Assembly: GCA_030650025.1 (NCBI GenBank)
Contig: JAUSEN010000007.1
Span: forward strand, 9,472 to 73,471
Origin: Candidatus Magasanikiibacteriota bacterium
Lineage (GTDB): Bacteria; Patescibacteriota; Patescibacteriia; Magasanikbacterales; GWA2-37-8
Direction of reading: 5' to 3'
Length of the DNA: 64,000 nt
In this document: positions 1 to 64,000 of the stretch, one piece after another
How positions within the stretch are numbered: position 1 is the stretch's first letter
How the letters are laid out: every line of letters begins with the position of its first letter
The notes under the pieces: model-generated
Seen by the model: only the letters and a program-made list of their open reading frames with translations
Databases searched by the model: none
What the model was told of the DNA's origin: nothing
Made by a program: the position numbers and the translations under genes

Positions 1-120
1 GGCCTGCCCGCAATGCTTCGCATAGCGATGCAGGCGGGACAATTTGGATAGAAGTAGTGCCGCTCGAGCTCGTGGTGAAGGCAGTGGAATAATTTTAGTA
101 TTTTGTAGGCGATAAAAACA

Positions 121-152
121 AAAACCCTGTACCAGAACGGTACAGGGTTTTT
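121..152. terminator. Rho-independent-type hairpin AAAACCCTGTACC-agaac-GGTACAGGGTTTT; it sits just downstream of the stop of the minus-strand oxygenase gene and could act in both directions
   Basis: Perfect 13-bp inverted repeat with a 5-nt loop, flanked by A-run and T-run. Confidence 0.6.
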
Positions 153-249
153 GGAATGTGCGGACGTTTAAGTGTAGTCCGCCGCACACCCCTCCTTCAT
201 TACTAAACTAAGCTATTTTGTTCCTCCTTTTTTTGCAAGCCGCTCGGAG

Positions 250-1302
250 CTAGTCCTTGAAGCCGATCGCCTCGAGCTCCAGGTTGGACATCTCCCCGGC
301 CAGGATCCGGGGGTAGAGCCGAAGGATCTGGCGGCGCACGGCCGGCGGGTGAGCCCGCAGGAAGTGGCCATGGACCTGGAGGAAGCGGTCGCTGGCCACG
401 TGCACGAACACCGTGGAGCTGGAGCGCACCTTCACCTGGGAGCGGTCGTAGCCGCGCTGCGCGCGCACCTCCTTGAGCGCCGCGAGCATCTCGGGCAGGG
501 CCACCACCTCGTGGAAGCCGGCCCGCAGGTACCCGCCACTCTGCCACTCGAGCTGCTTGCCCACCTGGAACAGGAGGCAGCCCGGCGGCACCCGCACTAC
601 CAGCGGCTGCCAGTCGCGCAGCCAGATGCGCAGGCCCGGGTAGCTCGCCGCCCCGTGGATCGTACCCCAGTTGAAGTCGTAGTGGAAGGCGTTGAAGATC
701 TGGCCGAGCGTGACGTTGTCGAGCACCACTCCGTTCGGAGCCAGCAGGTGCGGGGCGTACCGGAAGTGCTTGGTGAAGGTGTTCGGCGGCAGGTTGTAGG
801 CCAAGGCCAGCATCTCGGCGATGGTCTCCACGCTCGCGAGCATCTGCGCGCCCCACCGGTCCATGTTCCTCTCCCAGCGGCCTTCGAACCCGGCGGGCAC
901 CACGTCCGGGGCATTGAGCGCCGGGAACTTGGTGTGCGCGGGGCGCGGTCCGACGCGCCGCATGAAGTGATAGCGGTCGTCCTCGTGGCCGAGCGGCGGG
1001 ATGTGGGGCCACAACTCCAGCGGCAGGTTGGCGATCAGGGCCCGGTGGTCGCGCGGCTGTTCCCGGGTCGAGATGCCCACCTGCCAGTGGTGCTCCGGGC
1101 GTCCATCCCGCTGCAACACTTCCCGCGGCTGGCGGAAGTACTCATCGAGCATGCGGCGATATTCCAGCTGGAAGTTCGATTCGACGCGGGGGTCGCGTAC
1201 GATGACCACCGACGTCGCGGCCAGCGAGTATGCCAGGCGGCGGCAATCATCCAGCGACTTGCCTCTTTCGATGTACCTTGCCAGATCGATGGTTTCGATC
1301 AT
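250..1302 (-). CDS. 2-oxoglutarate/Fe(II)-dependent oxygenase, isopenicillin-N-synthase-like / ACC-oxidase-like family
   Basis: ATG at 1302 (MIETIDLARYIE...) is preceded by GGAGA. The N-terminus looks like a DIOX_N domain. The C-terminus carries H-x-D ... H and an R-x-S-like motif (HYDFNWGTIH ... VPPGCLLFQVGKQLEWQSGGYLRAGFHEVV). GC content is far above the rest of the window. The ORF-track start at 1401 runs into AT-rich sequence and is unlikely to be the true start. Confidence 0.55.
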   Translation of the reverse strand: MIETIDLARYIERGKSLDDCRRLAYSLAATSVVIVRDPRVESNFQLEYRRMLDEYFRQPREVLQRDGRPEHHWQVGISTREQPRDHRALIANLPLELWPHIPPLGHEDDRYHFMRRVGPRPAHTKFPALNAPDVVPAGFEGRWERNMDRWGAQMLASVETIAEMLALAYNLPPNTFTKHFRYAPHLLAPNGVVLDNVTLGQIFNAFHYDFNWGTIHGAASYPGLRIWLRDWQPLVVRVPPGCLLFQVGKQLEWQSGGYLRAGFHEVVALPEMLAALKEVRAQRGYDRSQVKVRSSSTVFVHVASDRFLQVHGHFLRAHPPAVRRQILRLYPRILAGEMSNLELEAIGFKD

Positions 1303-1440
1303 GACGTGTCTCCTTTCGGTCGGCGCAGTTTTTGCGCCTTTGATAACCACCCTAACAAAGAGATGGAGAGATGTAAAGGACAGGTTGTAAATAAAAAACA
1401 CCCTGACAAAAATGTCGAGGTGTTTCCGTTTCGGAAGCGC

Positions 1441-2280
1441 TTATAGCTGAATGACTACCACCCGATCTCGCCCCGCGAGGTCGGTTTTTATTTCGGTTTG
1501 CGCGGTAGGCAGATATTTTTTTATGAGCGCGGTCAGGGCGGAGGATTGTGAGGGGTCGATTTCGAGAAAAATAAAAATTTTTGGTTTTAAATCGATTATT
1601 ATATTTTGTATTTGTTTGAGTAGCTGTTCGTAGAGTTCTAGGCCAGTCGCTCCACTTACGAGCGCTAGCCGTGGTTCGTGTTGAATCGATTTTTCTTCGG
1701 CAAATTGTTTACTGGTGAGATAGGGCAGGTTGGCGGTAATAATAATATTTTTATTTAAAAAAATATTATTATTATGTTTTAAAACCGGTTCCAGTAAATT
1801 ACCTTGTAAAAAATTTATCCCAACATTGTGGGCGCGGGCATTTTTGGCGGCCACGCGCAAGGCGCGGCGCGAGATATCGGTGGCGAAGATTGTTAAGGGG
1901 GTGTGTTTCGCAATCGCAATCGGGATACATCCGGAGCCGGTGCCAACATCCACGAGGAGAGTAGGTTGTAGGGAGTGGGGAGTAGTAGCGAATGATTGAA
2001 GCACCATTTCGACGGTGAGTTCCGTTTCCGGGCGGGGGATTAAGACGTGTTTATTTACAAAAAAATTCAGTCCAAAGAATTCTTTATGGCGAGTAATGTA
2101 AGCGAGGGGGACGCCGCGGTGGCGTTGCCAGGAATAAAAGCGCCAGCGGAAATATTGCCACAGCGAGAGTTTGTACTCGTGGTGAGCATATAAAAACTCA
2201 CGCGGTTTTTGAATGACGTGAGCTAAGAGCAGGTCAGTATCGGCGCCCCGCAGCCAAAATTTAATGGAGCGTCGGAGCAT
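1441..2280 (-). CDS. prmC: Release-factor glutamine N5-methyltransferase PrmC/HemK
   Basis: SAM-binding motif DVGTGSGCIPIAIA and an NPPY-type motif (ANLPY). It lies directly downstream of prfA, the classic prfA-prmC arrangement. Confidence 0.85.
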   Translation of the reverse strand: MLRRSIKFWLRGADTDLLLAHVIQKPREFLYAHHEYKLSLWQYFRWRFYSWQRHRGVPLAYITRHKEFFGLNFFVNKHVLIPRPETELTVEMVLQSFATTPHSLQPTLLVDVGTGSGCIPIAIAKHTPLTIFATDISRRALRVAAKNARAHNVGINFLQGNLLEPVLKHNNNIFLNKNIIITANLPYLTSKQFAEEKSIQHEPRLALVSGATGLELYEQLLKQIQNIIIDLKPKIFIFLEIDPSQSSALTALIKKYLPTAQTEIKTDLAGRDRVVVIQL

Positions 2281-2968
2281 TTTTTTCTAAAATTAAAACC
2301 CAATCTTGGGGGTCAGAGCTCTCTTTTTTACCAGCATTCTTTACGTCTATGCCTAACCAACCACTGCGGAGCCTATGCCTGATAGTATCAAGGTCAGAGA
2401 GCGGTATTTCTTCCCATTCCGGTTGGTAAGCTGTCTCGGAAGAGGTGAGGTCAGTCGTAGCAGGTAAGCGTAAATTTTTATAAATTTTAAATGATCGAGT
2501 GCTACCCTGGCGTAGGCTTGGGGGAAGGCTGGTGACGTTAAAGCCATTTTTTAGCTTAGCGGCCAGCGCTGTAGGATTATCAGTTCGGACATTGGCTTCG
2601 GCGGCGTAGCACCCTTGTTCAGCGGCCCAGCGTAGCCGCTCCGTAGTTATTTTATTGGAATAGGCCTCTCCGCGGAGCTCGGGAATGGTAAAGTTGTCTG
2701 TTAGCAGGGCGATGCGCAGACCACTTCTGTCTTGGATACGCAAGCTACCGCCAGCCACAATAGCTCCGCCATCTTTAAGCGCAAAAAATTTAACTCCGCT
2801 TTTTTCATCGCTATGCAGTCGACGTTTGGCTAAGCGCTGGGCTTGCGAATCGGGGTGATGGCGGTCGGGGTAAAACATACGTTCCGAGAGCATCAGAAAA
2901 TTAAGTTTATCGGCCTCTGATTCCAAGAGCTCTGGTTCTGGTGGCTCGCGGCGTTCAATTTCACGCAT
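2261..2968 (-). CDS. Hypothetical protein, possibly a GNAT-type acetyltransferase; start taken at MREIERR
   Basis: Long ORF overlapping the prmC start by about 20 nt. C-terminal GCYAAEANVRTDNPTALAAKLKNGFNV resembles the GNAT acetyl-CoA motif. The ATG lies in the recurrent TCAAATCATATG leader context, so it is preferred over the upstream TTG of the ORF track. Coordinates here may be off by 1. Confidence 0.4.
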   Translation of the reverse strand: MREIERREPPEPELLESEADKLNFLMLSERMFYPDRHHPDSQAQRLAKRRLHSDEKSGVKFFALKDGGAIVAGGSLRIQDRSGLRIALLTDNFTIPELRGEAYSNKITTERLRWAAEQGCYAAEANVRTDNPTALAAKLKNGFNVTSLPPSLRQGSTRSFKIYKNLRLPATTDLTSSETAYQPEWEEIPLSDLDTIRHRLRSGWLGIDVKNAGKKESSDPQDWVLILEKNAPTLH

Positions 2969-3098
2969 ATGATTTGACAAAATTATGCGATTCAACAGAA
3001 TCGTGTCGGGCAGTGCCTGCCTGCCCTGCCTACCGGACAGGCAGGCGGTAGGCAGGTCCTTTGAAGCCCGACCACGACCTTTGAAGCGCGATTTAAAA
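2969..3098 (-). promoter_or_regulatory. Copy of the recurrent structured 5' element: two GCTTCAAAGG boxes, GC-rich hairpins, then CACGATTCTGTTGAATCG ... GTCAAATCATATG
   Basis: Read on the minus strand: CGCGCTTCAAAGGTCG...GGGCTTCAAAGGACC...hairpin CTGCCTACCG/CGGTAGGCAG...CCCGACACGATTCTGTTGAATCGCATAATTTTGTCAAATCATATG. It is near-identical in layout to the copy upstream of tpiA. Confidence 0.5.
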
Positions 3099-3101
3099 TT
3101 G

Positions 3102-4160
3102 TTAAGCGTCTTGTTGCTCGTGTTCGGCGTTTTTGAGAGCCGTGATAATCGGCTCTAGATCGCCGTCCATAATGGTAGCGATATTATTCCAATTTTGGTG
3201 AATGCGGTGGTCGGTAATGCGATCCTGCGGGAAGTTGTAAGTGCGGATTTTTTCACTGCGGTCGCCCGTGCCGATTTGCGCGCGGCGTTTTTCAGTAATT
3301 TCTTTCATTTTTTTTTCTTGTTCTAAGGCGTAGAGGCGGGCGCGCATTACGGACATGGCTCTTTCGCGGTTGGCAAGCTGAGAACGTTCATCTTGGCACT
3401 GAACAATTAAACCGGTGGGAATAAAAACGATGCGAACAGCGGAGTAGGTAGTGTTAACGCTTTGCCCGCCTTTGCCACCGGCGGTCATAGTATCAATACG
3501 CAAGTCTTTGGGGTCAATTTTAAATTCGGTCTCTTCTATTTCGGGCATCACGGCAACAGTCACGGTCGAGGTGTGCACGCGGCCGGCTTTTTCGGTCTCG
3601 GGCACGCGTTGGACGCGGTGCACGCCCATTTCGTATTTTAAGTTTTTATAAACATCTTTGCCCTTGATAGAAAAAACAACTTCTTTAAACCCGCCGAGGC
3701 CAATTTGGTTAGAGTCAATAAAATTGGTTTTCCATTTTTTGCTTTCCGCGTATTTGGAATACAGGCGGAAGAGTTCGGCGGCGAACAGCGTGGATTCGTC
3801 GCCGCCGACGCCGGCGCGGATTTCCATAATGACATCTTTTTTATCGAGCGGGTCTTCTGGCCGCGTGAGTTCGGCAATCCCCGCGGCTAAATTTTTAATT
3901 TTTTCTTTTAATTCAAAGCTTTCGGCTTCGGCCAGATCGTGAATTTCAGAGTCAGTTTCTTTGGACATCATTAATTCGGTTTCGGCAAGACTGTTCTCGA
4001 AGGCCGCTAGTTCTTTAATTGGTTCCGCCACTGCTTTTAAATCGCTATATTCGCTAGAAACTGTTTTTAATTTTTGAGAATTACCAATAATAGCCGGATT
4101 TTGCAAATCGGTCTCCAGTTTTTGGTATTTAGCAAGAATATCGGAAAATTTTTTAAGCAT
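3102..4160 (-). CDS. prfA: Peptide chain release factor 1
   Basis: GGQ motif region ([35 protein letters not shown]) and the RF1-type tripeptide region (RVPETE, PxT class) are present. A conserved RF1 C-terminal block is present, and the gene sits upstream of prmC. Confidence 0.85.
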
Positions 4161-4292
4161 AAGTTATTAGGTACGAATCCGCCACAGGCGGATTGTTAAC
4201 CGACACGAAATTTCTTCGCCTTCGGCTCGTAAATTTCGGTCGTTAACAAAAAAACAGACTACAAATAGTATAGTCTGTTTTAAATAATTTGG

Positions 4293-4652
4293 CTACGCGC
4301 CAGTTTCGACAACAGCAGTAACAGGCTCGGCTTCGCTAACAGTTTTGGCGGCTTTTTTATCTGCCGCGGCGGCTTTTTTTTCGGCTGCTTTTTTGGCAGT
4401 GACAACCGCTTTTTTTACTTTCTTACCTTTACGCACGGCCGCGACCGCGGTTTTTTTGGCGGCGCGCTCGATAAATTTCTCGACGCGGCGAGCGGTATCG
4501 ACAAATTTTTGTTTGCCAGTATAAAAAGGGTGGCATTGATTGCAGAGTTCAACGCGGATTTCTTTAAGAGTAGAGCCCGTGGTAAAAGTATTGCCGCAGG
4601 CGCACGCAACTTTGGTATCAGTATTATATTCGGGGTGAATGTCTGGTTTCAT
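4293..4652 (-). CDS. rpmE: 50S ribosomal protein L31 with an approximately 50-aa Lys/Ala-rich C-terminal extension
   Basis: [10 protein letters not shown]...CACGNTF...[10 protein letters not shown] is the L31 Zn-ribbon signature. The ATG at 4652 sits in the CAAATCATATG context, and the ORF-track start further upstream is not supported. The tail is [38 protein letters not shown]. Confidence 0.8.
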
Positions 4653-4705
4653 ATGATTTGGCGAAATCACGTCGCGCAACGTCCTTTGAAGCGCGACGCA
4701 CAGGT
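4653..4705 (-). promoter_or_regulatory. Short copy of the recurrent 5' element upstream of rpmE
   Basis: Minus strand reads GCGTCGCGCTTCAAAGGACGTTGCGCGACGTGATTTCGCCAAATCATATG. Confidence 0.5.
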
Positions 4706-4799
4706 AAATTATTGAGTAGAGTTTAGCACGAGCGTTAAAAAATGTCAACGCCGCTATTGACAGCTTGGTGTTTTTGCTTTATACTAAGCCTACTTAATT

Positions 4800-4964
4800 A
4801 ATCTCTCACCCGCCTTCGTCCCAATAAAATTGGGACTAAGGCGGGCAAGTCCGCTCTATAAAGCTGGTTTGCCCGCCCTATATTTCCTCCCTCATGATCA
4901 TTCAAGAGGGCTGGGCGGGGAGGCTACCCACGCCATAGCGGGGTTATAAAAGGAAAAATAATGT
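4800..4964 (+). promoter_or_regulatory. Structured 5' leader upstream of rpsB, a candidate S2 autoregulatory leader
   Basis: Perfect hairpin CCCGCCTTCGTCCCA-ataaaat-TGGGACTAAGGCGGG. A second GC-rich pairing is GCCCGCCC...GGGCGGGG. The region lies directly upstream of the rpsB ATG at 4965 and sits between divergent rpmE and rpsB. Confidence 0.35.
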
Positions 4965-5798
4965 ATGACAAAAATTCCAAGCATTCTGGAAATGCTTAAG
5001 GCCGGGGCGCACTTTGGGCACCAACGCAGCCGCTGGCACCCCAAAATGGCTCAATTTATTTTTGGCATCAGAAACGGGGTTCATATTATTGACCTCGAAA
5101 AAACTGCCGTGGAGTTAACTAAAGCGCTCGAGTACATCAAAACCTTAGCCAGCCAGGGCAAGGTTATTTTATTTGTGGGCACCAAGCGCCAAGCGCGCCA
5201 AGCCGTGCAAAAAACAGCCGAAGCGTGCGGCATGCCCTATGTTACGGAACGCTGGATTGGCGGCCTCTTAACTAATTTTGACGAATTTAAGCGCCGTTTG
5301 AAAAAGTTCCGCCAAATTGAGGACATGATCGCGACCGGCGAGATTGAAAAATACACCAAGAAAGAGCAAACCGTAATGAAGAAGCAATTTGAGAAGATGA
5401 AAAAATATTTGAGCGGTTTAAAAAATCTCAATGAGTTGCCGGACGCGATGTATGTGACGGATATTCGCGTGGAGAAAACCGCGGTGACCGAAGCGAACAA
5501 AGTGAACGTGCCGATGGTCGCGACTTGCGACACTAACGTCAACCCGGAAAAAGTCTTATACCCCATTCCTTGCAATGATGACGCGGTACACGCCATTGAA
5601 ATGATGACAGCTTTGATCGGGCAAGCGATAACCGAAGGCAAAGAAGAATATGCTATGCGCGCGCCTCTCCCTCCGGCGACGCCGAAGGCAGTTGCTATGC
5701 CGACAGATGGCGGAGCGCGACCAACCCTGAAGTCAGCTCCGGCCAGTACTGCTCCCAAGAAAGAACGCCGAGTGATTAAAACTCAAGAGGTGGTGTAG
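4965..5798 (+). CDS. rpsB: 30S ribosomal protein S2
   Basis: HFGHQRSRWHPKMAQFIFG.RNGVHIIDLEKT and later blocks are typical S2. It is immediately upstream of tsf. Confidence 0.9.
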   Translation: MTKIPSILEMLKAGAHFGHQRSRWHPKMAQFIFGIRNGVHIIDLEKTAVELTKALEYIKTLASQGKVILFVGTKRQARQAVQKTAEACGMPYVTERWIGGLLTNFDEFKRRLKKFRQIEDMIATGEIEKYTKKEQTVMKKQFEKMKKYLSGLKNLNELPDAMYVTDIRVEKTAVTEANKVNVPMVATCDTNVNPEKVLYPIPCNDDAVHAIEMMTALIGQAITEGKEEYAMRAPLPPATPKAVAMPTDGGARPTLKSAPASTAPKKERRVIKTQEVV

Positions 5799-5805
5799 GA
5801 TTTTT

Positions 5806-5925
5806 AGCTGTCATTTCGAACCCCGCAGAGCGGGGTGAGAAATCTCTGTCCAAATCGCGAAACGGACAGAGATCCCTCGGTCGCCTCAGGCGACCTCGGG
5901 ATGACAACAAAAACAATCAGATATC
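5806..5925 (+). promoter_or_regulatory. Multi-hairpin structured element in the rpsB-tsf intergenic region, possibly an attenuator or processing site
   Basis: Nested palindromes: CCCCGCAGAGCGGGG, CTCTGTCC-aaatcgcgaaac-GGACAGAG and GGTCGCCTCAGGCGACC, enclosed by GTCAT...ATGAC. There is no U-tract. Confidence 0.35.
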
Positions 5926-5965
5926 TCAACAACAATTTTAAGTTCGATTTTAACTCTTCAAATAT

Positions 5966-6841
5966 ATGCCAATAAGTTCGGGGGACATCATGAAATTGCG
6001 CGCCCAGACTGGCGCGGGCATGATGGATTGCAAAAACGCTTTAGAAGAAGCCGGCGGCGACATGGACAAGGCGGGCGAGATCCTGCGCAAGAAGGGGATT
6101 GTGAAAGCCGCCAAGCGCGCGGATAAAATCGCGGCCGAAGGGTTGATTGTAATTGCAAAATCACCAGATTTAAAAGCCGCGGTGCTTGTCGAAGTAAATT
6201 CGGAAACAGATTTTGTGGGCGCTAGCCCGGATTTTAAAGCTTTGGCCGAAGCCATTGCCGAGGCCGCTTTAGAGAACAAAGCCGAGAGTGTTGAGGCGGC
6301 TCTAGGCGCTAAATTAGCTAGCGGTAAAACTGTGAGCGAAGCCATGAGCGAGATGAGTTTAAAAGTAGGAGAGAAGATTGGCGTGCGCCGAGCGGTGTTG
6401 GTGACCGCTAGCTCCGGAATAGTGGCTTCGTATATTCACGGCACTAAAATCGGCGTTTTAGTAGAGTTAGAAGGCGGCGCGGCTGATTTTGGAGCCGATG
6501 TTGCCATGCACGTCGCGGCGAGCAACCCTAAATATTTAAATCGTGAAGGGGCGGACCAGACTGATATTAACAAAGAAAAAGAAATTTACGCCGAGCAGTT
6601 GCGCGCGCAAAAGAAGCCGGAAAATATTATTGAGAATATCGTGAAAGGCAAGATAGATAAATATTTTGGCGAAGTCTGTTTGCTGGAACAGCCGTTTATT
6701 AAAGATGAAGAGACCACGGTCGGCAAACTCGCGGAAAAAAACAGCGCCAAAATTATACGTTTTATACGGATGGAACTGGGTGAGGGCATTGAGAAGAAGC
6801 AGACGGATTTTGCCGCCGAAGTTAAGGCGCAGTTGAAATAA
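5966..6841 (+). CDS. tsf: Elongation factor Ts
   Basis: N-terminal ...LRAQTGAGMMDCKNALEEAGGDMDKAGEILRKKG is the EF-Ts UBA-like signature. Gene order is rpsB-tsf. Confidence 0.9.
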   Translation: MPISSGDIMKLRAQTGAGMMDCKNALEEAGGDMDKAGEILRKKGIVKAAKRADKIAAEGLIVIAKSPDLKAAVLVEVNSETDFVGASPDFKALAEAIAEAALENKAESVEAALGAKLASGKTVSEAMSEMSLKVGEKIGVRRAVLVTASSGIVASYIHGTKIGVLVELEGGAADFGADVAMHVAASNPKYLNREGADQTDINKEKEIYAEQLRAQKKPENIIENIVKGKIDKYFGEVCLLEQPFIKDEETTVGKLAEKNSAKIIRFIRMELGEGIEKKQTDFAAEVKAQLK

Positions 6842-6932
6842 AGCTCAAGATAAGGCTTAGTTGACAGGTTTAGTAGCTGTGGTAAGGTAATATTTAGAGT
6901 GATTTATTAAATTAATTTAATAATTCAAATAT

Positions 6933-7244
6933 ATGGGAGAATTTGATAAATTTGGCAATAGAATATTACAAGAGCCAGGCGCAGAGCCGGGGCATGTTTA
7001 TAGCGTTGATTTAGGGAGGCCAAAGGAGCCAAAATTGCGATTTGATCCGGCTAATGTTAGTATTTATTTATACACTTTTTCTGATATGGTTCTCCGCGGC
7101 CGGCGTCTGCTTGATAAAGCGGATATAGAACGATTTATTACAGAAATGAAAGCGAAATACGATGGCGTTGATGAGGAGGCTTTGCGAGCCGAAGTGAAGA
7201 GAATGGCGGAGGCGCATGGTAATGAATTGAGCCAAGCCGCTTAA
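6933..7244 (+). CDS. Hypothetical protein (103 aa)
   Basis: Clean ORF followed by a strong terminator. No recognisable motif. Confidence 0.4.
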   Translation: MGEFDKFGNRILQEPGAEPGHVYSVDLGRPKEPKLRFDPANVSIYLYTFSDMVLRGRRLLDKADIERFITEMKAKYDGVDEEALRAEVKRMAEAHGNELSQAA

Positions 7245-7257
7245 GTAGTAAAACAAA

Positions 7258-7297
7258 CCCCCGCCCCGAGCGAAGTCGAGGGGCGGGGTTTTTTTAT
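7258..7297 (+). terminator. Rho-independent terminator
   Basis: CCCCGCCCC-gagcgaagtcga-GGGGCGGGG followed by TTTTTTTATTTTT. Confidence 0.8.
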
Positions 7298-7383
7298 TTT
7301 TGATTTCTTGGTATACTAATAATGAGTCGCCAGCGCGGATGAAATAATTTTTTAATGTTAAAATGTTAATAAGTTAATTTGTT

Positions 7384-8418
7384 ATGTCAATTAAGATTGC
7401 GATAAACGGATTTGGTAGGATCGGCCGGCAGGCCTTTAAGGTGGCTTTGGAACATAAAAAAATTCAGGTGCTCGCGATTAACGATTTAGCCGACCCCAAG
7501 ACTCTGGCGCATTTATTAAAATACGACACGGCCTATGGCCAGTACCCGCGCGCGGTTTCTTTTGACGAGAAAAATATTATTGTCGCTGGCCAGAAATTCC
7601 CGGTATTGAATGAAAAAGATCCGGCGCTATTACCATGGAAGAAATTAAAGATTGATGTGGTCCTAGAGAATACGGGTCGCTTTACTAAGAAAGAAGACGC
7701 GGAGAAGCATATTCAAGCGGGCGCGAAAAAAGTTATTATCAGCGCCCCGGCCAAGCCCTCCTCATCGGCGGGCGGGGTGGGCGTCCCGACTTATGTACTC
7801 GGCGTCAATGGTAATAAGATTCAAAAAGAAACGGCCAAGATAGTGAATAACGCTTCTTGCACCACTAACTGCATCGCGCCAGTCATGGCCGTGCTCGAGG
7901 ATGCTTTTGGCATTGAGAAGGCGATGATGACCACGATTCACGCTTATACGGCCGAGCAGAATTTGCAGGACGCGCCGCCGCCCGGCCTTAAGTCCGGTGA
8001 TTTACGGCGCGCGCGAGCGGCTGGTTTTAACATTGTCCCGACCTCGACAGGCGCGGCCAAGGCGGTCGCCGAAGCGATCCCCAGCCTTAAGGGAATTTTT
8101 GACGGCGTGGCTTTTCGGGTGCCAATTTTAACCGGTTCGCTTTCCGATATCACAGTGGTTTTAAAAAAACAAGTTACTAAAGATGAGGTGAACGCGGCGC
8201 TTATTAAAGCCGTAACTTTGCCGCGCTTCAAGGGTATATTAAGGGTAACCAGCGAGCCTTTGGTATCGTCCGATTTTATTGGCGACAGCGCTTCCAGCAT
8301 TGTGGATTTAAGTTTAACCAATGTGGTTGGCGGTAATTTGGTTAAGGTAGTGGCCTGGTATGACAACGAAGCGGGGTACGCGCACCGGCTGGTGGAGCTC
8401 GCGGAAATGTGGGGTTAA
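7384..8418 (+). CDS. gap: Glyceraldehyde-3-phosphate dehydrogenase
   Basis: NGFGRIGR NAD-binding motif and the active-site region ASCTTNCIAP. Confidence 0.9.
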   Translation: MSIKIAINGFGRIGRQAFKVALEHKKIQVLAINDLADPKTLAHLLKYDTAYGQYPRAVSFDEKNIIVAGQKFPVLNEKDPALLPWKKLKIDVVLENTGRFTKKEDAEKHIQAGAKKVIISAPAKPSSSAGGVGVPTYVLGVNGNKIQKETAKIVNNASCTTNCIAPVMAVLEDAFGIEKAMMTTIHAYTAEQNLQDAPPPGLKSGDLRRARAAGFNIVPTSTGAAKAVAEAIPSLKGIFDGVAFRVPILTGSLSDITVVLKKQVTKDEVNAALIKAVTLPRFKGILRVTSEPLVSSDFIGDSASSIVDLSLTNVVGGNLVKVVAWYDNEAGYAHRLVELAEMWG

Positions 8419-8563
8419 AGCTATTTTTACTTATCCACAGGCAGGTTTAGCGTTTTTGGTGTATAATATGAAAGTCAAAAATGTGAGAAAAATTGCCAAT
8501 AAAAAAGAGAATTAATTTTTTGCATATTTATTTTATTAATTATTATTAGTAACTAAAGAAAGT

Positions 8564-8986
8564 ATGAATAATAAGGCAGTAGCAGCGATAGCAGGGGCGC
8601 TGATCTTAGTAGCAGTGGTGTTAGTATGGGGGGCGGGAGAAATAAAATCGTTGCATACATTGGCCACAGTGCCAGAAGGCGAATATAGCATGATTTATTT
8701 AACGAACGGCGAGACTTATGTTGGGAAAGTAAAACCTAAGGCAAGTTATTTGGAGGTAACAGAGGGAAATTTATTAGCAATTAGTAATGTTGTTAAGGGC
8801 GGGAAAGCGTTTCTTGATTATCGCCTGACATCTTTTAACAAAGGAGTGCTCTGGAAAAGCGAACGGTTAGTTATTAATTTTGATAGTGTCGTATTTTACG
8901 CGCCGCTCTTAAAGAGCAGTGAAGTAGTGAAAGCCTTGGAAAGGGCGCAGAAAGCAGGAGTGGTAGAAGAGACAGCGACGGAGTAA
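8564..8986 (+). CDS. Hypothetical membrane-anchored protein
   Basis: N-terminal hydrophobic helix AVAAIAGALILVAVVLVWGA. No other motif. Confidence 0.4.
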   Translation: MNNKAVAAIAGALILVAVVLVWGAGEIKSLHTLATVPEGEYSMIYLTNGETYVGKVKPKASYLEVTEGNLLAISNVVKGGKAFLDYRLTSFNKGVLWKSERLVINFDSVVFYAPLLKSSEVVKALERAQKAGVVEETATE

Positions 8987-9180
8987 GCCAGCTTATTAAT
9001 TTATTAAATATAATAAAATAATTAAAGGGGGTTATAAATCGAAAGTAGTTTTAAAAAATCAAAAACATTATTATCCCTACATGTAAGTGCAATTTTATTA
9101 GGTCGATAAAATTGTATAATAAAGGTAAGGTCAATAATAAATAAATTTAATAATCATTTAATCTTAATTCATAAAAAACT

Positions 9181-10290
9181 ATGAAGACAAACTTCTTCAA
9201 AGTCTACACCAAATCCGCAGGAATACTTGCGACTTTGGGGGCACTAGCTTTGAGCGCCGGCTCGGCTATGGCTGTGTCATCAATTGGTACTGACATTACC
9301 ACTGGCGGCATCATCACTGCCACGGGCGCTGGCCGCTTTGGCACAGGTTCGAATGTAACCGGCACTTTAGCAGTCACGGGCGTCTCCACCTTAACCGGTG
9401 AAGTCAACGCCGGGGCCGCTATCACTGCCACGGGCGCGGGTCGCTTTGGCACCGGTTCGAATGTTACCGGCACTTTAGCAGTTACGGGCGCGGCTACCTT
9501 GGATAGCGCTGTCATTACCAACAATGATACAGTGGGCGGCATCTTGAGCGTCACGGGCGCTGGTCGCTTTGGCACAGCCTCAAATGTAACCGGCACTTTA
9601 GCAGTTACTGGCGCGGCTACTTTGGATAGCGCCATTGTCACCAACAATACGGGAATCGGTGGCATCTTGAGCGTCACAGGCGCTGGTCGCTTTGGCACAG
9701 CCTCAAATGTTACCGGCACTTTAGCAGTTACTGGCGCGGCTACTTTGGATAGCGCTGTCATTACCAACAACGATACAGTTGGCGGCGTTTTGAGCGTCAC
9801 GGGAGCTGGCCGCTTTGGCACAGCCTCAAATGTAACCGGTACCCTAACAGTCACGGGCGTCTCCACCTTAACCGGTGAAGTCAATGCCGGAGCCGCTATC
9901 ACTGCCACGGGCGCGGGCCGCTTTGGCACAGGTACAAATGTAACCGGTACTTTAGCAGTTACGGGCAATACCACCTTGGTAACCACTACCTATAGTGGTG
10001 GCGGGTGGACCGGTGCGGCCATTAGTGCGGTTTTATCTGGCACGGCTTCCCTCTCTTTCACTGAAACGATTACTGATATCTGCCAAACTCTCACCATAGC
10101 TGTTACCGGAGCGCGCGATGGCGATGTGGTGGCGTTAGGTGTGCCGACGGCGGCGGCGGCGACTGTTTCCACCACCTTCTTCGGTTGGGTATCGGCAAAT
10201 GACACTGTGTCCGTCAAACGTTGTAACGTAGCGGCCACCACCGCGCCGGGCGCTGTAACAGTCCGGGCGGTTGTCTGGAAGTTCGATTAA
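9181..10290 (+). CDS. Secreted Thr/Gly-rich protein with about seven tandem 40-aa repeats, possibly beta-helical and surface-exposed
   Basis: Signal peptide MKTNFFKVYTKSAGILATLGALALSAGSAMA. The repeated unit is ITATGAGRFGTGSNVTGTLAVTGxxTLxxxVxxxxxxGG. The antisense ORF 9204..9986 is an artefact of the repeat. Confidence 0.55.
   Translation: MKTNFFKVYTKSAGILATLGALALSAGSAMAVSSIGTDITTGGIITATGAGRFGTGSNVTGTLAVTGVSTLTGEVNAGAAITATGAGRFGTGSNVTGTLAVTGAATLDSAVITNNDTVGGILSVTGAGRFGTASNVTGTLAVTGAATLDSAIVTNNTGIGGILSVTGAGRFGTASNVTGTLAVTGAATLDSAVITNNDTVGGVLSVTGAGRFGTASNVTGTLTVTGVSTLTGEVNAGAAITATGAGRFGTGTNVTGTLAVTGNTTLVTTTYSGGGWTGAAISAVLSGTASLSFTETITDICQTLTIAVTGARDGDVVALGVPTAAAATVSTTFFGWVSANDTVSVKRCNVAATTAPGAVTVRAVVWKFD
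9290..9960 (+). repeat. Intragenic tandem DNA repeats of about 120 bp (about 6 copies)
   Basis: Recurrent ggcgctggccgctttggcacaggttcgaatgtaaccggcactttagcagtcacgggcg with small variations. Confidence 0.7.
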
Positions 10291-10461
10291 TTTAATTTAG
10301 CAATGAGAGTGTGCCTTTCTTGAGTTAACTTGGTTTGGTGGGGAGTTTTAAAAGACTCCCCGCTTCACCAAAGGATTCAAAAAGACAGCCAGTCCTCTAA
10401 AAAGGTCGGGCACGAGGCATGGCGCACCTCACTAACCCTACTTAAAATATAGAGATAAACT

Positions 10462-11904
10462 ATGAATAAGAAATTACTTGGACTTCTTGGAACAATAGGG
10501 GCGTTGGTGTTTCCGGTGCTGGTCTTGGCCGCTTTTAACACGGTCACCTTTATTCAAAATACTGACATACCGCTTAGTGATGGGAACGGCAGTATAATCT
10601 TGATCGTGACGAGCACCTCTAACATAGCCAGCACGACCATTGGCACCGGCTCATTGGATATAGGCCTGGAAAGCGGTTCGGAGATTACTCTGATGACCGC
10701 CAGCAAAAGAGTGCTGTTGGTTAGTCCCGCGATCGCGACTTTTACTTGTGGAGCAACGACCTCTACTGTAACTCTTACATCGGCTTCAACTCAAAATGTT
10801 ACCATAACATTGGGAGACTACTGTATACGCAGTTTTTCCGCCACTTCATTTTTTCAAGCGGCGGTTCCAACGATACCACTCTCTTGGAGCGGATCGTCGA
10901 GTGTATACTATGTCACCACTACTTTAGCTAGCACCGGCGCGACTGTAAGTTCGGCGACAACTTCGGCGCAAACTTATAATGTGACCGCGGGCTTAAATTG
11001 TGGCTTTACGTATGTCGTGTATGTACATGGTCAAACTGGTGCTTTAAGTTCCAATTTAGTTTCGGCGAGTGTGCAAACTTACCTTTGCCCGGGTCAGTCA
11101 GTGTTGCCCCAGGCGTCTTCTGGCGGTGGCGGCGCGTCACCGGCTTTGGCCACACCGACTCCGGTAACCACCACGACTGTTCCGGTTCCAACTACCACCA
11201 CTACTTTAACTCCCACTTCTCCAATACCACCTGCTCCATTGGCTACTCCAGCGGTAACTACTCCGTTTGGCACGAAGCCCGCGTCTTGCCCGGCAATTTT
11301 GCCTGGCGACATGATAAAGGTGGTAGGGAAAGCGCCAATCTATGTTGTGAACAAGGCCTTCCAGACGCTTTACTTCCCCAGCGGCAATGAGTTTAAGAGC
11401 TGGAATATGGACGACAAGTATGGCGGTTACACCAGTATCTCGCAAACTTGTTTTGATGACCTAAAATTACCAGTGATGTTCCCGCTGGCGGTAAACTTCC
11501 GCCCGGGTAGTTTTGTGGTAAAGAAGGCCACTTCACCGCAGTTGTATGTTGTCTTACCAGGCAATTCCTTGGCGAAGATAACAGCGAGCGCGGCCAGGGC
11601 TTTATATGGAGCGACTTATCGGCCCGTGGTAGTTTCGAGTCTATTCTGGCCTAGCTATGTCAAGAGTGGCGCTGATATTACGGCCAGCAAACCACACGAA
11701 GGCATGTTGGTCAGTAATGGCGGGAAAAAATGGTATGTGGACGCCGGGCTAGTACTGCGCGAGGTCACAACTTCTGGCATGTCAGCTAACCGCTTCAAGC
11801 AAGCCTTTGTGCACCCAGCGACTGACGCGATGATTTCCGGCTTTACTAAGGGTGGCGTGATAACAGCCTTAGAAGCCAAATTTGCTAGTCGTATTTCGGA
11901 TTAG
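10462..11904 (+). CDS. Secreted Ser/Thr-rich protein with a Pro/Thr linker
   Basis: Signal peptide MNKKLLGLLGTIGALVFPVLVLAAF. Central linker PTPVTTTTVPVPTTTTTLTPTSPIPPAPLATPAVTTP. Confidence 0.5.
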   Translation: MNKKLLGLLGTIGALVFPVLVLAAFNTVTFIQNTDIPLSDGNGSIILIVTSTSNIASTTIGTGSLDIGLESGSEITLMTASKRVLLVSPAIATFTCGATTSTVTLTSASTQNVTITLGDYCIRSFSATSFFQAAVPTIPLSWSGSSSVYYVTTTLASTGATVSSATTSAQTYNVTAGLNCGFTYVVYVHGQTGALSSNLVSASVQTYLCPGQSVLPQASSGGGGASPALATPTPVTTTTVPVPTTTTTLTPTSPIPPAPLATPAVTTPFGTKPASCPAILPGDMIKVVGKAPIYVVNKAFQTLYFPSGNEFKSWNMDDKYGGYTSISQTCFDDLKLPVMFPLAVNFRPGSFVVKKATSPQLYVVLPGNSLAKITASAARALYGATYRPVVVSSLFWPSYVKSGADITASKPHEGMLVSNGGKKWYVDAGLVLREVTTSGMSANRFKQAFVHPATDAMISGFTKGGVITALEAKFASRISD

Positions 11905-11944
11905 CATCTTCGGATTAGTATCTTAAGCATCGTAGTTAATAGCA

Positions 11945-11976
11945 AACACCCGCCTCATCGGCGGGTGTTTTGTTTG
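11945..11976 (+). terminator. Rho-independent terminator
   Basis: ACACCCGCC-tcatc-GGCGGGTGT followed by TTTTGTTT. Confidence 0.8.
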
Positions 11977-12029
11977 CGTAATTTATGGTTTTTTGCTAAA
12001 ATTAAGGCACTTAAGTGTAAATAATATTT

Positions 12030-13412
12030 ATGCGTGATTTAGTTTTGGAAACGACAAAAAAAGTGGGGCAAGAGGTGGTTTTAAAGGGTTGGGTGAACGC
12101 ACGGCGCAATATGGGAAAAATTGTGTTTTTGGATTTGCGCGATCGCTCTGGCATTGTGCAAGTCGTTGGCGTGCCGGCGGAATTGAGCGCCGAGAGCCAA
12201 GAGAGATTAAAAGAAATTCGGCCCGAGTGGGTAGTTGAAATCAGAGGAGTAGTAAATGAGCGCGGGGAGAAGCAAAAAAATCCGGCCATGCCCACGGGTT
12301 TGGTGGAAGTTTTGGCTAAAGAGTTAATTGTGTTAAATACGGCCGAAACGCCGCCGTTTGAGATTGATAAAGACACGAGTGGCATTTCCGAGGAACTGCG
12401 CTTGAAATATCGCTATTTGGATTTGAGAAGTGACAGAATGATTAAAAATTTGGACAGGCGGCATTTGGTAGTGAAATTTATCCGGGATTATTTGTCGGCG
12501 CGCGGTTTTATTGAGGTGGAAACGCCCTTGTTAACCAAAGGCACTCCCGAAGGCGCGCGAGAATTTATCGTGCCCTCGCGCTTGCACGCTGGCAAATTTT
12601 ATGTTTTGCCCCAGTCGCCCCAGCAGTTTAAGCAGTTGTTGATGGTAGCGGGAGTAGAAAAATATTTTCAAATCGCGCGAGCGCTCCGCGATGAGGACCA
12701 GCGAGGCGACCGCCAACCCGAACACACTCAACTAGACATTGAAATGAGTTTTGTGACGCAAGATGATGTTTTAAATTTGGTAGAAGATTTATTCACGGCT
12801 TTAGTGAAAGAAAAATTTCCCAATAAAATTCTGTCGTTAGCTTCGTTCCCGCGCATTTCTTACGATGAGTGCCTTAAAAAATATGGCACCGATAAGCCCG
12901 ATCTCCGCGCCGACAAAAATAACCCACACGAGCTAGCCTTCGCCTGGATCGTTGATTTCCCCATGTTTGAAAAAGATGAGAACGGGAATATTCAGGCTAT
13001 GCACCACCCGTTTTGCGCTCCCCAAGAGCCCGAATTATTGGATTCTGACCCGCTTAAAATGCACGCGGCGCAATATGATTTGGTATTGAATGGTTATGAG
13101 CTGGCTTCGGGCAGTATCCGCATTCATAATAGCGAATTGCAATCCAAAATATTCAAAATTATGGGGCTATCCGCAGAGGAAGCGCAAAATAAATTTGGCC
13201 ATATGCTGGAAGCGTTTACATACGGCGCTCCGCCGCACGGCGGTATTGCTCCCGGCATTGACCGTTTGGTAATGCTTTTAGCCGGAGAGCCAAATATTCG
13301 CGAAGTGATTGCCTTTCCTAAAACCGGGGATGCCAGAGATTTGATGATGAGCGCGCCCTCGGATTTGCCCGAACAGGCGCTTAAAGACGCGCATATTAAG
13401 ATTGTGAAATAA
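12030..13412 (+). CDS. aspS: Aspartate--tRNA ligase, short archaeal/AsnRS-like class IIb type, possibly non-discriminating
   Basis: N-terminal OB fold (GWVNARRNMGKIVFLDLRDRSGIVQVV). Class II motifs FRAE-like and GAPPHGGIAPGIDRLVMLL. At 460 aa it is short compared with bacterial-type AspRS. Confidence 0.75.
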   Translation: MRDLVLETTKKVGQEVVLKGWVNARRNMGKIVFLDLRDRSGIVQVVGVPAELSAESQERLKEIRPEWVVEIRGVVNERGEKQKNPAMPTGLVEVLAKELIVLNTAETPPFEIDKDTSGISEELRLKYRYLDLRSDRMIKNLDRRHLVVKFIRDYLSARGFIEVETPLLTKGTPEGAREFIVPSRLHAGKFYVLPQSPQQFKQLLMVAGVEKYFQIARALRDEDQRGDRQPEHTQLDIEMSFVTQDDVLNLVEDLFTALVKEKFPNKILSLASFPRISYDECLKKYGTDKPDLRADKNNPHELAFAWIVDFPMFEKDENGNIQAMHHPFCAPQEPELLDSDPLKMHAAQYDLVLNGYELASGSIRIHNSELQSKIFKIMGLSAEEAQNKFGHMLEAFTYGAPPHGGIAPGIDRLVMLLAGEPNIREVIAFPKTGDARDLMMSAPSDLPEQALKDAHIKIVK

Positions 13413-13483
13413 ATTTAGTAATGGCGTTGAGTAGGGACAGGGCAATGCCCTGTCCCTACCAGAGATGTTAATAAAATAACAAA

Positions 13484-14176
13484 ATGCCGATAGATTTAAA
13501 ACTGGAAAAATTTGCCGGGCCGCTGGATTTGCTCCTGCAGTTGATTGGCGAGGACAAATTGAATATAACGGACGTGGCGCTAGCGAAAGTAACCGAGCAA
13601 TATCTGGCTTATTTAAATACGCTTGAGCACGAGCGCCCGGACGAACTGGCGGATTTTTTGGTGGTGGCCACGCGCCTGGTGTTTATGAAGTCGCGGGAAT
13701 TATTGCCCGTGTTAACGCCGGATGAAGATGAGGGGATTTCTTTGGCCGAACAGCTGAAAATGTACCAAAAATTTGTAGTGGCGAGCAAAGTAGTCTTGGC
13801 GCTGTGGGAGCGAAAGCTCTTGGCCTATGGCCGGGCAGAGCCGCTATTAAGACCAGCCGCTTTTGTGCTCCCGGCTAACGCGCGAGCGCAAAATTTACGC
13901 GTTGCCATAGGCGAACTGCTTAAGCGGCTGAAGCCAGTGGCGCCCTTGCCCGAGGTGTCGATTGACAAAAGCATAACTTTGCGCGAGCGGATTCAGAAGA
14001 TATTTGATTTTTTACGGCAATGGAAGAAAATTAGTTTCCGCGAATTATTTAAAGGGGCGAAAAATAAAACTGAAATAATCGTGGGTTTTTTGGCATTACT
14101 CGAGTTAATGAAACAAGATAAAATTGCCATTTCGCAACCGCAGGCATTTAGTGATATGGAAATTAAACACGTGTAA
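13484..14176 (+). CDS. scpA: Segregation and condensation protein A
   Basis: N-terminus KLEKFAGPLDLLLQLIGEDKLNITDVALAKVTEQYLAYL is typical ScpA. It is adjacent to scpB. Confidence 0.8.
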   Translation: MPIDLKLEKFAGPLDLLLQLIGEDKLNITDVALAKVTEQYLAYLNTLEHERPDELADFLVVATRLVFMKSRELLPVLTPDEDEGISLAEQLKMYQKFVVASKVVLALWERKLLAYGRAEPLLRPAAFVLPANARAQNLRVAIGELLKRLKPVAPLPEVSIDKSITLRERIQKIFDFLRQWKKISFRELFKGAKNKTEIIVGFLALLELMKQDKIAISQPQAFSDMEIKHV

Positions 14177-14224
14177 ATAGGAAACTAGATTCCCGCTGGC
14201 GCGGGAATGACAGAATAATATTTT

Positions 14225-14797
14225 TTGGTTAATAAAAATATGAATGAATTGGTTAGAAAAATTGAAACGATATTATTTGTGGCGGGGAAGCCGGTGAGTG
14301 TTAAAAAATTGGCCAAAGTTTTAGTGGTCACGGAAGCGGCGATTAGCGCGGCGCTCTTGGAGTTAACAAATAAATATCCCGCCGGGGCGGGGGTGGTGCT
14401 ATTCAACAGCGGCGATGAGTGGCAGTTAGTTTCTAACCCTGAAGAACGGGAATTAGCGGAACAATTTATTAAAGCCGAGGCGAGCGGCGACTTAACCAGG
14501 CCGCAGCTCGAAGCTTTAACCGTAGTGGCGTACTCGGGACCTATTACCAAGCCAGAGTTAGAAGCGATTCGCGGAGTAAACTGCAGCCTGATTTTGCATA
14601 ATTTACTGATACGAGGCTTGGTAGAGGAGCGCGAAGACAGCCTGGAGCTTTTGCCCACTTATGAAGTCACCATGGAATATTTGCGGCATTTGGGGGTAGA
14701 GAGAGTTACGGAATTGCCGGATTACGCTACTCTGCACGCGCATGATTACATAACTAAAGCTTTGGCAGCGGAGCCATCTGCCAGCGTAGTAACATAA
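14225..14797 (+). CDS. scpB: Segregation and condensation protein B
   Basis: ELVRKIETILFVAGKPVSVKKLAKVL is the ScpB winged-helix signature. Confidence 0.8.
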   Translation: MVNKNMNELVRKIETILFVAGKPVSVKKLAKVLVVTEAAISAALLELTNKYPAGAGVVLFNSGDEWQLVSNPEERELAEQFIKAEASGDLTRPQLEALTVVAYSGPITKPELEAIRGVNCSLILHNLLIRGLVEEREDSLELLPTYEVTMEYLRHLGVERVTELPDYATLHAHDYITKALAAEPSASVVT

Positions 14798-14805
14798 TAA
14801 GTAAT

Positions 14806-15834
14806 GTGAAAAAATCTTGGTTTGATTTTTTATCTTCGTTTGGTGTGATGATGCTTGGCATCGGGCTTTTGTTTGGAGCGTCGGTTTACTTTGGGCCAGC
14901 GGCGGCGGGCCACCCCCGCCAACTGCCTGTTTCCGCGCCGCGCGCGCTTAATATAAGCCGGGTAGAGGGAGGGGACAGCGTGGGGTTAGAACTGCCGGCT
15001 TCAAAACCGCGCGTGCCAATTAAAAAAGATAGCAGTATTTTTTTGGGTTCATTAACAGCCGCCTCGGCTTTGGTGGTGGACGATGAAACTAACACGGTAC
15101 TGTTTGAAAAAAATAGCAATCGCCCGCGCGCTTTGGCCAGCCTCACCAAGCTGATGACCGCTCTAATATTAAATTCTTTGCCAATCAATTGGCAAGCCAC
15201 CACCACCGTAACTTCGGATGATGTTGACTCGAGCAGTCATCATTTAACAGCAGGCGATGTTTTAACGCTCGATGACCTGTGGCACGCGGCGTTAATCGGG
15301 TCTTCGAATAGCGCCGTCGAAGCCTTGGTCCGAGAGAGCGGAGTTTCGAACGCCAATTTTGTGGATCGCATGAATGCCCGCGCCCGCGAGTTGCGCCTGC
15401 CGAGCCTAGCGTTTACCGAGCCGACGGGGTTAAGCGGGGGCGATGTGGGGTCCGCGTGGGACGCGGCTCGTCTTCTTAAAGAAGCTTTAAAAATTCCGCG
15501 GATTGAACGCGCGCTCATGATCAGCGAGTATTATATCAGGCCGGCGGGCGCCGTTAAAGCGCGCCGCATTTGGAGCACGGATTGGCTGTTAAACAATTGG
15601 ATAGAGAGCGAATTTGGGCCAGACCAAATTGCCGGTAAAACCGGATTTATCGCGGAATCCGGGTATAATTTTGCCGCGCGCTTTACGGGCCGAGCGGGCA
15701 AAAGTGTGCGCGTGGTAATACTGGGGGCGGATACCAATGAAGCGCGCTTTAGCGCCGCGCGCGATTTGGCGAGTTGGGCGTTAAAGGAATATGTTTGGCC
15801 AAGCGACCCAAGTTATTCCGCGATTGTAGAATAA
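14806..15834 (+). CDS. Serine-type D-Ala-D-Ala carboxypeptidase (PBP5-like)
   Basis: SxxK (ASLTKLM), SxN (SSNSA) and KTG (KTGF) motifs in the correct order, with an N-terminal membrane anchor. Confidence 0.75.
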   Translation: MKKSWFDFLSSFGVMMLGIGLLFGASVYFGPAAAGHPRQLPVSAPRALNISRVEGGDSVGLELPASKPRVPIKKDSSIFLGSLTAASALVVDDETNTVLFEKNSNRPRALASLTKLMTALILNSLPINWQATTTVTSDDVDSSSHHLTAGDVLTLDDLWHAALIGSSNSAVEALVRESGVSNANFVDRMNARARELRLPSLAFTEPTGLSGGDVGSAWDAARLLKEALKIPRIERALMISEYYIRPAGAVKARRIWSTDWLLNNWIESEFGPDQIAGKTGFIAESGYNFAARFTGRAGKSVRVVILGADTNEARFSAARDLASWALKEYVWPSDPSYSAIVE

Positions 15835-15849
15835 TTTAGCACTAATCGT

Positions 15850-17037
15850 ATGAAAATAAATTCAATTCGTGACGTCAAAAATTTAGCGGGCAAACGCGTG
15901 TTAGTCCGCGTGGATTTTAACGTGCCGATCAAAAATGGCCAGGTACTCGACGACTATAAAATGCGAAAAAATCTGCCCACGATTAAGTATTTGATAGACA
16001 AGAAGGCAAAACTTATTCTCATGAGCCATTTAGGCATGTTGAGCCCGACTGATCCGCCGCAAAGCTTGCGGCCGGTTGCCAAGCATCTGGAGAAATTGTT
16101 AAAACAGCCGGTAAAATTTGTTCCCTTCAAATTAGGGACAAATCCGGAATTAAAATTGATTGATTTAAAAAATGGGGAGGTGGCGGTTTTAGAGAATGTA
16201 CGCTACGCACCGGACGAAAAAACAAACACGGGAATTTTTGCCAAAGAACTGGCTAAACAGGCGGATTATTATGTCTTGGACGGGTTTGCCTCGGCACACC
16301 GCAATTCTACTTCAGTGGCAGGCGTTGCCAAATATTTGCCAGCCTTCGGAGGTTTGCTTATCACAGAAGAAATTGCCGGTCTTTCTAAAGTCATGGAAAA
16401 ACCTAACCAACCACTCGTAGTACTCATCGGCGGGGCTAAAGCCGAAACCAAGATTTCGGTGGTAAAAAATTTACTTCCGAAAGCCGACTATATTTTAGTG
16501 AGCGGCGGATTTTTCAATACATATTTGTGGGCTAAGGGTTTTAAAGTTGGCGGGTCGCTTATTCAAAAAGAGTTCAAAACCGAAATTTTAAAATATGCCC
16601 AATCAAAAAAATTGATTTTGCCGGTTGACCTGGTCGTGGGCCGGGCGGACGGTAGCGCGGCTCGAGTCGTCCCAATTAACGCGGATTTCAAAATTACTGA
16701 TTCCAAGCTCGCTATTTACGACATTGGCCCGGCCACGGTGCAACTATTCGCGGAATACATTAAACAGGCCGCCACCCTTATTTGGAATGGCGCGATGGGG
16801 CGGTTTGAGGTGCACCCTTACGAGTACGGCACGTTTAGCCTGGCGCGTTTGTTTGCCGCCCGATCCAAGGGCAAGGCGTTTGGCGTTTGCGGCGGCGGGG
16901 AAACAGTGCAAGTGGTGGAAAAATTGAAAGTGGCTGACCAAATTGACCTGGTTTCGACCGGCGGCGGGGCGATGCTAGAGTTTTTGGGCGGTAAAAAACT
17001 TCCCGGTTTCTTGGCCTTGAGTAAAAAAGCGAAATAG
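15850..17037 (+). CDS. pgk: Phosphoglycerate kinase
   Basis: RVDFNVP N-terminal signature and conserved PGK blocks throughout. The start sits in the AATCGTATG context. Confidence 0.9.
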   Translation: MKINSIRDVKNLAGKRVLVRVDFNVPIKNGQVLDDYKMRKNLPTIKYLIDKKAKLILMSHLGMLSPTDPPQSLRPVAKHLEKLLKQPVKFVPFKLGTNPELKLIDLKNGEVAVLENVRYAPDEKTNTGIFAKELAKQADYYVLDGFASAHRNSTSVAGVAKYLPAFGGLLITEEIAGLSKVMEKPNQPLVVLIGGAKAETKISVVKNLLPKADYILVSGGFFNTYLWAKGFKVGGSLIQKEFKTEILKYAQSKKLILPVDLVVGRADGSAARVVPINADFKITDSKLAIYDIGPATVQLFAEYIKQAATLIWNGAMGRFEVHPYEYGTFSLARLFAARSKGKAFGVCGGGETVQVVEKLKVADQIDLVSTGGGAMLEFLGGKKLPGFLALSKKAK

Positions 17038-17096
17038 TGGTATAATATAGTTGTTATTTATTAATGAACGCCGGTAGCGTTTAATAGGAGGGAAAT

Positions 17097-17975
17097 ATGG
17101 CCACTAAAAAAAATATGGACAATAATTTTGCTATGCCGGAAAAAGGCGGCGACACGGAAAGCTCCCACTCGCCCGAGTGTTGTGGGGAAAAAAATGTCTG
17201 GCATTTAGAGTTTGGCAGGCAAATTTTGTGGACGCTGTTTGGCATTCTTTTGGTTTACGTTGTTTTTTATGTGGGAGTCTTGACGCGCAATACTATAAAA
17301 AAATACGATTATATCGGCCTCTCCGACCAAATGGAGCGGACCATTGTGGTTAGTGGTTACGGCAAAGTAAACAGCAGTAATGACATCGCTGTTACTAACC
17401 TTGGCTATTCTAACATTGATAGCGACGTGGCCAAAGCGCAATTGGCTAATAAGAAAGTAATGGATCAAGTGCTGGCGGCTCTCAAAAAATTAGGGATTGA
17501 AGAAAAGGATTTGCAAAGCAGTTACTCAATTTATCCGGAATACAACTACACCCCAGAGAAGGGGCAGGAGTTGCGCAGTTACCGAGTTAACAACGAAGTG
17601 TTAGTAAAAATTCGCAATTTGGCCAATATTCCCGCGGTGCTTAATTTGGCCGGCAAGTATGGCGCTAATCAAGTCGGCGGTTTGTCTTTTACCATCGATG
17701 ACCCCAATAATTTGAAAGCGCTGGCGCGAGCCAAAGCGGTTAAAGACGCGCAAGAAAAAGCGGTGGCGCTAGCCAATCAACTGGGTGTCCGGCTCGTGGC
17801 CGTAGTTTCTTACAATGAATATGACGCCGGGCCGATTTACCCGATGCCTTATGCCGCTATGATGAAAAGCGATATGGGCGGGGGCGGGCCCGAAGTCGCT
17901 CCGGCCCAAGTGGCGGCTGGCAGCCAAGATGTGGCCATGAACGTGAATATTGTTTATAGAATTATTTCTCGGTAA
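17097..17975 (+). CDS. SIMPL/DUF541 family protein (YggE-like)
   Basis: Central and C-terminal blocks (YSIYPEYNY...RSYRVNNEVLVKIRNL...GANQVGGLSFTIDDP...AKAVKDAQEKA) match the SIMPL domain pattern. There is an AGGAGG SD 8 nt upstream of the ATG. Confidence 0.55.
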   Translation: MATKKNMDNNFAMPEKGGDTESSHSPECCGEKNVWHLEFGRQILWTLFGILLVYVVFYVGVLTRNTIKKYDYIGLSDQMERTIVVSGYGKVNSSNDIAVTNLGYSNIDSDVAKAQLANKKVMDQVLAALKKLGIEEKDLQSSYSIYPEYNYTPEKGQELRSYRVNNEVLVKIRNLANIPAVLNLAGKYGANQVGGLSFTIDDPNNLKALARAKAVKDAQEKAVALANQLGVRLVAVVSYNEYDAGPIYPMPYAAMMKSDMGGGGPEVAPAQVAAGSQDVAMNVNIVYRIISR

Positions 17976-17986
17976 AAATAATGTTA

Positions 17987-18016
17987 AAAGACCCCAGAAT
18001 CTGGGGTCTTTTTTGT
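17987..18016 (+). terminator. Rho-independent terminator
   Basis: AGACCCCAG-aat-CTGGGGTCT followed by TTTTTGTTT. Confidence 0.8.
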
Positions 18017-18084
18017 TTAAATAAATTGTGGTATAATTTAATAAAGTTAGATGGGTATAGGATTCATTTTTGACGCGTAATATT

Positions 18085-19332
18085 ATGAAAATTCAGTCTA
18101 TAGAAGCCCGGGAGATTTTGGATTCGCGCGGCAACCCTACCGTGGAAGCCAAGGTGGTTTTGAACGGTGGTAGCGAAGGGAAGGCGGCCGTGCCTTCGGG
18201 GGCCTCGACCGGCGAGCACGAGGACTTAGAATTGCGCGATGGCGGCAAGCGCTATGGCGGTAAAGGCGTTTTAAAGGCTGTAAAAAATGTTAATACCACG
18301 ATTGCTAAGTATTTTAGCAACCGCACAGTTTTAAGCATCCAGGAGCTCGACAAACTGCTCGATAAATTAGATGGCACGGATAATAAGTCTAACTTAGGCG
18401 CGAACGCGACTTTGGCAGTGTCTTTGGCCGCGACTCGGGCGTTCGCGAGCGAAGCTAAATTGCCGCTTTATCGTTATATTAGGCAGGCTTTTCAGATTCC
18501 GTTTAAGGATTATCGTTTGCCAGTGCCAATGATTAATATTCTTAATGGCGGCCGGCACGCGGACAATGGGCTCACGGTGCAGGAGTTTTTAATAATGCCG
18601 CGCCATAAGGAAATGCGCGAACGCGTCAGAATGGGTTCGCAAATTTTTCATTCGCTGGCCAATATTTTGAGCCAAAAAGGTTTTTCTACGGCGGTCGGCG
18701 ATGAGGGCGGCTTTGCCCCCGAACTCGCTAATAATGAACGCGGGCTGCAACTGATTATGGAAGCGATTCGGGCGGCGGGCTTTGAACCGGGCAAGCATGT
18801 GTGGTTGGGGCTAGACGTGGCGGCTTCGGAATTTTATCGCCACGGTAATTATTATTTTTTGGGTAAAAAACAAGGCTGGCGGCCAGAAAAAATGATCCAA
18901 CTGTTAACGGCTTGGGTTAAGAAATATCCTTTGCTTTCGATAGAAGATGGTTTAGCCGAGGATGACTGGAAAAATTGGCAAACGCTCACGCGCGAACTCG
19001 GTAAGAAAGTTTTGCTGGTGGGAGATGATTTGTTTGTTACTAACGTCGATCGTTTAAATCGCGGCATTAAAGAGCGCGTGGCCAACGCGATTTTAATTAA
19101 AGTCAATCAAATCGGGACCCTCACCGACACAGTCGAAGCAGTTAGGCTGGCGCAAACGAGCGGGTATCAAATAGCAGTTTCGCACCGGAGCGGTGAAACC
19201 GCGGATACGTTTATCGCGGATTTAGCGGTGGCCGTGAACGCGGAATTTATTAAAACCGGTTCCATGTCGCGTTCGGAGCGGGTGGAGAAATATAATCGTT
19301 TGATGGAAATAGAAGCGGAGTTGAATGGGTAA
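18085..19332 (+). CDS. eno: Enolase
   Basis: MKIQSIEAREILDSRGNPTVEA is the enolase N-terminus. The ATG at 18085 is preferred over the upstream TTG. Confidence 0.9.
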   Translation: MKIQSIEAREILDSRGNPTVEAKVVLNGGSEGKAAVPSGASTGEHEDLELRDGGKRYGGKGVLKAVKNVNTTIAKYFSNRTVLSIQELDKLLDKLDGTDNKSNLGANATLAVSLAATRAFASEAKLPLYRYIRQAFQIPFKDYRLPVPMINILNGGRHADNGLTVQEFLIMPRHKEMRERVRMGSQIFHSLANILSQKGFSTAVGDEGGFAPELANNERGLQLIMEAIRAAGFEPGKHVWLGLDVAASEFYRHGNYYFLGKKQGWRPEKMIQLLTAWVKKYPLLSIEDGLAEDDWKNWQTLTRELGKKVLLVGDDLFVTNVDRLNRGIKERVANAILIKVNQIGTLTDTVEAVRLAQTSGYQIAVSHRSGETADTFIADLAVAVNAEFIKTGSMSRSERVEKYNRLMEIEAELNG

Positions 19333-19369
19333 GTAGCCAGATTCGAGCGGGGGGAAGTTTGTTGTATTT

Positions 19370-20965
19370 ATGAACAAAAATAGGAAAAATATTAAACCAG
19401 CGGCGGTGGTGCTGATAATTTTAGACGGTTGGGGCGCGCGTGATTCGAAGGCCAAAGGCAACCCAATAACGCCGAAAAACGCTCCTAATTATTTTAGTTG
19501 GCTAAAAAAATATCCCCATACTACGCTCCAGGCGAGCGGGGAGGAGGTGGGTTTGTTTAAAGGCCAAGAGGGCAACTCGGAAGCCGGGCATTTGAATTTG
19601 GGCGCGGGGAGAGTGGTTAAGCAGGACGCGCGTTATGTAACGGACGCGATTACCGACGGAACGTTTTTTAAAAACAACGCTTTTCATGAGGCGTTTCATC
19701 ATGTCAAAAAATACAGAACCGCCGTGCATGTAATGGGGTTACTCTCTAACCACAACAGCGCGCACTCATGCCCCGAGCATTTGTACGCGCTTTTGGATTT
19801 GTTTAAGCGCGAGGGGCTAAAGAAAATTTACCTGCATTTATTTACGGACGGCCGCGACTCGGGCCAGCATGATGCCCCTACGCATTTAAAAAAATTACGG
19901 GAACATTTTCGCGGAAATGAGAGCATCGCGAGCTTAATGGGCCGGCTTTACGGCATGGATCGCAATAAAAATTGGGATCGCACCAAAGCCGCCTATGAAG
20001 CTTTGGTTTTAGGGAAGGGACTAAAGGCCAAGTCAACGGAAGAAGCGATTTCGCTCGCCTATAACTCGGGGGACAGTGACGAGTTTATTAGGCCGACTAT
20101 TATGGTTGATAAAAATAACAAACCGGTCGCGACGATTAAAGATAACGACGCGATTTTCTTTTTTAATTTGCGCAGTGACCGGGCGCGGCAATTTACTAAA
20201 GCCTTTGTGCAGCCAACGTTTGAACACGAAAATGGCGGCACGTTTAAGCGTCAGAAATTTCCTAAAAATACTCGTTTTGTGGCGATGACGGATTTTGGGC
20301 CGGATTTGCCAAGAGTGTTAACAGCCTTCCCCAGCCGCGATGTCGTGAATAGCCTGCCCTTTATGCTGGATGGACGAGAACAGCTTTATGTGGCGGAGTC
20401 GGAAAAATTCGCGCATATCACTTATTTTTTCAACGGCGGCTACGCGGATCATGGCCGGACAATTCGCTGGGTTAAAGTGGCCTCGAACCGAGTAAAAGAT
20501 TTTAACGTGGATCCGGCGATGAAGTCAGCGGAATTGGCGCATTATATGGTTAAAGCCATCGCGAGCGGCCAGTATGAGTTTATGGCTGTAAATTTTGCTA
20601 ACGCGGATATGCTGGGGCACACGGGTAACATCTCGGCCGCCGCTCTTGGTATTAACGCTCTCGATAAGGCAATCGGCGAGGTGGTTACAGCCGCGCTTAA
20701 GAAAAATAATGTCGTCTGCATTACCGCGGATCACGGCAATGCCGAAGAAATGATTAATCTTAAAACTGGCGAGTTTGATTCGGAGCACTCCGTAGCGGCG
20801 GCGCCATTTTTGCTGATTGCTAACAGGCATCAATATGATTTGATAGGTATGAATAAAAGGGAACGGCTCCGGAGCGGCGGCCGTTTGGCTGATGTGGCGC
20901 CGACGATTCTTAAAATTTTTGGCATTAAACCGCCCAAAGAAATGACCGGGAAATCTTTATTCTAA
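19370..20965 (+). CDS. gpmI: 2,3-bisphosphoglycerate-independent phosphoglycerate mutase (iPGM), copy 1
   Basis: LIILDGWG ... GNSEAGHLNLGAGRVV metal-site motifs. About 530 aa. Confidence 0.85.
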   Translation: MNKNRKNIKPAAVVLIILDGWGARDSKAKGNPITPKNAPNYFSWLKKYPHTTLQASGEEVGLFKGQEGNSEAGHLNLGAGRVVKQDARYVTDAITDGTFFKNNAFHEAFHHVKKYRTAVHVMGLLSNHNSAHSCPEHLYALLDLFKREGLKKIYLHLFTDGRDSGQHDAPTHLKKLREHFRGNESIASLMGRLYGMDRNKNWDRTKAAYEALVLGKGLKAKSTEEAISLAYNSGDSDEFIRPTIMVDKNNKPVATIKDNDAIFFFNLRSDRARQFTKAFVQPTFEHENGGTFKRQKFPKNTRFVAMTDFGPDLPRVLTAFPSRDVVNSLPFMLDGREQLYVAESEKFAHITYFFNGGYADHGRTIRWVKVASNRVKDFNVDPAMKSAELAHYMVKAIASGQYEFMAVNFANADMLGHTGNISAAALGINALDKAIGEVVTAALKKNNVVCITADHGNAEEMINLKTGEFDSEHSVAAAPFLLIANRHQYDLIGMNKRERLRSGGRLADVAPTILKIFGIKPPKEMTGKSLF

Positions 20966-20967
20966 AT

Positions 20968-22551
20968 ATGGCTTATCAGTATAAACCAGTGACATTAATT
21001 ATTTCAGATGGGTGGGGAGTGGCGCCGGACAGCGAGGGTAACGCCATCACTCGGGCCAAACTGCCTAACTTTAATTATTATAAAAATAATTATCCGGCCA
21101 TGACCATCCACGCCTCGGGGAACGAGGTCGGCCTTTTATTTGGCGAGATTGGGAACTCGGAGGTGGGGCACCTTAATATTGGCGCCGGGAGAGTTTACTA
21201 CCAATCTTGCCCGCGCCTTAATCAGGCTATTCAGGACAATTCTTTTTTTGAGAATAAAGCATTTTTAAACGCTATCGAGCACGTGAAAAAAAATGACAGC
21301 CAGCTTCATCTTATTGGGATGCTATCAAACGGCAATGTCCACTCCAGTAATGAGCATATTTTTGCTTTACTCGATTTATGCCGGCGGCAGGGCCTGGGGA
21401 AGCAGGTGTTTGTGCATGTGATTTTGGACGGCCGTGATGGTAGCTATAACGCCGGCCAAGGCTTTGTGGCCGCGCTAGAAGCCAAGATGGCAGAATTTAA
21501 AGTGGGGAGCATAGCGAGCATATCGGGTCGTTTTTACGCGCTGGATCGCGATAATCGTTGGGAGAGGGTGGAGGCGGCCTTCCGAGCCATGGCCGAAGGA
21601 AAGGCCGCGACCACCGCTACCGAGCCGAGCGCCGCGATCGCGGCCGCTTATGCCCTTAAAAATTATGATGAGGAATTTGTGCCGACCGTGATTATTAAAA
21701 ACGGGCAGCCTGTAGCCACGGTGGCAGAGGGGGACAGCGCGATTTTTTTTAACTTTCGTCCGGACCGAGCGCGAGAATTGACCAAAGCTTTTGTCTTGCC
21801 CGGTTTTAACAAATTTCCTCGCGCTTATATTAAAGATTTATATTTTGTTACCATGATGGAATACGAAAAGGATTTGCCGGCGCTGGTGGCCTTTGAATCT
21901 ATCGTAGTGAAAAATTCACTCGCCGAGGTGGTGAGCGCCGCGGGGCTTAAGCAATTTCATGCGGCGGAAACCGAGAAATACGCGCACGTTACGTTTTTTC
22001 TCAATGGCACGGTGGAGTCGGCTTGGCCGGGCGAAGATAGAGTTTTAATCCCTTCGCCGCACGTGGCGAGTTACGCGGAAGCGCCCGAGATGTCCGCGCG
22101 CGAAGTCGCCAAAGCGGCGACCAAGGCCATTGATAGCGGCGTCTATAATTTAGTGGTCATTAATTTCGCGAACGCTGATATGGTGAGCCACACCGGGGAT
22201 TTGGCCGCCACTATTAAAGCCTGCGAGGCAGTTGACCAGTGCTTGCGCGATGTCATTGACCACACGCTAGCCCAAGGGGGCGCGGCTGTGATTACCGCTG
22301 ATCATGGCAACGCGGAAGAGATTATAAATTTACAAACCGGGGAAATAGATAAAGAGCATTCTACCAACGCGGTGCCCTTTATTATTGTTAGTAAAGAATT
22401 CCAGGGTATGGCGGGCCCGAACGGCGACGCCCCAGAAGGTGATTTGAGTCTACTCCCGCCCGCTGGTGTTTTGGCCGATGTGGCGCCAACAGTTTTAGCT
22501 TTGATGGGTTGTAATAAGCCTTCAGAAATGACCGGCACGCCATTAATTTAA
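20968..22551 (+). CDS. gpmI: iPGM copy 2, a diverged tandem paralog
   Basis: LIISDGWG ... GNSEVGHLNIGAGRV. It starts 3 nt after copy 1 ends. Identity to copy 1 looks moderate by eye (my estimate is about 40%). Confidence 0.85.
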   Translation: MAYQYKPVTLIISDGWGVAPDSEGNAITRAKLPNFNYYKNNYPAMTIHASGNEVGLLFGEIGNSEVGHLNIGAGRVYYQSCPRLNQAIQDNSFFENKAFLNAIEHVKKNDSQLHLIGMLSNGNVHSSNEHIFALLDLCRRQGLGKQVFVHVILDGRDGSYNAGQGFVAALEAKMAEFKVGSIASISGRFYALDRDNRWERVEAAFRAMAEGKAATTATEPSAAIAAAYALKNYDEEFVPTVIIKNGQPVATVAEGDSAIFFNFRPDRARELTKAFVLPGFNKFPRAYIKDLYFVTMMEYEKDLPALVAFESIVVKNSLAEVVSAAGLKQFHAAETEKYAHVTFFLNGTVESAWPGEDRVLIPSPHVASYAEAPEMSAREVAKAATKAIDSGVYNLVVINFANADMVSHTGDLAATIKACEAVDQCLRDVIDHTLAQGGAAVITADHGNAEEIINLQTGEIDKEHSTNAVPFIIVSKEFQGMAGPNGDAPEGDLSLLPPAGVLADVAPTVLALMGCNKPSEMTGTPLI

Positions 22552-22672
22552 AAGTTAAGTAACAAGTGTTTGTTCTCTAAAAATAAATTTAGGGGGTATT
22601 TTTTTTACTTATCCACAGGCTTGATTTGACAGGTATACTTTTAAAGTGTACTTTTTATGTATACATTAATCT

Positions 22673-23002
22673 ATGTTGCGTATCTACAAAACCAAGGGGT
22701 GTATGGAAAGGTCGCTTGGTTTAATCGGGCGCAAACAGCTAAAGCCAGGCGAGGCGCTTTATTTCGCGCGCGTTAAGCGAATTCATACTTGGTTTATGAA
22801 GTACTCGATTGACGCGGTATTTACCGGTCTTGATGAGCGCGTTTTAAGCGTGCAAACTCTGTTCCCTTGGAAAATTTCGAGTCGCGTGCCGCGCGCCTTT
22901 CACTGCTATGAATTGTTAGCAGGAGAAGCCGTGCGATTAGGAATTGTATCAGGGCAACGGCTTTGGTTAGACAGCGAGTTATATGTTGCAAACTTGGCTT
23001 AA
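22673..23002 (+). CDS. DUF192 family protein
   Basis: Pattern ...RSLGLIGRKQL.PGEALYF...IHTWFMKYSIDAVFTGLDERVLSV...ELLAGEAVRLGIVSGQRL matches the DUF192 (COG1430) layout. Confidence 0.5.
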   Translation: MLRIYKTKGCMERSLGLIGRKQLKPGEALYFARVKRIHTWFMKYSIDAVFTGLDERVLSVQTLFPWKISSRVPRAFHCYELLAGEAVRLGIVSGQRLWLDSELYVANLA

Positions 23003-23141
23003 AGACGAATCAGGGCAGACTTTGTCCGAGTATGGCCTACTAGTCGCGGTTATTGCCGTGGCTATTGTCGGCGCGGTGGTAGTGTTTCGAGACAAAATTC
23101 AGGGTGTGTTTACCACCGCCGGAGACGCTTTAAGCAAATAG
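22983..23141 (+). CDS. flp: Flp family type IVb pilin (52 aa)
   Basis: Translates to MLQTWLKDESGQTLSEYGLLVAVIAVAIVGAVVVFRDKIQGVFTTAGDALSK. This shows the Flp motif: a leader, then G/x-x-x-x-EY before a hydrophobic stretch. It is not in the ORF track because it is under 60 aa, and it overlaps the end of the DUF192 gene by about 20 nt. Confidence 0.6.
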   Translation: MLQTWLKDESGQTLSEYGLLVAVIAVAIVGAVVVFRDKIQGVFTTAGDALSK

Positions 23142-23191
23142 TAACTACCCCCCAATTTATTTTTGGGGGGAGACTATTATTTGTTTACAAC

Positions 23192-23257
23192 GCCGCGCTT
23201 CAATGGTCGTTCGCGACATCGCGAGAGACGTTGCACGGCACGATTTCGTTAAATCGT
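23192..23257 (+). promoter_or_regulatory. Copy of the recurrent 5' element upstream of tadE
   Basis: GCCGCGCTTCAATGGTCG-hairpin(TCGCGA..TCGCGA)-GTTGCACGGCACGATTTCGTTAAATCGTATG. Confidence 0.5.
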
Positions 23258-23698
23258 ATGCACATGAATAAGTGGCTAAAAAATAATTCTGGGCAAGCGC
23301 TGGCGGAAACAGCGCTTATTTTGCCGATTCTAATTTTTATATTGATGGGAATTTTTGTGGTCGGTTATTGGTTATACGCGCGCCAAGTAGTGATCGCGGC
23401 GGCGCGAGAGGGGGCGAGGATCGGTTCGCAAAGCGGAGACTGGGCCACGCTCGATGAGGCGGCGCGCATGGTTTTAAAAACTCTTGATGGGCGCCCGGAA
23501 AGTGAACGCATTAATATTACAGCTGTCACGGAACCGGACAATATTAGAGGCAGTACCCTGATTGTTGAGGTGAGTTATAAAATTCCGTTTAGCTTTAATT
23601 TTTTTAAAAATGCTTATGCGGAAAAAAATGAACCTTACTTGTTTGGAGAAGTTAGGGAGCAAGCGGTGGCGCGGTTGGAAACAGATTTTGCGGATTGA
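23258..23698 (+). CDS. tadE: TadE-like pilus assembly protein
   Basis: N-terminal TadE motif NNSGQALAETALILPILIFILMGIFVVGYWLYA. Confidence 0.65.
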   Translation: MHMNKWLKNNSGQALAETALILPILIFILMGIFVVGYWLYARQVVIAAAREGARIGSQSGDWATLDEAARMVLKTLDGRPESERINITAVTEPDNIRGSTLIVEVSYKIPFSFNFFKNAYAEKNEPYLFGEVREQAVARLETDFAD

Positions 23699-24263
23699 TA
23701 ATGAGGCCGGAGCGAGCCTGGTATTCGTGGTAATGTTCATGCCTATTTTGCTTTTGTTTATGGCGATGATTATAGATTTAGGAGGACTTTTGGTGCAACA
23801 AGAACAGGTTACTAATCTGGCGGATTTAGCGGCCGCGGCCGGCGGCCGGGTAGCCGCCGAGGCAATTGCTTACGCGGCTGGTTTGCGGCACCCGAACCCG
23901 ACCGAAGCAGAAAAGGCCGAGGCCGTTAAGTTTATTTCGCCTCAAGATAGAGAGGAGATTCAAAACGGCACTTACCAGCTGGCGGGAGTGGCTATAAAAG
24001 AGGTGGTGAGTTCAGAAATTACTAAGTACGCGCTCTTGAACGCGCCCTTGCCGATAAATTTTTCTAGTGATAATGATTTGATAATTAATTATATGCCAGA
24101 TTTTAATGATTGTTTAAACGAATTTGATAAAACAGCGGAAATAGAGGCGGGGGCCAAGGCAAAATTTACTTTTTTATTTGGCGGTTTATTAAAAATTTTT
24201 GGGCTGGAACAAGAAAAGATGGTGGCCGCCACGGGGACGTATCAATTACAAATTTGTCCATAG
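23610..24263 (+). CDS. TadG/TadF-like pseudopilin or pilus assembly protein; start uncertain
   Basis: RIDNEAGASLVFVVMFMPILLLFMAMIIDLGGLLVQQEQVTNLADLAAAAGG matches the TadG N-terminal pattern. The track start overlaps tadE by about 90 nt, and an in-frame TTG near 23688 is a plausible alternative. Confidence 0.5.
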   Translation: MLMRKKMNLTCLEKLGSKRWRGWKQILRIDNEAGASLVFVVMFMPILLLFMAMIIDLGGLLVQQEQVTNLADLAAAAGGRVAAEAIAYAAGLRHPNPTEAEKAEAVKFISPQDREEIQNGTYQLAGVAIKEVVSSEITKYALLNAPLPINFSSDNDLIINYMPDFNDCLNEFDKTAEIEAGAKAKFTFLFGGLLKIFGLEQEKMVAATGTYQLQICP

Positions 24264-24274
24264 AGTTGCGCTTT

Positions 24275-24943
24275 ATGAAAAAAAATACTCAATTAATAGT
24301 AGCTGGGGTTTTGGCAGTGGTGGCTGGCGCTCTGGCGTATGGGTGGCTGACAGCGCTTGCCAGGGGGCAAGAGTTAGTCTTGGTGGTAGCGTTGGCTCAC
24401 GATGTGGAGAAGCCGGCGATGCTTGGGGAGAGTGATTTTATTTTTATAAAAGTGCCCCGAGCCAGTTTGCCAAACGGCGTTTTATTTAATAAAAACCAGG
24501 CGATCGGCAAAACCTTAAGCCACTCGGCGCCAGAGAAGTATATTTTAAACAGCCGAGATTTTGCTAATCGCCGAGATAGTAGTTCGGAATCCATGCTCGT
24601 GCCGCCAGGATTTGTCGGCATGGTTATTCCGGCCAATTGGCTCGCCGCGCCTTTGCCTAAAATTAAACCGCACGATTTAGTGTCGGTTTTCGCGGCGGTT
24701 CCAATTACTAAACAAGGCGGCGGGGTGTCTCTCCAAGTAGTGTCCGCGGCCGAAGTTTTAGCGGTGCGTAGCGATAAGGATTTAGGGCCGCAAGGAGTGT
24801 ATTTAGCCTTGCCGAGCCCGGTCGCGGAGCGGTTGCTCCAGCTAAAGGCGGCGCAACTACTTCTCCTCATAGTAGCGGAATCCGGTTTAACTAATGTTAC
24901 CGCCAGCCAGATGGCATCAACTTCAGTTGGGTATGGAACATAA
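24275..24943 (+). CDS. cpaB: Flp pilus assembly protein CpaB/RcpC
   Basis: N-terminal TM helix (LIVAGVLAVVAGALAYGWL) followed by a SAF-like domain. Its position in the locus fits. Confidence 0.65.
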   Translation: MKKNTQLIVAGVLAVVAGALAYGWLTALARGQELVLVVALAHDVEKPAMLGESDFIFIKVPRASLPNGVLFNKNQAIGKTLSHSAPEKYILNSRDFANRRDSSSESMLVPPGFVGMVIPANWLAAPLPKIKPHDLVSVFAAVPITKQGGGVSLQVVSAAEVLAVRSDKDLGPQGVYLALPSPVAERLLQLKAAQLLLLIVAESGLTNVTASQMASTSVGYGT

Positions 24944-26072
24944 TAGAGAACAATTACACCAGGCGCTGGTGGCCAGTTTTGAGAAGAGTGGTTTGAATTT
25001 GTCAGCGCTAAGCCCTAGCGAATTGGCAGAGAAAATTAACAGCTTTCTCGAATCAATAGACGAAAGCGCCGCGGATAAACACGCCGCGCCGCTTTTTTGG
25101 CTGGTTACCGGCTTTGGGCCGCTCGAGCCTTTGCTTCAAGACGATACGATTACCGAGATTTTAGTAAATGGGCCCGAGCAAATTTATATTGAAAGAAATG
25201 GCCGGTTAGAAAAATCGGACCGGGTTTTTTCTTCACTCTCGGAGTTAAAAAATATTATCGGGCGCATGGCTAGCTTGGCCGGAAGGCGGATTGATACGGC
25301 CCAGCCCTATGTGGACGCGCGCCTCGCGGATGGCTCGCGCATCAACGCCATTATTCCGCCGCTGTCTCGACCGTGGCCAATTTTGACGATCCGAAAATTC
25401 GCGCGGCAAATGTTTACGCTTTTAGATTTAGTAAAAATGCAAACGATGAGCAACCAGATGGCCGAATTTTTAAAGAGCGCCGTATTAGCGCGGCAAAATA
25501 TTTTGATTTCCGGCAGTACCGGCGCGGGCAAAACCAGTTTACTGAACGCGCTCGCTGCCGCGGTACCCGCCAGCGAGCGCTTAATTGTGATAGAAGATAC
25601 CGCCGAGATTAAGCTTAATCATCCGCATCTCGTAACTCTAGAAGCGCGCCAGAGTAATATGGAGGGCAAGGGCGAAGTTAGCATTCGGGCGCTCTTGCGC
25701 AATGCTTTGCGTATGCGGCCGGACCGCGTAATTATTGGCGAAGTTCGAGGCGGGGAGGCTCTCGATATGCTCCAGGCTATGAATACGGGCCATCAGGGCG
25801 CGGTTACCACCATTCACGCTAACGCTCCACACGAGGCGCTCTTGCGCCTTGAGACCATGGCCATGATGACTGATATTGAGATGCCGCTCCTCGCTATTCG
25901 AGAGCAAATTAATATGGCGATCCGCTATATTCTGCAGATCGAGCGCCTGCCAAGCGGAGAGCGCAAAATGGTGGCGCTAAGCGAGCTGATCAAGCGCCCG
26001 CGCGAGGCGGAATATTTGGTTAAGCCGCTATTTATTTATGATAAAACGCGTCAAGAATTTAAAACCGCCTAA
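24933..26072 (+). CDS. cpaF: Tad pilus secretion ATPase CpaF/TadA
   Basis: Walker A ILISGSTGAGKTSLLNAL, with Asp box and His box (VIIGEVRGGEALDMLQAMNTGHQGAVTTIHANAPHEALLRLE) typical of CpaF. Confidence 0.85.
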   Translation: MEHNREQLHQALVASFEKSGLNLSALSPSELAEKINSFLESIDESAADKHAAPLFWLVTGFGPLEPLLQDDTITEILVNGPEQIYIERNGRLEKSDRVFSSLSELKNIIGRMASLAGRRIDTAQPYVDARLADGSRINAIIPPLSRPWPILTIRKFARQMFTLLDLVKMQTMSNQMAEFLKSAVLARQNILISGSTGAGKTSLLNALAAAVPASERLIVIEDTAEIKLNHPHLVTLEARQSNMEGKGEVSIRALLRNALRMRPDRVIIGEVRGGEALDMLQAMNTGHQGAVTTIHANAPHEALLRLETMAMMTDIEMPLLAIREQINMAIRYILQIERLPSGERKMVALSELIKRPREAEYLVKPLFIYDKTRQEFKTA

Positions 26073-26101
26073 ATAATACTTTAGTTAGTTACCAGGGATT
26101 T

Positions 26102-26968
26102 ATGAAATGGCTTGTGACGTTGGCGTTTATGGGGTTAAGTTTTATTTTTGTTTATAATTTATTTTATATATTCAGGAAAATATCGAATTTAAATATATTT
26201 GTTTATCACCAGTTTTGGCCGTCCTTAAGCGGGCGCCGCCTTTCATGGTGGGAGCGGACGTTGCTTGTCGCCGGCATGAAAAAAATAATGCGTTTTGAAG
26301 CGGCTGTGATTTTTGGTTTTGTGATTGTGGGAATATTGTTGTTGACAAAGCAATTTGTCTTGGTCGCGGCCGCGCTGGCAGGCGCGATTATACTAATGGG
26401 ATTTATAATTAACCGCGGGCGCGCCAGGAAAAAGCTCTTGATAAAAGAAATTCCCGAGGCGCTCGGCACGCTTTCCGATACCATGAAATCCGGTCTGACT
26501 TTTATTCAGGCTGTTGAGCTTTTAAGCGCGGAATTGCCGGAACCGATGAGAAGCTTGTTTAAGGCGCTGCAACGCGGCAATGAATACCAACTGCCTCTTG
26601 GTACTGCCCTGCTCTCCACGGCGGGGCAGGTTGGTGTGGCGGAGTGGACTTTGGCGGCGCGCGTTTTGGCTCGCCATAGCGAAGCGGGCGGCAATATTTT
26701 ACCAACTCTAGAGGCGCTGGCCGAAGCTTTACGCGACCGCGCCGCGGCGGCCCAAGAGATTAAGTCTTTAACAGCGGCGGGTCGTTTAACTGGCCTTTTA
26801 ATTACCGCTTTAATGCCGATTACCCTGATTTTGTTTAGCGTGCTTAGTCCATCGTATGTGGCCGCGCTATTTACCACCACGGCGGGCAAAATTTCTTTGC
26901 TAGTAGCGGGTAGTTTAGAAGTAATTGGAATTATATGGATATATTTCATACTAAAATTGAGACGATGA
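26102..26968 (+). CDS. tadB: Tad pilus inner-membrane platform protein TadB (GspF-like)
   Basis: Polytopic membrane protein with a T2SSF-type domain, in locus order. Confidence 0.65.
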   Translation: MKWLVTLAFMGLSFIFVYNLFYIFRKISNLNIFVYHQFWPSLSGRRLSWWERTLLVAGMKKIMRFEAAVIFGFVIVGILLLTKQFVLVAAALAGAIILMGFIINRGRARKKLLIKEIPEALGTLSDTMKSGLTFIQAVELLSAELPEPMRSLFKALQRGNEYQLPLGTALLSTAGQVGVAEWTLAARVLARHSEAGGNILPTLEALAEALRDRAAAAQEIKSLTAAGRLTGLLITALMPITLILFSVLSPSYVAALFTTTAGKISLLVAGSLEVIGIIWIYFILKLRR

Positions 26969-27576
26969 TCGTGTCGTTTGGATTGGCCGCAGCCTTTGGC
27001 AGTGTAGTTTTTTGGTTGGTAGTAACTTGGTTACGAAGTAGTAAAATAAATTTTTATTTATTTATTTTCAAGAAATTTGATTTAGGGAGCTGGCTAGAGC
27101 GCAATTTTCGTCGCTGGTCAGCTGGCCAGCGCCGGGCGATAGAGCGAGATCTGCCGCAAGTTATCCATTTGTTTTGTCTAGAAATTTCCGCGGGCAATAA
27201 TTTAGCTATGGCTATGGCCGGAGTAGCCAGCGTTATAGACGGTTCGTGGTCTCAAGAATTAACCAAAATTTTGGTTCGTCATAATATGGGCATTAGTTTG
27301 AACGAGTCATTATTAATTTCGGCCGAAGCGCTCCGGAGCCCTGATTTTAGCCATTTTGTGTTGGCGCTCCGCCAGGCCGAGGCGCTTGGTGTTTCGCTTA
27401 CCGAGATGTTAACAATGGAAGCGAAATTGCTCACGTCCAAACGGCGCCGGGAAGCAGAAGAATTGGCCAGAAAGGCGTCGGTAAAAATTTCCGCGCCGCT
27501 GGTTTTGTGTATTTTTCCGGCTTTGTTGATTGTGTATTTAATGCCGGTAATTATTAATTTGCTCGAAACTTTATAG
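26935..27576 (+). CDS. tadC: Tad pilus inner-membrane platform protein TadC (GspF-like)
   Basis: Second GspF-like polytopic protein. It overlaps tadB by about 30 nt. Confidence 0.6.
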   Translation: MDIFHTKIETMIVSFGLAAAFGSVVFWLVVTWLRSSKINFYLFIFKKFDLGSWLERNFRRWSAGQRRAIERDLPQVIHLFCLEISAGNNLAMAMAGVASVIDGSWSQELTKILVRHNMGISLNESLLISAEALRSPDFSHFVLALRQAEALGVSLTEMLTMEAKLLTSKRRREAEELARKASVKISAPLVLCIFPALLIVYLMPVIINLLETL

Positions 27577-27578
27577 GT

Positions 27579-28037
27579 ATGAATGAATTGATTTTTGTTT
27601 GGGCGATAATAGTGGCCGGGGCAGGGGTATTTTATGATATCAAATATCGGATTATTCCCAATTGGCTGGCGTTAGGCGGATTAATCGGGGCTTTGATTTT
27701 AGCGTTTTTTGCGGGCGGGTGGTTGGAATTAGCTAGCCACGCGGCCGGGCTAGCGCTCGCCGGTGGCGCGTGGCTGGTTTTATGGCGAGCGAAAATAATG
27801 GGCGGCGGAGACCAAAAATTAATGAGCGCGCTTGGCGCTTGTTTTTCTTGGCCAACGGTTCAGTATTTTATTTTGTTTGTAGCTTTATGGGGCGGAGCGC
27901 AAGGAGGCCTGGCGATTTTAAGAAATCGATGGGCTAAGCGGAAGTCGGAAGGCGTTAGACCAGCGCCCAAAATTTTTATACCATATTCAGTGGCTATTTT
28001 TTTAGGTTTAATTACCAATATTGTGTTAATTTTTTAA
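27579..28037 (+). CDS. tadV: Prepilin peptidase CpaA/TadV (A24 family)
   Basis: Two catalytic Asp regions: FYDIKYRIIPNWL and GGGDQKLMSALGAC. Confidence 0.7.
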   Translation: MNELIFVWAIIVAGAGVFYDIKYRIIPNWLALGGLIGALILAFFAGGWLELASHAAGLALAGGAWLVLWRAKIMGGGDQKLMSALGACFSWPTVQYFILFVALWGGAQGGLAILRNRWAKRKSEGVRPAPKIFIPYSVAIFLGLITNIVLIF

Positions 28038-28089
28038 AAAGGGTATAATATTGTCAGTAATATTTTTTGACATAATTTCGTTAAATCAT

Positions 28090-28572
28090 ATGATTTTTCA
28101 AAAGCCAGCGGTTAAACAAAGTGATTTTTCTATTTCGGCCCATCCCGAAGAACCGGGAGCGATCCGCGATGAAGTGGAAACGGTCGTGGGGCCCTCGGTA
28201 AATGTGGAGGGTGATTTTGGTTCGGAAGGCAATATTGTGGTAAAAGGGACGGTATCGGGGAGCGTGCGCACCAGTAAGCATTTGTTTGTTGAAATGGGAG
28301 CAAAAATAATGGCCAATGTCAAGGCGGGCACATCAAAGGTATCGGGCGAGGTCAAAGGAAATATTAAGGTTAAAGACACGCTAGAGCTGACGGCTACGGC
28401 GCGCGTTCTTGGAGATATTGACGCCAAAATTTTAATTATTGAAGCCGGAGCCATAGTATCGGGGCGCGTTAGCATGCCAGGGCTCGAAGGGGTAGACGCC
28501 AAAGCCGCGCCGAGGCTCGCGCGCCTCGGAGCCAGACGCCTTTCTGAAGAAGCTCCGGCCGTGACGCTTTAA
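28090..28572 (+). CDS. Bactofilin
   Basis: Repetitive beta-helix pattern (VKGTVSGSVRTSKHLFVEMGAKIMANVKAGTSKVSGEVKGNIKVKDTLELTATARVLGDIDAKILIIEAGAIVSGRV). The ATG at 28090 is in the TTTCGTTAAATCATATG context. Confidence 0.75.
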   Translation: MIFQKPAVKQSDFSISAHPEEPGAIRDEVETVVGPSVNVEGDFGSEGNIVVKGTVSGSVRTSKHLFVEMGAKIMANVKAGTSKVSGEVKGNIKVKDTLELTATARVLGDIDAKILIIEAGAIVSGRVSMPGLEGVDAKAAPRLARLGARRLSEEAPAVTL

Positions 28573-28576
28573 ATTT

Positions 28577-29383
28577 TTGGCGAGGCTTTTCAGGAAAGCG
28601 CCAGAGAAAACGCCCGGTATGTATGTATACATTTACGACAATTGGCTCCGCGCAAAAAAATTTGCGTCCACGGTTAAAGCGATGGAAATTCGTTTAACCG
28701 ATTTTGGCATTGCCGGCAAAATAGTGCGTCTCCAAAATTACACGGACGCGAAAGCGCTGATTGATGACGAGGTGCGCCGCGGCGCCAAAACTATCGTGGT
28801 GGTGGGGAATGATAAAACTTTTGGCCAAATTTTGTCTGGGGCCGCGACGGCGGGCTGTATTTTTGGCTTTTTGCCGGTGGGCGGAGATAACACGATTGCC
28901 GAAGTTTTAGGCATACCCATTGGGGCGGATGCCTGCACCGTGCTGTCGCGGCGGCGCATAGAAAAGCTCGATATTGGCTGGGTCAATAACCGCTATTTTG
29001 TTTCGCAATTAAAGGCCGGCCCGGGGCAGTTGGAAGTTTTTTATGATGAGCGTTTTCGAGTCACCGGCCAAAATTTATTAGAGGTGGTAGTGTGCAATTT
29101 ACAGCCCTGGTTTTGGAAGCGGAATAGCCAAGATCGGAATTTTGAGGTCGTGCATCCGCAAGACGGAAAATTGGAAGCCTGGCTCCGGCCCTTGACAAGG
29201 AAGCGTTTCTGGGGCTATTCTTACGAAGATCCGAGTATTTTTCCATTTTCGGAAATGGAGATTAAAAGCCAGGAGCCGTTTACCGTCGAGGCGGACGGGA
29301 AAATTACTAAAGAGATTCGCATTAAAATAAAGCTAGCGCCCGAGAGAGTCAACATGATAGTAGGAAGGGATCGGAAGTTTTAA
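28577..29383 (+). CDS. Diacylglycerol/lipid kinase catalytic-domain protein (YegS/BmrU-like); start uncertain
   Basis: DAGK_cat signature TIVVVGNDKTFGQ...LPVGGDNT. Confidence 0.55.
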   Translation: MARLFRKAPEKTPGMYVYIYDNWLRAKKFASTVKAMEIRLTDFGIAGKIVRLQNYTDAKALIDDEVRRGAKTIVVVGNDKTFGQILSGAATAGCIFGFLPVGGDNTIAEVLGIPIGADACTVLSRRRIEKLDIGWVNNRYFVSQLKAGPGQLEVFYDERFRVTGQNLLEVVVCNLQPWFWKRNSQDRNFEVVHPQDGKLEAWLRPLTRKRFWGYSYEDPSIFPFSEMEIKSQEPFTVEADGKITKEIRIKIKLAPERVNMIVGRDRKF

Positions 29384-29387
29384 AAAT

Positions 29388-29471
29388 GCCCAGGTGGCGA
29401 AATTGGTAGACGCACTACCTTGAGGTGGTAGCTCCCGCAAGGGAATGGAAGTTCGAATCTTCTCCTGGGCA
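29388..29471 (+). tRNA. tRNA-Leu (anticodon GAG)
   Basis: Cloverleaf traced: acceptor GCCCAGG/CCTGGGC, anticodon stem CTACC/GGTAG with loop TTGAGGT, long variable arm and T-loop TTCGAAT. No CCA is encoded. Confidence 0.85.
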
Positions 29472-29612
29472 CGAAAAAGAAACGAAATCTTTTTCTGGTT
29501 TTTTTGGTTGGTAGTACAGGAAGCCGCGGTATACGCCGAGCTCCCTGGTTCGGACAGCTTTTGACGTCATACTTTTCCGCGCTACGTCCGTAATATTGCT
29601 AGAGAAAAGTGA

Positions 29613-29642
29613 TTGACAGTGCGCGCTAATTTGTGAGATACT
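29613..29642 (+). promoter_or_regulatory. Sigma70-like promoter TTGACA-N18-GATACT
   Basis: TTGACAgtgcgcgctaatttgtgaGATACT. There is no CDS downstream before the terminator at 29736. Confidence 0.4.
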
Positions 29643-29735
29643 AACTTTGCGCCGTTATCTCAAAATATATCTTCTCACTTATTGTTGGCTATGTCGCTTT
29701 TATTACCACATTACAACAGCGTTGTCTTAATGCCC

Positions 29736-29768
29736 AACTCCTCATCAAATGAGGAGTTTTTTATTTCA
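29736..29768 (+). terminator. Rho-independent terminator
   Basis: AACTCCTCAT-caaa-TGAGGAGTT followed by TTTTTATTT. Confidence 0.75.
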
Positions 29769-29887
29769 CCAGAGTTATCAACATGGCCGTGTTGACACGT
29801 TTTGTTTCCCCGTGCTATGTTTACTGTTAAGTAACATTTTAAAGGTATATTATTTAGTTTATATTTTCAATCAATTTATCAAATCAT

Positions 29888-32800
29888 ATGTTTTATCGCC
29901 GGTTCCAAAAAATACTTATTTCTATAGTAGCCCTGCAAATGATTATTATGCCGGTCGTTCCGGCGTTAGCAGATGAGATCACGTCAACCGGCACTTCCAC
30001 TCCGCCCGCTTTAGCCCCAGCAGAACCACCCAAAAAAGATGATTCGCCCTTTTCGGCCCGCCAACTTATGCGCGAGTACCAGTCGTTTATTAGCGCTGAA
30101 AAAAATAAAAATAATTCCGCCGCCAAAGTTGCCTTAGCCGGCAAATTAGACGCTTTGATGGAGAGTGAGAGTAAAAGTTTAAGCGCGCTCGGCGTCGATG
30201 CCGAACGCCAGGCGCGATATTTTGGCCAACTCCAAACCATGGCGGAAATTTTAGACCCGGCGCGCCAGAGTTTTGTAGACAAAAAAGTTGGCGATCTTAA
30301 GGCCTGGCTGGGCCTCAAAAAACCCGACCAGTCAACGGACGAAGCAAACCGTCCGGATATTGTCATACCCGCAAAACCAGCCAGTTTTAGATTCAACAAC
30401 GCGCCCATTGAACTGAACAAAATTAAACTGGGGGAGTATCCATCTATGGCCAAACGGTTATCGCTCCGCGCGCGGGTTCGCGATATATTTTCCATTGACC
30501 AAGCGCTGGCCGGCCCGCTCACTCTGCCCGTGCTGGCAGATGTAGAGCCGGATGGAGCGCAGGTGGTTAGCGCGGCGCAATTTACCGATCTGGCCCAATC
30601 GCTCCACAACAACCCGCTGGAAATATACAACTACGTCCGCCAGACCATTTCCTACGAAGCCTATTACGGCGCTAAAAAAGGCGCGCTCGGCTGTTTTAGA
30701 GAAAAATTTTGCAATGATGCGGACGCCAGTTCACTCCTAATCGCCCTTTTGCGCGCGGCCGGTATTCCGGCCCGCTATGTAAAAGGCGTGGCCGTACTGC
30801 CGGTAGAAACCGCCCGCCAGCTCGTGGGCGTGGACGAAACCAAAACCGCCTACGCCGCCCTGTACGCCAACCGCGTGCCGGTGTTTTTAGTGTCCGGCAA
30901 CAATGTGGGGCCCAATTACGATCAGGCTGATTTTTCTCAAGAAAAATACTTTGGCGTGGAGTGGGTGAGCGTGGAAGCCTTTTATGATTACGATGAACGA
31001 GGCGGCAATATCAACAACACGTTAAACCTCTCTACGGCCACCACCACTGAATCGCTCCAGGCCATTCTCCAACAGGCCAGCCCCGAAAAGCAGTGGATTC
31101 CACTTGACCCAATGGTTCAACCGTCCGTTCGCACGGTAAACGAAATCGTGGCCGATACCGCCCAATTTAATTCGCAAACATTTTGGAATGATTACCTTAA
31201 ATATCAAGGTCCGCTTTCGCCTCTCAACAAATACGCGGCGGATTTAAAAAACCAAACCAACAAAGATATTTTCTCCGACCAGTTCCAGTCCAGCGCCGCG
31301 CCCCAGTTTAGCGCCGCGCGCCTGCTACCTGCCACCTTGCCCTATAATTTTACCAGCGGCCTTAAAGATGGCGATTTGCCGATTGCCAAAGAATACTGGT
31401 CAATTCTGCCAAACGACCGCCAAGAAAAAGTTATTATTACGCTTAAGCGCGCCGGGAATAATGAAGCAGTGATAACGCATACCTTTTTAGCCAGCGAGGC
31501 CAACAACCAGCCGATTGATTTGTCTTACGCCGGTGCTACTCCGGATGACCAGGCGGTGATTGATGGCTACGGCGGCCTGGCCTACACTCCGGCCGCGTTG
31601 GTAGATATTTTGCCATCTTTCACCCTCGCCAACACTACGGTGCCGGGCAACATCAAGATGGCGATCGGGGATTCGCTCATTATGCAGTTTGAATATCAGA
31701 GCAACGGCCAAACGATTGAAACCAACCAAAAATTTTCCGTGGCCGGCAATGCCGAAGGTATTTATATGGCCTTTTCGCAAATCGTGCCCGACCCCTCGCT
31801 CGTAAACAATAGCCAAATTTTATTCGCCGGCAACGCGGCCATCGCCCGGGCCTATCTCAATCGTCTGGCGGCCGACAACGCGGTTCTGGCCAAATCGCTG
31901 GATTATCAGCTCAACACCGAGTTTGCGCGCGCCGTGGTTACGCAAAATCGCGTGCTCTCTAAAGTTAATGACATTCCCACCACCTTTGATTTTAAAGGCC
32001 TAACGATTGACGCGGGCGCGGTTATTAATGACTATTCGCGCCGCGGCAATTACAAAAATCATCGCCTAGATTTCCGCTTGCTTTCCGGCCAAAACGCCTC
32101 GTACTACGAAGGCCAGCTTTTCACCGATCTCGCGGGCTTAAACGGTATTTCTACCATCAAAGGCTTGCAATACGCCTACGCCAACCCCAACGACTATACC
32201 GTGCACACCATCACCAAGGCCAACGAGGCCGACATTGACGCGTTACAGCTCTCGGACAACACTAAACAAAACCTGCACAGCGAAGTGGCCAAAGGCAACA
32301 CTATCACCACGCCCAACAAACCCATTGCCAAGGGCGCGTTTACCGGTATTGTCTACACCAGCATCGCGCCAAACGGCACCGGCCTCTATGCCATTGGCGA
32401 GCAGGTGGCGAATGGGGGGTGGACCGTGAACCCGGTTGTGCTGGCGCAACTGCAGAGCGATGTTGATAACAGCGTACTAGAGAGTTTTCAGGTGGATGAT
32501 GGCAACAATACTTTTGTGTACCGGGATAAATTATCAGGCAGTATTGATTGTCGTATCAACAGCAATACTTTCGGACGCATTTTGGCCAATAAGGATAAGG
32601 CTGGCCAGCCGATTCCGGCTGGCGAGGCAGAATGGAAAACCCGCTATGGCTGGCCGTGCGTTGATGATAATGAGAACGGGCCATATAAGTTTGGAGATTA
32701 TGAGCATGATTTTTTGGTAGCTACTGATGGGGCCAAGTTCACCAGTCCGGGGAGGTATGAATACTGGGTTAATGATACTGCGGTTGAAAATCTTTTTAAG

Positions 32801-34336
32801 ACAAAATTTGACTTTAATAACGGTAATTATTCATTGCGAAATGTTCGTACATATTGGGGTACGTATATTTATAAAGAGAATTGGGAAACTCACAACTTGC
32901 GTGAGTTAGGCGTATATAATCCAGAGCACCGCAAGGTATATGAAATGCCGATTTTTAGGAATGGAGAAAAATACTTATCGGCGGATAAAATTGAAGGTAA
33001 ATTCGTGCCGGAATTGATTGGTTATCCAATGAGCGAAAATAAGACGGCGGCTCTTTCCCCAAACGGTACCGACGGCTACTATCAGCAATTTACCAACGGC
33101 ACTATGTATACCAGGCCATCTCTTTCAACGTTTTGGAAGTCACTGGTGGTCTATGGTAAATGGAACGATATCCATAACCAGCAGGGCGGTACGGGCGGTA
33201 TAGGTTTCCCGGATAGTGATACTTTTTTTGATCAGCCATATAATGCGATTATTCAGAAATTCGAGAAAAAGATTTGTTATGACAAGAATGGAATTATTTG
33301 CGAAAATAGAATTTGGAAAGCAGATTTTCAGAGAGGATTGGATTCGTTTTATGACTCTTTCCAATTAATGAGTGTTGCCTATACCATATATAAAAATAAT
33401 GTCATGCAAGAAAGTTACGCGCAATTTTTGGTCGCAGTAGATTTAGCCAATGATACTCGGGAGGAAAGAAAGAACCTGTGTTATCTTTACAATGCTGAAT
33501 ATTCTCAACCCCTCTTTCTCTACCCCGCTCTCTATGCGGACGCGCAATGCGTTTTTCCCAAAAGCTTGGCTTATTACCAATCTAAGAAAGCGGATGCGCA
33601 GAATAAAATTAACGACCTCGGTCAAAAAACTACCGCCAGTGTTCAACAAGCTGAACAACTACACCTTTCGTTGGTGAGCCAGGTAGAAAATGGCGTTCAG
33701 ACTCCGTTTGAGTGGCTCGGTTTTATGGTGGTGGACTTGGGGACAGTGGTAGTTGGTCCCGCCTCCAAACTGGGTGTCAACGCCGCGAAACAGGTCGCTT
33801 TGAAAATGACCGCACGCTATGGCGCGGAAATTATGTCGGCGCGGATTAATCGTGCGCTTCTAATGAAGGCCACGAAGAAAGCGGCTGAAAGAGAGCTGGC
33901 ACAGCAGGGCGCCGCCGCCACCGAGTCGGCGCTGGAGGTACGATTGGAAAGAGCGGTATTAGGAGAGTTAAAGGGGGCGGGATTGGCTTATGTTGAACGG
34001 CGAGGTATAAAAGTGCCGATGGATTTGGCAAAACAGTTGCCTGGGAAGTGGTATAAATCAACTTCTTCTGATGTCGTGGATAGTTTTGCGAAACATTGGC
34101 AGAAACACGGAGTATTAGAGATGGAAAAGAAAAAATTGCCTCTTAAGACAATCCAAGAGTATTTTGATGATTCGAAGAATTTTTATAATCAGTATAAAGG
34201 ATTAAAAACTTCTGTAACACTTGACGATTTGACCGAAGGTATATTAATTAGACAGCCAGGGCAACCGGGCGGCTATTTTACCGGTCCCGGTCATCCGATG
34301 GGTGAAGGGCTAGCGGTTACTTTTTGGTATTTCTAG
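29888..34336 (+). CDS. Giant secreted protein (1482 aa) with a transglutaminase-like cysteine protease core
   Basis: N-terminal signal/anchor MFYRRFQKILISIVALQMIIMPVVPALA. Transglutaminase-like core GALGCFREKFCNDADASSLLIALLRAAGIPARYVKG. The start is in the AAATCATATG context. Confidence 0.6.
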   Translation: MFYRRFQKILISIVALQMIIMPVVPALADEITSTGTSTPPALAPAEPPKKDDSPFSARQLMREYQSFISAEKNKNNSAAKVALAGKLDALMESESKSLSALGVDAERQARYFGQLQTMAEILDPARQSFVDKKVGDLKAWLGLKKPDQSTDEANRPDIVIPAKPASFRFNNAPIELNKIKLGEYPSMAKRLSLRARVRDIFSIDQALAGPLTLPVLADVEPDGAQVVSAAQFTDLAQSLHNNPLEIYNYVRQTISYEAYYGAKKGALGCFREKFCNDADASSLLIALLRAAGIPARYVKGVAVLPVETARQLVGVDETKTAYAALYANRVPVFLVSGNNVGPNYDQADFSQEKYFGVEWVSVEAFYDYDERGGNINNTLNLSTATTTESLQAILQQASPEKQWIPLDPMVQPSVRTVNEIVADTAQFNSQTFWNDYLKYQGPLSPLNKYAADLKNQTNKDIFSDQFQSSAAPQFSAARLLPATLPYNFTSGLKDGDLPIAKEYWSILPNDRQEKVIITLKRAGNNEAVITHTFLASEANNQPIDLSYAGATPDDQAVIDGYGGLAYTPAALVDILPSFTLANTTVPGNIKMAIGDSLIMQFEYQSNGQTIETNQKFSVAGNAEGIYMAFSQIVPDPSLVNNSQILFAGNAAIARAYLNRLAADNAVLAKSLDYQLNTEFARAVVTQNRVLSKVNDIPTTFDFKGLTIDAGAVINDYSRRGNYKNHRLDFRLLSGQNASYYEGQLFTDLAGLNGISTIKGLQYAYANPNDYTVHTITKANEADIDALQLSDNTKQNLHSEVAKGNTITTPNKPIAKGAFTGIVYTSIAPNGTGLYAIGEQVANGGWTVNPVVLAQLQSDVDNSVLESFQVDDGNNTFVYRDKLSGSIDCRINSNTFGRILANKDKAGQPIPAGEAEWKTRYGWPCVDDNENGPYKFGDYEHDFLVATDGAKFTSPGRYEYWVNDTAVENLFKTKFDFNNGNYSLRNVRTYWGTYIYKENWETHNLRELGVYNPEHRKVYEMPIFRNGEKYLSADKIEGKFVPELIGYPMSENKTAALSPNGTDGYYQQFTNGTMYTRPSLSTFWKSLVVYGKWNDIHNQQGGTGGIGFPDSDTFFDQPYNAIIQKFEKKICYDKNGIICENRIWKADFQRGLDSFYDSFQLMSVAYTIYKNNVMQESYAQFLVAVDLANDTREERKNLCYLYNAEYSQPLFLYPALYADAQCVFPKSLAYYQSKKADAQNKINDLGQKTTASVQQAEQLHLSLVSQVENGVQTPFEWLGFMVVDLGTVVVGPASKLGVNAAKQVALKMTARYGAEIMSARINRALLMKATKKAAERELAQQGAAATESALEVRLERAVLGELKGAGLAYVERRGIKVPMDLAKQLPGKWYKSTSSDVVDSFAKHWQKHGVLEMEKKKLPLKTIQEYFDDSKNFYNQYKGLKTSVTLDDLTEGILIRQPGQPGGYFTGPGHPMGEGLAVTFWYF

Positions 34337-34416
34337 AAAAATATGTATTTTAAATGGGTTTATAAAATAAAAAATGACGACAGAAATCACAGGACGAATT
34401 AATTTTTTCCATTGTT

Positions 34417-35400
34417 ATGGTTGTATTGGATGAAATCAGTGAACCAATTAGCTTAGGCCACGACTATGATTTAATAGATGGTCATGTTGTATTTGATAGA
34501 GCAGTCGGTGTGCTGGGTGCAGATGTTGAATCATTCCAAGACATAGGTGGCCGTTATGGGAAAGACAAACAAATGGTTTATTACATGGCAGAACCAGTGC
34601 TGATAATTGATGCAAAAACAGTCGTCTATTTGGGCGATGGCTATATAAAAGATAAGAGACAAGTCTATTGGTGTGCCGAATCTATCCCTGGAGCCGATCC
34701 GGGAAGTTTTGTAGTTTTAGATTATGGATACTATGCGAAAGATAAGAATAATATTTATTATGGGCGTGAGATTATTGCTAATGCGGATCGGAAAAGTTTT
34801 GTGGTTTTAAATTTTGATTATGCAAAAGATGTAAATTACGGATATTATCATTCTGAACGTTTTAATGTAGCCGAGGATTTTACTGCATTAAAACATACAA
34901 ATTACGCTAAAGACAAACATTCAGTTTTTTATTGTACTCAACCTATCCCTGGAGCCGATCCGGAAAGCTTTGTTAACATTGATTATGAAAAATACGCCAA
35001 AGATAAACAGTCTGTTTACTATCGCGGTCAACCTATCCCTGGAGCCGATCCGGGAAGTTTTGTTGTTCTTAAACATGATAATTATGCTAAGGATAAAGAT
35101 AAAATTTATTTTGATGGTAAAATTATTGAAAATTGCGATTATAGAAGTTTTATAATTTTGTCACCTTGTTATGCTAAAGATGAAAAGTCGGTCTTTTATG
35201 GTAACAAATCAATCGCCGGTGCTCACGTTAAAAGCTTTAAATTGATTGACGGTAATTATTATTATGCCAGAGATAAGAGGGCAATTTATTATGACGGCGA
35301 TGCGATTGTAGGTGCAGATTATGGAAGTTTTTATGTGAGAGGCGTTACATCTGCATACGATAAATTCGGTAAATTTGATCGGGGAAATAGAATAACTTAA
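34417..35400 (+). CDS. DKNYY-repeat family protein
   Basis: At least 8 repeats of YAKDK(N/Q/D)xxYY.G..I.GADP.SFxxL. The region is AT-rich. Confidence 0.6.
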   Translation: MVVLDEISEPISLGHDYDLIDGHVVFDRAVGVLGADVESFQDIGGRYGKDKQMVYYMAEPVLIIDAKTVVYLGDGYIKDKRQVYWCAESIPGADPGSFVVLDYGYYAKDKNNIYYGREIIANADRKSFVVLNFDYAKDVNYGYYHSERFNVAEDFTALKHTNYAKDKHSVFYCTQPIPGADPESFVNIDYEKYAKDKQSVYYRGQPIPGADPGSFVVLKHDNYAKDKDKIYFDGKIIENCDYRSFIILSPCYAKDEKSVFYGNKSIAGAHVKSFKLIDGNYYYARDKRAIYYDGDAIVGADYGSFYVRGVTSAYDKFGKFDRGNRIT

Positions 35401-35428
35401 AATTATCCAGCATGGTATTAATAAAAAT

Positions 35429-35710
35429 ATGTCTGACCTTGGCCTTATTGGAGTTGAGGAATTGGTGAAACATTATAATAAATATAAGGTAAATCAAATT
35501 GTGTTGGATAAAATTATTAATGAAGAAGCCCTTGGTTTGGTACAAAATGAAGGCAAGCAAGCATTCGTGAAGTCTGGTCTAAATCGTATGGTCGATTATA
35601 TTGTTGAAGCGACAGGTAGAAACGTGCAGCAAATCAATGTGGGGGATATCGTATTAGACCCAAATTACGGCTCTGGTAAATATTTTAATGTTACTTATAT
35701 TTTAAAGTAG
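35429..35710 (+). CDS. Hypothetical small protein that shares a motif with the next gene
   Basis: DLGLIGVEELVKHYNKYK recurs as DFGLIGVEEFIKHYDKYK inside the 254-aa neighbour. Very AT-rich. Confidence 0.4.
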   Translation: MSDLGLIGVEELVKHYNKYKVNQIVLDKIINEEALGLVQNEGKQAFVKSGLNRMVDYIVEATGRNVQQINVGDIVLDPNYGSGKYFNVTYILK

Positions 35711-35712
35711 TT

Positions 35713-36477
35713 ATGTTGCATACGTTATCAGTTGTTGAGCTTTTAAATAGCTTTAATTCAATAAGTAAAAAAAAGATTTACAAAAATCAATATGTCGCCA
35801 TAAAAGGATTCATGCACGGTGAGTATTTATTTAATTCAGAAAAGGATTGGCAAGAAAAGACCGAAAATTATATCAGATTCAGTCATCGCGTTAGAGGTGG
35901 GATATTACGAAAGTTATTTAAGAAGAAGTTATTAGATGATATGAGTGGCGATGTTGTAATAATAGGCAAAATCATTCGATATACATATACAGAAATTGAT
36001 CATGTGGTGGCTGGAAAATTATTAAATAAATCTGGAGAAGAAATTAACTTTGTACAATTAGAAAAAGAAAACATGCCTCTTATGTTGCGAGATAAAAATT
36101 TGTTTGATTTTGGCCTTATTGGAGTTGAGGAATTCATCAAGCACTATGATAAATATAAGAGATGTTATGTTTATTTAGAAGGATACTATGAAAATTATTT
36201 AATATATCCTACAGAAAAGAAAAAAGAGGTTGGTGGGGTCAGTGTTGATAGGGATATACATTTCCATTCCAGTATAGATTATTTTTTAAAAAAGATGGCA
36301 ACGCAGTCTTATACTGGAAGGATTCGTATTGTGGGTAAAGCGGGGGTTGCAATGACAAACGTTAAAAATATAGGGCAGATTCTTAAAGTTGAATTGGTGG
36401 ATGATAAAGGAAATATAATAAATAGCGCAAAAATCAACGAAAATTCGATACCAAAAGAGTTGAGGCATATTATTTAG
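35713..36477 (+). CDS. Hypothetical protein, paralogous segment to 35429..35710
   Basis: Contains the LIGVEE.IKHY.KYK motif mid-protein. Very AT-rich, with no known domain recognised. Confidence 0.4.
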   Translation: MLHTLSVVELLNSFNSISKKKIYKNQYVAIKGFMHGEYLFNSEKDWQEKTENYIRFSHRVRGGILRKLFKKKLLDDMSGDVVIIGKIIRYTYTEIDHVVAGKLLNKSGEEINFVQLEKENMPLMLRDKNLFDFGLIGVEEFIKHYDKYKRCYVYLEGYYENYLIYPTEKKKEVGGVSVDRDIHFHSSIDYFLKKMATQSYTGRIRIVGKAGVAMTNVKNIGQILKVELVDDKGNIINSAKINENSIPKELRHII

Positions 36478-36554
36478 ATGCCTGATAAATATGATGGAGA
36501 TGGATAATCATTAAAACAGGAAGATTAATTTTACTACTATTTAAACCCAACCAT

Positions 36555-37280
36555 ATGTCCACCAAAAAACTCCTCGTCCTCGCCTTGCCTGCTTTATGTT
36601 CGGCCATATTTTTAATAGGCGGCACAGCGCAAGCCGAAACAGTTAGTTCTTCGGTGGCTGGCTTTAGCCTAAAAGCCGGCACTTCCGACCCGGTGATCAG
36701 GAATATTACCATTACTAACCCGCCAGTTTCTGTTTCTGGGACTATTTCCGGGACTATTATTGTAGGCAATGTTTTTGGATTTCGCAGTCCATCGTATACT
36801 GCTACTGCTCCGGCTATCATCTCGGCGACGGCTACTACTCGCGGCTCTTCGGCTACCACCGCCGATATTTCCATTGGCGTTATCGCGCCTGTCGGTTCGT
36901 CTGTCGCCGGGAGCAATGTCATTATTATTAACCCCGCTACGATTCCGGCTACCTCTGCCACTGCGCCAAACCATCAACCGGCCCCGGTGGTATTACTCGC
37001 GCCAGCCCGCCAAGATACCCTGGCTGAAGTCGCCAAACCACAATCTTCGGCTGTCTCCTCGGCGTTAGTGGTTGAGCCAACCGCGGCCGAGCAAGCCGAA
37101 ATTGCCGCCTGGTTTGAAGATAAAAAACCGGTTGAAAAGAAGATAATAAAAAAGACAATTAAAAAAACCGTCGCCACTAAAAAAATTATCGCCGCTAAAA
37201 AAGTTGTTAAGAAAAAAACCGTAAAAATTATCAAACAGTCGGTTGTTAAAGTCAAGAAAAATTCCGCGCCAGCCAGATAA
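36555..37280 (+). CDS. Secreted Ser/Thr/Ala-rich protein with a Lys-rich (histone-H1-like) C-terminal tail
   Basis: Signal peptide MSTKKLLVLALPALCSAIFLIGGTAQA. C-terminus KKPVEKKIIKKTIKKTVATKKIIAAKKVVKKKTVKIIKQSVVKVKKNSA. Antisense ORFs across it are GC-skew artefacts. Confidence 0.45.
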   Translation: MSTKKLLVLALPALCSAIFLIGGTAQAETVSSSVAGFSLKAGTSDPVIRNITITNPPVSVSGTISGTIIVGNVFGFRSPSYTATAPAIISATATTRGSSATTADISIGVIAPVGSSVAGSNVIIINPATIPATSATAPNHQPAPVVLLAPARQDTLAEVAKPQSSAVSSALVVEPTAAEQAEIAAWFEDKKPVEKKIIKKTIKKTVATKKIIAAKKVVKKKTVKIIKQSVVKVKKNSAPAR

Positions 37281-37317
37281 AAGAATAACAAAATTTTAAT
37301 CCTTGGCAATAAATTGT

Positions 37318-40300
37318 ATGGAAACCATCCCTCAAAAATACGCCAGCCAGTTCCGCCGTTTTGTTTCACTGCAAATTATTGCCGGAATGATAATAAGTCT
37401 GGCCGGGCCGTTTGCTCCGGCGGTTTTGGCCGCTCCGGTTGCCAAAACCAAGCCCGCTCCGAGCGCTCTGCCGCCGTCATCCGCGAGCGCGGAACCGGTT
37501 GACTGGTCCGCCGTGGATTGGGATTCAGCAATCGTAACGATCGCCGATCAGGAAAAATTTGTATCTGCCAGGCAAGCTTTGGCCGAACAGGGAAAGGCGG
37601 CCGAGGCCAAGGCGCTCGAACCAGCGCAAACGCTCCTTAGCGACGACGCGCTGATGAAAAAGAGCGGCGTGCCCGAGGCGGCACAGATTCTGGTGCGAAA
37701 TTATCGCGAGGCAATAAAAGATTTGGGGGCTGATAAGGCGAGCGCGGCGCGCCATTCTGCGGAGCGCGAATATCTTAAGAATGCTTTACGCGTTCTTTTC
37801 CCATCCATTGCCAAACAGGATAAATTGCCGAAGGATCAGGTGATTGATTTCCGCGCGGCTCCGCGCCTCCACCCGCGCTCGGCTCAAGGAGTCAAAATAC
37901 TCAATGTCAAACCAACCGTTAAAGTTATCAATCAAACCACGGCGCCTCAATCCGCCCAAATTTTGCGCGGCGCGACAGTGCGGCAATTGCGCGCGCTTAA
38001 ACAAAAAGATTATTCTCTCCCGGCCGATACCAAACCGGTTTCTGTTCAGAACAGTGGAATTTTGCGCGCCTTCTTTGACAGCCTGTTTAGTATTCCGGCC
38101 GCGAACGCCGCCACGCCCATTATCGCCTACAGCAATGGCATAGAAAAAAAACCGCTTGATTATGCTCTGTACTATCTGGCTAACCAGCAAAATCCCGATG
38201 GCAGTTTTGGCATTGTTGATCCCTATATCAATACTATGGCGGCGCTAGAGCTGTTGGTTGATACCAATCGCACCAACAACGATCAGTACACGAGCGCGTT
38301 AAACTATTTACAGCAAACCGCGCCAGCCAATAATCGTGAAATTGCCACCCAGGCGCGCCTTTTGTTTGGCATTGGCAAAGCGCCGTCTGCCAACATCCTG
38401 CTAGACGGCTTAATGCCCAGCCAAAACAGCGACGGTGGTTTTGGCGTTTTGCCCGGCTATCAAAGCGATCTAGATTCAACTCTGGCCGCCGCCTTAGCGA
38501 TGGCGGCGGGCAATTACAGTATGAATGATAAGTTTCCCAAGACTATGGTATTTGTAGTCAATCACATTCCCGATTCTGGCGAACTGCGCTACACGGCCGA
38601 CAGCAACCCCAATTATTACCTTATCAATCAAACCGCGCAACAACTGGCGCCGTTTGCCGGGCTCACGGTTAGCGATGGACAAAACCAGGTAACCGTCCAG
38701 TCTAAAATTGACGCGCTGTTAAATTATTTGCGCTTCCAATACGACCCGGCCGAACAAAAATTGTTGGGCGCGGACGCAGCCGATAATATTATGACGCTGG
38801 AAACGTGGCGGCTTTACGGCGTAGAAAAACCTTCGGCCGCTGTTTTAGAAAAAATCGTATTAGAAAGCCAATTCGGCGATGGGTCGTTCGCTGATTCTTT
38901 CCCGATGGCCGCGCACGCCATCTACGCCCTGGCCGCGCCGGATATAATTATTACCAACGCCGCGCCCGACAATAATTTAGTTAACTATAGCGCGGCTGGT
39001 TTTTCGCTGACTATTATCAACAATGGCTACGCCACTCTAGCCACTAGCACGCTCTATTTGTTTGTGGACAATGTAGAAACCGGCCAAAATATCAACCTTC
39101 AGGATGATCAAATTACCATTTTGCCTAACCAAACTCTGCAGCTGCGCGTTACTTACCCCGACACCCCCGGCTGGATTGGCGATACTGAATTGCGCTGGTA
39201 TTTGGAAGGCGAGCGGGATTTAAATTATGACGACAATTGGTTGGTTAAAAATTTTGCGGTCGCGAGCGAGGCCAACGGCAAACCGGCTCTCCCTGGCTAT
39301 TTTTCCGTGTTTAAATATGATTATGATGGAATGCCGGCGATTATCGCCGGCATTCCGGCCAGCAAAACCGATCCTAACCGCAAGGGCTATGGACTGCTGT
39401 TTCGCCCTAAAGGATTGCCCGATTGGGAATATATGCCGTATGATCCAAAATACGTCATTATCGCTGGATTCCCCGAAGGCGCCGAGTATGAATTTACGAT
39501 CGGCGTAATAGATTTGGGCGGCGCGATTAGATATTATGACCAGCCGGTTACGGTAAAATTTTCAGCCGACAGCAGTAAATACAATGGCGCTCTGGAGGGG
39601 CGAATAACGCTGGACAATGCCGGCCACTCCGGCCTCTCATTTTTTGTGCAAGGCCAAGACACTTCACGGCCGGACGAAAACGGCGATTGGTTCAGCACCA
39701 CCAGTCCCAATGGGCGCGTGGCGGCGTGGAGTTTGGACAAAATGAATCAGGAATTGCGTTCTACCTTTGATGTCGCGCCCGGCGCCACCACTACTCCGGC
39801 GCGGATATTTACGCATCTAAAAGAAGACGCGGCCGCCCCGGTTATAGCTGGATTTGAAATTCGCTTTAAGCAGAATTTTATCGTCAAAAACCAAAAAGAA
39901 GTGGACCTGTACGCCTGGGGAAGCGATAATGTCGCGCTTAAGGAAGCGGATTTTTATTTGTGGAATCCGGCTGACAGCGCTTGGAGTTTTCTCGGCACCC
40001 AAGCGATCCCCGACAGCACAGCCTTATTTAAATGGTACGTGCCGGCGGATTTATTGGGCGAAAATTATAAAGTGAAGGCGATATTTTGGGATTACCGCGG
40101 CAACCAGTCGCTGGCCAAAGAATGGGGGCCGTTTAAAATTATTGACGGCACCGCGCCAACCTTTACCGTTACCGCGCCCGCCGCCGGCTTGCCCTGGGAG
40201 CTGGGCAAGCCGCAAACCATCGCCTGGACCACTTCTTCCACTAACCCGGTCAATTTTGTGAATATCGTTCTGCGCTACAGCCCGGTGGCGACCGAATTTC

Positions 40301-42186
40301 TTGCCGCCAACACGGCTAACTCTGGCACCATGGTTTGGACTGTGCCGACCAGTTCGTGGTATGCCGGAAAAAATGTTACGCTGGAAATCAGCGGCACTGA
40401 CAGCGGCAACTTTGAAACCGGAACGTCAGTTAGCGCGCCATTTGATATTTTAGATACCTTGGCAAATCCGCCCGCTCCTTGGGGCGCGCCCGAGGTTTGG
40501 CTGAACGACCAGGAAAATCGCAGTGTGTATTTAAGCAAATCCGAAGTGGCCATAAGTTCGGACTCGGCTGGCAGTGATCATTTAGTGTACAAGGTGACGG
40601 CCGATAATAATTTTGCCAGTCCGCGCGTAATTACCGAACAGCTTTGGTATCGTCAAAAAACTGACGGTTTTTGGTCGCAAGCGATAAAAATATATGAAAC
40701 AGTTTTGGCCACCGACAATAATTTGACGGGGTACGCGCCAATTAACAGTTTAGCGATGGCCTTGAATTCGGCCCACGTTCCGAGCTTAGTTTGGAAAAAA
40801 GGCAGTTCCGGCAGTTGTCTTGACTACAATAGCACGGAAATCTTTTTTGCGTCTTTAAATAAACAAACTGGGCAATTGGATGCTCCGCTAAACATATCCA
40901 ATAATGTCAGCGATTCCCAGGCGCCCCAGATTAGCGCCAGCCAAAGTGGATCAGTGCAGACCGCTTGGCTCGACGGCCGCGTTTGGGACGACCAGTGCTC
41001 GGTAACCGGCACGCTAACCGTCCGCTACCGAGAGTTGACTGATAATGTTTGGTCTGGAGTGGAGCAAATCGGCAACAATGTGCCCCTTTATAACCCGCGT
41101 CTGGCCACTTTAGGCTCTGTAGTGTATCTTGGCTATAACAACGATCAAAGCGTTGTCAGCCTGGCGCGCCGCGAGGCCGGCGTTTGGGGGACACCGGTAA
41201 ACCTATTGGCACCTGGCGGCAGTCTGCAGGACTTTAATTTCGCGGCCGGCATCAATAATGATCTGCATCTGGCCATGACCTTGTTTTCGTACGATCCGAA
41301 TCTCAAAAAATACTACAATCAGATTTCCTATCGGACTTTTGCCAACGGCGTCTTTGGTCCGGCTGAAGCTGTCGCTACCACCGTGCCCGGGACAAATGAC
41401 AGCCTTTATCGTCCGCTGATTGCCGTTGATCAAAATGGCGTGCCGCATGTGCTGTATGAACATTATTACAATCCGGGTGGTCGGTTTGAGCCGCGCTATA
41501 CGGCGCGTTGGCCGCTTGGTTCCTGGGCCGCGTCCCAGCCGGCGGCGCGCGCCAGCAATAATGTGAGCGGGCATCATCTGGGCTTTTCTTATCAGCCGGT
41601 TTCGCGCCAGCTGACGGCCGCCTGGCTCGATGGCTATGCCAGAGCCGACGAGGTTTTTGTAAATAATGCCGCTCCGCCATCCGCCACGGCCATAATCTAC
41701 GAAGACGCCGAAGACGGCGATACGGTGGGGTGGAAGCTTTACGCTCCCGGGTTTTCCGGCACTTATTCCATTGCTAACGTAGCCGATGATAAGGCGCACG
41801 GCCGCGCTTTGGAAGTTAAAACCAGCTATATTGAAAATGATTATTGGCTGAAGAATCCGGACGGTTCCAACTGGAATGACACTGTTTCCAAATATCTCCA
41901 ATGGGACGTTAAAACCAGTCGGGAGTTTTATGCTCTGGTTCACGTGGAAACTAATCTCGGCCCGCGGCATTTGCAGTACTCGTCAAAATATCCGAATAAA
42001 GTTTTGGGCTCTTATATTTACCTCAACCTTTCGCCGAGTCTTAAAGACGGAAGTTGGCACACCCTTACCCGCGATTTGCAGGCCGATGCCGCCTTGCTCG
42101 TGCCGGGTATTGTGATTACCAAAATTAATAGTTTCTCGGTGAGCGGTTACAGCGCGCGTTTTGATAATATTATCGGGCTTAAGTAG
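37318..42186 (+). CDS. Giant extracellular protein (about 1622 aa) with prenyltransferase/terpenoid-cyclase-like alpha/alpha-toroid repeats
   Basis: N-terminal anchor/signal (FVSLQIIAGMIISLAGPFAPAVLAA). Repeated Q-x-x-DG-S/G-FG motifs (QNPDGSFG, QNSDGGFG, QFGDGSFA). The ATG at 37318 is preferred over the TTG at 37303. Confidence 0.55.
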   Translation: METIPQKYASQFRRFVSLQIIAGMIISLAGPFAPAVLAAPVAKTKPAPSALPPSSASAEPVDWSAVDWDSAIVTIADQEKFVSARQALAEQGKAAEAKALEPAQTLLSDDALMKKSGVPEAAQILVRNYREAIKDLGADKASAARHSAEREYLKNALRVLFPSIAKQDKLPKDQVIDFRAAPRLHPRSAQGVKILNVKPTVKVINQTTAPQSAQILRGATVRQLRALKQKDYSLPADTKPVSVQNSGILRAFFDSLFSIPAANAATPIIAYSNGIEKKPLDYALYYLANQQNPDGSFGIVDPYINTMAALELLVDTNRTNNDQYTSALNYLQQTAPANNREIATQARLLFGIGKAPSANILLDGLMPSQNSDGGFGVLPGYQSDLDSTLAAALAMAAGNYSMNDKFPKTMVFVVNHIPDSGELRYTADSNPNYYLINQTAQQLAPFAGLTVSDGQNQVTVQSKIDALLNYLRFQYDPAEQKLLGADAADNIMTLETWRLYGVEKPSAAVLEKIVLESQFGDGSFADSFPMAAHAIYALAAPDIIITNAAPDNNLVNYSAAGFSLTIINNGYATLATSTLYLFVDNVETGQNINLQDDQITILPNQTLQLRVTYPDTPGWIGDTELRWYLEGERDLNYDDNWLVKNFAVASEANGKPALPGYFSVFKYDYDGMPAIIAGIPASKTDPNRKGYGLLFRPKGLPDWEYMPYDPKYVIIAGFPEGAEYEFTIGVIDLGGAIRYYDQPVTVKFSADSSKYNGALEGRITLDNAGHSGLSFFVQGQDTSRPDENGDWFSTTSPNGRVAAWSLDKMNQELRSTFDVAPGATTTPARIFTHLKEDAAAPVIAGFEIRFKQNFIVKNQKEVDLYAWGSDNVALKEADFYLWNPADSAWSFLGTQAIPDSTALFKWYVPADLLGENYKVKAIFWDYRGNQSLAKEWGPFKIIDGTAPTFTVTAPAAGLPWELGKPQTIAWTTSSTNPVNFVNIVLRYSPVATEFLAANTANSGTMVWTVPTSSWYAGKNVTLEISGTDSGNFETGTSVSAPFDILDTLANPPAPWGAPEVWLNDQENRSVYLSKSEVAISSDSAGSDHLVYKVTADNNFASPRVITEQLWYRQKTDGFWSQAIKIYETVLATDNNLTGYAPINSLAMALNSAHVPSLVWKKGSSGSCLDYNSTEIFFASLNKQTGQLDAPLNISNNVSDSQAPQISASQSGSVQTAWLDGRVWDDQCSVTGTLTVRYRELTDNVWSGVEQIGNNVPLYNPRLATLGSVVYLGYNNDQSVVSLARREAGVWGTPVNLLAPGGSLQDFNFAAGINNDLHLAMTLFSYDPNLKKYYNQISYRTFANGVFGPAEAVATTVPGTNDSLYRPLIAVDQNGVPHVLYEHYYNPGGRFEPRYTARWPLGSWAASQPAARASNNVSGHHLGFSYQPVSRQLTAAWLDGYARADEVFVNNAAPPSATAIIYEDAEDGDTVGWKLYAPGFSGTYSIANVADDKAHGRALEVKTSYIENDYWLKNPDGSNWNDTVSKYLQWDVKTSREFYALVHVETNLGPRHLQYSSKYPNKVLGSYIYLNLSPSLKDGSWHTLTRDLQADAALLVPGIVITKINSFSVSGYSARFDNIIGLK

Positions 42187-42287
42187 GCGACCGCGCGATC
42201 TTTTTGGCGGCCAACGGTCTGACCGAAATAGTTTTTGTTGCGGATTTTTTTGAATTCCTATATACTTAAGAGCGATTAAGATTAAGT

Positions 42288-42452
42288 ATGTCCGTAATTG
42301 TTGAGTCCATCCAAGCGCTTTTGCATTCCGCCGGAGTAACCGGCGATATTGAATTAGCCGCCCCGCCTAAACCCGAGCTGGGCGATTTTGCGTTTTCCTG
42401 TTTCGCGCTCGCCAAAGAGCAGGGTGAGCCTGGTTGTATAACCGCACAATAA
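42288..42452 (+). pseudogene. Possible remnant of the arginyl-tRNA synthetase N-terminal domain (54-aa ORF)
   Basis: Translates to MSVIVESIQALLHSAGVTGDIELAAPPKPELGDFAFSCFALAKEQGEPGCITAQ. The pattern M.I..+I..+L..AG...+.E+.+P..PE.GDFA.+.+.LAK..G.+P resembles the ArgRS N-terminus. It terminates after 54 aa with no continuation. Confidence 0.3.
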
Positions 42453-42593
42453 AGTAAATGTCATAAATCAAGCTTAATAAATGGCTTGGTTTTTTGTTTT
42501 AGAGTGCCTTGCGGCACAGGTTTTGTTGTGGTAAAATAGCTTAAAGATAACTCAAGATAAATAATTAGATGGTTTTAAACGTATAACTAGCTT

Positions 42594-42836
42594 ATGCGAT
42601 ATTTTATCGGTATTATTAGCGCGCTTTTGGGTGTTGGCATGATCTTAAAAACCGAGTGGATTATTCAAAATTTTGGCACGAGCTCTTGGGCCGAGGCGAA
42701 AATGGGCACCAGTGGCGGAAGCCGCATGCTTTACAAATTAATCGGTTTGGCCATTATTTTTATTGGTTTTCTTCTTGTTACCAATATGTTTCAGGGTTTT
42801 TTGATGGGAACATTGGGGCGAGTTTTAATAAGGTAA
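42594..42836 (+). CDS. Small hypothetical membrane protein with two TM helices
   Basis: Two hydrophobic helices, ORF only. Confidence 0.35.
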   Translation: MRYFIGIISALLGVGMILKTEWIIQNFGTSSWAEAKMGTSGGSRMLYKLIGLAIIFIGFLLVTNMFQGFLMGTLGRVLIR

Positions 42837-42858
42837 TTTTTTTAAGCATCTTTCTGCT

Positions 42859-43407
42859 ATGACGCACGCTGGAAAAGCATTAATTGATCCCCATCCAGTT
42901 TTTGCGGCTGTCGGGTTAGCGCCGGGGATGCGCGTCGCGGATTTAGGTTGCGGGCGCACAGGCCATTTTGTGTTTCCCGCTTCCAGAGTGGTGGGGGAGA
43001 GCGGCCTCGTGTACGCGGTTGATATTATTAAAGATATTGTGGAGAGTATCGCTGGCCGGGTCCGCACGGAAGGTTACACCAACGTCCAAACTGCCTGGGG
43101 CGACATTGAGCGCGTGGGGGTCCTCCCCATACCGACCGGCACCATTGACGTCTGCTTCATGGTTAATGTAGTATTCATGCTTAAGGATAAATTAGGAGCC
43201 TGCCAAGAAGCGAAGCGGATTCTTAAAAGTAATGGGTTTTTGGTGGTAGTGGATTGGGTAAGGCGGCTCGGGCCGCTGGGGCCCACACCAGAGCAAATGC
43301 TAAACCCGGATATTCTAGAAAAAATGTTGATCACTGAAGGTTTTAGCAAGGTTTCGCAAATAGCAGTAGGCGACTACCATCTGGCTTATATTTATAAGAA
43401 AAATTAA
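42859..43407 (+). CDS. Class I SAM-dependent methyltransferase
   Basis: Motif I VADLGCGRTGHF and motif II-like LVYAVDI. Confidence 0.65.
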   Translation: MTHAGKALIDPHPVFAAVGLAPGMRVADLGCGRTGHFVFPASRVVGESGLVYAVDIIKDIVESIAGRVRTEGYTNVQTAWGDIERVGVLPIPTGTIDVCFMVNVVFMLKDKLGACQEAKRILKSNGFLVVVDWVRRLGPLGPTPEQMLNPDILEKMLITEGFSKVSQIAVGDYHLAYIYKKN

Positions 43408-43498
43408 GCGTCGCGCTTCAATGGACGTTGCGCGGGTCGAGTTTTAAAGGACGCAACTCGACACAATTTCGTTAAATTGCATTATCTCGTCAAATCAT
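43408..43498 (+). promoter_or_regulatory. Copy of the recurrent 5' element
   Basis: GCGTCGCGCTTCAATGGACGTTGCGCGG-hairpin(GTCGAGTT-ttaaaggacgca-ACTCGAC)-ACAATTTCGTTAAATTGCATTATCTCGTCAAATCATATG. Confidence 0.5.
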
Positions 43499-43891
43499 AT
43501 GAGTTTTAAAAATTTATTGCATTGGTCATACTGGATTAATCAGCCCTGGCCAGCCGAAGGCTTGGTCTTTAAAGTGTTGGTGGTTATTTTTTTGGCTTTG
43601 GTGCTGGGCGGTTTTTTGGCTTTAATTTTTAGCCAGCGCCAGCTCCCCGCTCCGCAAAAAAAATTACTGCAACGCCTAACCAGCTATGGTGTTTATATGG
43701 GTTTGGCTGGTTTAATTTGGCTCGGGTTTAGGCAGGAGCAAGTGGCTTTGTTAGGTTCGCGTTTTTGGATGCTGATTTGGGCGGTAGTATTTGTGAGGTG
43801 GTCACAGCAGATTTTAAAATATATTATTTGGCGCTTGCCAGAGGTAAAAAAAGAGCAAGCGGCCAAAGCGGCTAAAGAGAGATATTTATAA
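43499..43891 (+). CDS. Hypothetical membrane protein
   Basis: Two or three TM helices. It is preceded by the conserved leader element. Confidence 0.45.
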   Translation: MSFKNLLHWSYWINQPWPAEGLVFKVLVVIFLALVLGGFLALIFSQRQLPAPQKKLLQRLTSYGVYMGLAGLIWLGFRQEQVALLGSRFWMLIWAVVFVRWSQQILKYIIWRLPEVKKEQAAKAAKERYL

Positions 43892-43907
43892 TTGGTTAAG
43901 TGGCCTT

Positions 43908-44276
43908 ATGGCGGCAATGTCCAAAAAAACCGCGGGCCAGTGGGGCGAGGATCAAGCTGTAGAGTTTTTGAAGCGCCACGGTTTTGTGGTGATTGATAGG
44001 AACTTTCAGACAACGCGAGGAGAAATAGACATCGTGGCCAAGAGAGGCGGCGATTTTTATTTTGTGGAGGTTAAAACGCGCGAGGCGGGGCCAATGGCCA
44101 CGGATTTGGCAGTGACGCCCGTAAAGCAAAGACGGTTTAAAAAGACAGTGGGGTCTTGGTGCGTAAAAAATAATATTAGCGACAGTTTCGGTTTGGTTTG
44201 CGCCACGTTAATGGTGGTGGTGAATAAATTAACAAAAAAGGTCAGTTTTAGGTTAGTGGCTTGGAAGAGCGTTTGA
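43908..44276 (+). CDS. YraN/UPF0102 family putative endonuclease
   Basis: GEDQAVEFLKRHGFVVIDRNFQTTRGEIDIVAKRGGDFYFVEVKTR is the UPF0102 signature. Confidence 0.65.
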   Translation: MAAMSKKTAGQWGEDQAVEFLKRHGFVVIDRNFQTTRGEIDIVAKRGGDFYFVEVKTREAGPMATDLAVTPVKQRRFKKTVGSWCVKNNISDSFGLVCATLMVVVNKLTKKVSFRLVAWKSV

Positions 44277-44388
44277 CAGCGCGGTTTTTTTTTGTTATAC
44301 TGTGACCAGTTTTAAATTTACATTAAGGAAGCGTCGAAACTAACTGTGGTTAGTTTCGACGTGAATTTCCTTGCGAAAGAAAATTCAT

Positions 44389-44967
44389 ATGAATTTTAAG
44401 AAAGAGCGAACGTATGTAATGATTAAGCCCGACGGCGTCCGAAAGGGCTTGACTGGCGAAATTATTCGCCGTTTTGAGCAACGCGATTTAAAGGTGGTGG
44501 CGCTTGAGATGTTCCAACCCACTAAAGATCAAATTGATAACCACTACCCCAAAGACGAAGCGTGGCAACGCCGGCTGGGGCAAAAAACTCTCACAACTTA
44601 TGCCAAGTATGGTATTGACGCGGTTAAGGACTTGGGGACCGACGATGATTTAGCAATCGGCAAAATGGTCCGGGGGTGGCTTTTGGATTTTATGACTTCG
44701 GCGCCACTGGTGCGTATGGTGATAGAAGGCGTGCACGCGATTGATATGGTGCGCAAGATTTGCGGCAATACACTCCCTAATCTGGCCGACATGGGCACAA
44801 TTCGAGGAGACTATAGCGCGGATTCTCCGGCCGTGGCTAATTCCGAGCACCGCGCGGTCATGAACTTAGTGCATGCTTCGGAGACTGTGCAAGAAGCGGA
44901 ACACGAAATTAAGCATTGGTTTGGCGACCGGTCGGTGATTTTTGAGTATAGCCGCTTGACGGATTAA
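44389..44967 (+). CDS. ndk: Nucleoside diphosphate kinase with an approximately 50-aa internal insertion
   Basis: ERTYVMIKPDGV N-terminus and the active-site region NLVHASET. The ATG at 44389 is in the AATTCATATG context. Confidence 0.85.
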   Translation: MNFKKERTYVMIKPDGVRKGLTGEIIRRFEQRDLKVVALEMFQPTKDQIDNHYPKDEAWQRRLGQKTLTTYAKYGIDAVKDLGTDDDLAIGKMVRGWLLDFMTSAPLVRMVIEGVHAIDMVRKICGNTLPNLADMGTIRGDYSADSPAVANSEHRAVMNLVHASETVQEAEHEIKHWFGDRSVIFEYSRLTD

Positions 44968-44977
44968 ATTGTTTTAT

Positions 44978-45005
44978 TTGACAGGTTTTTAGAGGGGAGT
45001 ATACT
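44978..45005 (+). promoter_or_regulatory. Near-consensus sigma70 promoter TTGACA-N16-TATACT
   Basis: TTGACAggtttttagaggggagTATACT lies immediately after the ndk stop. There is no CDS downstream. Confidence 0.5.
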
Positions 45006-45011
45006 ACCTAT

Positions 45012-45206
45012 AGTTTAGTGATCGGCGGCAGATACTATTCTACAAATAAATATTTTGGTTTGCCTATATTTGCTACACCCCTGGGTGTAACGTGCGGCTT
45101 ACCACCTACCCATTTGGGATAGGTTCGCCCCGAGACGCTAAACTAAAAAATCCTCACCATGCGTGGGGAATTTTTATACAAAAAAACCGGCCGCGGCCGG
45201 TTTGGG
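45012..45206 (+). ncRNA. Candidate small RNA of about 190 nt, bounded by a consensus promoter and a strong terminator
   Basis: It lies between the promoter at 44978-45005 and the hairpin AAAAAACCGGCCGCGGCCGGTTT at 45181-45203. The plus-strand TAG/TAA/TGA positions were not enumerated, so a small ORF here is not excluded. It is not recognisable as tRNA or SRP RNA. Confidence 0.25.
45179..45206. terminator. Bidirectional rho-independent-type hairpin, terminator for rpmB on the minus strand
   Basis: AAAAAA-CCGGCCGCGGCCGG-TTT. Confidence 0.7.
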
Positions 45207-45210
45207 TCGA

Positions 45211-45387
45211 TTAGGCCATTTGTTTGGCCATAGTCCGGCGGCAGGTAGAGCAAACTTTGACGCGTTCGCCTTTAATGGTCAAAAGTTGTAAATTAGGCTT
45301 TTGGCGGCGCGGCACTTTGATGTTGGAGTGGCTCACGTGGTTGGCGCGGACCGCGGATTTTCCACAATTGGTGCAGGAGCGGCTCAT
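45211..45387 (-). CDS. rpmB: 50S ribosomal protein L28
   Basis: MSRSCTNCGKSAVRANHVSHSNIKVPRRQKPNLQ...VCSTCRR. The start at 45387 is preferred over the extended ORF-track start. Confidence 0.8.
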   Translation of the reverse strand: MSRSCTNCGKSAVRANHVSHSNIKVPRRQKPNLQLLTIKGERVKVCSTCRRTMAKQMA

Positions 45388-45435
45388 AGGTTGAAATTTA
45401 ACAAATAATAGAGTATAATAAGAGAAAGTGGAAAC

Positions 45436-45464
45436 ATTATACAAGCTAGAGGTTTTTTTGTCAA
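45436..45464 (-). promoter_or_regulatory. Consensus sigma70 promoter for rpmB (TTGACA-N17-TATAAT on the minus strand)
   Basis: Minus strand reads TTGACAaaaaaacctctagcttgTATAAT, about 45 nt upstream of the rpmB ATG. Confidence 0.6.
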
Positions 45465-45490
45465 CTATTAAATATTGATTAGTAAAAAAT

Positions 45491-46093
45491 ATGGATTTTG
45501 TTTCACTGCTATTCTATTTTGTAATAATTATTCCCTCTTCTATTATTCATGAATACGCCCATGGCTGGGTGGCGGATATGCTGGGAGATCCAACCGCGCG
45601 TTATGCCGGCCGCCTCACGATTGACCCTCGCCCGCATATTGATCTGTGGGGAACTCTCCTCATGCCCTTGTTATTATTTATCGCCACGAGCGGGCGGTTT
45701 ATTTTTGCTTATGCCAAGCCCGTGCCATATAACCCTTATAATTTGAAAGATCAAAAATGGGGGCCGGTGTGGGTGGGGTTAGCGGGGCCAATGGCAAATT
45801 TTTTGTTGGCCGCGGCTTTTGCTTTAGTCTTACGCCTTATGCCTTACAACGCTATCAGTGAATTTTTGGCCATCATTGTGTATGCCAACATTATGTTGAT
45901 GGTGTTTAATTTGGTGCCGATTCCGCCGCTCGATGGCTCTAAACTCCTCTACGCGCTACTCCCAGATTCGGCTTACAAAGTGCGCCAGTTTCTTAATCAG
46001 TACGGTTTCATGATTTTGCTGTTTTTTGTTTTTTTCATGTTTGAATTAATCCGGCCCATTATTGAAGGTTTATTTAAATTGCTCGTGGGTTAA
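45491..46093 (+). CDS. Site-2 protease family (M50) membrane metalloprotease
   Basis: HExxH within a TM helix (IIHEYAHGWVADMLG), followed by multiple TM segments. Confidence 0.6.
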   Translation: MDFVSLLFYFVIIIPSSIIHEYAHGWVADMLGDPTARYAGRLTIDPRPHIDLWGTLLMPLLLFIATSGRFIFAYAKPVPYNPYNLKDQKWGPVWVGLAGPMANFLLAAAFALVLRLMPYNAISEFLAIIVYANIMLMVFNLVPIPPLDGSKLLYALLPDSAYKVRQFLNQYGFMILLFFVFFMFELIRPIIEGLFKLLVG

Positions 46094-46124
46094 GTAAATT
46101 TATAAGATTTTTTGTTTTAAATTT

Positions 46125-46466
46125 ATGAAGTTATTCATTCGGTGGCTCTTAAGCGCCGCGGCGCTGGTGCTCCTCGCGTATTATATCCCTGGCATTAGTA
46201 TCGCTAATTTTTACGCGGCGATAGTAGCCGCGCTGGTCCTCGGGTTAATCAATGCCTTGATAAAACCCATTATCGTGGTGTTGACCCTGCCGTTTAATAT
46301 TTTAACGCTGGGGCTGTTCTCGCTCTTAATCAATACGTTTTGTTTTTGGTTTGCCAGTACGGTGGTGAAAGGGTTTGGAGTGGCTGGGTTTTGGCCGGCT
46401 TTTTGGGGCGCGTTCGCGATGTGGGTGTTTAATTGGTTTGTTGGCAGTTTATTAAAAGGGAGATAG
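46125..46466 (+). CDS. DUF360 / holin-4-like small membrane protein (YvlD-like)
   Basis: Four-TM 113-aa protein with the YIPGISI..FYAAIVAALVLGLINALIKPII pattern. Confidence 0.5.
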   Translation: MKLFIRWLLSAAALVLLAYYIPGISIANFYAAIVAALVLGLINALIKPIIVVLTLPFNILTLGLFSLLINTFCFWFASTVVKGFGVAGFWPAFWGAFAMWVFNWFVGSLLKGR

Positions 46467-46674
46467 AGAGGTATGAAAAGTTATTCAAAAGCCGCTAGTC
46501 ACAAAGGCAAAACAGCGTATCGTACTCCCAGCCGTTGGCTTTCTGGAAGGCCCGAGGCGTTTAAACAAACACCGGGCACTAAAATTAATAATGGGAGATA
46601 TTTTCCGCCCAAGGCGGACCAGCCGTGGGCTGGGAAGAAAATTGGCAAAGCGTTTTAGAATTTACAATATAACT

Positions 46675-47397
46675 ATGCCGGTGTTAAGAAATAAAATAAA
46701 AAAGATTAATAACAAAACAGGTTATAAAATTTTATCTGTCGGCGGTTCGATTATTATTCCGCCGACTGGTTTTGATATTGGTTTTTTAAAGAAATTTAGG
46801 GCTTTGATTTTGAGCGAGGTTAAAAAGGGTCAGAAGTTTATTTTGGTCATTGGCGGCGGGGCCACGTGCCGTCAGTATCAAAAAGCAGCGGGGGCGGCAG
46901 TACCGATGACGGATAGGGACTTAGATTGGCTTGGTATTAAGACCACGGTTTTGAACGCGGAATTTGTGAAAGCGTTATTTAAAGATTACGCGTACGAAGA
47001 AGTCGCGGTTAACCCTACTAAAAAAGTTAAAACTACTCGGCCCATTATTATTGCGGCGGGCTGGAAGCCGGGGTGCAGTACGGATAAAGACGCCGTGCTT
47101 TTAGCTAAGACATATGGGGCGACAGAAGTGATAAATTTATCAAATGTTGACTATGTGTACAACAGCGACCCGAAGAAAAATAAGAATGCCAAAAAATTGA
47201 CGCGCCTCACTTGGGGAGAGCTTAAGAAAATTGTGGGTACCAAATGGCAACCGGGCGCGAACGTGCCGTTTGACCCGAGCGCCGCGCGCTTAGCGCAAAA
47301 GCTTGGTTTGGTAGTAAAATTCGCGCGGGGGACGGACGTTAAGACGATCTCAAGAATTTTAAATGGAGATAGCACTCTCGGGACGGTAATTAGCTGA
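46675..47397 (+). CDS. Amino-acid-kinase family protein, a UMP-kinase-like (archaeal-type PyrH-like) candidate
   Basis: ILSVGGSII ... LVIGGGATCRQY resembles the glycine-rich loops of the AAK fold. The ATG at 46675 is preferred over the track start. Confidence 0.45.
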   Translation: MPVLRNKIKKINNKTGYKILSVGGSIIIPPTGFDIGFLKKFRALILSEVKKGQKFILVIGGGATCRQYQKAAGAAVPMTDRDLDWLGIKTTVLNAEFVKALFKDYAYEEVAVNPTKKVKTTRPIIIAAGWKPGCSTDKDAVLLAKTYGATEVINLSNVDYVYNSDPKKNKNAKKLTRLTWGELKKIVGTKWQPGANVPFDPSAARLAQKLGLVVKFARGTDVKTISRILNGDSTLGTVIS

Positions 47398-47401
47398 ACG
47401 C

Positions 47402-47430
47402 TTGACAGAAATCTTACTTTTTTGTATACT
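47402..47430 (+). promoter_or_regulatory. Sigma70 promoter TTGACA-N17-TATACT driving the rplJ leader
   Basis: TTGACAgaaatcttacttttttgTATACT. Confidence 0.55.
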
Positions 47431-47437
47431 GATTTCA

Positions 47438-47764
47438 CCATAGACAGCCCCGACGCGAGTCGGGGTCCCGCTTAGGCGGGACAGGCGTCCGAAAGGACTT
47501 AATTGCCGTAAGGCCCCTGCCGAGGCAAACTACCCGGTTTTGAATGAACGAAGATATTCTTCGCTTCGCTCAGAATGACAGTAGGGCAAAGTCGAAGTTT
47601 TGCTTACAGCTGTGGTTGAAAAACCACTTTTTTGTTAACTATCGAAATTTTGGAGTTGTAAGACGAACAAAATTTCGCTATAGTTAACAATCCCGCCGTA
47701 TGGCGGGATGCTCAGAGTTGTAGCGAATTTTATCGCTACACTCAAAATTAGACAACTCTGGCAT
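47438..47764 (+). promoter_or_regulatory. Long structured 5' leader of rplJ-rplL, a candidate L10(L12)4 autoregulatory leader
   Basis: An approximately 330-nt untranslated region with several hairpins: CCCCGACGCGAGTCGGGG, CCCGCTTAGGCGGG, CCCGCCGTATGGCGGG and TAGCGAATTTTATCGCTA. Confidence 0.45.
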
Positions 47765-48289
47765 ATGCCAAAATCAAAAACAGAGAAAAAAGACACAGTG
47801 GCGGCGCTGGTTAGCGGCATCAAAAGCGCCAAAGGCGTGGTGTTTGCCAACTTCCAAGGCCTAACCGTGGCCCAAACCGAAGCCCTGCGGAAAGAGTGCC
47901 GCCAAGCCAACATTACCGTGCTCGCGGCCAAAAAAACTTTGGTCAAGCGCGCTTTGGAAGAAGTTGGTTTGGGTGACGTCGCTACCAACAATTTTAAGGG
48001 CGGCGTGGCCGCTTTTATGGGCCAGAGCGACGAAATCGCTCCCGCCAAAGTGATCGCAACTTTTGCCAAGAAAGCCGAACTAGTAACATTTTTTGGCGGC
48101 ATTTTGGAAGGCAAATTTATCGACGCCGCCATGGTTAAGAGTTTGTCGGCCTTGCCGAGCAAATTGGAATTGCTTACCAAAATGGTGGGCTCGCTTAATG
48201 CTCCGATATTGGGTTTTGTTAATGTGAACGCGGGTATTGTGCGTTCACTTCTCAACGTGCTCAATAATCTGCAGAAAGCCAAAGCTTAA
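47765..48289 (+). CDS. rplJ: 50S ribosomal protein L10
   Basis: [47 protein letters not shown]. The ATG at 47765 is preferred. Confidence 0.85.
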
Positions 48290-48309
48290 ATCAAATTAAT
48301 AACAATCGT

Positions 48310-48684
48310 ATGTCCGATAAATTACAAACTATTATTACGGAAGTAGAAAAACTTACGGTATTGGAACTTGCCGAATTAGTTAAGGCGATGGAAGAGAAGT
48401 TTGGCGTTTCGGCCGCGGCCCCGGCCATGATGATGGCCGCGCCCGGAGCCGCCGCGCCAGCCGCCGAAGAGAAAACCGAATTCGACGTGGAACTCACTGA
48501 AGTGGGTCCTAACAAGATCAATGTCATCAAAGCAGTTAAAGAAGTAACCGGGCTCGGTTTAGCCGATGCCAAAGCCATCGTGGATGGCGCGCCTAAGGTA
48601 GTTAAAGCCGGTGTTAAAAAAGAAGAAGCCGAAACCATGAAGAAAAAGATTGAAGAAGCCGGCGGTAAAGCGACACTTAAATAA
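48310..48684 (+). CDS. rplL: 50S ribosomal protein L7/L12
   Basis: N-terminal dimerisation helix, an Ala/Pro hinge ([21 protein letters not shown]), and a C-terminal domain ...[35 protein letters not shown]. Confidence 0.9.
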
Positions 48685-48692
48685 TTTTAATA

Positions 48693-48727
48693 AAAAAGGC
48701 ACCCGCTTAGCGAGTGCCTTTTTTATT
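48693..48727. terminator. Rho-independent terminator after rplL
   Basis: AAAAAA-GGCACCCGCTTAGCGAGTGCC-TTTTTTATTT. Confidence 0.75.
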
Positions 48728-48749
48728 TATAAAATTTTTAGATAGTTTT

Positions 48750-51035
48750 CTAAATTGGCAAATTGATTTTGAATAATTTACCGGAATCTAAAATATAAGC
48801 GGTTTTGTTAGGTTCGTCTACAGCGAGGCCAGTCGGATAGGCAAATTCGGTAGCGACCAGCTGGGCTTTAAAGCGCCCGTCTTTTTCGAGAATCACCAAA
48901 CGTTTTAAAGTTGTGTCCAAGACGTATAAGTAAGCAACGTCGTTATAAGAATAAATAGCGCCCGTGCCGGAAATAGCCGGGTCTAAACCGCTGACTGTGA
49001 ACGAGGCGTTGACGCCGCCAGTATGCTTGGCAATTTGTCCGTTATTTAAGAGCGCGAATAAGTCGCCATCAATGGTAAAACCGGAAGCATTTTTTAAGTT
49101 TTCGTCTGGTTTATCGAGCCACTCTTTACCGAGGCCAAATCCGGTTTTAGTGGCGTCATGGCGATAAATCTGGCCCAGGCTTTTGTCCAAAGAGTAAAGC
49201 CGGCGATTATAAACCAAGGCCGAGCCGATATTAGGGTGTTCGCTCTCAAAACCCACCTCGATTGGCTTAGTGCTGTTGTCCGAGGGGCTAAGCGTAATCG
49301 CCTCGCCCCGGTTGTTAAGCAAGACCGCGTAGTCATTTTCTTTAGGCACGGCGCCGGCGACAAACCCGCCATAGATTTGGTTTTGGGGCAAAATTTTGGT
49401 GGCGCGGCTGAACAAATCGAACAAGTAAAGATCAGTAGAGGTGGCGGCAAAAGAAAATAGTTTATTGGAAATTTTTATCAGCTGGCTGGTGTTGTTATTA
49501 CCCCAGTTGGTGAGAAGCTCGGGCTGAACAATGGTAATTTTTCTAGCCTTGAGAAGCAAGACATCGAGAGCGTTTTGCAGTTCGGCGCAAGTGGCCGCTT
49601 TTTCCTTATTGTCGCAAGCCAAATTTTTGAGAAGCTCCCGAGCTTCGGAGACTTCATTTAAGGCGGCGGATTCATTTTTGTACACCAGCGAGCTTTCGGC
49701 CGCTTCTTTTTTGGTAGTGATTTGGCGCAGATTATCTTGGTACACGGCTTCGCGCGCGGCGCTGATTTGTACCGAGCGTAAATAGATTAAACTGCCTACA
49801 AAGGTTAAGGAGATAAGAATAGCGCCGGCAATGATTATTTTTGTAATGATAGGCAGTTCGGCTAGAGAGCGTTTGTAAAAACGCCATTGCCGGAGCCAAT
49901 CTTCCAAAATTATTTGGCGGCGGCCGCGTAAATTCGCAGCCACGACGAACAGAAGAGCCAAGGCGCGCCCGATTTTTCCAATTACTAGCAGAATAATTTG
50001 TAAGCCAATCCAGAGCCCGCGCAGAGCGAGGCGGCCGGCGGCGAGTAAAAACTCTGTCAGCGTATCCCAAGCGCTGGTGAGGCCGGTCGCTTCAGAGCTA
50101 TCAGGGCGGTGTTTTTCCAAACGGTGAACGTGGGCGGCGCGGATTTCGGCAGAATTGAAATCCGATTGTTTAGCGGTAAATTCCGCTTGGCTCGGCACAG
50201 CCGCAAACTGGCTGGCGGTGAGCCGGGCTTTCATTTTGTTAAAAAGGGTGGGAGAGAGCGTGGCCGAAGTATTGGATTCGGTGTTAAACATGGTTTTAAG
50301 AGATTCGGCGGAACCGCCCGCGGCCGTGGGCCGTGATTTTTTTAGCTCTGATTTTTGGGTAGCCTCGGCAAGGTGAATAATTAAACCACCAAAGGAAAAC
50401 TCGCTCCGCAGTTCTTTGAGAACTCTTTCCAGGTGCTCGGCGCTTTGCCGGGCGGAACGAGTGGTGATTATTTTTTCTAGTCGGTCGCCGGTAAAGAAAT
50501 TATTAACATGAGGCGTGGCGGCAAACAGGAAGTCGTTGGGGCTAATTTTGCCCTGGACAATTTGAGAGAACAGCTCCTGGCCTTCGCCGGAGTTTTCCCC
50601 GCCGGGAGCCTCTAACAAATTGAGGGAGCGAAATAGCCCTTGGCGATTTTTATAAAATAAGAGCAGGGTGGGGGAGCCGCAAGTGGAAAAAATAATTTCT
50701 GGCTGGCGAATAGCGCCCACCAAGCAGTTTAGCGCCACTCCTTCGGAAAGAAGAGCGCTCGCGCGCTGGTTGATTTTTTCTAGGGCTAATTCGAGGGAGT
50801 TTTTTTCACTATGATCCGAGAGCGCGTAGTAGTTAGTTTCAATTTCGTCGATGGTAGCTTGGATAGACGCAATGTAGGGAGCCGAGCCGCGATTAATTTC
50901 GCAAATAGCAAAAAAATAGCCTTTGCGTTTTTCTTCCTCGGTAGAGGGTTCGGTAATGTGCAAAAGGACGTGGGAGATATTTTGGTTGCCACCCTCAACA
51001 AAAAATTCGTTAAGAGTTAGGCGTGGTTCGGCCAT
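48750..51035 (-). CDS. Large hypothetical membrane protein (761 aa) with a C-terminal beta-propeller-like region
   Basis: Long ORF with central TM helices (LWIGLQIILLVIGKIG, IIIAGAILISLTFVGSLIYL). No catalytic motif recognised. Confidence 0.45.
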   Translation of the reverse strand: MAEPRLTLNEFFVEGGNQNISHVLLHITEPSTEEEKRKGYFFAICEINRGSAPYIASIQATIDEIETNYYALSDHSEKNSLELALEKINQRASALLSEGVALNCLVGAIRQPEIIFSTCGSPTLLLFYKNRQGLFRSLNLLEAPGGENSGEGQELFSQIVQGKISPNDFLFAATPHVNNFFTGDRLEKIITTRSARQSAEHLERVLKELRSEFSFGGLIIHLAEATQKSELKKSRPTAAGGSAESLKTMFNTESNTSATLSPTLFNKMKARLTASQFAAVPSQAEFTAKQSDFNSAEIRAAHVHRLEKHRPDSSEATGLTSAWDTLTEFLLAAGRLALRGLWIGLQIILLVIGKIGRALALLFVVAANLRGRRQIILEDWLRQWRFYKRSLAELPIITKIIIAGAILISLTFVGSLIYLRSVQISAAREAVYQDNLRQITTKKEAAESSLVYKNESAALNEVSEARELLKNLACDNKEKAATCAELQNALDVLLLKARKITIVQPELLTNWGNNNTSQLIKISNKLFSFAATSTDLYLFDLFSRATKILPQNQIYGGFVAGAVPKENDYAVLLNNRGEAITLSPSDNSTKPIEVGFESEHPNIGSALVYNRRLYSLDKSLGQIYRHDATKTGFGLGKEWLDKPDENLKNASGFTIDGDLFALLNNGQIAKHTGGVNASFTVSGLDPAISGTGAIYSYNDVAYLYVLDTTLKRLVILEKDGRFKAQLVATEFAYPTGLAVDEPNKTAYILDSGKLFKINLPI

Positions 51036-51119
51036 AAAAGCGATATTTTTGACTTTTAACCGTAAAATTATTATACTATAGGGTAATAATAAAGTCTATA
51101 TTAATCGCTGTCAAATCGT

Positions 51120-51716
51120 ATGCTTGAACACCTATTTGGTTCAAAGACTAGAGTAAAATTGCTGCAAATTTTTTTTCGCCACCCCAGCAAGCCATTTTTT
51201 GGCCGTGAGCTAGCGCGCCTCTCCGGGACCCAGCTGAACGCCGTGCGCCGCGAGATTTTAAACCTGTTCACGCTCCATCTAATACAAGCGGTGGATGCTA
51301 AAAATGTACCAGACACAGATTTAGGCACGGAGCGCTCTAAGTATTACCAGCTTAATATTTTAAGCCCGCTTTACCAAGAGCTCAAGGCGCTTTTGGTGCA
51401 GGCGGCGGTAATTGAAGAAGAAGAGTTTGTCGCGACTGTTAAAGCGCGCGCCGGTAAAGTGGTCTTAATGGTGTTGACCGGCGTTTTTACGGAGGCGGAT
51501 GAAGTGGACACGGACTTACTGATTGTGGGCCAGGTGAAACCGCTGGTCTTAACTAAGTTAATTAAAAAATTTGAAAAAGATAACGGGCGGCAAATTCGCT
51601 ACACCATTATGAGCGCTAAAGAATTCCAGGAGCGGCGGGAAATTGGCGATAAATTTTTATATCGTATTTTTGAAGCCAAACACTTGGTAGCCGTGGACGA
51701 AATGCGGGTTTTTTAG
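51120..51716 (+). CDS. Hypothetical protein with an N-terminal winged-helix-like region, a putative transcriptional regulator
   Basis: LFGSKTRVKLLQIFF...FFGRELARLSGTQLNAVRREILNL resembles a wHTH regulator N-terminus. The start is in the TCAAATCGTATG context. Confidence 0.4.
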   Translation: MLEHLFGSKTRVKLLQIFFRHPSKPFFGRELARLSGTQLNAVRREILNLFTLHLIQAVDAKNVPDTDLGTERSKYYQLNILSPLYQELKALLVQAAVIEEEEFVATVKARAGKVVLMVLTGVFTEADEVDTDLLIVGQVKPLVLTKLIKKFEKDNGRQIRYTIMSAKEFQERREIGDKFLYRIFEAKHLVAVDEMRVF

Positions 51717-51718
51717 GT

Positions 51719-52102
51719 ATGCAGGTTATTATTGATAATTCAGAAGAAGCCGAGGCGCGTTTTGGTTTTAAAGCCAATAACGAGTGGGCGGCGGTAACAT
51801 TGCCGCGTGAGAAGAAGAGTCTCCTCGAGATTTTTAGTTTGGCTTTAAAAAATCGCGATCAGAGTTTTAGGGATATTACGCATCTCGCAGTGGTGGTTAG
51901 TCGGGGGCGGTTTACGGCCGAGCGGGTAGCGGTGGTTATGGCTAACGCCCTGGCACTGGCTTTAAAAATACGCTTAGTAAAAGTTAATGATTTTGATTTT
52001 ACAGCGGCAGACCAAGCGCTCGCCGCGGCTCAATTTGGCTATCTTTTGCCAGAGTATAGCACGGGTGTTCATATCAATGGCGCAGTAAAGCATGCTATCT
52101 GA
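51719..52102 (+). CDS. Hypothetical protein (127 aa)
   Basis: ORF only. Confidence 0.35.
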   Translation: MQVIIDNSEEAEARFGFKANNEWAAVTLPREKKSLLEIFSLALKNRDQSFRDITHLAVVVSRGRFTAERVAVVMANALALALKIRLVKVNDFDFTAADQALAAAQFGYLLPEYSTGVHINGAVKHAI

Positions 52103-53579
52103 TTATCAGCGTTATCGATTTTACGAATGGCTGCCAGGCCTAAGCGTCTGGCTGACTTTTTTGGCGGCTTTATTATTGTCACTATTCGCGCCGCTCACCA
52201 TGATGTACGTGGTGATTATTTTTGATGTGTATTGGGTAATCAGAGTGATTTATTTTTCTTTTTACGTGCTTTTATCCTGGCGGCGTTTTCGGGCGGCGGC
52301 CCAGCAGGATTGGTTCCGGCGTTTACAAATAGAAGTTCCGGATTGGGAGAAAAAAATAAACGCGGTGTTTTTGCCGGTTTATAACGAATCGTGGGAGGTG
52401 ATTGACGCGACTCTTCAGGCCTTGGCGTTTTCCTCTTATCCCGCCAAAAAATTGTACGTAGTGATATCCGGGGAAGCGCGCCAGAACGAGCATTGGCAAG
52501 ATTTGCAAGTAAAAATTCGCGCTCGCTATGGCCAAGCTTTCGCTGATATTTTGATGTACACGCATCCGGATAATTTGCCGGACGAGATCCCCGGCAAGGG
52601 TTCTAATATTCATTATGCCGAGTGGCAGTTTAAAAATTACGCGGATAAAAAGGGGTGGGCTTATGAGAAGGTAATTCAATCGGTTTTTGACGTGGATACG
52701 GTGGCGCACCGAGAGTACTTCGCCCATCTTACGTATATGTACTCTAAGCACCCGCACCCGGAGCGGAGTTCCTTTCAGCCCGTCACACTCTACAATAATA
52801 ATTTATGGGAATCACCCGCGGCTCTGCGGATCATGGCTTTTGGCACGACGTTTTGGATGTTGTTTAGTTTGGCGCGGCTGGATAATTTGGTGACGTTCAG
52901 TTCGCATAGCATGAGTTTTAAGGCGGCGCTCGAGGTAGGCGGCCACGCTAAAAATATCATCAGCGAGGATTCGCGGATATTTTTTCAGTGCTGGTTAAAA
53001 TACCGAGGCAATTACGAAGTAACACCGCTTTATATCCCGGTGTCTATGCACACAGTGCGCGACGATAACTGGTTCACCAGCTTAAAAAATTTATATTTTC
53101 AGCAGCGGCGCTGGGCTTACGGCACGGAGCATATTCCTTTTTTGCTGTGGCAGTTTAAAAAACATCCGGAAATTTCTTGGTACAAAAAATTAGTTATTTT
53201 GTTCCATGAGTGGGAGGGCAAGTGGAGCTGGGCGGTGGTGCCAATTTTTATTACGTTTTTTGGCCGGTTGCCCCTCTGGTTTTCGGGAGAAGAGGTGCGC
53301 CGGAGCGCGTTGTTTTTTAACACACCCTATGTGCTCCAGTGGCTTATGACTATTGCCATGCTTGGGCTCGCGGTATCGCTGATCTTAAGCCTGCTGATTT
53401 TACCGGCTCGCCCCGCGGGTCACCGCCCGCATCGCTATATCTATATGCTCTTGCAGTGGGCTTTGGTGCCTGTTTCTCTCGTCTTGTTCTCGGCCGTGCC
53501 TTGCATAGACGCCATCACTCATTTAATGCGCGGCAAGTATTTAGGTTTTAACGTGTCGGCTAAAAGCCGCTCGGGGTAG
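52092..53579 (+). CDS. Processive family-2 glycosyltransferase (cellulose/chitin-synthase-like membrane synthase)
   Basis: VFLPVYNESWEV (D), DxD-like region, and a Q-x-x-RW motif (QQRRWAYGTEH), flanked by multiple TM helices. Confidence 0.65.
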   Translation: MLSDYQRYRFYEWLPGLSVWLTFLAALLLSLFAPLTMMYVVIIFDVYWVIRVIYFSFYVLLSWRRFRAAAQQDWFRRLQIEVPDWEKKINAVFLPVYNESWEVIDATLQALAFSSYPAKKLYVVISGEARQNEHWQDLQVKIRARYGQAFADILMYTHPDNLPDEIPGKGSNIHYAEWQFKNYADKKGWAYEKVIQSVFDVDTVAHREYFAHLTYMYSKHPHPERSSFQPVTLYNNNLWESPAALRIMAFGTTFWMLFSLARLDNLVTFSSHSMSFKAALEVGGHAKNIISEDSRIFFQCWLKYRGNYEVTPLYIPVSMHTVRDDNWFTSLKNLYFQQRRWAYGTEHIPFLLWQFKKHPEISWYKKLVILFHEWEGKWSWAVVPIFITFFGRLPLWFSGEEVRRSALFFNTPYVLQWLMTIAMLGLAVSLILSLLILPARPAGHRPHRYIYMLLQWALVPVSLVLFSAVPCIDAITHLMRGKYLGFNVSAKSRSG

Positions 53580-53619
53580 TACAGACAGTGGCTTTAGGGT
53601 ACAATAGAGGCAAATTAGT

Positions 53620-55068
53620 ATGTACAAAAAAATTAAAATTATTTTGTTGGTTGGGGTGGGGGCGGTTTTGTTATTGGTAGCGGGAGCGGTTGGCTATGGG
53701 TTTTGGTTTTTTAAGCAAGCGGCTTTACCCGAGGGGCTTGTGAGCCGAGCCGTACAAGGCATCACAGACGATAAGGCCAGCGCGGAAGCCTTCGCTCATT
53801 CGTTTTTGGGTTTTGACAGGCCTAAAACTTATTTGATTTTGTTTTTAAATAATACCGAAATCAGACCCGGGGGCGGTTTTATTGGCGCTTACGCGGTCAT
53901 GACCATGAACCGGGGTCGGCCGACTTTAGTTAAACTCGAGGGGACAGAGCTTTTGGATAATAGCGCGAAGCGCGAGCGCCTGCCATTGCCGCCGGCAGTT
54001 TTAGAGCAATATTTAAAAGTGAGCCGGTGGTATTTTCGCGACAGCAATTGGAGCCCGGATTTTGCCTCGTCGAGCGCTTTTGGTCTTGAGGTATACTCTT
54101 TAGAGCAGGGGACATTGGCCAATAAAATAGACAGCGTGATTGGCTTTACGCCTACAGTGATGGAAGAATTTTTGCGCCTTACTGGGCCGGTAAAGTTTGG
54201 CGATTTAGAGTTTAACGCGACCAATTTTACGGAGCGGCTCGAATACGAAGTGGAAAAGGGCTATGCGCGGAAAGGCAAAACTACCAGCGAACGCAAGGAT
54301 ATTATCAGAGAATTGGCCAAAGCCATGATTAGCAAGCTCAAGTTTGATATTTGGTTAAATTATTCCACCTATTTGCGTTTAGCGAAAAGGATGTTGGCGG
54401 AAAAACAAATTGTGTTTTATTCGCCTCACCCGGAAACGCAAGCGGCCATCGAGCAAGCTAATTGGGGCGGGAGAGTAAAGGCGACGAATGGTGACTATTT
54501 ACTTTGGGCAGACGCTAACCTCGGGGCGCTTAAAACCGACCACGCGATTGTCCGGAGCTTAAATTATCAGGTATTCCGAACCACCACTGGGTTTTTAGCG
54601 CAGACGACCATGGTTTTTGAACATACTCAAGAGCGAGACTGGCGCACGTCAATTTACCGAGATTACGCGCGTGTTTTTGTGCCGCGCGGCAGTAGGATTT
54701 TAAGCGTTTCAAGCGACCAATTATTTAGTAACCAACGCGCCACTACCACTTATGACTTTGGGCAAGAGAGCGGTAAAACTTGGTTTGGCGCTTATTTTAC
54801 AGTTGATTATAAATCAAAGCGAGCCATTACTTTTACTTATATTTTGCCAACCAGCACGGTTTGGGGCGGAGCCGAGGGGAAGGAATATGATTTATTGGTG
54901 CAAAAACAAATTGGGACCAAGGCAGTGCCGTTGACAGTAGCGCTTAAGTTTGATAAAGCAGTAGTGGCGTCTCGCCCGCCGGCCAACTTCCCCGGGCAAA
55001 AAATTAATGAGTATAAAGTTGCCACCGACTTATCTCAAGACAGAATGTTTAATTTAAGAGTTGAATAG
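53620..55068 (+). CDS. DUF4012-like membrane-anchored protein
   Basis: N-terminal TM helix, then the block NNTEIRPGGGFIGAYAVMTMNRGRPTLVKLEGTELLDNS typical of DUF4012 proteins found next to cell-envelope glycan loci. Confidence 0.4.
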   Translation: MYKKIKIILLVGVGAVLLLVAGAVGYGFWFFKQAALPEGLVSRAVQGITDDKASAEAFAHSFLGFDRPKTYLILFLNNTEIRPGGGFIGAYAVMTMNRGRPTLVKLEGTELLDNSAKRERLPLPPAVLEQYLKVSRWYFRDSNWSPDFASSSAFGLEVYSLEQGTLANKIDSVIGFTPTVMEEFLRLTGPVKFGDLEFNATNFTERLEYEVEKGYARKGKTTSERKDIIRELAKAMISKLKFDIWLNYSTYLRLAKRMLAEKQIVFYSPHPETQAAIEQANWGGRVKATNGDYLLWADANLGALKTDHAIVRSLNYQVFRTTTGFLAQTTMVFEHTQERDWRTSIYRDYARVFVPRGSRILSVSSDQLFSNQRATTTYDFGQESGKTWFGAYFTVDYKSKRAITFTYILPTSTVWGGAEGKEYDLLVQKQIGTKAVPLTVALKFDKAVVASRPPANFPGQKINEYKVATDLSQDRMFNLRVE

Positions 55069-55080
55069 TGGTCAAATCGT

Positions 55081-56088
55081 ATGTTTATTAGGAAAATTGG
55101 AATAGATCTCGGGACTAAAAATGTTTTGGTGTATGTGCCGAAAAAGGGCATTGTTTTGAATGAGCCGAGCGTGGTGGCGGTTTCCAAGGCTGACGGCAAG
55201 GTTTTGGCGGTAGGGTTAGAAGCGCGAGATATGATTGGCCGCACGCCGGACACGATTGTGGCCGAGCGGCCGCTGAAGGACGGCGTGATTGCCAGCTACA
55301 AAACTACCGAGGCGATGCTCCGGTATTTTATCAACAAAGCTTTGGGTGGGGTGCGTTTGTTTCGACCTGAAGTAATGGTGGCAGTACCGGGGGGGATTAC
55401 TTCTACCGAGCGCCGCGCGGTTATTGAAGCCACTATTTCGGCCGGCGCCAGAGCCGCTTATATTATTAAAGAGGCGATTGTGGCGGCAATCGGCGCGGAT
55501 ATTCCCATTGGCGCGGCGAGCGGATACATGATTATAGATATTGGCGGAGGGACGGCGGAAATCGCCGTAATTTCACTCGGCGGGGTGGTCTCCAGCGGCT
55601 CGGTGCGTATCGGCGGCACGAAGTTCGATCAATCAATTGTTGATTATATCCGCCATAAATATAATCTAGCGATTGGCGAGCGCACCGCCGAAGAGGTCAA
55701 AATCGCGGTCGGCTCGGCGATGTTTATGGACAAGCCCCTCCGGAGCGATGTCAAGGGCCGCGATATGGTGACCGGGCTCCCGCGCGTAGCAAACGTGAGT
55801 TCGGATGACACGACCGAGGCTTTGCAACATGATTTGGAGTTGTTAGTTACGGCTATTAAAGAAGTATTACACAAAACACCGCCCGAGCTCTCGGCCGATG
55901 TTATGGACAAAGGCATTATTCTTTCGGGCGGGTCAGCCTTGCTCCGGAATTTAGATGAACTGATCGCGCAAGCCACGGGCGTGCCGACGTATGTGGCCGA
56001 TGAGCCGCTCCTGTGCGTCGCGAAAGGCACGGGCATCGCGCTCGAGAACCTCGAGAGTTATAAGCGCAGTATTTTAGCGACGCGATAA
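55081..56088 (+). CDS. mreB: Rod-shape-determining protein MreB
   Basis: IGIDLGTKNVLVYV phosphate-1 motif and the actin-fold blocks. The start is in the TCAAATCGTATG context. Confidence 0.9.
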   Translation: MFIRKIGIDLGTKNVLVYVPKKGIVLNEPSVVAVSKADGKVLAVGLEARDMIGRTPDTIVAERPLKDGVIASYKTTEAMLRYFINKALGGVRLFRPEVMVAVPGGITSTERRAVIEATISAGARAAYIIKEAIVAAIGADIPIGAASGYMIIDIGGGTAEIAVISLGGVVSSGSVRIGGTKFDQSIVDYIRHKYNLAIGERTAEEVKIAVGSAMFMDKPLRSDVKGRDMVTGLPRVANVSSDDTTEALQHDLELLVTAIKEVLHKTPPELSADVMDKGIILSGGSALLRNLDELIAQATGVPTYVADEPLLCVAKGTGIALENLESYKRSILATR

Positions 56089-56170
56089 AAGCCGCCCCCT
56101 AGGTTTGTAAAAAATTGGTATTTTTGGTACTATATTGGTAGTAAAAGACTCTTTAACAGGCGTCTATTTT

Positions 56171-57094
56171 ATGGTTATTGGCCACGCGAAAGTCTTAGCC
56201 TATTTTGACAAGGCTATAAAAAACAAGAGTTTGGCACATAGCTATGCTTTAATTGGGCGCGCGTCGCTCGGCAAGATGACGCTCGCGAGAGTTGTGGCTG
56301 GTAAAATTTTGGGAGTCGCGCCGGAAAAGTTAGCCACGCACCCCGATTTTACCGCTGTATTCCGCCTCACGGACGAGAAAACCGGCAAACTTAAGACCGA
56401 GATTTCCGTGGCGCAAGCGCGGGAGTTAAAAAATAGTTTAACGCGGCCAAGCTGGAGCGCTGAATACAGGGTGGTCATAATTAAAGAGGCGGACAAATTG
56501 AGTCTCGAAGCGGGCAACGCTCTTTTAAAATTTTTGGAAGAACCGGTGACCAAAACAGTAGTTTTTTTACTAGCCGAAGACGACGGCGATATTCTCCCCA
56601 CGGTTAAATCTCGCGTTCAAATTTTTAATTTATTTCCGGTAGCGACCGCGGAATTATCAGCGGGGTTAAAGGCCGACGGATATGCGGCGGCGGAAATAGA
56701 AAGTGTCTTGGCGTTATCTTTTGGCCGGCCAGGAGTGGCGCTGGCGCTTTTAAACGATGAGAGCGAGCGCGCGCGGGTAGTGGCCGAACATCAGCGTTTT
56801 GAGGCTTTGCGCGGCCAGCCATTTTACTCTCAAGTAAAGCGTACTGAAGATTTATTTAGTAAAACGAATGAAGAAGAGACCAGGCAAGCGGAAAAAATCG
56901 CGGATTTGTTTAATTGGTGGAGTTTGTGGTGGCAGGAAGAATTGGTAAGCAACCTGAAGCTCCCGGATAATAACGAGCCGCGCGCGGCCCAAAAAATTTT
57001 AGGAGTGTTAGACGCGTTAAGCGAGGGTCGGCGTTTTTTAGCACAGCAAGTTAACCCGCGATTGGTTTTAGAAAATGTTATTATGCAATTTTAA
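56171..57094 (+). CDS. holB: DNA polymerase III delta-prime-like clamp-loader subunit
   Basis: IGHAKVLAYFDKAIKNKSLAHSYALIGRASLGKMTLA is a degenerate Walker A typical of delta-prime. The ATG at 56171 is preferred over the TTG at 56135. Confidence 0.6.
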   Translation: MVIGHAKVLAYFDKAIKNKSLAHSYALIGRASLGKMTLARVVAGKILGVAPEKLATHPDFTAVFRLTDEKTGKLKTEISVAQARELKNSLTRPSWSAEYRVVIIKEADKLSLEAGNALLKFLEEPVTKTVVFLLAEDDGDILPTVKSRVQIFNLFPVATAELSAGLKADGYAAAEIESVLALSFGRPGVALALLNDESERARVVAEHQRFEALRGQPFYSQVKRTEDLFSKTNEEETRQAEKIADLFNWWSLWWQEELVSNLKLPDNNEPRAAQKILGVLDALSEGRRFLAQQVNPRLVLENVIMQF

Positions 57095-57144
57095 TTTTTT
57101 AATTATAAATTACTTAGATTTACAAATTTTTTACTGATAATTTT

Positions 57145-58230
57145 ATGAACAGATTTAGATTATATTTTTTAGGAGCGTCCCTCTTAGTGACGCTCGGCGC
57201 GGGCTGTATCCAGTTTGGCGGCAGTAAAACCGCGCTCGGGCCCTCTGGAATGTATCGCTCCAGCGATAAAGGCGAAACGTGGGCGCCGATCGTTTCCCTC
57301 CCTACGGCCGAGGGCGTTAAAAGCATGGCCGGGGTTAATGTTTTTCGGGTGTTTACGGACCCGGGTGACGCGAACGCCATGTATTTAGCCAGCCGCAATC
57401 AAGGGTTATTTTTTACTTATAACAATGGCAGTTCCTGGAGCCGGTCCGATGTTTTGGCCGGGAAGTATATCTATGCCATGGCCATTGACCCGCAAAATAA
57501 ATGCGTGATATATGTGAGCGACGAGGGCCATATTTACAAAACCAGCGACTGCACCCGGAGCTGGCGCTTAATTTATACCGAAGAGCGGCCAAGCCAGCGA
57601 CCGGTGTCCCTCGCGATTGATTACGCGGATTCCAATTTAATATACGCGGCCTTGGCGGGCGGGGATATTTTAAAAAGCGTGGATGGCGGCACTAGCTGGC
57701 GCGTCACCAAGCGGTTTGGCTTTCCGGTGCAATATTTGACCGCCGATCCTTTCGCGGCCAAACGTATTTATGTGGCCGCGGCGCAAAAAGGGCTGTTTCG
57801 TTCCGATAACGCGGGCGAGGAGTGGTATGATATGTCGGGTAATATCGCGGGGTATAGCGGCGCGCTTAATTTTTATCGCTTAATACTCCATCCTAGTAAG
57901 AAGGCGAATTTGTTTTGGATTTCTAAATACGGCATTTTGCATTCCGAGGATGGCGGCGCCACTTGGAAGGATCTCCAGTTGATTACTCCGCCGGGCGGGG
58001 TTAATATTTACGCTTTCGCGGTTAACCCCCAAAACGACAAAGAAATGTATTACACGGGCACGATTTTAAACGAAAAAGGCGTGCCGGTGCGCTCCACGTT
58101 ATACAAAACTGTGGACGGCGGGAAGACCTGGGTAACGAAGAAATTGCCTACCAATACTATTCCGGTGTACTTGTATGTTCATGTAAAAGATGGTAAGGTG
58201 ATTTTTCTTGGCTTCACCGCTTCGACTTAG
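57145..58230 (+). CDS. Lipoprotein with BNR/Asp-box repeats (beta-propeller, Ycf48-like)
   Basis: Lipobox LGAGC. Seven S-x-D-x-G-x-(T/S)-W repeats (SDKGETW, NNGSSW, DCTRSW, DGGTSW, NAGEEW, DGGATW, DGGKTW). Confidence 0.65.
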   Translation: MNRFRLYFLGASLLVTLGAGCIQFGGSKTALGPSGMYRSSDKGETWAPIVSLPTAEGVKSMAGVNVFRVFTDPGDANAMYLASRNQGLFFTYNNGSSWSRSDVLAGKYIYAMAIDPQNKCVIYVSDEGHIYKTSDCTRSWRLIYTEERPSQRPVSLAIDYADSNLIYAALAGGDILKSVDGGTSWRVTKRFGFPVQYLTADPFAAKRIYVAAAQKGLFRSDNAGEEWYDMSGNIAGYSGALNFYRLILHPSKKANLFWISKYGILHSEDGGATWKDLQLITPPGGVNIYAFAVNPQNDKEMYYTGTILNEKGVPVRSTLYKTVDGGKTWVTKKLPTNTIPVYLYVHVKDGKVIFLGFTAST

Positions 58231-58287
58231 TGGTTTTAATTGTTTGTCGCTTAAGAAATATTTTTTTAAGTAAAGATAGTTGATAAT

Positions 58288-58836
58288 ATGAATTTGAATG
58301 ACTATAAAAATGAATTTGTTAAGGCAATAGATTTTTTTAAGTCTGATATTTCCAGTTTGCGCACGGGGCGGGCGACCACGGCGATTGTTGACGGCGTCCA
58401 AGTAGAAGCCTATGGCACGCGTTCGCCCCTGAAAGCGGTAGCGACAATTTCCGTGGCAGACGCGAAGACATTAAATATTGAACCGTGGGACAAAAGCCAG
58501 TTGCAAGCAATAGAGAAGGGCATTCGCGACGCGGGGTTGAATTTAAACCCGGTTAACGACGGGCGCCTAATTCGTTTGATTTTGCCGGAATTAACTAGCG
58601 AGCGCCGCCAAGAACTTACCAAAGTTTTGCATCAAAAAATGGAACAAGCCAAAATTTCGGTGCGCAAAGTAAGAGAAGAGGCGCGTGAGATGATTATGAT
58701 GGAAGAGAAAGATAAAAGCATTAGCGAAGACGAGAAGTTTAAGTTGCAGGAAGAGTTAGAAAAAATGGTAAAAAGTTATAACGAAGAGATCGAGAAAATC
58801 GGGGAGGGGAAGGAAAAAGAAATAACGACGGTGTAA
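58288..58836 (+). CDS. frr: Ribosome recycling factor
   Basis: N-terminus ...SLRTGRATTAIVDGVQVEAYG and the conserved RRF C-terminus. Confidence 0.9.
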   Translation: MNLNDYKNEFVKAIDFFKSDISSLRTGRATTAIVDGVQVEAYGTRSPLKAVATISVADAKTLNIEPWDKSQLQAIEKGIRDAGLNLNPVNDGRLIRLILPELTSERRQELTKVLHQKMEQAKISVRKVREEAREMIMMEEKDKSISEDEKFKLQEELEKMVKSYNEEIEKIGEGKEKEITTV

Positions 58837-58839
58837 AAT

Positions 58840-60222
58840 ATGTCAGCAGAAAATAAAGCCGAAAATAAAATGGACAAAATAATTTCGCTCTGCAAGCGGC
58901 GGGGGTTTATTTTTCCGGGCAGTGAAATTTATGGCGGCCTGGCTAATACTTGGGATTACGGCCCCTTAGGTATTTTATTAAAAAATAATATCCGGGATTA
59001 TTGGTGGCAGAAAATAGTGCGAGAGAATAATGATATCGTGGGCTTAGACGCGTCCATTTTGATGAATTCTAAAGTCTGGGAGGTGAGTGGCCATGTGGCT
59101 GGTTTTACCGATCCACTCGTGGATTGTAAGGCGTGTAAAAAACGCTGGCGGGCTGACCATTTGCTTGAAGCTAAGGGCCTGAAGCCGGATTTTGAACCCG
59201 ACGTAGAATTAGTTGATATTAAATGCCCCGAGTGCGGCGGGAGCTTAGGGGCCGTGCGCCAGTTTAATTTAATGTTCGAAACTAATATCGGGCCCCTGAA
59301 AGATGAAGGGAGTAAAGTATACCTGCGCCCGGAAACGGCCCAAGGAATTTTTGTAAATTTTAAAAATGTCTTAGAGAGTCAGCGCAAACGCGTGCCGTTT
59401 GGCATCGCGCAAATCGGCAAAGCGTTTCGTAACGAAATTACGCCGGGAAATTTTGTGTTTCGCACCCGCGAATTCGAGCAAATGGAAATGGAATGGTTTG
59501 TGAAGCCCGGCACTGATGAAGATTGGTTTGAAACCTGGAAAAATTTTATGTGGGAGTGGTTTAAAAATTTGGGTGTTAAAGAAAAGGATTTGCGCTTCTA
59601 CGAACATCCTAAAGAAAAATTATCACACTACTCTAAGCGCACGGTGGACTTGGAATATAATTTTCCGTGGGGTTGGGGAGAGCTCTGGGGCCTCGCGAAC
59701 CGCACGGATTTTGATTTAAAACAGCACAGCAAATTTAGCGGCCAGGAATTAAGTTATCGCGACCCGGAAACCAATGAAGTTTTTGTGCCGTTTGTAATTG
59801 AACCGGCGCTGGGTTTAACGCGCGCGCTGCTGGTACTCCTCTTGAATGCTTACGAAGAAGTAGAAACCAGAAGTGGAAACGAAGACGGCAAACACGAAAC
59901 AGAAATTGTGCTTCGCTTGCATAAAGCGATCGCGCCGATTAAAGCCGCTATTCTGCCTCTCTCGAAAAAGGAACCGCTCGCGAAATTAGCGCTGGAAATA
60001 CAGGCGAGTTTGGCGGGAAGTATGATGACACAGTACGATGAGACGGGTAGTATCGGCAAGCGCTATCGCCGCCAGGACGAAATTGGCACGCCGTATTGCG
60101 TGACAGTAGATTTTGAATCTCTCGAGGACAAGCAAGTTACCGTGCGCGACCGCGATACGATGGCGCAAGAACGAGTGGCAATCGCGGATTTAAGAAATTA
60201 CTTAATTAATAAGTTTTTATGA
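58840..60222 (+). CDS. glyQS: Glycine--tRNA ligase, alpha2 dimeric (archaeal/eukaryal-like) type
   Basis: N-terminus KRRGFIFPGSEIYGGLANTWDYGPLG and class II motifs. A single-chain 460-aa enzyme. Confidence 0.85.
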   Translation: MSAENKAENKMDKIISLCKRRGFIFPGSEIYGGLANTWDYGPLGILLKNNIRDYWWQKIVRENNDIVGLDASILMNSKVWEVSGHVAGFTDPLVDCKACKKRWRADHLLEAKGLKPDFEPDVELVDIKCPECGGSLGAVRQFNLMFETNIGPLKDEGSKVYLRPETAQGIFVNFKNVLESQRKRVPFGIAQIGKAFRNEITPGNFVFRTREFEQMEMEWFVKPGTDEDWFETWKNFMWEWFKNLGVKEKDLRFYEHPKEKLSHYSKRTVDLEYNFPWGWGELWGLANRTDFDLKQHSKFSGQELSYRDPETNEVFVPFVIEPALGLTRALLVLLLNAYEEVETRSGNEDGKHETEIVLRLHKAIAPIKAAILPLSKKEPLAKLALEIQASLAGSMMTQYDETGSIGKRYRRQDEIGTPYCVTVDFESLEDKQVTVRDRDTMAQERVAIADLRNYLINKFL

Positions 60223-60536
60223 GTGAAGCCAATATTTCGGATCGCCCCGCGCCCATTGAAGGCCACGCGTTTACGCACGACTTAGAGTCCGGTCCTCATG
60301 CTGGGCTGATGAAAGCTCTCAATCATCTATGGTCAGCGACAAAAGATCATGGCGGTTTTTCTATTTCTCCTGATAAAATAGTAACTTTAGATGATTCAGC
60401 GGCAGTTTCTGGAATAACTATAAGTATTGCCAGAGCCATTGAGAATTTTTTACCCGATCTTTCAGCGGAAGAGTTAGCTGGTTTTATCAAGTATATAGCA
60501 GAATTGCATAAACATCCGTCAAGAGATCACGAATAA
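60219..60536 (+). CDS. Hypothetical protein (105 aa)
   Basis: ORF overlapping the glyQS stop by 4 nt (ATGA). Confidence 0.35.
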   Translation: MSEANISDRPAPIEGHAFTHDLESGPHAGLMKALNHLWSATKDHGGFSISPDKIVTLDDSAAVSGITISIARAIENFLPDLSAEELAGFIKYIAELHKHPSRDHE

Positions 60537-60539
60537 TGT

Positions 60540-61829
60540 ATGCATAAATTTTTTAATTTAAATAATGGCGTTACGCTTATTACGGTGCCAGTTGCCGGAA
60601 CTCGAGCCACGACGGTACTAGCCATGTTTCCGGTGGGGTCGCGTTACGAATCTAAAAAACTTTCCGGCGCTTCGCATTTTTTGGAGCACATGCTTTTTAA
60701 AGGCACGAGCAAGCGCCCGGAGGCGATTGATATTTCGCGCGAACTAGAAGCGGCGGGCGCCGAGTATAATGCTTTTACTAACAAAGACTATACCGGCTAC
60801 TATGTTAAAATCGCCGCGACTAAGCAAGAATTGGCGTTTGATACGATCGCGGACATGATTTATAACTCCAAGATCGAGCCGGCCGAAGTCGAGAAGGAAA
60901 AGGGCGCGATTGTGGAGGAATTGCGCATGTATAAAGACAACCCCACTATGGCGGTCGACATGCTGTTTGATTCGGTAATTTTTGGCGATACGCCGCTCGG
61001 GTGGGATATTGGCGGCACGCCCGATAGCGTCCGGGCCATAACGCGCGCGGAGCTTTGGGGTTATTATCAGGAGCATTACAGCCCCAAAAATATGGTGCTG
61101 TCCGTGGCTGGCAAGATTGACGCTAAATTAAAAAAATACTTAAATAATTTTTTAGCGAAGCCAGCTTTAGCCGGGGCGCATACGACGGAATATTATAAAA
61201 AGAATTTTTCTAAAATGGTTTGGCCGCGGAAAGCGCCCGCGCTGGAAAAGCGCGTGGCCGTGGAAGAGCGCAAGGCGGACCAGGCGCATTTGATTTTGGG
61301 GTTCCCGGGCCTTCCTAATACCAGCCCGGAGCGCTACGCCGTTGCTTTGCTTTTGAATATTCTAGGCGGGGGGATGAGTTCGCGTTTATTTATCGAAGTG
61401 CGCGAGAAGCGCGGACTCGCTTATATGGTGCAGGCTGGTTCTTCAACTTTTCGCGATGTTGGGGTAGCGTATGTGCAGGCGGGGCTTGACCCAGCGCGCC
61501 TTAAGGAAGCGCTCCAGGTAATAAAAGGGGAGCTCCTCCGAATAGCGGCCGAGCCAGTTACCGCCGAAGAGCTCAAAAACGCCAAAAGTTGTATTTCGGG
61601 CGCGATGGCCTTGAGTTTGGAGAATAGCCGGGTGCAGGCCGAGTGGTTTGCCAAGCAGTTTTTATTTAATGCTAAAATAGAAACTCCGGAACAAGTTATT
61701 AAGAAAATGATGGAAGTTACCACTACAGATGTTTTAAGGGTGGCAAAAAAAATATTTGTACCAGAGGCGATGCGTGTGGCTTTAATCGGCCAAATTAATA
61801 AAAATAAAGTTCTGTCTTACCTAACTTAA
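60540..61829 (+). CDS. M16 family (insulinase/pitrilysin-like) zinc peptidase
   Basis: Inverted zinc motif HFLEHMLFKGT (HxxEH). Confidence 0.7.
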   Translation: MHKFFNLNNGVTLITVPVAGTRATTVLAMFPVGSRYESKKLSGASHFLEHMLFKGTSKRPEAIDISRELEAAGAEYNAFTNKDYTGYYVKIAATKQELAFDTIADMIYNSKIEPAEVEKEKGAIVEELRMYKDNPTMAVDMLFDSVIFGDTPLGWDIGGTPDSVRAITRAELWGYYQEHYSPKNMVLSVAGKIDAKLKKYLNNFLAKPALAGAHTTEYYKKNFSKMVWPRKAPALEKRVAVEERKADQAHLILGFPGLPNTSPERYAVALLLNILGGGMSSRLFIEVREKRGLAYMVQAGSSTFRDVGVAYVQAGLDPARLKEALQVIKGELLRIAAEPVTAEELKNAKSCISGAMALSLENSRVQAEWFAKQFLFNAKIETPEQVIKKMMEVTTTDVLRVAKKIFVPEAMRVALIGQINKNKVLSYLT

Positions 61830-61834
61830 GTAAC

Positions 61835-61921
61835 GCCGCGCTTCAAAGGAATGCGAGCCGAGCTTCAAAGGACACTGCTCGGCACGATTCTGTTGAATCG
61901 GGCATGAATTCGTCAATTCAT
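61835..61921 (+). promoter_or_regulatory. Copy of the recurrent 5' element upstream of tpiA
   Basis: GCCGCGCTTCAAAGGAATGC-hairpin(GAGCCGAGC-ttcaaaggacact-GCTCGGC)-ACGATTCTGTTGAATCGGGCATGAATTCGTCAATTCATATG. Confidence 0.5.
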
Positions 61922-62704
61922 ATGAACGAGACCAAGAAATTGTATTTGTTTGCCAATTGGAAGATGTATTTGGGTTTAGAAGCCAGCTATGTTTTGGCAA
62001 AAAATATTAAAGAAGAATTGGCTAATTTAAATAACGGCATTACCATGGCCGTGTTTCCTTCGACTCTGGCTTTGGCATCGGTGGCCGCGGAGTTGAAGAG
62101 CACGACAATTAAAGTCGGCGCGCAAAATGTTTATTGGGTGCCAGAAGGCGGGTATACGGGCGAAGTTTCCGCCGAGATGTTCGCGGCCACGGGGGCAGAG
62201 TACGCGCTTATCGGCCATTCGGAAAGGCGTCATCAGTGCCATGAAACTAACCACGAAGTACGCCAGAAAATTGAGGCGGCGCTAACCGCTGGTCTTACGC
62301 CCGTGATTTGCATTGGCGAAACTGCCAGCGAACGTGAAGCCGGGTCAACAGCAGAAGTAATTGAAACGCAGTTGCGCTCGGCTCTCGGCGCACTGGCCTG
62401 GCGAGATGGCCTGCCTCTTCTCATAGCTTATGAACCAGTGTGGGCGATTAGCCGCGGCGTTAACAAGCCCGGAGGCCATTGCAGCGCGGTGGAAGCCGGG
62501 AAGATGCATGCCGTGGTTGAAAAAATTGCCCGCGAACTCACCGGCATCGCTCCGGCTGTGCTTTACGGCGGGAGTGTGCGCCCGGAAACCATTGCGGAAT
62601 ATTTGGCTACCCCTCATATCGCGGGAGTTTTGGTGGGGGCGGCGGCGACAAAATTTTCTAGTTGGTCCGAAATTACGGCGGCCGCGGTAGAGGCCTGGCG
62701 TTAG
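61922..62704 (+). CDS. tpiA: Triosephosphate isomerase
   Basis: KKLYLFANWKMY and active-site blocks. The ATG at 61922 is preferred on the CATATG leader context, and the ATG at 61904 is an in-frame alternative. Confidence 0.85.
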   Translation: MNETKKLYLFANWKMYLGLEASYVLAKNIKEELANLNNGITMAVFPSTLALASVAAELKSTTIKVGAQNVYWVPEGGYTGEVSAEMFAATGAEYALIGHSERRHQCHETNHEVRQKIEAALTAGLTPVICIGETASEREAGSTAEVIETQLRSALGALAWRDGLPLLIAYEPVWAISRGVNKPGGHCSAVEAGKMHAVVEKIARELTGIAPAVLYGGSVRPETIAEYLATPHIAGVLVGAAATKFSSWSEITAAAVEAWR

Positions 62705-62705
62705 T

Positions 62706-63608
62706 ATGCTCTTAAATATTTTATTAATTATTGTGGCTGTGGGCGTGGCGGTTATACTCGCGGTCTTAGGGCGCCATTTGCGCGAGGCGGCACAGCTTGA
62801 CGTCGATAACTTGCCGTTAGAGCAAGAATACCGCAAGAAGCAAGCCATTTTAGGGAAGCGCCTCGAGGCCGAGGGTAAAATTTTGCGCGAGCGCAGTGAG
62901 AAGTTGCTCCGGCCTCTGAAAAAGTTTTGGGATATTATTCAAACCAAATTTCGCGTTTACGTTTATAAAATAGAAAAGCTGTGGCGATACGAAAAAGTTT
63001 TGCGCAAAACCAAGGCCGCGCCCCGGGTGCCAGAGGAGCGGCAGAACAAAATCGACAGCCACCTGAAGCAAGGAGAGGAGTCTTTAGCACGCGCGACCTA
63101 TGACACGGCCGAAAGCGCGTTTATCGCCGCTATCAAGCTCGATCCTAAATGCGCGGCCGCTTACCACGGGCTCGCCAAGACATACATGGGCAGAGAATCT
63201 TGGGAGGAAGCGCGGCAAACCTTGTTATTTTTGGCTAAATTAGATCCGAGTAATGACAACGTGTTCGCGGCGCTTGGCGAAGTAGCCGAAAAATTAGGAG
63301 ATGTCGGCAAAGCTATTGAATATTACCAGGAAGCGGTAATTTTAAACGACGCGCTTTCGCCGCGTTTCTACCACTTGGCCGAGTTGCTCCTTAAAGAAAA
63401 CCAGCCCGCCGTGGCCAGAGAAGCAGTGGTATCGGCTTTAGCCTTGGAACCCAAAAATCCCAAATATCTTGACTTACTCGTAGAAACTGCTATACTGATG
63501 GGCGACCAAGACGAAGCCGAGCGTGGGTTCCAAGAGATGCGCCTGGTTAATCCGGAGAATCAAAAATTGGCGGAGTGGAAAGAGAGAATCGCGAAAATTG
63601 AGAGATAG
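62706..63608 (+). CDS. Membrane-anchored TPR-repeat protein
   Basis: N-terminal TM helix, then TPR-like repeats (AAYHGLAKTYMGRESWEEARQ..., ALGEVAEKLGDVGKAIEYYQEA...). Confidence 0.6.
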   Translation: MLLNILLIIVAVGVAVILAVLGRHLREAAQLDVDNLPLEQEYRKKQAILGKRLEAEGKILRERSEKLLRPLKKFWDIIQTKFRVYVYKIEKLWRYEKVLRKTKAAPRVPEERQNKIDSHLKQGEESLARATYDTAESAFIAAIKLDPKCAAAYHGLAKTYMGRESWEEARQTLLFLAKLDPSNDNVFAALGEVAEKLGDVGKAIEYYQEAVILNDALSPRFYHLAELLLKENQPAVAREAVVSALALEPKNPKYLDLLVETAILMGDQDEAERGFQEMRLVNPENQKLAEWKERIAKIER

Positions 63609-63619
63609 TTTTTGAACAT

Positions 63620-63703
63620 GGGCAGGTTGCAGAGCGGTCAAATGCTCCAGACTGTAAATCTGGCGGCCTCCGGCCTTCGAAGGTTCGAATCCTTCCCTGC
63701 CCA
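63620..63703 (+). tRNA. tRNA-Tyr (anticodon GTA)
   Basis: Acceptor GGGCAGG/CCTGCCC, anticodon stem CCAGA/TCTGG with loop CTGTAAA, long variable arm and T-loop TTCGAAT. Confidence 0.8.
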
Positions 63704-63721
63704 CTCGTCGTCAAATTTTAC

Positions 63722-63792
63722 GCCGGAGTAGCTCAGCTGGTACCATGAACCACAATGGTTCATGGCCGTGCACCCTTGTGGTGCACGGGAGC
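63722..63792 (+). other. tRNA-like 5' fragment: acceptor 5' strand plus a D-arm whose D-loop carries a 46-nt double-hairpin insertion, with no anticodon or T arm
   Basis: GCCGGAG-TA-GCTC-AGCTGGTA-[CCATGAACC-acaat-GGTTCATGG][CCGTGCACC-cttgt-GGTGCACGG]-GAGC. Only 11 nt separate it from the next tRNA. Confidence 0.4.
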
Positions 63793-63803
63793 AATTTAAC
63801 AGC

Positions 63804-63876
63804 GCCATCTTAGCTCAGCTGGTAGAGCAACAGTTTTGTAAACTGTAGGTCCGGGGTTCGAATCCCCGAGATGGCT
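63804..63876 (+). tRNA. tRNA-Thr (anticodon TGT)
   Basis: Acceptor GCCATCT/AGATGGC, D-arm TAGCTCAGCTGGTAGAGCA, anticodon stem ACAGT/ACTGT with loop TTTGTAA, T-loop TTCGAAT. Confidence 0.85.
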
Positions 63877-63892
63877 CAAAAAATATTAAAGT

Positions 63893-63963
63893 GCCGTTGT
63901 AGCTCAGATGGTACCATGAACCACAAGGGTTCATGGCCGTGCACCCTTGTGGTGCACGGGAGC
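63893..63963 (+). other. Second tRNA-like 5' fragment with the same 46-nt double-hairpin insertion
   Basis: GCCGTTG-TA-GCTC-AGATGGTA-[CCATGAACC-acaag-GGTTCATGG][CCGTGCACC-cttgt-GGTGCACGG]-GAGC. Only 25 nt follow before the next copy begins. Confidence 0.4.
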
Positions 63964-63988
63964 ACTAAGACAAATTGTTCAAACTAAT

Positions 63989-64000
63989 GCCGTTGTAGCT
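63989..64000 (+). other. Start of a third copy of the tRNA-like unit, truncated by the window edge
   Basis: GCCGTTGTAGCT is identical to the first 12 nt of the 63893 unit. Confidence 0.3.

Follow-up and report, generated by a model that had tools for sequence, protein, structure and literature searches.

The left end of a 64,000-nucleotide stretch of DNA from a Candidatus Magasanikbacteria (CPR/Patescibacteria) genome, referred to here as the window, carries an intact open reading frame of 350 codons between prmC and a convergent gene of the DUF3048 family. In a database search, its product was a 100% match to MDO8625928.1 (Q7K39_00515), a protein annotated as "hypothetical protein" in a Candidatus Magasanikbacteria MAG. 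The gene, predicted to encode a 2-oxoglutarate (2OG)-dependent oxygenase and called the oxygenase gene below, lies among the following features.

3..92, plus strand: C-terminal 29 codons and TAA stop of a gene of the DUF3048 family, which continues past the left end of the window; native convergent neighbor of prmC.
119..153, minus strand: strong intrinsic terminator with a 15-bp perfect stem, a 5-nt loop, and a U-tail (terminator scan, inverted repeat I2, RNA fold).
158..187, minus strand: second 3' UTR hairpin (GUGCGGCGGAC...GUCCGCAC; RNA fold).
250..1302, minus strand: oxygenase coding sequence, 350 amino acids, ATG at 1302..1300 and TAG at 252..250 (ORF and translation).
1309..1316, minus strand: ribosome-binding site AAAGGAGA, 6 nt upstream of the oxygenase ATG (read from the sequence).
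1320..1336, minus strand: small leader hairpin GGCGCA-AAAAC-UGCGCC just upstream of the ribosome-binding site (RNA fold of 1303..1440, minus strand).
1396..1425, minus strand: hairpin and U-run right after the prmC stop codon (inverted repeat I21, present in the centroid RNA fold; sequence context).
1441..2280, minus strand: prmC, release-factor glutamine methyltransferase (Pfam PrmC_N/MTS); native right-hand neighbor of the insertion.
2261..4748, minus strand: remainder of the native operon, comprising a GNAT acetyltransferase gene (2261..2995), prfA (3102..4160), and rpmE (4293..4748) (Pfam).

The oxygenase gene need not sit at a contig edge, as initially described, because the DUF3048 gene that runs off the left end of the window is native. 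The translation of 3..92 ends in ...GGTIWIEVVPLELVVKAVE, and the DUF3048 C termini of relatives end in ...GKIWIEIVPQSGYVSWE and ...GKIWIVVMNQTGGVTSE*. BLASTP aligned the fragment to DUF3048 with 7/9 identities at an equal distance from the C terminus (E 5e-4); a Pfam HMM search with the 29-amino-acid fragment, which is too short for that purpose, gave no match. Positions 1..250, which hold the end of this gene and the terminators, are about 50% GC. On the other side, the closest named relatives of PrmC all belong to Magasanikbacteria or Patescibacteria, at no more than 57% identity. The neighbors are housekeeping genes and no biosynthetic cluster surrounds the oxygenase gene, leaving the term "tailoring" oxygenase, used in the initial annotation, unproven.

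AAGGAG sites like the one preceding the oxygenase gene also occur upstream of homologous copies at loci L002, L003, and L015. The hairpin at 1396..1425 is likely the prmC or operon terminator, an assignment made from context for a structure that a simple terminator scan did not list, and as a terminator it would make the oxygenase gene a separate transcription unit. A promoter scan of the gene returned no convincing sigma-70-type promoter. The leader matched no Rfam family, and a riboswitch and leader-RNA search yielded nothing above threshold, with terminator-like partial matches only. The intrinsic terminator at 119..153, which begins 97 nt past the stop codon of the oxygenase gene, is so placed that it could also serve the convergent DUF3048 gene, as a bidirectional terminator.

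The GC richness of the gene, first estimated by eye, was borne out by measurement. The oxygenase gene is 67.6% GC versus 47.5% in window positions 1500..64000, and 1,053-nt windows outside the first 1.5 kb average 47.5% (standard deviation, 3.8%) with a maximum of 57.2%. By codon position, GC1 is 0.69, GC2 is 0.42, and GC3 is 0.917; the other 57 ORFs in the window have a GC3 of 0.509 ± 0.071 (maximum, 0.613), putting the gene 5.8 standard deviations out. Since GC2 is normal, the excess sits at synonymous sites. The compositional anomaly is limited to the oxygenase ORF: a two-boundary likelihood fit placed the GC-rich block at 239..1244 (69.0% versus 47.1%, log-likelihood gain of 66), which is essentially the ORF itself rather than the first 1.4 kb as originally described. 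The abrupt drop reported at the ribosome-binding site is real (1351..1650 is 42.7% GC), but GC3 is already lower within the first ~75 codons (0.68, 0.84, and 0.84, then at least 0.92). Because a similar dip is repeated in other GC-rich copies examined (GC3 of 0.52 to 0.64 over the first 25 codons in L002, L014, L015, and L007), it is a generic 5' effect, and a mosaic or recombination junction inside the ORF was ruled out on the same grounds.

Translational selection was also ruled out as the source of a GC3 of 0.92, since the highly expressed host genes rpsB, tsf, and gap, encoding a ribosomal protein, EF-Ts, and GAPDH, reach merely 0.54 to 0.58. In the codon-usage comparison suggested at the outset, GC3 is deviant (0.917 versus 0.509), but a score based on the synonymous codons that the host prefers does not make the gene an outlier (z = −1.3), because the host itself favors CGC, GCC/GCG, GGC, and GTG. 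The stop codons counted in the host were TAA (17), TAG (12), and TGA (2). TGA is the predominant stop in typical high-GC bacteria, and the TAG that ends the oxygenase gene fits the host better than it fits such bacteria. The off-frame ORFs listed as spurious in the initial annotation (203..1012, minus strand; 349..1446, plus strand; 597..914, minus strand) are present, rich in Arg, Ala, Pro, and Gly, and match no Pfam family; they are by-products of GC-rich, stop-codon-poor sequence. A GC-rich block that ends almost exactly at the ORF borders is itself odd for a raw high-GC transfer, whose flanks should be GC rich too.

From its sequence and its modeled structure, the protein is predicted to be an Fe(II)/2OG-dependent oxygenase of the IPNS/DAOCS-like (DOXC-type) class, with DIOX_N plus 2OG-FeII_Oxy architecture and with its catalytic residues and fold intact. 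The metal triad of H207-Y-D209 and H264 is invariant in 26 aligned relatives and lines up with the metal-binding residues in 3oox and 3on7. The 2OG-binding RxS residues R293 and S295 are invariant in a 15-member clade, at least 90% conserved family-wide, and spaced after the distal His as are R286 and S288 of thymine-7-hydroxylase (T7H) (PMC4787775). An AF2 model (pLDDT 92.5, pTM 0.92) gave 256 Foldseek matches in the PDB at E ≤ 0.001, the top 50 of which are all 2OG oxygenases; T7H, CC_0200, EFE, GA2ox, and ANS matched at TM 0.65 to 0.75 and 12 to 20% identity, with alignments spanning ~350 columns against T7H, EFE, ANS, and GA2ox. The isopenicillin-N-synthase/ACC-oxidase-like motifs named from the sequence thus held up in the fold, the metal ligands, and R293/S295. 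The Pfam match to PF03171 was sub-threshold at 15.3 bits (E 0.025), against a cut-off of 23 that is a detection criterion and not a structural feature. NCBIfam returned no match for the protein. Among the relatives, PF03171 (2OG-FeII_Oxy) was found in 12/26 at E ≤ 0.01 and PF14226 (DIOX_N) in 15/26. Such an enzyme would hold Fe(II) by H207, D209, and H264, bind 2-oxoglutarate through R293 and S295, and use O2-dependent decarboxylation of 2-oxoglutarate to form a ferryl species that hydroxylates or otherwise oxidizes a small-molecule substrate. It would probably work alone, since no conserved partner gene accompanies it in five distinct genomic contexts.

Relatives that lack the oxygenase gene define its insertion site. 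Two related Patescibacteria genomes (L019 and L020) share the rpmE-prfA-prmC order of the window, and in them prmC is followed by the convergent DUF3048 gene directly, or via one small ORF, with no oxygenase between. These relatives are distant (PrmC identity of 52 to 53%) and the comparison is one of gene order, not of nucleotides; a nucleotide-level comparison with an empty site is impossible because the nearest PrmC relatives are just 57% identical. Because the prmC/DUF3048 junction exists in relatives without it, the oxygenase gene is a one-gene insertion into a conserved rpmE-prfA-prmC/DUF3048 junction, and it has a ribosome-binding site and a terminator of its own. No integrase, transposase, tRNA target, target-site duplication, or notable flanking direct repeat was found at the locus, and a plasmid search gave no match carrying the gene. 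Conserved cassette ends and attC-like sites were likewise not found, the flanks of the window, L002, L003, and L018 copies being unrelated; flanks were shared only by L014 and L015, which are one locus in two related genomes. A mobile element or integron cassette was accordingly rejected.

Members of the oxygenase family occur in CPR bacteria and Myxococcales, in many protist and algal lineages, and in giant viruses. At least six further contigs whose gene content is of the CPR type carry homologues, and one CPR lineage inherits the gene vertically in synteny with pyrG (L003, L006, L016, L021, and L022), so its presence in a minimal genome is not the surprise it was initially taken to be. The corresponding pyrG locus of the genome studied here lies outside the window. 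O2-using enzymes have been documented in CPR MAGs (PMC12577380). Every CPR copy is a GC3 outlier. The excess is small in CPR-context copies such as L003 (0.57 versus 0.44 ± 0.03) and L006 (0.46 versus 0.35 ± 0.03), with the old pyrG-linked copies retaining +0.05 to +0.13, and larger in the scattered copies L002 (0.74 versus 0.51) and L015 (0.79 in flanks of 35% GC); Myxococcales copies are compositionally native. The window protein, encoded at a different locus, is a divergent long-branch sister of all other CPR copies, a basal placement that amino-acid bias driven by GC may overstate. The protein search proposed for naming the donor lineage did not do so: among 5.8 billion proteins the closest was only 56% identical, and no donor was found.

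A composition change this extreme and abrupt, near the start of the window, could arise if a fragment of a high-GC organism had been falsely joined to or inserted in a CPR contig, as the initial annotation allowed. However, an independent Logan assembly matches window positions 169..3044 with 0 mismatches, spanning the oxygenase gene, its 5' junction, prmC, and the GNAT gene. This strict de Bruijn contig ends at 169, in the 3' UTR and within the hairpin at 158..187, so the left junction (1..168) has no second assembly behind it and is backed by the deposited assembly and synteny only. There, GC returns to the host level as it does on the other side, and the flank is the neighbor predicted by synteny, a DUF3048 C terminus convergent with prmC. 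A chimera would require two false joins that both happened to restore native gene order, and GC-rich ORFs of this family in low-GC flanks were seen again in unrelated assemblies (L015 and L002). The independent assembly and the two-sided synteny ruled out a chimeric join, which we regard as very improbable. A native gene of long residence, with GC-rich synonymous sites kept by selection or gene-specific bias, is also improbable, if less sharply so. It would explain why all CPR copies are GC3 outliers, including the vertically inherited pyrG-linked ones, whose divergence to ~70% protein identity should have saturated synonymous sites, and it would accommodate the host-compatible stop codon and preferred codons and the confinement of the GC-rich block to the ORF. 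Against this reading, L019 and L020 lack the gene at this junction, its GC3 of 0.92 is far above the residual excess of the old copies and the 0.54 to 0.58 of the ribosomal protein, EF-Ts, and GAPDH genes, and its product is a deep sister of the CPR clade rather than close kin of the pyrG-linked copies.

In favor of direct transfer from a eukaryote or giant virus, eukaryotes make up most of the named relatives (dictyostelids, green, red, and brown algae, and chytrids), some green-algal relatives are GARP-rich like the oxygenase protein, and four viral loci carry the family (L025 to L028, two of them GVMAG). We consider such a transfer highly unlikely. The protein groups with the CPR core in a prokaryote-context clade in 493/500 bootstraps (474/500 for the CPR core without the window protein), is 53% identical to that core versus 42% to eukaryotic copies, and bears the prokaryote-context signatures NWGTIHG and LLFQVGKQLEWQ rather than the eukaryotic NFLTIHG and LLLQAGKQLEWL. 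The viral copies belong to the eukaryotic type and have a native composition (17 to 43% GC), and the ribosome-binding site and terminator on the oxygenase gene are bacterial. The gene might instead be a transferred passenger that is now nonfunctional or on its way to loss. Its product departs from 15/90 near-invariant family positions, whereas clade relatives depart from 0 to 3, and altered or relaxed function is therefore possible; the want of a conserved partner gene and of a convincing sigma-70-type promoter point the same way. Decay is nevertheless quite unlikely given an intact 350-codon ORF, full retention of the metal- and 2OG-binding residues, a confident and fully folded AF2 model, and a good ribosome-binding site and terminator; a streamlined genome would also be unlikely to hold 1 kb of dead DNA for long.

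The reading we favor, at a probability of roughly three in four, is that the oxygenase gene is genuine and intact, that it came in by horizontal transfer as a single gene between prmC and the convergent DUF3048 gene, and that it was probably gained recently. Recent acquisition from a high-GC donor, one of the two origins offered in the initial annotation, is supported by the GC3 of 0.917, the native flanks, and the oxygenase-free junction in relatives. The gene would until recently have resided in an unsampled genome of ~65 to 70% GC or more, because its GC3 of 0.92 has no detectable amelioration towards the host value of 0.51. CPR bacteria appear to have acquired the subfamily at least twice: an older acquisition, now nearly ameliorated, would have passed down vertically beside pyrG in a related lineage, and scattered CPR copies with a GC3 of 0.74 to 0.79 lie at other sites.

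Horizontal transfer of the oxygenase gene is well supported, and its product is a further representative of a known kind of enzyme. The locus is a clean, well-bounded case of recent single-gene gain in the CPR, bacteria for which gene-flow partners and hosts are mostly unknown. Since there has been essentially no amelioration, a near-identical copy may persist in some high-GC genome from the sample that yielded this one; such a copy could name the donor, possibly the host. The locus also flags an uncharacterized 2OG-oxygenase family, and the fact that tiny genomes keep it suggests that the O2-dependent reaction is useful. In annotation work, a sharp compositional break near the start of a window need not mean misassembly, and two-sided synteny can settle the matter without reads. 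A common description of CPR bacteria is that they depend on hosts that are themselves microbes (PMC12577380). A more speculative proposal, doubtful on present evidence, is that the oxygenase gene is a trace left by gene flow from the host of a symbiont: CPR lineages would have repeatedly captured the subfamily from a reservoir that is hidden and of high GC, plausibly the organisms on which they lived, and then long kept it for a step that uses O2 and may belong to nucleobase or pyrimidine salvage, a role suggested by the T7H-like fold and the pyrG linkage. If this were true, the unameliorated window copy would point to the current or recent host of the Magasanikbacterium, and the enzyme would add a step otherwise lacking in metabolically minimal cells.

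The best sequence-level relative in the PDB is CC_0200 of Caulobacter crescentus (3oox; COG3491/PcbC-like), found by the family profile at E 1.5e-11 over residues 121 to 350. It is also a joint-best structural match to the oxygenase model (TM 0.75/0.85, 20% identity), sharing its two-part architecture and its metal and 2OG motifs. As a structural-genomics target deposited as "putative 2OG-Fe(II) oxygenase family protein," CC_0200 offers no function to transfer, and the oxygenase family is longer (~350 versus 312 amino acids) with invariant motifs of its own, APHLxAPxG and NWGTIHG. EFE, gibberellin 2-oxidase, anthocyanidin synthase, and HSL1/HIS1 (DOXC/IPNS-like) share fold class and length at TM 0.65 to 0.70 but are 12 to 17% identical, with unrelated substrates and pockets that are not conserved. 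DDB_G0267528 (Q55GT3) of Dictyostelium discoideum is a full-length homologue (43% identity, E ~1e-77) with the same invariant residues; it is uncharacterized and sits in the separate eukaryotic branch of the family. A literature search found no paper mentioning DDB_G0267528, and a general search on CPR, 2OG oxygenases, and HGT found none that was directly relevant.

The top Foldseek match was T7H of Neurospora crassa (PDB 5c3p to 5c3s; PMC4787775), at E 3e-20 and TM 0.73, which has the same HxD...H plus RxS arrangement at 15% identity. Its substrate-binding residues are Arg190, Tyr217, Phe292, and Asn87/Glu122/Asn294 (PMC4787775). With register counted from the motifs, F299 of the oxygenase, the aromatic residue six positions after the Arg, stands at the Phe292 position and H301 at the Asn294 position; F210, after the Asp, is at the Tyr217 position, where most family members have Leu, and no equivalent of Arg190 is evident. 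The RxSxxxF pattern is, as far as is known, general to this 2OG oxygenase fold class. One CPR lineage has a pyrimidine-metabolism gene, pyrG, directly upstream of the oxygenase gene (15- to 60-nt gap), a linkage that is a single evolutionary event. With 15% identity, nondiagnostic residues, and a linkage that arose once, T7H is a lead rather than an assignment, and the assignment itself was set aside.

As a locus, the oxygenase gene can be compared with the classical compositionally atypical HGT gene or genomic islet. Unlike an islet, it is a single ORF with host-like flanks, without an integrase, tRNA target, direct repeats, or conserved ends. Like such genes, it deviates in GC and GC3, is missing at the syntenic site of relatives, and has a patchy phylogenetic distribution.

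The compositional anomaly near the left edge of the window is confined to one minus-strand ORF (250..1302, 350 aa) encoding an Fe(II)/2-oxoglutarate (2OG) oxygenase. Its GC content is 67.6%, against 47.5% for the remainder of the window, and all 1,053-nt windows outside the first 1.5 kb have a mean of 47.5% (sd 3.8%, maximum 57.2%). The initial annotation was therefore right about the outlier, but the first 1.4 kb it described as GC-rich is too wide: positions 1..300 are 50.7% GC, with ordinary composition over the first ~250 nt, followed by 61-71% GC and a return to 37-51% beyond ~1300. A two-boundary likelihood fit placed the block at 239..1244 (69.0% versus 47.1%, log-likelihood gain of 66), from the stop codon to ~58 nt before the start. 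By codon position, the gene has a GC1 of 0.69, GC2 of 0.42, and GC3 of 0.917, compared to 0.530 ± 0.047, 0.395 ± 0.061, and 0.509 ± 0.071 (maximum 0.613) in the 57 other ORFs; with GC3 5.8 sd away, the excess is mainly synonymous rather than a matter of amino acid content. GC3 per 25 codons rises from the 5' end (0.68, 0.84, 0.84, and then at least 0.92). Because other GC-rich copies of the gene dip likewise in their first 25 codons, this is a generic 5'-end effect, and a recombination junction inside the 5' end was ruled out. The long off-frame ORFs across the block are present and, as the initial annotation stated, spurious: none has a Pfam match, and such ORFs are to be expected where GC-rich DNA has few stop codons.

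The second most GC-rich gene of the window (9181..10290, plus strand, 56%) has an unusually high GC2 (0.63) instead of GC3 and only a weak ACT-domain match, so its excess is probably due to low-complexity amino acid composition, not foreign origin. Two adjacent genes deviate in the opposite direction, a DKNYY family gene (34417..35400, plus strand, 35.6% GC, GC3 0.25) and one lacking a Pfam match (35713..36477, plus strand, 30.8% GC, GC3 0.29), and may represent a second islet of foreign, low-GC origin.

The insert and its borders contain the following features.

1425 to 1396, minus strand: hairpin and U-run after the end of prmC at 1441 (inverted repeat, RNA fold, sequence context)
1395..1303, minus strand: oxygenase leader, with a small hairpin at 1336..1320 and then the ribosome-binding site
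6 nt upstream of the ATG, minus strand: ribosome-binding site AAAGGAGA (sequence)
250..1302, minus strand: oxygenase ORF, ATG at 1302 and TAG stop at 250
187..158, minus strand: first hairpin 3' of the stop (RNA fold)
153..119, minus strand: second 3' hairpin, perfect 15-bp stem with U-tail, scored as a terminator by the scan

The hairpin at 1425-1396 is read as the prmC operon terminator, and that at 153..119 lies where it could act for the oxygenase and the convergent DUF3048 gene alike. The leader has no convincing sigma-70 consensus, no Rfam family scored above threshold for the insert RNA, and the surroundings have no notable flanking direct repeats, integrase, transposase, or adjacent tRNA.

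A chimeric assembly join, one of two origins proposed initially, was rejected on the basis of an independent assembly, host composition on both sides, and, decisively, conserved gene order. The protein matches MDO8625928.1 (Q7K39_00515, “hypothetical protein”), encoded on a 74,945-bp contig of a “Candidatus Magasanikbacteria” MAG, at every residue, and its gene neighbors are prmC, a GNAT acetyltransferase, prfA, rpmE, rpsB, tsf, and gap. The best named relatives of the window PrmC are all from Magasanikbacteria or Patescibacteria, at no more than 57% identity, so the backbone is that of a CPR (Patescibacteria) genome lacking close sequenced relatives. In the independent Logan assembly of run SRR13727527, one contig of 2,876 nt equals window 169..3044 with 0 mismatches and spans the oxygenase in full together with its 5' junction, prmC, and the GNAT gene. 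Composition on both sides of the ORF is at host level, which also speaks against a chimera: sequence joined on from a high-GC contig should have stayed GC-rich to its end. Two Patescibacteria/Magasanikbacteria genomes (L019, GCA_964360825.1; L020, GCA_003488405.1) have the order secG, rpmE, prfA, prmC, convergent DUF3048, rplY (L25), ftsW, gyrB; neither of these related genomes, both distant from the window organism, has an oxygenase at the prmC/DUF3048 junction. Window 3..92 (frame +3) translates to a peptide ending in GGTIWIEVVPLELVVKAVE before its stop, and the DUF3048 proteins of these relatives end in GKIWIEIVPQSGYVSWE and GKIWIVVMNQTGGVTSE; pairwise BLASTP paired GTIWIEVVP and GKIWIEIVP, which lie equally far from the C terminus (E value of 5e-4). 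The left edge thus holds the native convergent neighbor of prmC, and the oxygenase is a one-gene insertion in the prmC/DUF3048 junction that does not necessarily lie at a contig edge, as first described. For segment 1..168, support consists of the deposited assembly and synteny.

The Logan contig stops at 169, within the 3'-UTR hairpin 158..187 and 81 nt beyond the oxygenase stop, which could reflect a coverage drop or an assembly-graph branch, e.g., strain variation at the insertion boundary. The GNAT gene (2261..2995, minus strand), host-like at 49% GC and GC3 0.46, lies between prfA and prmC, which overlap directly in both relatives, and so adds a second insertion specific to the lineage to this operon. 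The junction in L020 contains an unrelated 89-aa ORF (6984..7253), and extra genes may land repeatedly in this intergenic site. The ~1,120-aa gyrB product of L019 (11112..12825) has an intein (Pfam Intein_splicing) absent from that of L020.

The oxygenase motifs recognized initially were borne out by alignment and modeling. Pfam detected 2OG-FeII_Oxy only below threshold (15.3 bits versus 23), and NCBIfam had no match. Across 26 aligned relatives (DIOX_N in 15, 2OG-FeII_Oxy in 12), H207, D209, and H264 are invariant and R293-x-S295 is at least 90% conserved, with R293 and S295 invariant within the 15-member prokaryote-context clade; these residues make up the Fe(II) facial triad and the 2-oxoglutarate C5-carboxylate site. 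The family profile matched PDB 3oox (Caulobacter crescentus CC_0200; E value of 1.5e-11), and an AlphaFold2 model from the 26-relative alignment reached a pLDDT of 92.5 and pTM of 0.92. The top 50 Foldseek matches in the PDB were all IPNS/DAOCS-like 2OG oxygenases, the named ones at 11 to 20% identity, including Neurospora crassa thymine-7-hydroxylase (E value of 3e-20, TM score of 0.73), CC_0200 (TM score of 0.75), ethylene-forming enzyme, GA 2-oxidase, HSL1/HIS1, and anthocyanidin synthase. Together, motifs, profile, model, and structural matches settle the enzyme class, though not the substrate. The protein, intact and divergent, belongs to an uncharacterized branch of the IPNS/DAOCS-like 2OG-Fe(II) oxygenases and most likely acts alone, oxidizing or hydroxylating a small molecule with O2 and 2OG.

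The database contains 216 relatives at an E value of ≤0.001. The closest 14 (49 to 56% identity) are on metagenomic or MAG contigs, followed at 38 to 46% by dictyostelids, Physarum, green, red, and brown algae, chytrids, and Plasmodiophora; the Dictyostelium discoideum ortholog (DDB_G0267528, uncharacterized) was not found in the searchable literature. Species-level genomes added Myxococcales/Nannocystis MAGs (35 to 36%), a Verrucomicrobiaceae MAG (32%), and Parcubacteria bacterium Gr01-1014_13 (49%). In a neighbor-joining tree with 500 bootstraps, the window protein and a core of CPR homologs (P0002-P0015 and L006) were monophyletic in 493 replicates, the core alone in 474, and four Myxococcales copies in all 500. 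At 53% identity to the core, compared to 71% within it, the window protein is a sister on a deep, long branch. Of the 90 near-invariant family positions, it departs from the consensus at 15, versus 0 to 3 in other clade members, with every catalytic residue kept; GC-driven amino acid change (GARP 0.33) may exaggerate the branch. The Verrucomicrobiaceae copy (JAIYDP010000463.1, 316..1452) fell among eukaryotic sequences, not with other bacteria, which may reflect an independent transfer between a eukaryote and a bacterium or a binning artifact.

The genomic contexts point to two or more kinds of history. The same gene order recurs at five loci (L003, L006, L016/L017, L021, and L022): ctpB, era, rplI, pyrG, oxygenase, sugar transferase, S8 peptidase, epimerase, glycosyltransferases. 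This is vertical inheritance in one lineage, about as near the window organism as named Magasanikbacteria are (PrmC, 50% to that of the window; TsaD). Copies at unrelated sites are those of the window, L002 (adjoining tsaD and dnaE, with a CPR-like TsaD), L014/L015 (one locus in two related genomes), and L018. In the pyrG-linked copies, the oxygenase follows pyrG (CTP synthase) in the same orientation and starts 15 to 70 nt beyond it, an arrangement that may allow cotranscription, and the locus runs on into a cell envelope glycosylation cluster (sugar transferase, epimerase, GT2, GT4, methyltransferase). The “uncultured Gammaproteobacteria bacterium (binchicken)” label of L002/L005 (CAZMYO010000015.1), L007, and L011 looks like a placeholder or error; the L002 TsaD is nearest “Candidatus”/Patescibacteria proteins (65% to Parcubacteria Gr01-1014_13). 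All three genes of L014 (GCA_040384045.1, 1..3576) are GC-rich (GC3 0.69 to 0.79) but separated by spacers of ~35% GC, so that several GC-rich ORFs are each set in AT-rich spacer; at L015, the orthologous locus of a related genome, the downstream gene is AT-rich.

In every low-GC context the oxygenase is a GC3 outlier: 0.38 versus 0.30 to 0.37 in L016, 0.46 versus 0.35 ± 0.03 in L006, 0.57 versus 0.44 ± 0.03 in L003, 0.74 versus 0.51 ± 0.11 in L002, and 0.79 with 35% GC flanks in L015. Myxococcales copies match their surroundings, and the window copy (0.92 versus 0.51) is the extreme of the series. These values are most simply explained if CPR genomes took up the subfamily at least twice from GC-rich sources, in which case the pyrG-linked copies would be old and nearly ameliorated and the window copy the latest arrival. 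Slow amelioration accounts only partly for the residual excess of the old copies, whose proteins are ~70% identical.

The GC-rich block ending at the ORF borders does not fit transfer neatly, since donor flanks should be GC-rich too; the L014/L015 copy retains ~50 to 80 nt of GC-rich 3' flank. That confinement would suit a resident gene with maintained GC, as would the stop codon. TGA predominates in typical high-GC bacteria, and the TAG of the window copy, shared with L002, L003, L014, and L015, better suits the host (TAA 17, TAG 12, TGA 2). Nor does the oxygenase stand out when scored by host synonymous preference (z = −1.3), since CGC, GCC/GCG, GGC, and GTG are favored by the host too; the difference is in Leu, with TTA and TTG making up 8% of its codons versus 50% in the host, and in a general avoidance of A/T-ending codons. 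Highly expressed host genes reach a GC3 of only 0.54 to 0.58, and the vacant junction in L019 and L020 also speaks against residence, which we consider improbable. The same junction and the GC3 contrast support the horizontal acquisition that the initial annotation had proposed as recent.

A plasmid search with the oxygenase found no match. Four viral contigs (L025-L028, IMG/VR), two of them giant-virus MAGs (GVMAG-M-3300022309-7 and GVMAG-M-3300024062-1), encode family members at 34 to 37% identity, and were rejected as the source because these copies are eukaryote-type with native low GC (genes 22 to 25%, flanks 17 to 20% in the two giant-virus loci). The initial surprise at an oxygenase in a minimal genome holds insofar as the gene is unusual, but it is not unprecedented: O2-using enzymes are reported from CPR MAGs, as is growth of Magasanikbacteria (class ABY1) in oxic groundwater incubations (PMC12577380). 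The interest lies in a clean transfer event alongside recurrent GC-rich copies among CPR genomes, and the unameliorated window copy could point to a donor or host.

The thymine-7-hydroxylase match was treated as a lead, and the gene was not assigned to that enzyme. Published substrate residues of N. crassa thymine-7-hydroxylase (PMC4787775) were compared by register counting, by which Arg190 has no evident counterpart in the window protein. The residue after the facial-triad Asp is Phe in the window protein and Leu in most of the family. The Phe six residues past the Arg is kept (F299), as part of an RxSxxxF pattern that appears to be general in this oxygenase class.

Follow-up and report, generated by a model that had tools for sequence, protein, structure and literature searches.

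[quoted passage not shown] The tad locus of Bifidobacterium breve UCC2003 is documented as contributing to host colonisation, and the Tad system of Micrococcus luteus, which is without TadZ and has TadG, is reported to be functional (PMC6916266). For the type IVa pili of CPR bacteria, host attachment has been proposed or shown (Saccharibacteria, PMC11623550).

Analyzing a 64-kb stretch (hereafter, the window) of a Candidatus Magasanikbacteria genome, from an ultrasmall bacterium of the candidate phyla radiation (CPR), we identified nine genes in the order DUF192, flp, tadE, tadF/G-like, cpaB, cpaF, tadB, tadC and tadV (Table 1), which we take, with a probability of roughly 80%, to form an operon for a Tad/Flp (type IVc) pilus that is functional and of the single-membrane type. 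The eight plus-strand genes that a first-pass annotation had reported for positions 22983-28037 are all present and contiguous, and seven of them scored above the Pfam thresholds in profile searches, the exception, CpaB, being recovered by profile-profile comparison. The operon probably starts one gene upstream of the locus start given in that annotation, with DUF192. The CPR identity of the host was confirmed by its ribosomal protein S2, whose sequence matches, at 100% identity, an NCBI entry from a MAG labelled 'Candidatus Magasanikbacteria bacterium'.

Table 1. Features of the Tad/Flp locus and its downstream neighbour (positions within the window)
Feature	Length	Position	Strand	Evidence or location
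DUF192 (PF02643) protein	109 aa	22673..23002	+	Pfam 38.6 bits (cutoff 27)
Flp prepilin	52 aa	22983..23141	+	Pfam Flp_Fap 40.1 bits (cutoff 32.2)
GC-rich hairpin (CCCCCCAA / TTGGGGGG core), then U-rich stretch		23137..23178	+	just 3' of flp stop
TadE minor pilin (pseudopilin)	146 aa	23258..23698	+	Pfam TadE 53.4 bits (cutoff 22.9)
TadF/TadG-like prepilin-like protein	~206 aa	23643..24263	+	PF13400 'Tad' 32.4 bits (cutoff 22.3)
CpaB/RcpC-like protein, N-terminal membrane anchor	222 aa	24275..24943	+	TIGR03177, hhalign
CpaF/TadA secretion ATPase	379 aa	24933..26072	+	T2SSE 194.9 bits; TIGR03819 342.6 bits
TadB platform protein	288 aa	26102..26968	+	single T2SSF domain, 42.8 bits; multiple hydrophobic segments
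TadC platform protein	203 aa	26965..27576	+	single T2SSF domain, 56.8 bits
TadV/CpaA-type prepilin peptidase	152 aa	27579..28037	+	Peptidase_A24 56.4 bits
Bactofilin		28090-28572		directly downstream of peptidase

Neighbouring genes lie close together, overlapping by 20 nt (end of the DUF192 gene and start of flp), 11 nt (cpaB stop and cpaF) and 4 nt (tadB stop and tadC) or separated by gaps of 2–29 nt; the sole exception is a 116-nt gap 3' of flp, which holds a strong hairpin. In Logan run SRR13727527, which contains this very sequence, an independent gene caller also called all nine genes, together with the bactofilin and DAGK genes. The Logan starts, used in Table 1, give slightly shorter proteins for TadE (ORF opening at 23231), the TadF/G-like protein (ORF opening at 23610; the called start is a TTG, and the start codon is uncertain), CpaB (ORF 24254-24943), CpaF (ORF opening at 24894) and TadC (ORF from 26935, 213 aa).

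The 52-aa Flp pilin of the first-pass annotation is borne out by its Flp_Fap score, and no other ORF in the window is Flp-like. Cleavage is predicted after G11 (MLQTWLKDESG/QTLSEY, the slash marking the cut), which would yield a 41-aa mature pilin, and the G/QxxxEY processing motif is conserved in all four orthologues. The minor pilins of a Tad-type system are represented by TadE and the PF13400 protein, both with conserved leaders: that of TadE (...NNSG/QALAE) retains the G/QAxxE motif in 4 of 4 orthologous loci, and the TadF/G-like protein has a basic leader (RRGWK...NEAG/) followed by one transmembrane segment, without a Glu at +5. At the amino acid level, this latter leader is also conserved upstream of the called starts in three relatives (L001, L002 and L004). 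The prepilin peptidase is of the short A24 form, without a methyltransferase domain, and its putative catalytic aspartates, D20 and D78 (GGGD), are conserved in four of four orthologues.

The hairpin that follows flp has a folding energy of -20.2 kcal/mol and a z-score of -3.5 relative to shuffled sequences, none of 200 shuffles being as stable. It could possibly act as an attenuator, raising pilin mRNA levels relative to those of the machinery mRNA; we consider this role tentative because the gaps between flp and the next gene in the three relatives (9–47 nt) are too short for such a structure.

CpaB was the weakest assignment. Its single-sequence score against TIGR03177 (42.8 bits, E 3.6e-11) fell below the curated cutoff of 71, and its match to SAF was weak; however, a profile of the four CPR orthologues matched the canonical CpaB profile with 98.9% probability over 203 columns (hhalign). 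A mixed CpaB profile matched RcpC (PDB 9gzr, E 1e-23), and the CPR-only CpaB profile gave no direct match to that structure. We counted the protein as the CpaB/RcpC of the system. The best NCBIfam model for CpaF was the TadA-family TIGR03819 (342.6 bits, below the equivalog cutoff of 373), compared with 178 bits for FlaI and 45 bits for PilB, and the nearest database relatives of this ATPase carry the name CpaF. TadB and TadC, adjacent and paralogous with one T2SSF domain each, form the pair expected of a Tad platform. A type IVa pilus was considered and rejected: PilB/PilT models scored 45–48 bits against cutoffs of >300, and the single PilM_2 match in the window is weak and falls on MreB. 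The locus contains the minimal single-membrane Tad set (B. breve / M. luteus type), with the TadG-like protein in the role of the extra component, and is a known kind of machine, a secretin-less Tad system, in a new host lineage.

DUF192 is the gene with which the TadZ-less Magasanikbacteria operon probably begins. Its product has no hydrophobic segment and belongs to the family by both Pfam match and fold, an AF2 model (pLDDT 83) matching only the DUF192 structures 3m7a and 3pjy (TM-scores 0.67–0.71). The gene also lies directly upstream of flp in the three relatives, and the genes further upstream vary. Across at least seven phyla or classes, 32 of the 80 comparison Tad loci contain a DUF192 gene (~100–125 aa, without signal peptide), which begins 36–239 nt after tadC in 24 of these 32. 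Searching in the reverse direction, from DUF192, all four matches that were followed up had Tad or prepilin-peptidase genes around them. One CPR lineage (L006/L007) seems to carry a DUF192-like domain fused in frame to the leader of a TadE prepilin. These associations tentatively suggest, at somewhat less than even odds, that DUF192 may belong to Tad/Flp machines throughout Bacteria as a cytoplasmic accessory component that has so far escaped recognition; if so, its target could be the prepilin leader or the CpaF-TadB/C platform.

The first-pass annotation had noted no secretin, TadZ or TadD in or next to the locus, and none of the three has a homologue in any frame of the window. An HMM built from ten Pfam-verified Tad secretins gave no match among six-frame ORFs of at least 35 aa (E <= 10), nor did HMMs for long TadZ (43 sequences) and short TadZ (3 sequences) in any frame of the window (E <= 10), and Pfam scans of all larger window ORFs detected no Secretin, ParA or CbiA domain. 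The only TPR protein of the window (62706-63608) lies 35 kb away, with generic TPR matches far below cutoffs, and neither TadD nor RcpB was recognised in this search, which relied on TPR models. Because cpaB and cpaF overlap, there is no room for TadZ between them. Neither secretin nor TadZ was found in any frame of the loci of the three relatives, including the 18-kb loci of L002 and L004, and the secretin HMM likewise had no match in the CPR loci (E <= 10). For the window organism, these results cover 64 kb of one contig, and TadZ, or a second pilus system from which absent parts are drawn, could lie elsewhere in the genome.

The missing secretin is no special trait: in the comparison set, picked solely by CpaF similarity, 46 of the 80 loci are also without it (25 of these 46 keep CpaB), and in the 34 loci that are positive with the secretin HMM the gene sits in-locus, between cpaB and cpaF. 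The unusual feature, understated earlier, is the loss of TadZ: 61 of the 80 loci have this gene, and of the 46 without a secretin, 44 keep it and two do not. The next-closest CpaF relatives form a graded series, in which L170 and L171 have a short (243–251 aa) ParA-type TadZ between cpaB and cpaF, L006 has a degenerate one and the window has none; TadZ has probably been lost in the sub-lineage of the window.

L001, L002 and L004 share the gene order of the window, with all ORFs intact and proteins that are 25–88% identical; in L004 four unrelated genes are inserted between tadC and the peptidase gene. The four Tad-positive genomes have diverged to 52–66% CpaF identity, and the Flp of the window shares 88% identity with that of L001. 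These genomes group as a single clade whether the tree is built on DAGK or on CpaF (neighbour-joining, without bootstrap support), and in the CpaF tree the window locus adjoins other secretin-less small-genome loci. The Tad block marks this one small sub-lineage, and its GC content (0.480) is close to that of the host (0.478). From the monophyly and host-like GC we infer one old, retained acquisition, which would imply purifying selection, and the host-like composition together with the conservation argues that the block is probably functional. What the data show are the gene identities, the processing motifs, the absences from the window and conservation within a single clade; a pilus is presumably made.

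Could the locus nevertheless be a decaying remnant, inactivated by the loss of TadZ and now drifting? Such a history would fit the retention of TadZ by most comparison loci, nearly all secretin-less ones among them, as well as the degenerate TadZ-like gene of L006 and a TadC that is shorter in the window (203 aa) than in its relatives (243–289 aa). However, nine ORFs have stayed intact in four genomes at the CpaF divergence given above, cleavage motifs and catalytic residues are preserved, Flp is closely similar between the window and L001, and the TadZ-less Tad of M. luteus is reported to be functional (PMC6916266), so that we consider decay very unlikely. Scarcely credible, in our view, is an ordinary double-membrane Tad with secretin, TadZ and TadD encoded beyond the window. 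The window covers 64 kb of a 74,945-bp MAG contig, and Tad parts are spread over several loci in some bacteria; yet comparison loci that have a secretin carry it at the very junction where cpaB and cpaF overlap here, neither secretin nor TadZ was found in the two 18-kb loci of the relatives, and the CpaF tree places the locus beside secretin-less ones from small genomes. Moreover, the host is a member of the CPR, whose cells are generally described, from published cryo-EM work, as having no outer membrane. In all four Tad-positive genomes the peptidase gene is immediately followed by that for bactofilin, a neighbour to which the first-pass annotation gave weight in proposing host-cell attachment; with TadZ absent, a role would be left for bactofilin as a partner that positions the pilus machine in place of TadZ. 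Neighbourhood data largely refute such a partnership, which we regard as highly improbable. Among 80 metagenomic loci anchored on the downstream DAGK gene (60–72% identity), 75 have bactofilin directly upstream of DAGK and no Tad genes there (at least 1.5 kb further upstream was visible in 48, and at least 7 kb in 32); the bactofilin-DAGK pair therefore belongs to the housekeeping genes of the lineage, and the Tad block is an insertion beside it. The upstream neighbour of bactofilin in Tad-less relatives is instead a histidine kinase, the insertion in L004 separates tadC from the peptidase, the Tad loci of L006, L170 and L171 have no bactofilin nearby, and the literature searched contained no link between bactofilin and Tad pili.

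For a functional single-membrane Tad pilus, the reading we prefer, established Tad systems suggest a mechanism. The short A24 peptidase would trim the leader from Flp and TadE, and probably from the TadF/G-like protein, behind the conserved Gly, acting on the cytoplasmic side of the membrane; a CpaF hexamer would power the TadB/TadC platform, polymerising the 41-aa Flp into a thin filament with the minor pilins as primers; and a ring of membrane-anchored CpaB/RcpC would lead the filament through the wall. A secretin would be unneeded in the presumed absence of an outer membrane, and, since TadZ appears to have been lost in the sub-lineage, the machine would assemble without it, as reported for M. 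luteus. The pilus may plausibly be used to adhere to a host cell or a surface, with DNA uptake as no less open an alternative than host attachment. CPR bacteria are unable to make nucleotides, M. luteus transformation requires the Tad pilus, the architecture is like the M. luteus type in the absence of TadZ and the presence of a TadG-like protein (PMC6916266), CPR type IV pili and ComEC have been linked to DNA uptake (PMC8672522), and no gene of the locus specifies an adhesin. However, ComEA, ComEC, ComFC and DprA were not found in the 64-kb window, and in CPR, uptake has been ascribed to T4aP genes (PilB/C/M/O) rather than Tad. Adhesion and DNA uptake need not exclude each other; that this machine serves mainly competence, and not adhesion, seems unlikely.

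By the description in PMC6916266, the M. luteus Tad loci resemble that of the window in their single-membrane host, in the absence of secretin, TadD and TadZ, and in having a TadG-type protein, a pilin, a TadE-type minor pilin, TadA/CpaF, TadB and TadC. The window differs in its CPR host, in its one compact operon as opposed to duplicated loci, in its DUF192 gene and in-locus peptidase, and in its extra CpaB/RcpC-like gene, which PMC6916266 lists as missing from single-membrane bacteria. B. breve UCC2003 likewise has a secretin-less locus with an Flp pilin, two minor pilins, TadA, TadB and TadC (PMC6916266), but keeps TadZ and encodes its peptidase elsewhere, whereas the window is without TadZ and has the peptidase, CpaB and DUF192 within the operon. 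Secretin-less loci of Firmicutes, Chloroflexi and Actinobacteria (e.g., L010, L013, L019 and L049) have the core order flp-tadE-cpaB-cpaF-tadB-tadC in common with the window, often with DUF192 and an A24 peptidase, and their CpaF proteins are 46–56% identical to that of the window; unlike it, they have a 380–460-aa TadZ between cpaB and cpaF (44/46), and their DUF192 gene follows tadC instead of preceding flp. The Tad systems of the double-membrane bacteria Caulobacter, Aggregatibacter and Pseudomonas, to which the RcpC structure 9gzr belongs, have homologous Flp, TadE/F, CpaB/RcpC, CpaF, TadB/C and TadV proteins but need the RcpA/CpaC secretin, RcpB, TadD and TadZ/CpaE, none of which is encoded in the window. 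Finally, the type IVa pili of CPR (PilB/PilC/PilM/PilO/PilT; Saccharibacteria, PMC11623550) are, like the system described here, type IV filament machines of CPR bacteria, but they belong to another subfamily: whereas they use one two-domain PilC platform, PilB/PilT ATPases, PilMNO and larger pilins, the window encodes CpaF, a pilin of only 52 aa (Flp) and a platform made from two genes, TadB and TadC.

The 22.6–28.0 kb region of the window consists of a tight series of plus-strand ORFs, which Pfam and NCBIfam scans assigned to the components of a Tad pilus system (see the table). The same gene set was obtained by an independent gene caller in the Logan metagenome assembly SRR13727527, which contains the identical sequence, with starts placed somewhat later. 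CpaF, for example, is encoded by an ORF of 392 aa, while its recorded gene start lies 13 codons further in; an exact look-up with the 392-aa ORF returned no match. The pilin-like proteins carry processing motifs (ESG↓QTLSEY in Flp and NSG↓QALAE in TadE), and the TadF/G-like protein has a basic leader, RRGWK...(D/N)ExG↓, ahead of a single transmembrane segment, with no Glu at +5. The peptidase retains D20 and the GGGD78 motif. Since these motifs are all kept in the orthologues and the family matches agree, the eight-gene Tad/Flp locus proposed in the first-pass annotation is confirmed, and the identity of the machine as a Tad system is well supported. The CPR host was likewise upheld: ribosomal protein S2 matches, at 100% identity, an NCBI protein encoded on a contig of 'Candidatus Magasanikbacteria bacterium', the DUF192 protein is encoded on that contig too, and the automatic NCBI annotation of this metagenome-assembled genome already carries the names CpaF and DUF192.

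Features of the window. Coordinates of the Tad components are those of the Logan gene call.
Feature	Position	Strand	Evidence or remark
Overlapping long ORFs	349-1446	+	within first 2 kb
Overlapping long ORFs	250-1401; 203-1012	-	within first 2 kb
369-aa ORF	9181-10290		weak ACT-domain match
Tandem repeat in 369-aa ORF	9429-9839		123 bp, 3.3 copies, 85% matches
480-aa ORF	10462-11904
Phosphoglycerate mutase gene pair	19370-22551		cofactor-independent; 531 and 527 aa
DUF192	22673-23002	+	Pfam 38.6 bits; overlaps flp start by 20 nt
Flp pilin	22983-23141	+	Flp_Fap 40.1 bits, cutoff 32.2
TadE		+	Pfam 53.4 bits
Protein with TadE/G-like N-terminal domain		+	PF13400, 32.4 bits
CpaB (weak)		+	TIGR03177 E 3.6e-11, under that model's cutoff
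CpaF/TadA ATPase		+	T2SSE 194.9 bits; TIGR03819 342.6 bits
TadB and TadC		+	T2SSF, single domain in each
A24 peptidase		+	152 aa
ATTTCGTTAAATC, exact 13-nt repeat	23243-23255; 28075-28087		ends 2 nt before tadE and bactofilin start codons
ATTTCGTTAAATC, one mismatch	43466-43478		20 nt before 130-aa ORF at 43499
Sigma-70-like site	28067-28094		overlaps bactofilin start codon
tRNA-Leu	29388-29472		after DAGK
Lineage-specific genes	29888-42186		~12.3 kb
DKNYY gene and 254-aa ORF	34417-36477		GC 31-36%
761-aa ORF	48750-51035	-
495-aa ORF	52092-53579

For the weakest of these assignments, CpaB, a profile of the four orthologues of the clade aligned with a canonical CpaB profile over 203 columns with 98.9% probability, and a mixed CpaB profile matched the solved RcpC dodecamer 9gzr with an E-value of 1e-23. 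The clade-only (CPR-only) profile gave no RcpC match among PDB sequences and did not reach 9gzr; the homology is thus shown via intermediates, namely the mixed profile and the profile-profile alignment.

The first-pass annotation had also noted that secretin, TadZ and TadD are absent in and near the locus, and this holds within the 64-kb window. HMMs were built from comparison loci for the secretin (ten Pfam-verified Tad secretins), long TadZ (43 sequences) and short TadZ (three sequences), and were run against all six-frame ORFs of at least 35 aa; none gave a match in the window at E <= 10. Of the 80 comparison loci listed, 34 have a secretin and 61 a TadZ by the same HMMs. Pfam scans over all sizeable ORFs of the window agree in finding neither secretin nor TadZ, and the sole TPR protein of the window is generic and lies 35 kb off. 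In addition, the 11-nt overlap of cpaB with cpaF leaves no space between them for a lost gene.

The nearest CpaF among 5.8 billion proteins is 66% identical. Three relatives, L001, L002 (GCA_023246725.1) and L004 (GCA_016189025.1, Magasanikbacteria), have the entire block in common with the window, in the order DUF192-flp-tadE-tadF/G-like-cpaB-cpaF-tadB-tadC-peptidase-bactofilin-DAGK, with protein identities ranging from 25% to 88%. The Tad operons of these relatives tolerate insertions: in L002 (3529-5728 and 8805-9191), flp is separated from tadE by three genes without assignment (131, 164 and 420 aa), and cpaF from tadB by an ACT_7 protein; in L004, a set of four genes (DUF3800, NmeDI_C and others; 13472-16239) separates tadC from the peptidase.

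The proposed link between the adjacent bactofilin and the pilus did not survive a metagenome scan anchored on the well-conserved DAGK (80 loci, 60–72% identity). Bactofilin lies immediately upstream of DAGK in 75 of these 80 loci, and synteny is kept 3' of DAGK (methyltransferase, UPF0102, NDK and M50, on to L10 and L7/L12). However, no Tad genes occur upstream of bactofilin in the 48 loci with at least 1.5 kb of sequence there, 32 of which extend for at least 7 kb. Bactofilin and DAGK thus emerge as a housekeeping pair in this lineage that adjoins the pilus genes only incidentally; on the same neighbourhood evidence, the idea of bactofilin as a substitute for TadZ was rejected. A HisKA_7TM histidine kinase is found directly upstream of bactofilin in two Tad-less relatives (L088, 7791-9416; L107, 7630-9444), and L004 has a pair of them (3-3226) some 4.5 kb upstream of its Tad block, from which we conclude that the region upstream of bactofilin is a synteny breakpoint where the Tad block went in. 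In a DAGK tree of 82 sequences the four genomes with Tad genes group as a single clade, and the CpaF tree is congruent with it, both being neighbour-joining trees without support values. Given this monophyly, together with GC, GC3 and tetranucleotide profiles of the block that match those of the host, recent horizontal transfer was rejected. The data fit a single old insertion that has been kept ever since, which argues for function.

Several other parts of the window merit mention. Downstream of DAGK and the tRNA gene, the lineage-specific segment holds genes for a transglutaminase-core protein of 1482 aa, a DKNYY protein, two unassigned proteins and one of 1627 aa, and precedes the methyltransferase that comes after DAGK in about 35 relatives; it resembles an inserted island that codes for surface proteins. 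The GC content of its DKNYY gene and 254-aa ORF is only 31–36%, as against 48% for the window. Upstream of the Tad block, the adjacent paralogous phosphoglycerate mutase genes sit among glycolysis genes (PGK and enolase, with GAPDH and TIM further away), and relatives L107 and L157 have this tandem pair too. The 369-aa ORF may encode a repeat-containing surface protein. The first 2000 nt have a GC content of 57%, as against 48%, and the long ORFs that overlap there on both strands have no Pfam or NCBIfam match; the plus-strand translation looks like an antisense artefact. No Pfam family matches the 761-, 480- or 495-aa ORF at E <= 0.001. NCBIfam gave zero matches for the first two and very weak glycosyltransferase-like matches for the third (best E 1.9e-4, at 19.6 bits where the cutoff is 699). 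The 761-aa ORF is among the few minus-strand genes of a window that is otherwise almost entirely plus-strand.

The ninth gene of the block, DUF192, is the most promising lead. It lies immediately upstream of flp in all four members of the clade, while the genes preceding it vary (iPGM, an unassigned gene or SSB). Among the 80 background Tad loci listed (L010–L087 among them), 32 have a DUF192 HMM match, and in 24 of these 32 the gene shares the strand of tadC and starts 36–239 nt beyond it. The taxa concerned include Firmicutes, Actinobacteria, Chloroflexi, Lentisphaeria and Beta-, Gamma- and Deltaproteobacteria, and all nine proteins checked exceed Pfam's own threshold. Conversely, searching from DUF192 to its neighbours led to a Tad or prepilin-peptidase context in four of four cases (a Moraxella, a Streptomyces and an Alkaliphilus plasmid and the Alloalcanivorax chromosome). 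The short DUF192 genes within Tad loci include those at L173, L174 and L175, the last being the locus of Alloalcanivorax marinus; in L175, the Moraxella bovis plasmid NZ_CP087831.1 and a Streptomyces plasmid the gene comes after tadC. The DUF192 proteins of Tad loci are about 100–125 aa long without a hydrophobic N-terminus and are presumably cytoplasmic, whereas the DUF192 proteins in the PDB are of the 'signal peptide' type. Furthermore, in two independent assemblies, L006 (7310-8014) and L007, a DUF192-like domain and a TadE prepilin share one in-frame ORF of 234 aa, meeting at ...KIKLPG↓QALVE; in this one CPR lineage the domain appears to be fused to the prepilin leader. The evidence for the DUF192 half is modest, with a Pfam E-value of 0.033, compared with 1.6e-7 for a custom HMM.

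In the literature searched, the only mention of DUF192 with Tad operons concerns Erysipelotrichales and Helcococcus, with the function given as unknown (PMC12786226). The only structures matched by an AF2 model (pLDDT 83) are 3m7a and 3pjy, which give no functional clue; the alignment behind the model is shallow because a word-indexed homologue search gave only six proteins. As DUF192 is present in 23 of 61 TadZ-positive and 9 of 19 TadZ-less comparison loci, its presence does not track the absence of TadZ, and we make no claim of its standing in for TadZ. In our view DUF192 probably belongs to the operon and is a candidate for an accessory factor of Tad systems in general; it is flagged here as a recurrent Tad-locus gene, a question accessible in cultivable bacteria.

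By analogy with Tad systems elsewhere, we infer that the locus may make adhesive pili used in contact with a host. An alternative no less open is DNA uptake, the M. luteus case, although the window holds no com genes. A strong hairpin 3' of flp may set the ratio of pilin to machinery; relatives have no space for a hairpin at that place. Two further candidate regulatory elements were discarded. The repeat ATTTCGTTAAATC is absent at the corresponding places in relatives and was found only in the Logan contig of the same organism; being conserved in no relative, it was dropped. The sigma-70-like site was set aside owing to its overlap with the bactofilin start codon.

The literature searched yielded no paper on Tad/Flp pili in CPR bacteria, the CPR pilus papers found dealing with type IVa systems. 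At least one Magasanikbacteria sub-lineage thus has a second, very compact pilus class. That the locus is a compact Tad operon without TadZ or secretin in a CPR sub-lineage is confirmed, a solid result that will not surprise a specialist; the interpretation offered in the first-pass annotation is supported in part. With nine genes it is near the smallest complete Tad gene set, a natural 'minimal machine' useful for asking what TadZ and CpaB contribute.

To place it among known systems, we used as an unbiased background the 80 GTDB loci listed by CpaF similarity on a universal motif, which span many phyla and include no CPR relatives. Repeated loss of the secretin has been described for single-membrane Tad systems (PMC6668835), and 46 of the 80 loci listed, mostly from Firmicutes, Actinobacteria and Chloroflexi, lack one. 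CpaB is retained in 25 of these 46, in contrast to the published statement that single-membrane bacteria lack RcpC (PMC6916266). TadZ is retained in 44 of the 46, and the distinctive feature is therefore the loss of TadZ, not that of the secretin. The next CpaF neighbours have a TadZ gene between cpaB and cpaF, encoding a short ParA-type protein of 243–251 aa in L171 and L170 and a degenerate version in L006, which suggests that TadZ was reduced stepwise and then lost. A published precedent for such a loss is M. luteus, in which tadZ is 'replaced' by tadG (PMC6916266).

Follow-up and report, generated by a model that had tools for sequence, protein, structure and literature searches.

A lineage-specific insertion of 13.1 kb lies just 3' of a tRNA-Leu(GAG) gene in the genome of a Candidatus Magasanikiibacteriota bacterium. 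This insertion very likely consists of a two-giant module of CPR bacteria, in which the first gene encodes a Sec-exported polymorphic toxin (TOX) with an exchangeable tip. The window, namely the whole 64,000-nt stretch of DNA that was analysed, had been described in an initial annotation as carrying an accessory surface-protein island, and every item listed there was found at its place. The features are as follows (coordinates are those of the window).

29388-29472, + strand: tRNA-Leu(GAG) (ARAGORN and Rfam); last backbone feature and left boundary
29473-29887, + strand: leader of TOX, non-syntenic, with no counterpart in the relatives
29888-34336, + strand: TOX, polymorphic toxin of 1482 aa, predicted to be secreted by a Sec-type route; 46 homologues share its N-terminal region
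29888-29974, + strand: putative signal peptide of TOX, about aa 1-29 (...PALA/DE); hydrophobic segment
30455-33307, + strand: conserved scaffold of TOX, aa 190-1140 (AlphaFold2 mean pLDDT 89.8)
30584-30847, + strand: transglutaminase-like core of TOX, aa 233-320 (Pfam Transglut_core, E 3e-10)
33020-33166, + strand: LGFP repeats of TOX (Pfam repeat at aa 1045-1093), ending the constant region
33278-34015, + strand: linker/pre-toxin region of TOX, aa 1131-1376, common only to P0002-P0004 (BLASTP extents)
34016-34336, + strand: CT-A, toxin tip of 106 aa with a modelled helix-helix-4-strand fold (AlphaFold2); relatives at toxin C-termini
34417-35400, + strand: DKNYY-repeat protein of 327 aa, candidate immunity to CT-A (Pfam E 1e-50); first gene after TOX
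35421-35488, + strand: direct repeat of 68 nt, 85% identical to 36092-36159 (self-BLASTN, codon alignment); shared motif of two small ORFs
35429-35710, + strand: chimeric orphan of 93 aa; codons 1-20 resemble the start of an immunity domain and codons 21-93 the end of a second toxin tip, CT-B
35713-36477, + strand: tandem-duplicated immunity-like protein of 254 aa, with domains at aa ~2-131 and ~132-254
36555-37280, + strand: putative secreted low-complexity protein of 241 aa with a Lys-rich tail; signal-like hydrophobic N-terminus
37303-42186, + strand: GIANT2, putative secreted protein of 1627 aa (TTG start; 1622 aa with the first ATG); N-terminal hydrophobic segment
42288-42452, + strand: 5' fragment of argS, 54 codons (Pfam Arg_tRNA_synt_N, E 2.6e-4); right end of the insertion
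42594-42836, + strand: tm80, small membrane protein, where the backbone restarts; right boundary

Results

Constant region of TOX

TOX is named "transglutaminase family protein" by NCBI in a Candidatus Magasanikbacteria MAG. Comparison of the 46 full-length homologues indicated that aa 1 to ~1130 were common at ~40% identity and that the tails were unrelated; the alignment to these homologues ended at aa ~1111-1160. The modules of TOX are arranged in the order of signal peptide, degenerate transglutaminase-like domain, beta-rich scaffold, LGFP repeats, linker, and CT-A. The hydrophobic segment at aa 9-27 had a Kyte-Doolittle mean of 2.44, and the cleavage site was placed by eye from the sequence, not predicted by a tool. 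N-terminal hydrophobic segments were likewise found in the 241-aa protein and GIANT2, in line with the secretion that had been proposed for these proteins.

TOX had been described as a secreted protein with a transglutaminase-like Cys-protease core. The protein and the domain were confirmed, the latter also by a Foldseek match to 3ISR (probability 1.0), but the catalytic cysteine was not: in the HMM alignment, the catalytic Cys of 3ISR ("GVCRDFA") was opposite Asp277 of TOX, which is invariant in the family. In addition, motif alignment with relatives that keep "EHIW" suggested that the catalytic His is replaced in the CPR family, apparently by Val357 in TOX. Judging from these alignments, the transglutaminase-like active site of TOX is degenerate, with Asp277 in place of Cys.

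For aa 196-846, homology was detected to the N-terminal parts of RHS toxins from proteobacteria (P0048-P0084). When the scaffold including its beta-rich middle was compared with the PDB using Foldseek, only the transglutaminase-like and LGFP parts were matched. The LGFP domain spans aa ~1010-1130. It remained below the Pfam threshold in the single TOX sequence (17-20 bits), whereas the family profile matched the LGFP domain of Corynebacterium glutamicum PS1 (6SWZ) with an E of 5e-15, and Foldseek gave an E of 2e-6.

Exchangeable tips and the genes that follow them

The tails of the TOX homologues fell into at least 14 unrelated clusters. These included EndoU_bacteria in 8 homologues (precomputed Pfam), NAGPA, and weak matches to Tox-REase-7 (restriction-endonuclease-like) and AHH. 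The tip type was decoupled from constant-region similarity: a protein and its nearest scaffold neighbour agreed in tip in only 15 of 45 comparisons, and different tips were borne by P0010 and P0011 despite constant regions with 76% identity.

The first downstream ORF started at -8 to +33 nt from the toxin stop in 24 loci. When two loci had a common downstream family, they mostly had the same tip type as well (17 of 19 locus pairs), and none of 100,000 permutations reached the observed covariation. Further pairs of tip and downstream gene were present in L043, L118, and L119, and orphan tip/immunity arrays were also observed in L043 and L118. Taken together, a shared N-terminus with unrelated tails, tips that occur on other scaffolds, a covarying downstream gene, and orphan cassettes strongly support the reading of TOX as a polymorphic toxin in the sense of Zhang, Aravind et al. 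2012. The resemblance to toxin/immunity cassettes pointed out in the initial annotation was thus substantiated.

CT-A and the DKNYY-repeat protein

CT-A was found in 105 relatives, where it forms the very C-terminal end of RHS, PT-HINT, PT-TG, and DUF637 proteins (scaffold counts: RHS 8, PT-HINT 4, PT-TG 2, and DUF637 1). Structure prediction of the C-terminal part of TOX, which had been recommended as a check, gave a model of CT-A with a mean pLDDT of 96. Its top folds in Foldseek were CDI toxins and RelE-family RNases, namely CdiA-CT 8EY4 (probability 0.94, TM 0.64), CdiA-CT 6D7Y, BrnT, and YoeB, with E-values that were not significant (best 0.19); no Pfam or NCBIfam model matched CT-A. W1388, H1403, Y1425, and D1428 were invariant and H1407 was nearly invariant. 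Based on the fold class and the conserved His, CT-A is most likely an RNase.

The DKNYY repeats recognized earlier were evident, with a match to PF13644 of 172 bits against a gathering cut-off of 25. No hydrophobic segment was found in this protein, which is accordingly predicted to be cytoplasmic, and its gene had a GC of 0.357 and a GC3 of 0.25. The DKNYY gene was the first after the toxin both here and in L004/L006, which have the same tip; the number of independent genomes with DKNYY after the CT-A tip type was only two. The closest CT-A relatives were followed by different genes, encoding proteins of 162 aa (P0090), 244 aa (P0004), and 111 aa (P0091), and, in the case of P0089, a homologue of the 162-aa protein. 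Furthermore, with a start 80 nt past the toxin stop, the DKNYY gene was coupled less tightly than the downstream gene of most loci. The DKNYY protein is a candidate for the cognate immunity protein of CT-A.

Orphan cassette

The two small proteins downstream had been considered a paralogue pair on the basis of a shared motif. The motif was reproduced by BLASTP (aa 1-27 of the 93-aa ORF against aa 130-156 of the 254-aa ORF, E 3e-8) and coincides with the 68-nt repeat. The paralogue reading was rejected: the 93-aa ORF combines the start of an immunity domain with the end of a toxin tip, and the 254-aa ORF is a tandemly duplicated immunity-like domain. Codons 21-93 of the former corresponded to the last 73 aa of CT-B, of which the full length is ~165 aa, and the identity of the ORF to toxin C-termini was 66% for P0002 (L003) and 36% for the toxin in L011. 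Domain 1 of the 254-aa protein was 51% identical to the product of the gene directly 3' of the CT-B toxin in L003, and domain 2 was 30% identical to that of the corresponding gene in L011; the duplication was backed by a four-domain alignment. The GC of this ORF was 0.308. By these similarities, the 93-aa ORF is a decayed orphan CT-B tip, and the 254-aa ORF encodes a putative orphan immunity protein of the CT-B type.

The orphan immunity gene bears on the question of which cells TOX is aimed at. The toxin might be directed at the host bacterium for predation or nutrient release instead of kin, with the downstream gene guarding only against self-intoxication during synthesis. The lifestyles of CPR bacteria are generally known to be host-dependent, self-protection also needs immunity genes, and the data do not identify the target. 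We nevertheless consider this explanation rather unlikely: an intact orphan immunity gene for a tip that is no longer made is best explained by related cells armed with CT-B, and fast turnover of tip and immunity among close scaffolds is a signature of intraspecific conflict (PMC3482391).

GIANT2 and the Lys-rich protein

The 241-aa protein had 20 Lys in its last 55 residues, which, together with the signal-like N-terminus, bore out its description as a secreted protein with a Lys-rich tail. It showed no family match and was not conserved in other TOX loci.

GIANT2 had been described as a 1622-aa protein with terpene-cyclase-like Q-x-x-DG-x-FG repeats. The length was revised to 1627 aa with the TTG start, and the terpene-cyclase-like similarity found support only at the level of the repeat. 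The family profile matched SQHop_cyclase_C structures with an E of 3e-6 over only ~70 residues, and the match of the single sequence to Pfam SQHop_cyclase_N (E 0.0016) was below the threshold. Weak matches to CARDB and Kre9 Ig-like domains were also found in Pfam. Among the 19 CPR loci whose flanks extended over 5 kb or more, a GIANT2 homologue adjoined TOX in 18. The synteny of the pair is conserved in several CPR lineages, and the possibility that the giants are independent cargo was rejected because of this conservation. GIANT2 is a conserved partner of TOX, probably a surface protein helping target binding or delivery.

These properties could also be read as those of a surface adhesin or host-interaction island without any toxin, in which the tips are host-receptor-binding domains and the small ORFs are unrelated accessory genes. 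CPR bacteria are episymbionts relying on surface contact. Both giants have signal-like N-termini and modules of the wall- or ligand-binding type (LGFP, Ig-like/CARDB, and alpha/alpha-toroid repeats), and an enzymatic signature is absent from GIANT2 and the beta-rich scaffold. However, genuine nuclease toxin families are among the tips (EndoU_bacteria and the weak restriction-endonuclease-like and AHH matches), CT-A itself ends RHS, PT-HINT, and CdiA-like toxins, the tip varies together with a closely coupled downstream gene for a cytoplasmic protein, and toxin loci typically contain debris of orphan tips and immunity genes. An adhesin island is thus improbable, and the toxin reading is retained below.

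Insertion site

The backbone order of bactofilin, DAGK, tRNA-Leu(GAG), tm80, and methyltransferase was found in 25 related metagenomic genomes (DAGK 60-72% identical), in which the gap between tRNA-Leu(GAG) and tm80 was 0.01-2.2 kb. Neither TOX nor GIANT2 was present at this site in any of the 38 relatives with a usable right flank, which span DAGK identities of 54-72%, the nearest available being only 60-72% identical. DAGK was followed by the same tRNA-Leu in 36 of these 38, and the tRNA of the other two was not nameable by ARAGORN. The DNA homology to the relatives stopped at 29472-29482 in most loci, and homology at both DNA and protein levels resumed at 42592-42593. Because the relatives have no giants and a short gap between the tRNA and tm80, window positions 29473-42592 constitute an insertion of 13.1 kb that is specific to this lineage and occupies a variable site just 3' of tRNA-Leu(GAG). 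The island that had been placed at 29480-42190 was therefore confirmed by the synteny comparison from tRNA-Leu to the methyltransferase gene proposed for its verification. In the leader of TOX, promoter-like sites (29613-29642 and 29792-29821, consensus scans) and a terminator-like hairpin (29736-29758, RNA folding, z = -2.5) were located, all of them putative.

The tRNA-Leu/tm80 interval contained different, unrelated cargo in different relatives and hence behaves as a hot spot. The earlier idea of a tRNA integration hotspot was valid for the position adjoining tRNA-Leu and the variable cargo, but not for the expected traces of integration: no integrase or recombinase domain was found by Pfam in any of the six island ORFs, and no flanking repeat or direct repeat of the tRNA 3' end was found by self-BLASTN at the far junction. 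Neither a mobility gene nor a repeat thus accounts for the insertion. The argS fragment at the right end was 49-66% identical to full argS genes, which are located upstream of bactofilin in the relatives, and the rest of argS was absent from the window. Together with a break in synteny on the left side of bactofilin, this fragment shows that a single insertion does not fully describe the history of the locus.

Composition and assembly

The segment of 34400-36500 had been estimated by eye to be AT-rich, and sliding-window analysis agreed, with a GC of 0.29-0.37 across 34050-36450 versus 0.48 in the flanks. Among 2-kb windows, the minimum was at 34601-36600 (GC 0.329, z = -7.4), and the tetranucleotide distance of the AT-rich segment was also deviant (z = 5-7). 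The GC and GC3 of the AT-rich cassette were 0.31-0.36 and 0.25-0.32, respectively; within TOX, the GC was 0.467 in the linker and 0.403 in CT-A. In addition, the GC skew of both giants deviated from that of the backbone (z -3.3 to -4.9).

From parsimony and composition, we argue for gain rather than loss of the module. If the module were ancestral at this site and had been deleted in the sampled relatives, the lack of an integrase and a direct repeat, the age and wide distribution of the TOX-GIANT2 pair in CPR, and the argS fragment, a sign of rearrangement instead of clean integration, would be accommodated. Such a history is nonetheless quite unlikely: many independent precise losses would be required, as the module is missing from all the relatives compared and tRNA-Leu and tm80 are nearly adjacent in 25 of them. 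The GC skew of the giants and the GC and tetranucleotides of the cassette are off the backbone, and the same interval carries unrelated cargo in relatives.

Both junctions were reproduced in an independent Logan assembly: contig L001 runs from inside tRNA-Leu (window position 29439) into TOX, and contig L002 begins in the DKNYY gene, covers GIANT2, the argS fragment, and tm80, and reaches into the methyltransferase gene. An assembly artefact, in which the MAG contig wrongly fuses the toxin locus of a foreign organism into the backbone, would agree with the composition unlike the flanks and with the break of the Logan assembly inside the tRNA-Leu gene, but is extremely improbable, since L001 and L002 cover both junctions and the Logan break within the island falls on a perfect repeat of 31 nt.

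Discussion

Proposed mechanism

For the toxin encoded by this module, we infer export, wall anchoring, RNase activity, immunity by DKNYY, and a role for GIANT2, and likewise toxicity, immunity, and the delivery route, in the following manner. TOX would be exported and retained at the wall through its LGFP and transglutaminase-like parts. When the cell touches a neighbour, either competitor or host, the tip would enter that neighbour, where CT-A, with its modelled RelE/CdiA-CT-like fold and two invariant or nearly invariant His, would cleave RNA. Sibling cells would be shielded by the cytoplasmic DKNYY protein encoded directly downstream. The AT-rich block is probably the exchangeable cassette, composed of the tip, its immunity gene, and debris of an earlier cassette; this debris, a truncated CT-B tip and an intact duplicated CT-B immunity gene, could still provide shielding against neighbours armed with CT-B.

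A bolder interpretation, which we regard as doubtful, is that TOX and GIANT2 form an undescribed, CPR-specific apparatus for contact-dependent delivery, which is Sec-exported, anchored to the wall via LGFP and a dead transglutaminase, and moved without a dedicated integrase. GIANT2 would then serve target recognition or translocation, while the DKNYY repeat proteins would constitute a novel immunity class and CT-A a novel family of RNase toxins. The findings suggest that tiny, reduced CPR bacteria possess contact-type weapons whose design has not been described before.

Comparison with known systems

Like tRNA-linked genomic islands, the insertion is situated directly 3' of a tRNA gene, is missing from relatives, deviates from the backbone in composition, and occupies a site with other cargo in other genomes. 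It differs from them in having no integrase, recombinase, or tRNA 3'-end repeat, its right edge being marked by an argS fragment instead.

Zhang, Aravind et al. 2012 (PMC3482391) described polymorphic toxins in which an inactive transglutaminase domain at the N-terminus precedes RHS repeats. TOX resembles these toxins in that the signal peptide is directly followed by a transglutaminase-like domain with lost catalytic residues, in the homology of aa 196-846, and in the variable C-terminal tips, downstream immunity genes, and orphan cassettes. In contrast, TOX is without RHS/YD repeats or shell, which only distant relatives have (no Pfam match of TOX to RHS_repeat, TEN_YD-shell, or DUF6531), and instead has a beta-rich scaffold unmatched in the PDB and then LGFP. 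TOX is also found only in CPR lineages and is paired with a second giant gene.

With CdiA-CT/CdiI (8EY4 and 6D7Y), the system shares the best structural matches of CT-A (not statistically significant, E 0.19), a CT-A relative on a DUF637 (CdiA-type) protein, and orphan tip/immunity arrays 3' of the main gene. The TOX locus differs in that no TPS domain, FHA repeat, VENN motif, or CdiB gene was found by Pfam in TOX or its neighbours.

WapA/WapI of Bacillus subtilis is a Sec-dependent, cell-wall-associated polymorphic tRNase toxin with its immunity protein. It functions in an envelope of the monoderm type, does so without T5, T6, or T7 secretion, and consists of a signal peptide, a wall-binding module, an exchangeable nuclease tip, and an adjacent immunity gene. 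The parts list of TOX is the same when compared by description, with no sequence relationship seen, and the RHS repeats and wall-binding domain of WapA are unlike TOX.

Finally, the LGFP domain is similar to those of PS1/mycoloyltransferase A of C. glutamicum (6SWZ and 6SX4) at both profile and fold levels, as described above, and it is with this repeat domain that the constant region ends. The LGFP repeats of TOX differ from those of PS1 in being embedded in a toxin, upstream of its variable tip.

Organization and composition of the segment

The source is a Candidatus Magasanikbacteria MAG, and an identical 1482-aa protein is recorded under that name. A tRNA-Leu(GAG) gene is followed by six ORFs that share one direction with little space between them.

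Features of the segment and their GC contents
29388-29472: tRNA-Leu(GAG)
29888-34336 (+): TOX, giant protein of 1482 aa; GC 0.500 (aa 1-1130), 0.467 (linker), and 0.403 (final 106 codons)
34417-35400 (+): DKNYY protein, 327 aa; GC 0.357, GC3 0.25
35429-35710 (+): 93-aa ORF; GC 0.348
35713-36477 (+): 254-aa ORF; GC 0.308
36555-37280 (+): 241-aa ORF; GC 0.491
37303-42186 (+): GIANT2, giant protein of 1627 aa; GC 0.517
Flanks: GC 0.481

The initial annotation had described a surface-protein island with AT-rich cargo. Its transglutaminase-like core in the first giant protein was recovered by Pfam (Transglut_core, E = 3e-10), as was the DKNYY-repeat protein (DKNYY, E = 1e-50), and the AT-rich block at 34400-36500 was present with sharp edges, as the GC of each part indicates (lowest 2-kb window, z = -7.4). 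The tetranucleotide distance was maximal (z = 7) across 34-37 kb, and the GC skew of TOX and GIANT2 was about zero or below it (z = -3.3 to -4.9 versus the backbone).

Two perfect 31-nt repeats lie within the DKNYY gene (34682-34712 and 35033-35063); the sample was also assembled independently (Logan), and the Logan assembly breaks exactly at these repeats, with another break within the tRNA-Leu gene. The 415-nt leader 5' of TOX contains two promoter-like sites within 29613-29821 and, between them, a strong terminator-like hairpin with a U-run (29736-29758), which together could represent a small transcript or an attenuator. Elsewhere in the window, positions 1-1000 had a GC of 0.64 versus the window mean of 0.48, with long ORFs overlapping on both strands and no match in Pfam or Rfam, and 19370-22551 encodes cofactor-independent phosphoglycerate mutase twice, as adjacent tandem paralogues of 531 and 527 aa.

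TOX as a probable polymorphic toxin

Full-length homologues of TOX (n = 46) were found in Magasanik-, Peregrini-, Komeili-, Uhr-, and Gracilibacteria, and they align with TOX solely over aa 1 to approximately 1111-1160, with about 40% identity. The homologue tails of 270-450 aa were sorted into at least 14 clusters with no relation to one another; eight homologues carry an EndoU_bacteria tip, and other tails showed NAGPA or weak Tox-REase-7 and AHH matches. Tip type was not predictable from scaffold similarity, because the tip was the same as that of the closest scaffold neighbour in just 15 of 45 cases and scaffolds with 70-76% identity carried different tips. In 24 loci, the toxin stop is separated by -8 to +33 nt from the start of the ORF that follows. 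The downstream gene family co-varies with tip type: the tip was common to 17 of the 19 locus pairs having the same downstream family, with a permutation mean of 1.7 and none of 100,000 permutations reaching 17. The varied tails on a common scaffold and this co-variation agree with the toxin/immunity cassette suggested from the sequence, and support the view that the segment carries a polymorphic toxin-immunity system whose architecture is a new variant and which includes a conserved giant partner. That this putative system is exported, poisons a target cell, and confers immunity are predictions. No paper describing the TOX family was found in the literature library searched.

The commonest tip of the family (16 of 46 homologues, among the tails of P0009-P0046) has conserved PHP..L and SGH[YF] motifs and matches no Pfam model.

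The N-terminal hydrophobic segment of TOX fits a signal peptide. The transglutaminase-like domain resembles 3ISR by fold (Foldseek probability 1.0); the catalytic Cys of 3ISR aligns to Asp277, which is invariant in the family (HMM alignment), and, by motif alignment, CPR members have another residue in place of the canonical transglutaminase His that proteobacterial relatives keep. The AlphaFold2 model of aa 190-1140 was confident (pLDDT 90), and its comparison with the PDB gave nothing meaningful beyond the transglutaminase-like part and LGFP repeats. These repeats close the constant region; the family profile matches C. glutamicum PS1 (6SWZ, E = 5e-15), and Foldseek gave E = 2e-6 for the LGFP part. 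The LGFP domain of PS1 binds the cell wall.

The CT-A tip

The tip of TOX, CT-A (aa 1377-1482), has no model in Pfam or NCBIfam. An exhaustive profile search gave 105 representatives, nearly always at the extreme C-terminus, with host proteins including RHS (8), PT-HINT (4), PT-TG (2), and DUF637 (1). The CT-A model (pLDDT 96) has two helices and then a four-stranded sheet, and the best structural matches were the CDI toxins 8EY4 and 6D7Y, along with BrnT and YoeB, which are RelE-family RNases. Because the E-values of these matches were not significant, the fold class of CT-A is given as probable and its RNase activity as predicted. His1403 and Asp1428 are invariant and His1407 nearly so, making the three residues candidates for catalysis.

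Candidate immunity genes

A DKNYY gene directly follows the toxin gene both in the window and at locus L004/L006 of Komeilibacteria, where the toxin has the same tip as TOX; hence, with moderate confidence, the DKNYY protein is a candidate cognate immunity protein of CT-A. It contains no hydrophobic segment. Other CT-A subtypes are followed by other families, namely a 162-aa protein after P0090 and its 134-aa homologue after P0089, a 244-aa protein after P0004, and a 111-aa protein after P0091.

The next two small proteins had been regarded as a paralog pair. A shared start repeat was indeed present: codons 1-20 of the 93-aa ORF, with 8 nt 5' of its ATG, are part of a 68-nt DNA repeat copying the beginning of domain 2 in the 254-aa ORF. 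However, the former is a chimera and the latter a tandem duplication. Codons 21-93 of the 93-aa ORF have 66% identity to the end of toxin P0002, in which the full tip of a second type, CT-B, is about 165 aa. Domains 1 and 2 of the 254-aa ORF have 51% and 30% identity to the genes after the CT-B toxins in loci L003 and L011, respectively. Together, the two ORFs represent displaced CT-B cassette debris plus a kept putative orphan immunity protein. Orphan arrays of a like kind were found in L043 (1-3913) and L118 (1-1472).

Toxin tips (EndoU and CT-A) and small ORFs alternate in both arrays. L043 and L118 have homologous ORFs behind the EndoU tip, and the ORF that follows CT-A in L043 has a homologue in the corresponding place in L119.

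GIANT2 and the 241-aa protein

Of the 19 CPR loci in which the flank extends for 5 kb or more, 18 have a GIANT2 homologue adjoining TOX, mostly 3' of it on the same strand (5' in L020), with 1-6 small ORFs between the two; accordingly, TOX and GIANT2 form a conserved module enclosing a variable cassette. The N-terminus of GIANT2 is signal-like; the protein also has putative terpene-cyclase-like repeats (profile E = 3e-6 across just about 70 residues) and weak Ig-like and CARDB matches, and might act in target binding or delivery. The 241-aa protein looks secreted, has a Lys-rich tail, and is not conserved among the other TOX loci.

Insertion at the tRNA-Leu site

A metagenome scan with the flanking DAGK protein as the query gave 73 relatives' loci (41-75% identity over the best-aligning stretch). 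For 25 of these loci, the gene order was bactofilin, DAGK, tRNA-Leu(GAG), tm80, methyltransferase, p130, UPF0102, NDK, and M50 onward, corresponding to window 28051-29472 spliced straight onto 42594 onward, and the tRNA-to-tm80 spacing was 0.01-2.2 kb versus 13.1 kb in the window. The comparison proposed in the initial annotation, a look for absence between the tRNA-Leu and methyltransferase genes, gave no TOX or GIANT2 match at the site in any of the 38 loci having a usable right flank. DNA homology to relatives ends at 29472-29482 and resumes at 42592-42593, and both junctions were reproduced in the independent assembly of the same sample.

The interval between tRNA-Leu and tm80 is a hot spot whose cargo varies among relatives, including a Schlafen-group-3-helicase-like protein (L051), a histidine phosphatase (L048), a Cys-rich secreted protein (L052 and L075), and a family of small, highly charged ORFs on the minus strand. 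Varied cargo was also seen in L050, L053, L063, and L114.

The proposed island after the tRNA-Leu gene thus stood as to absence from relatives and hot-spot position. No recombinase domain was detected in the island and no flanking direct repeat was found, and a tRNA lies just 5' of TOX in only 1 of 29 TOX loci elsewhere. The segment is an insertion without an integrase, in a hot spot next to a tRNA gene.

At the right edge of the island, 42288-42452 (+) encodes a 5' fragment of argS (arginyl-tRNA synthetase; 54 codons, Pfam E = 2.6e-4); the complete gene lies 5' of bactofilin in relatives, and the rest was not found elsewhere in the 64-kb window. Synteny is also lost left of bactofilin, at a Tad/type IV pilus cluster (23231-28037: two TadE-like genes, T2SSE, two T2SSF, and an A24 peptidase); this cluster and everything further 5' had no counterpart in relatives within 9.5 kb 5' of bactofilin. 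Therefore, the local history includes a rearrangement.

In two other CPR genomes, a gene homologous to NDK of the window (44371-44967) is present (L018, 4581-5009; L026, 8117-8560) and lies 1-5 kb 5' of the TOX gene. This general setting may be a recurrent one for the TOX module.

Discussion

CPR (Patescibacteria) genomes are about 1 Mb, and 13 kb of such a small genome is given here to a polymorphic toxin system, in a clean case of insertion without an integrase at a hot spot beside a tRNA gene. CPR cells are not known to have T5, T6, or T7 secretion systems, the carriers of polymorphic toxins in other bacteria. If our reading is true, ultra-small episymbionts would attack kin or hosts using exchangeable nuclease tips, carried by a different scaffold that is Sec-dependent and wall-anchored. 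The role of a widespread 'hypothetical' giant-gene pair would then be directly testable, and a toxin tip family without a database model would be opened to experiment, as would a candidate role of the DKNYY family, which is uncharacterised. TOX differs from RHS toxins with an N-terminal inactive transglutaminase domain in having no RHS repeats, although its aa 196-846 are homologous to them.
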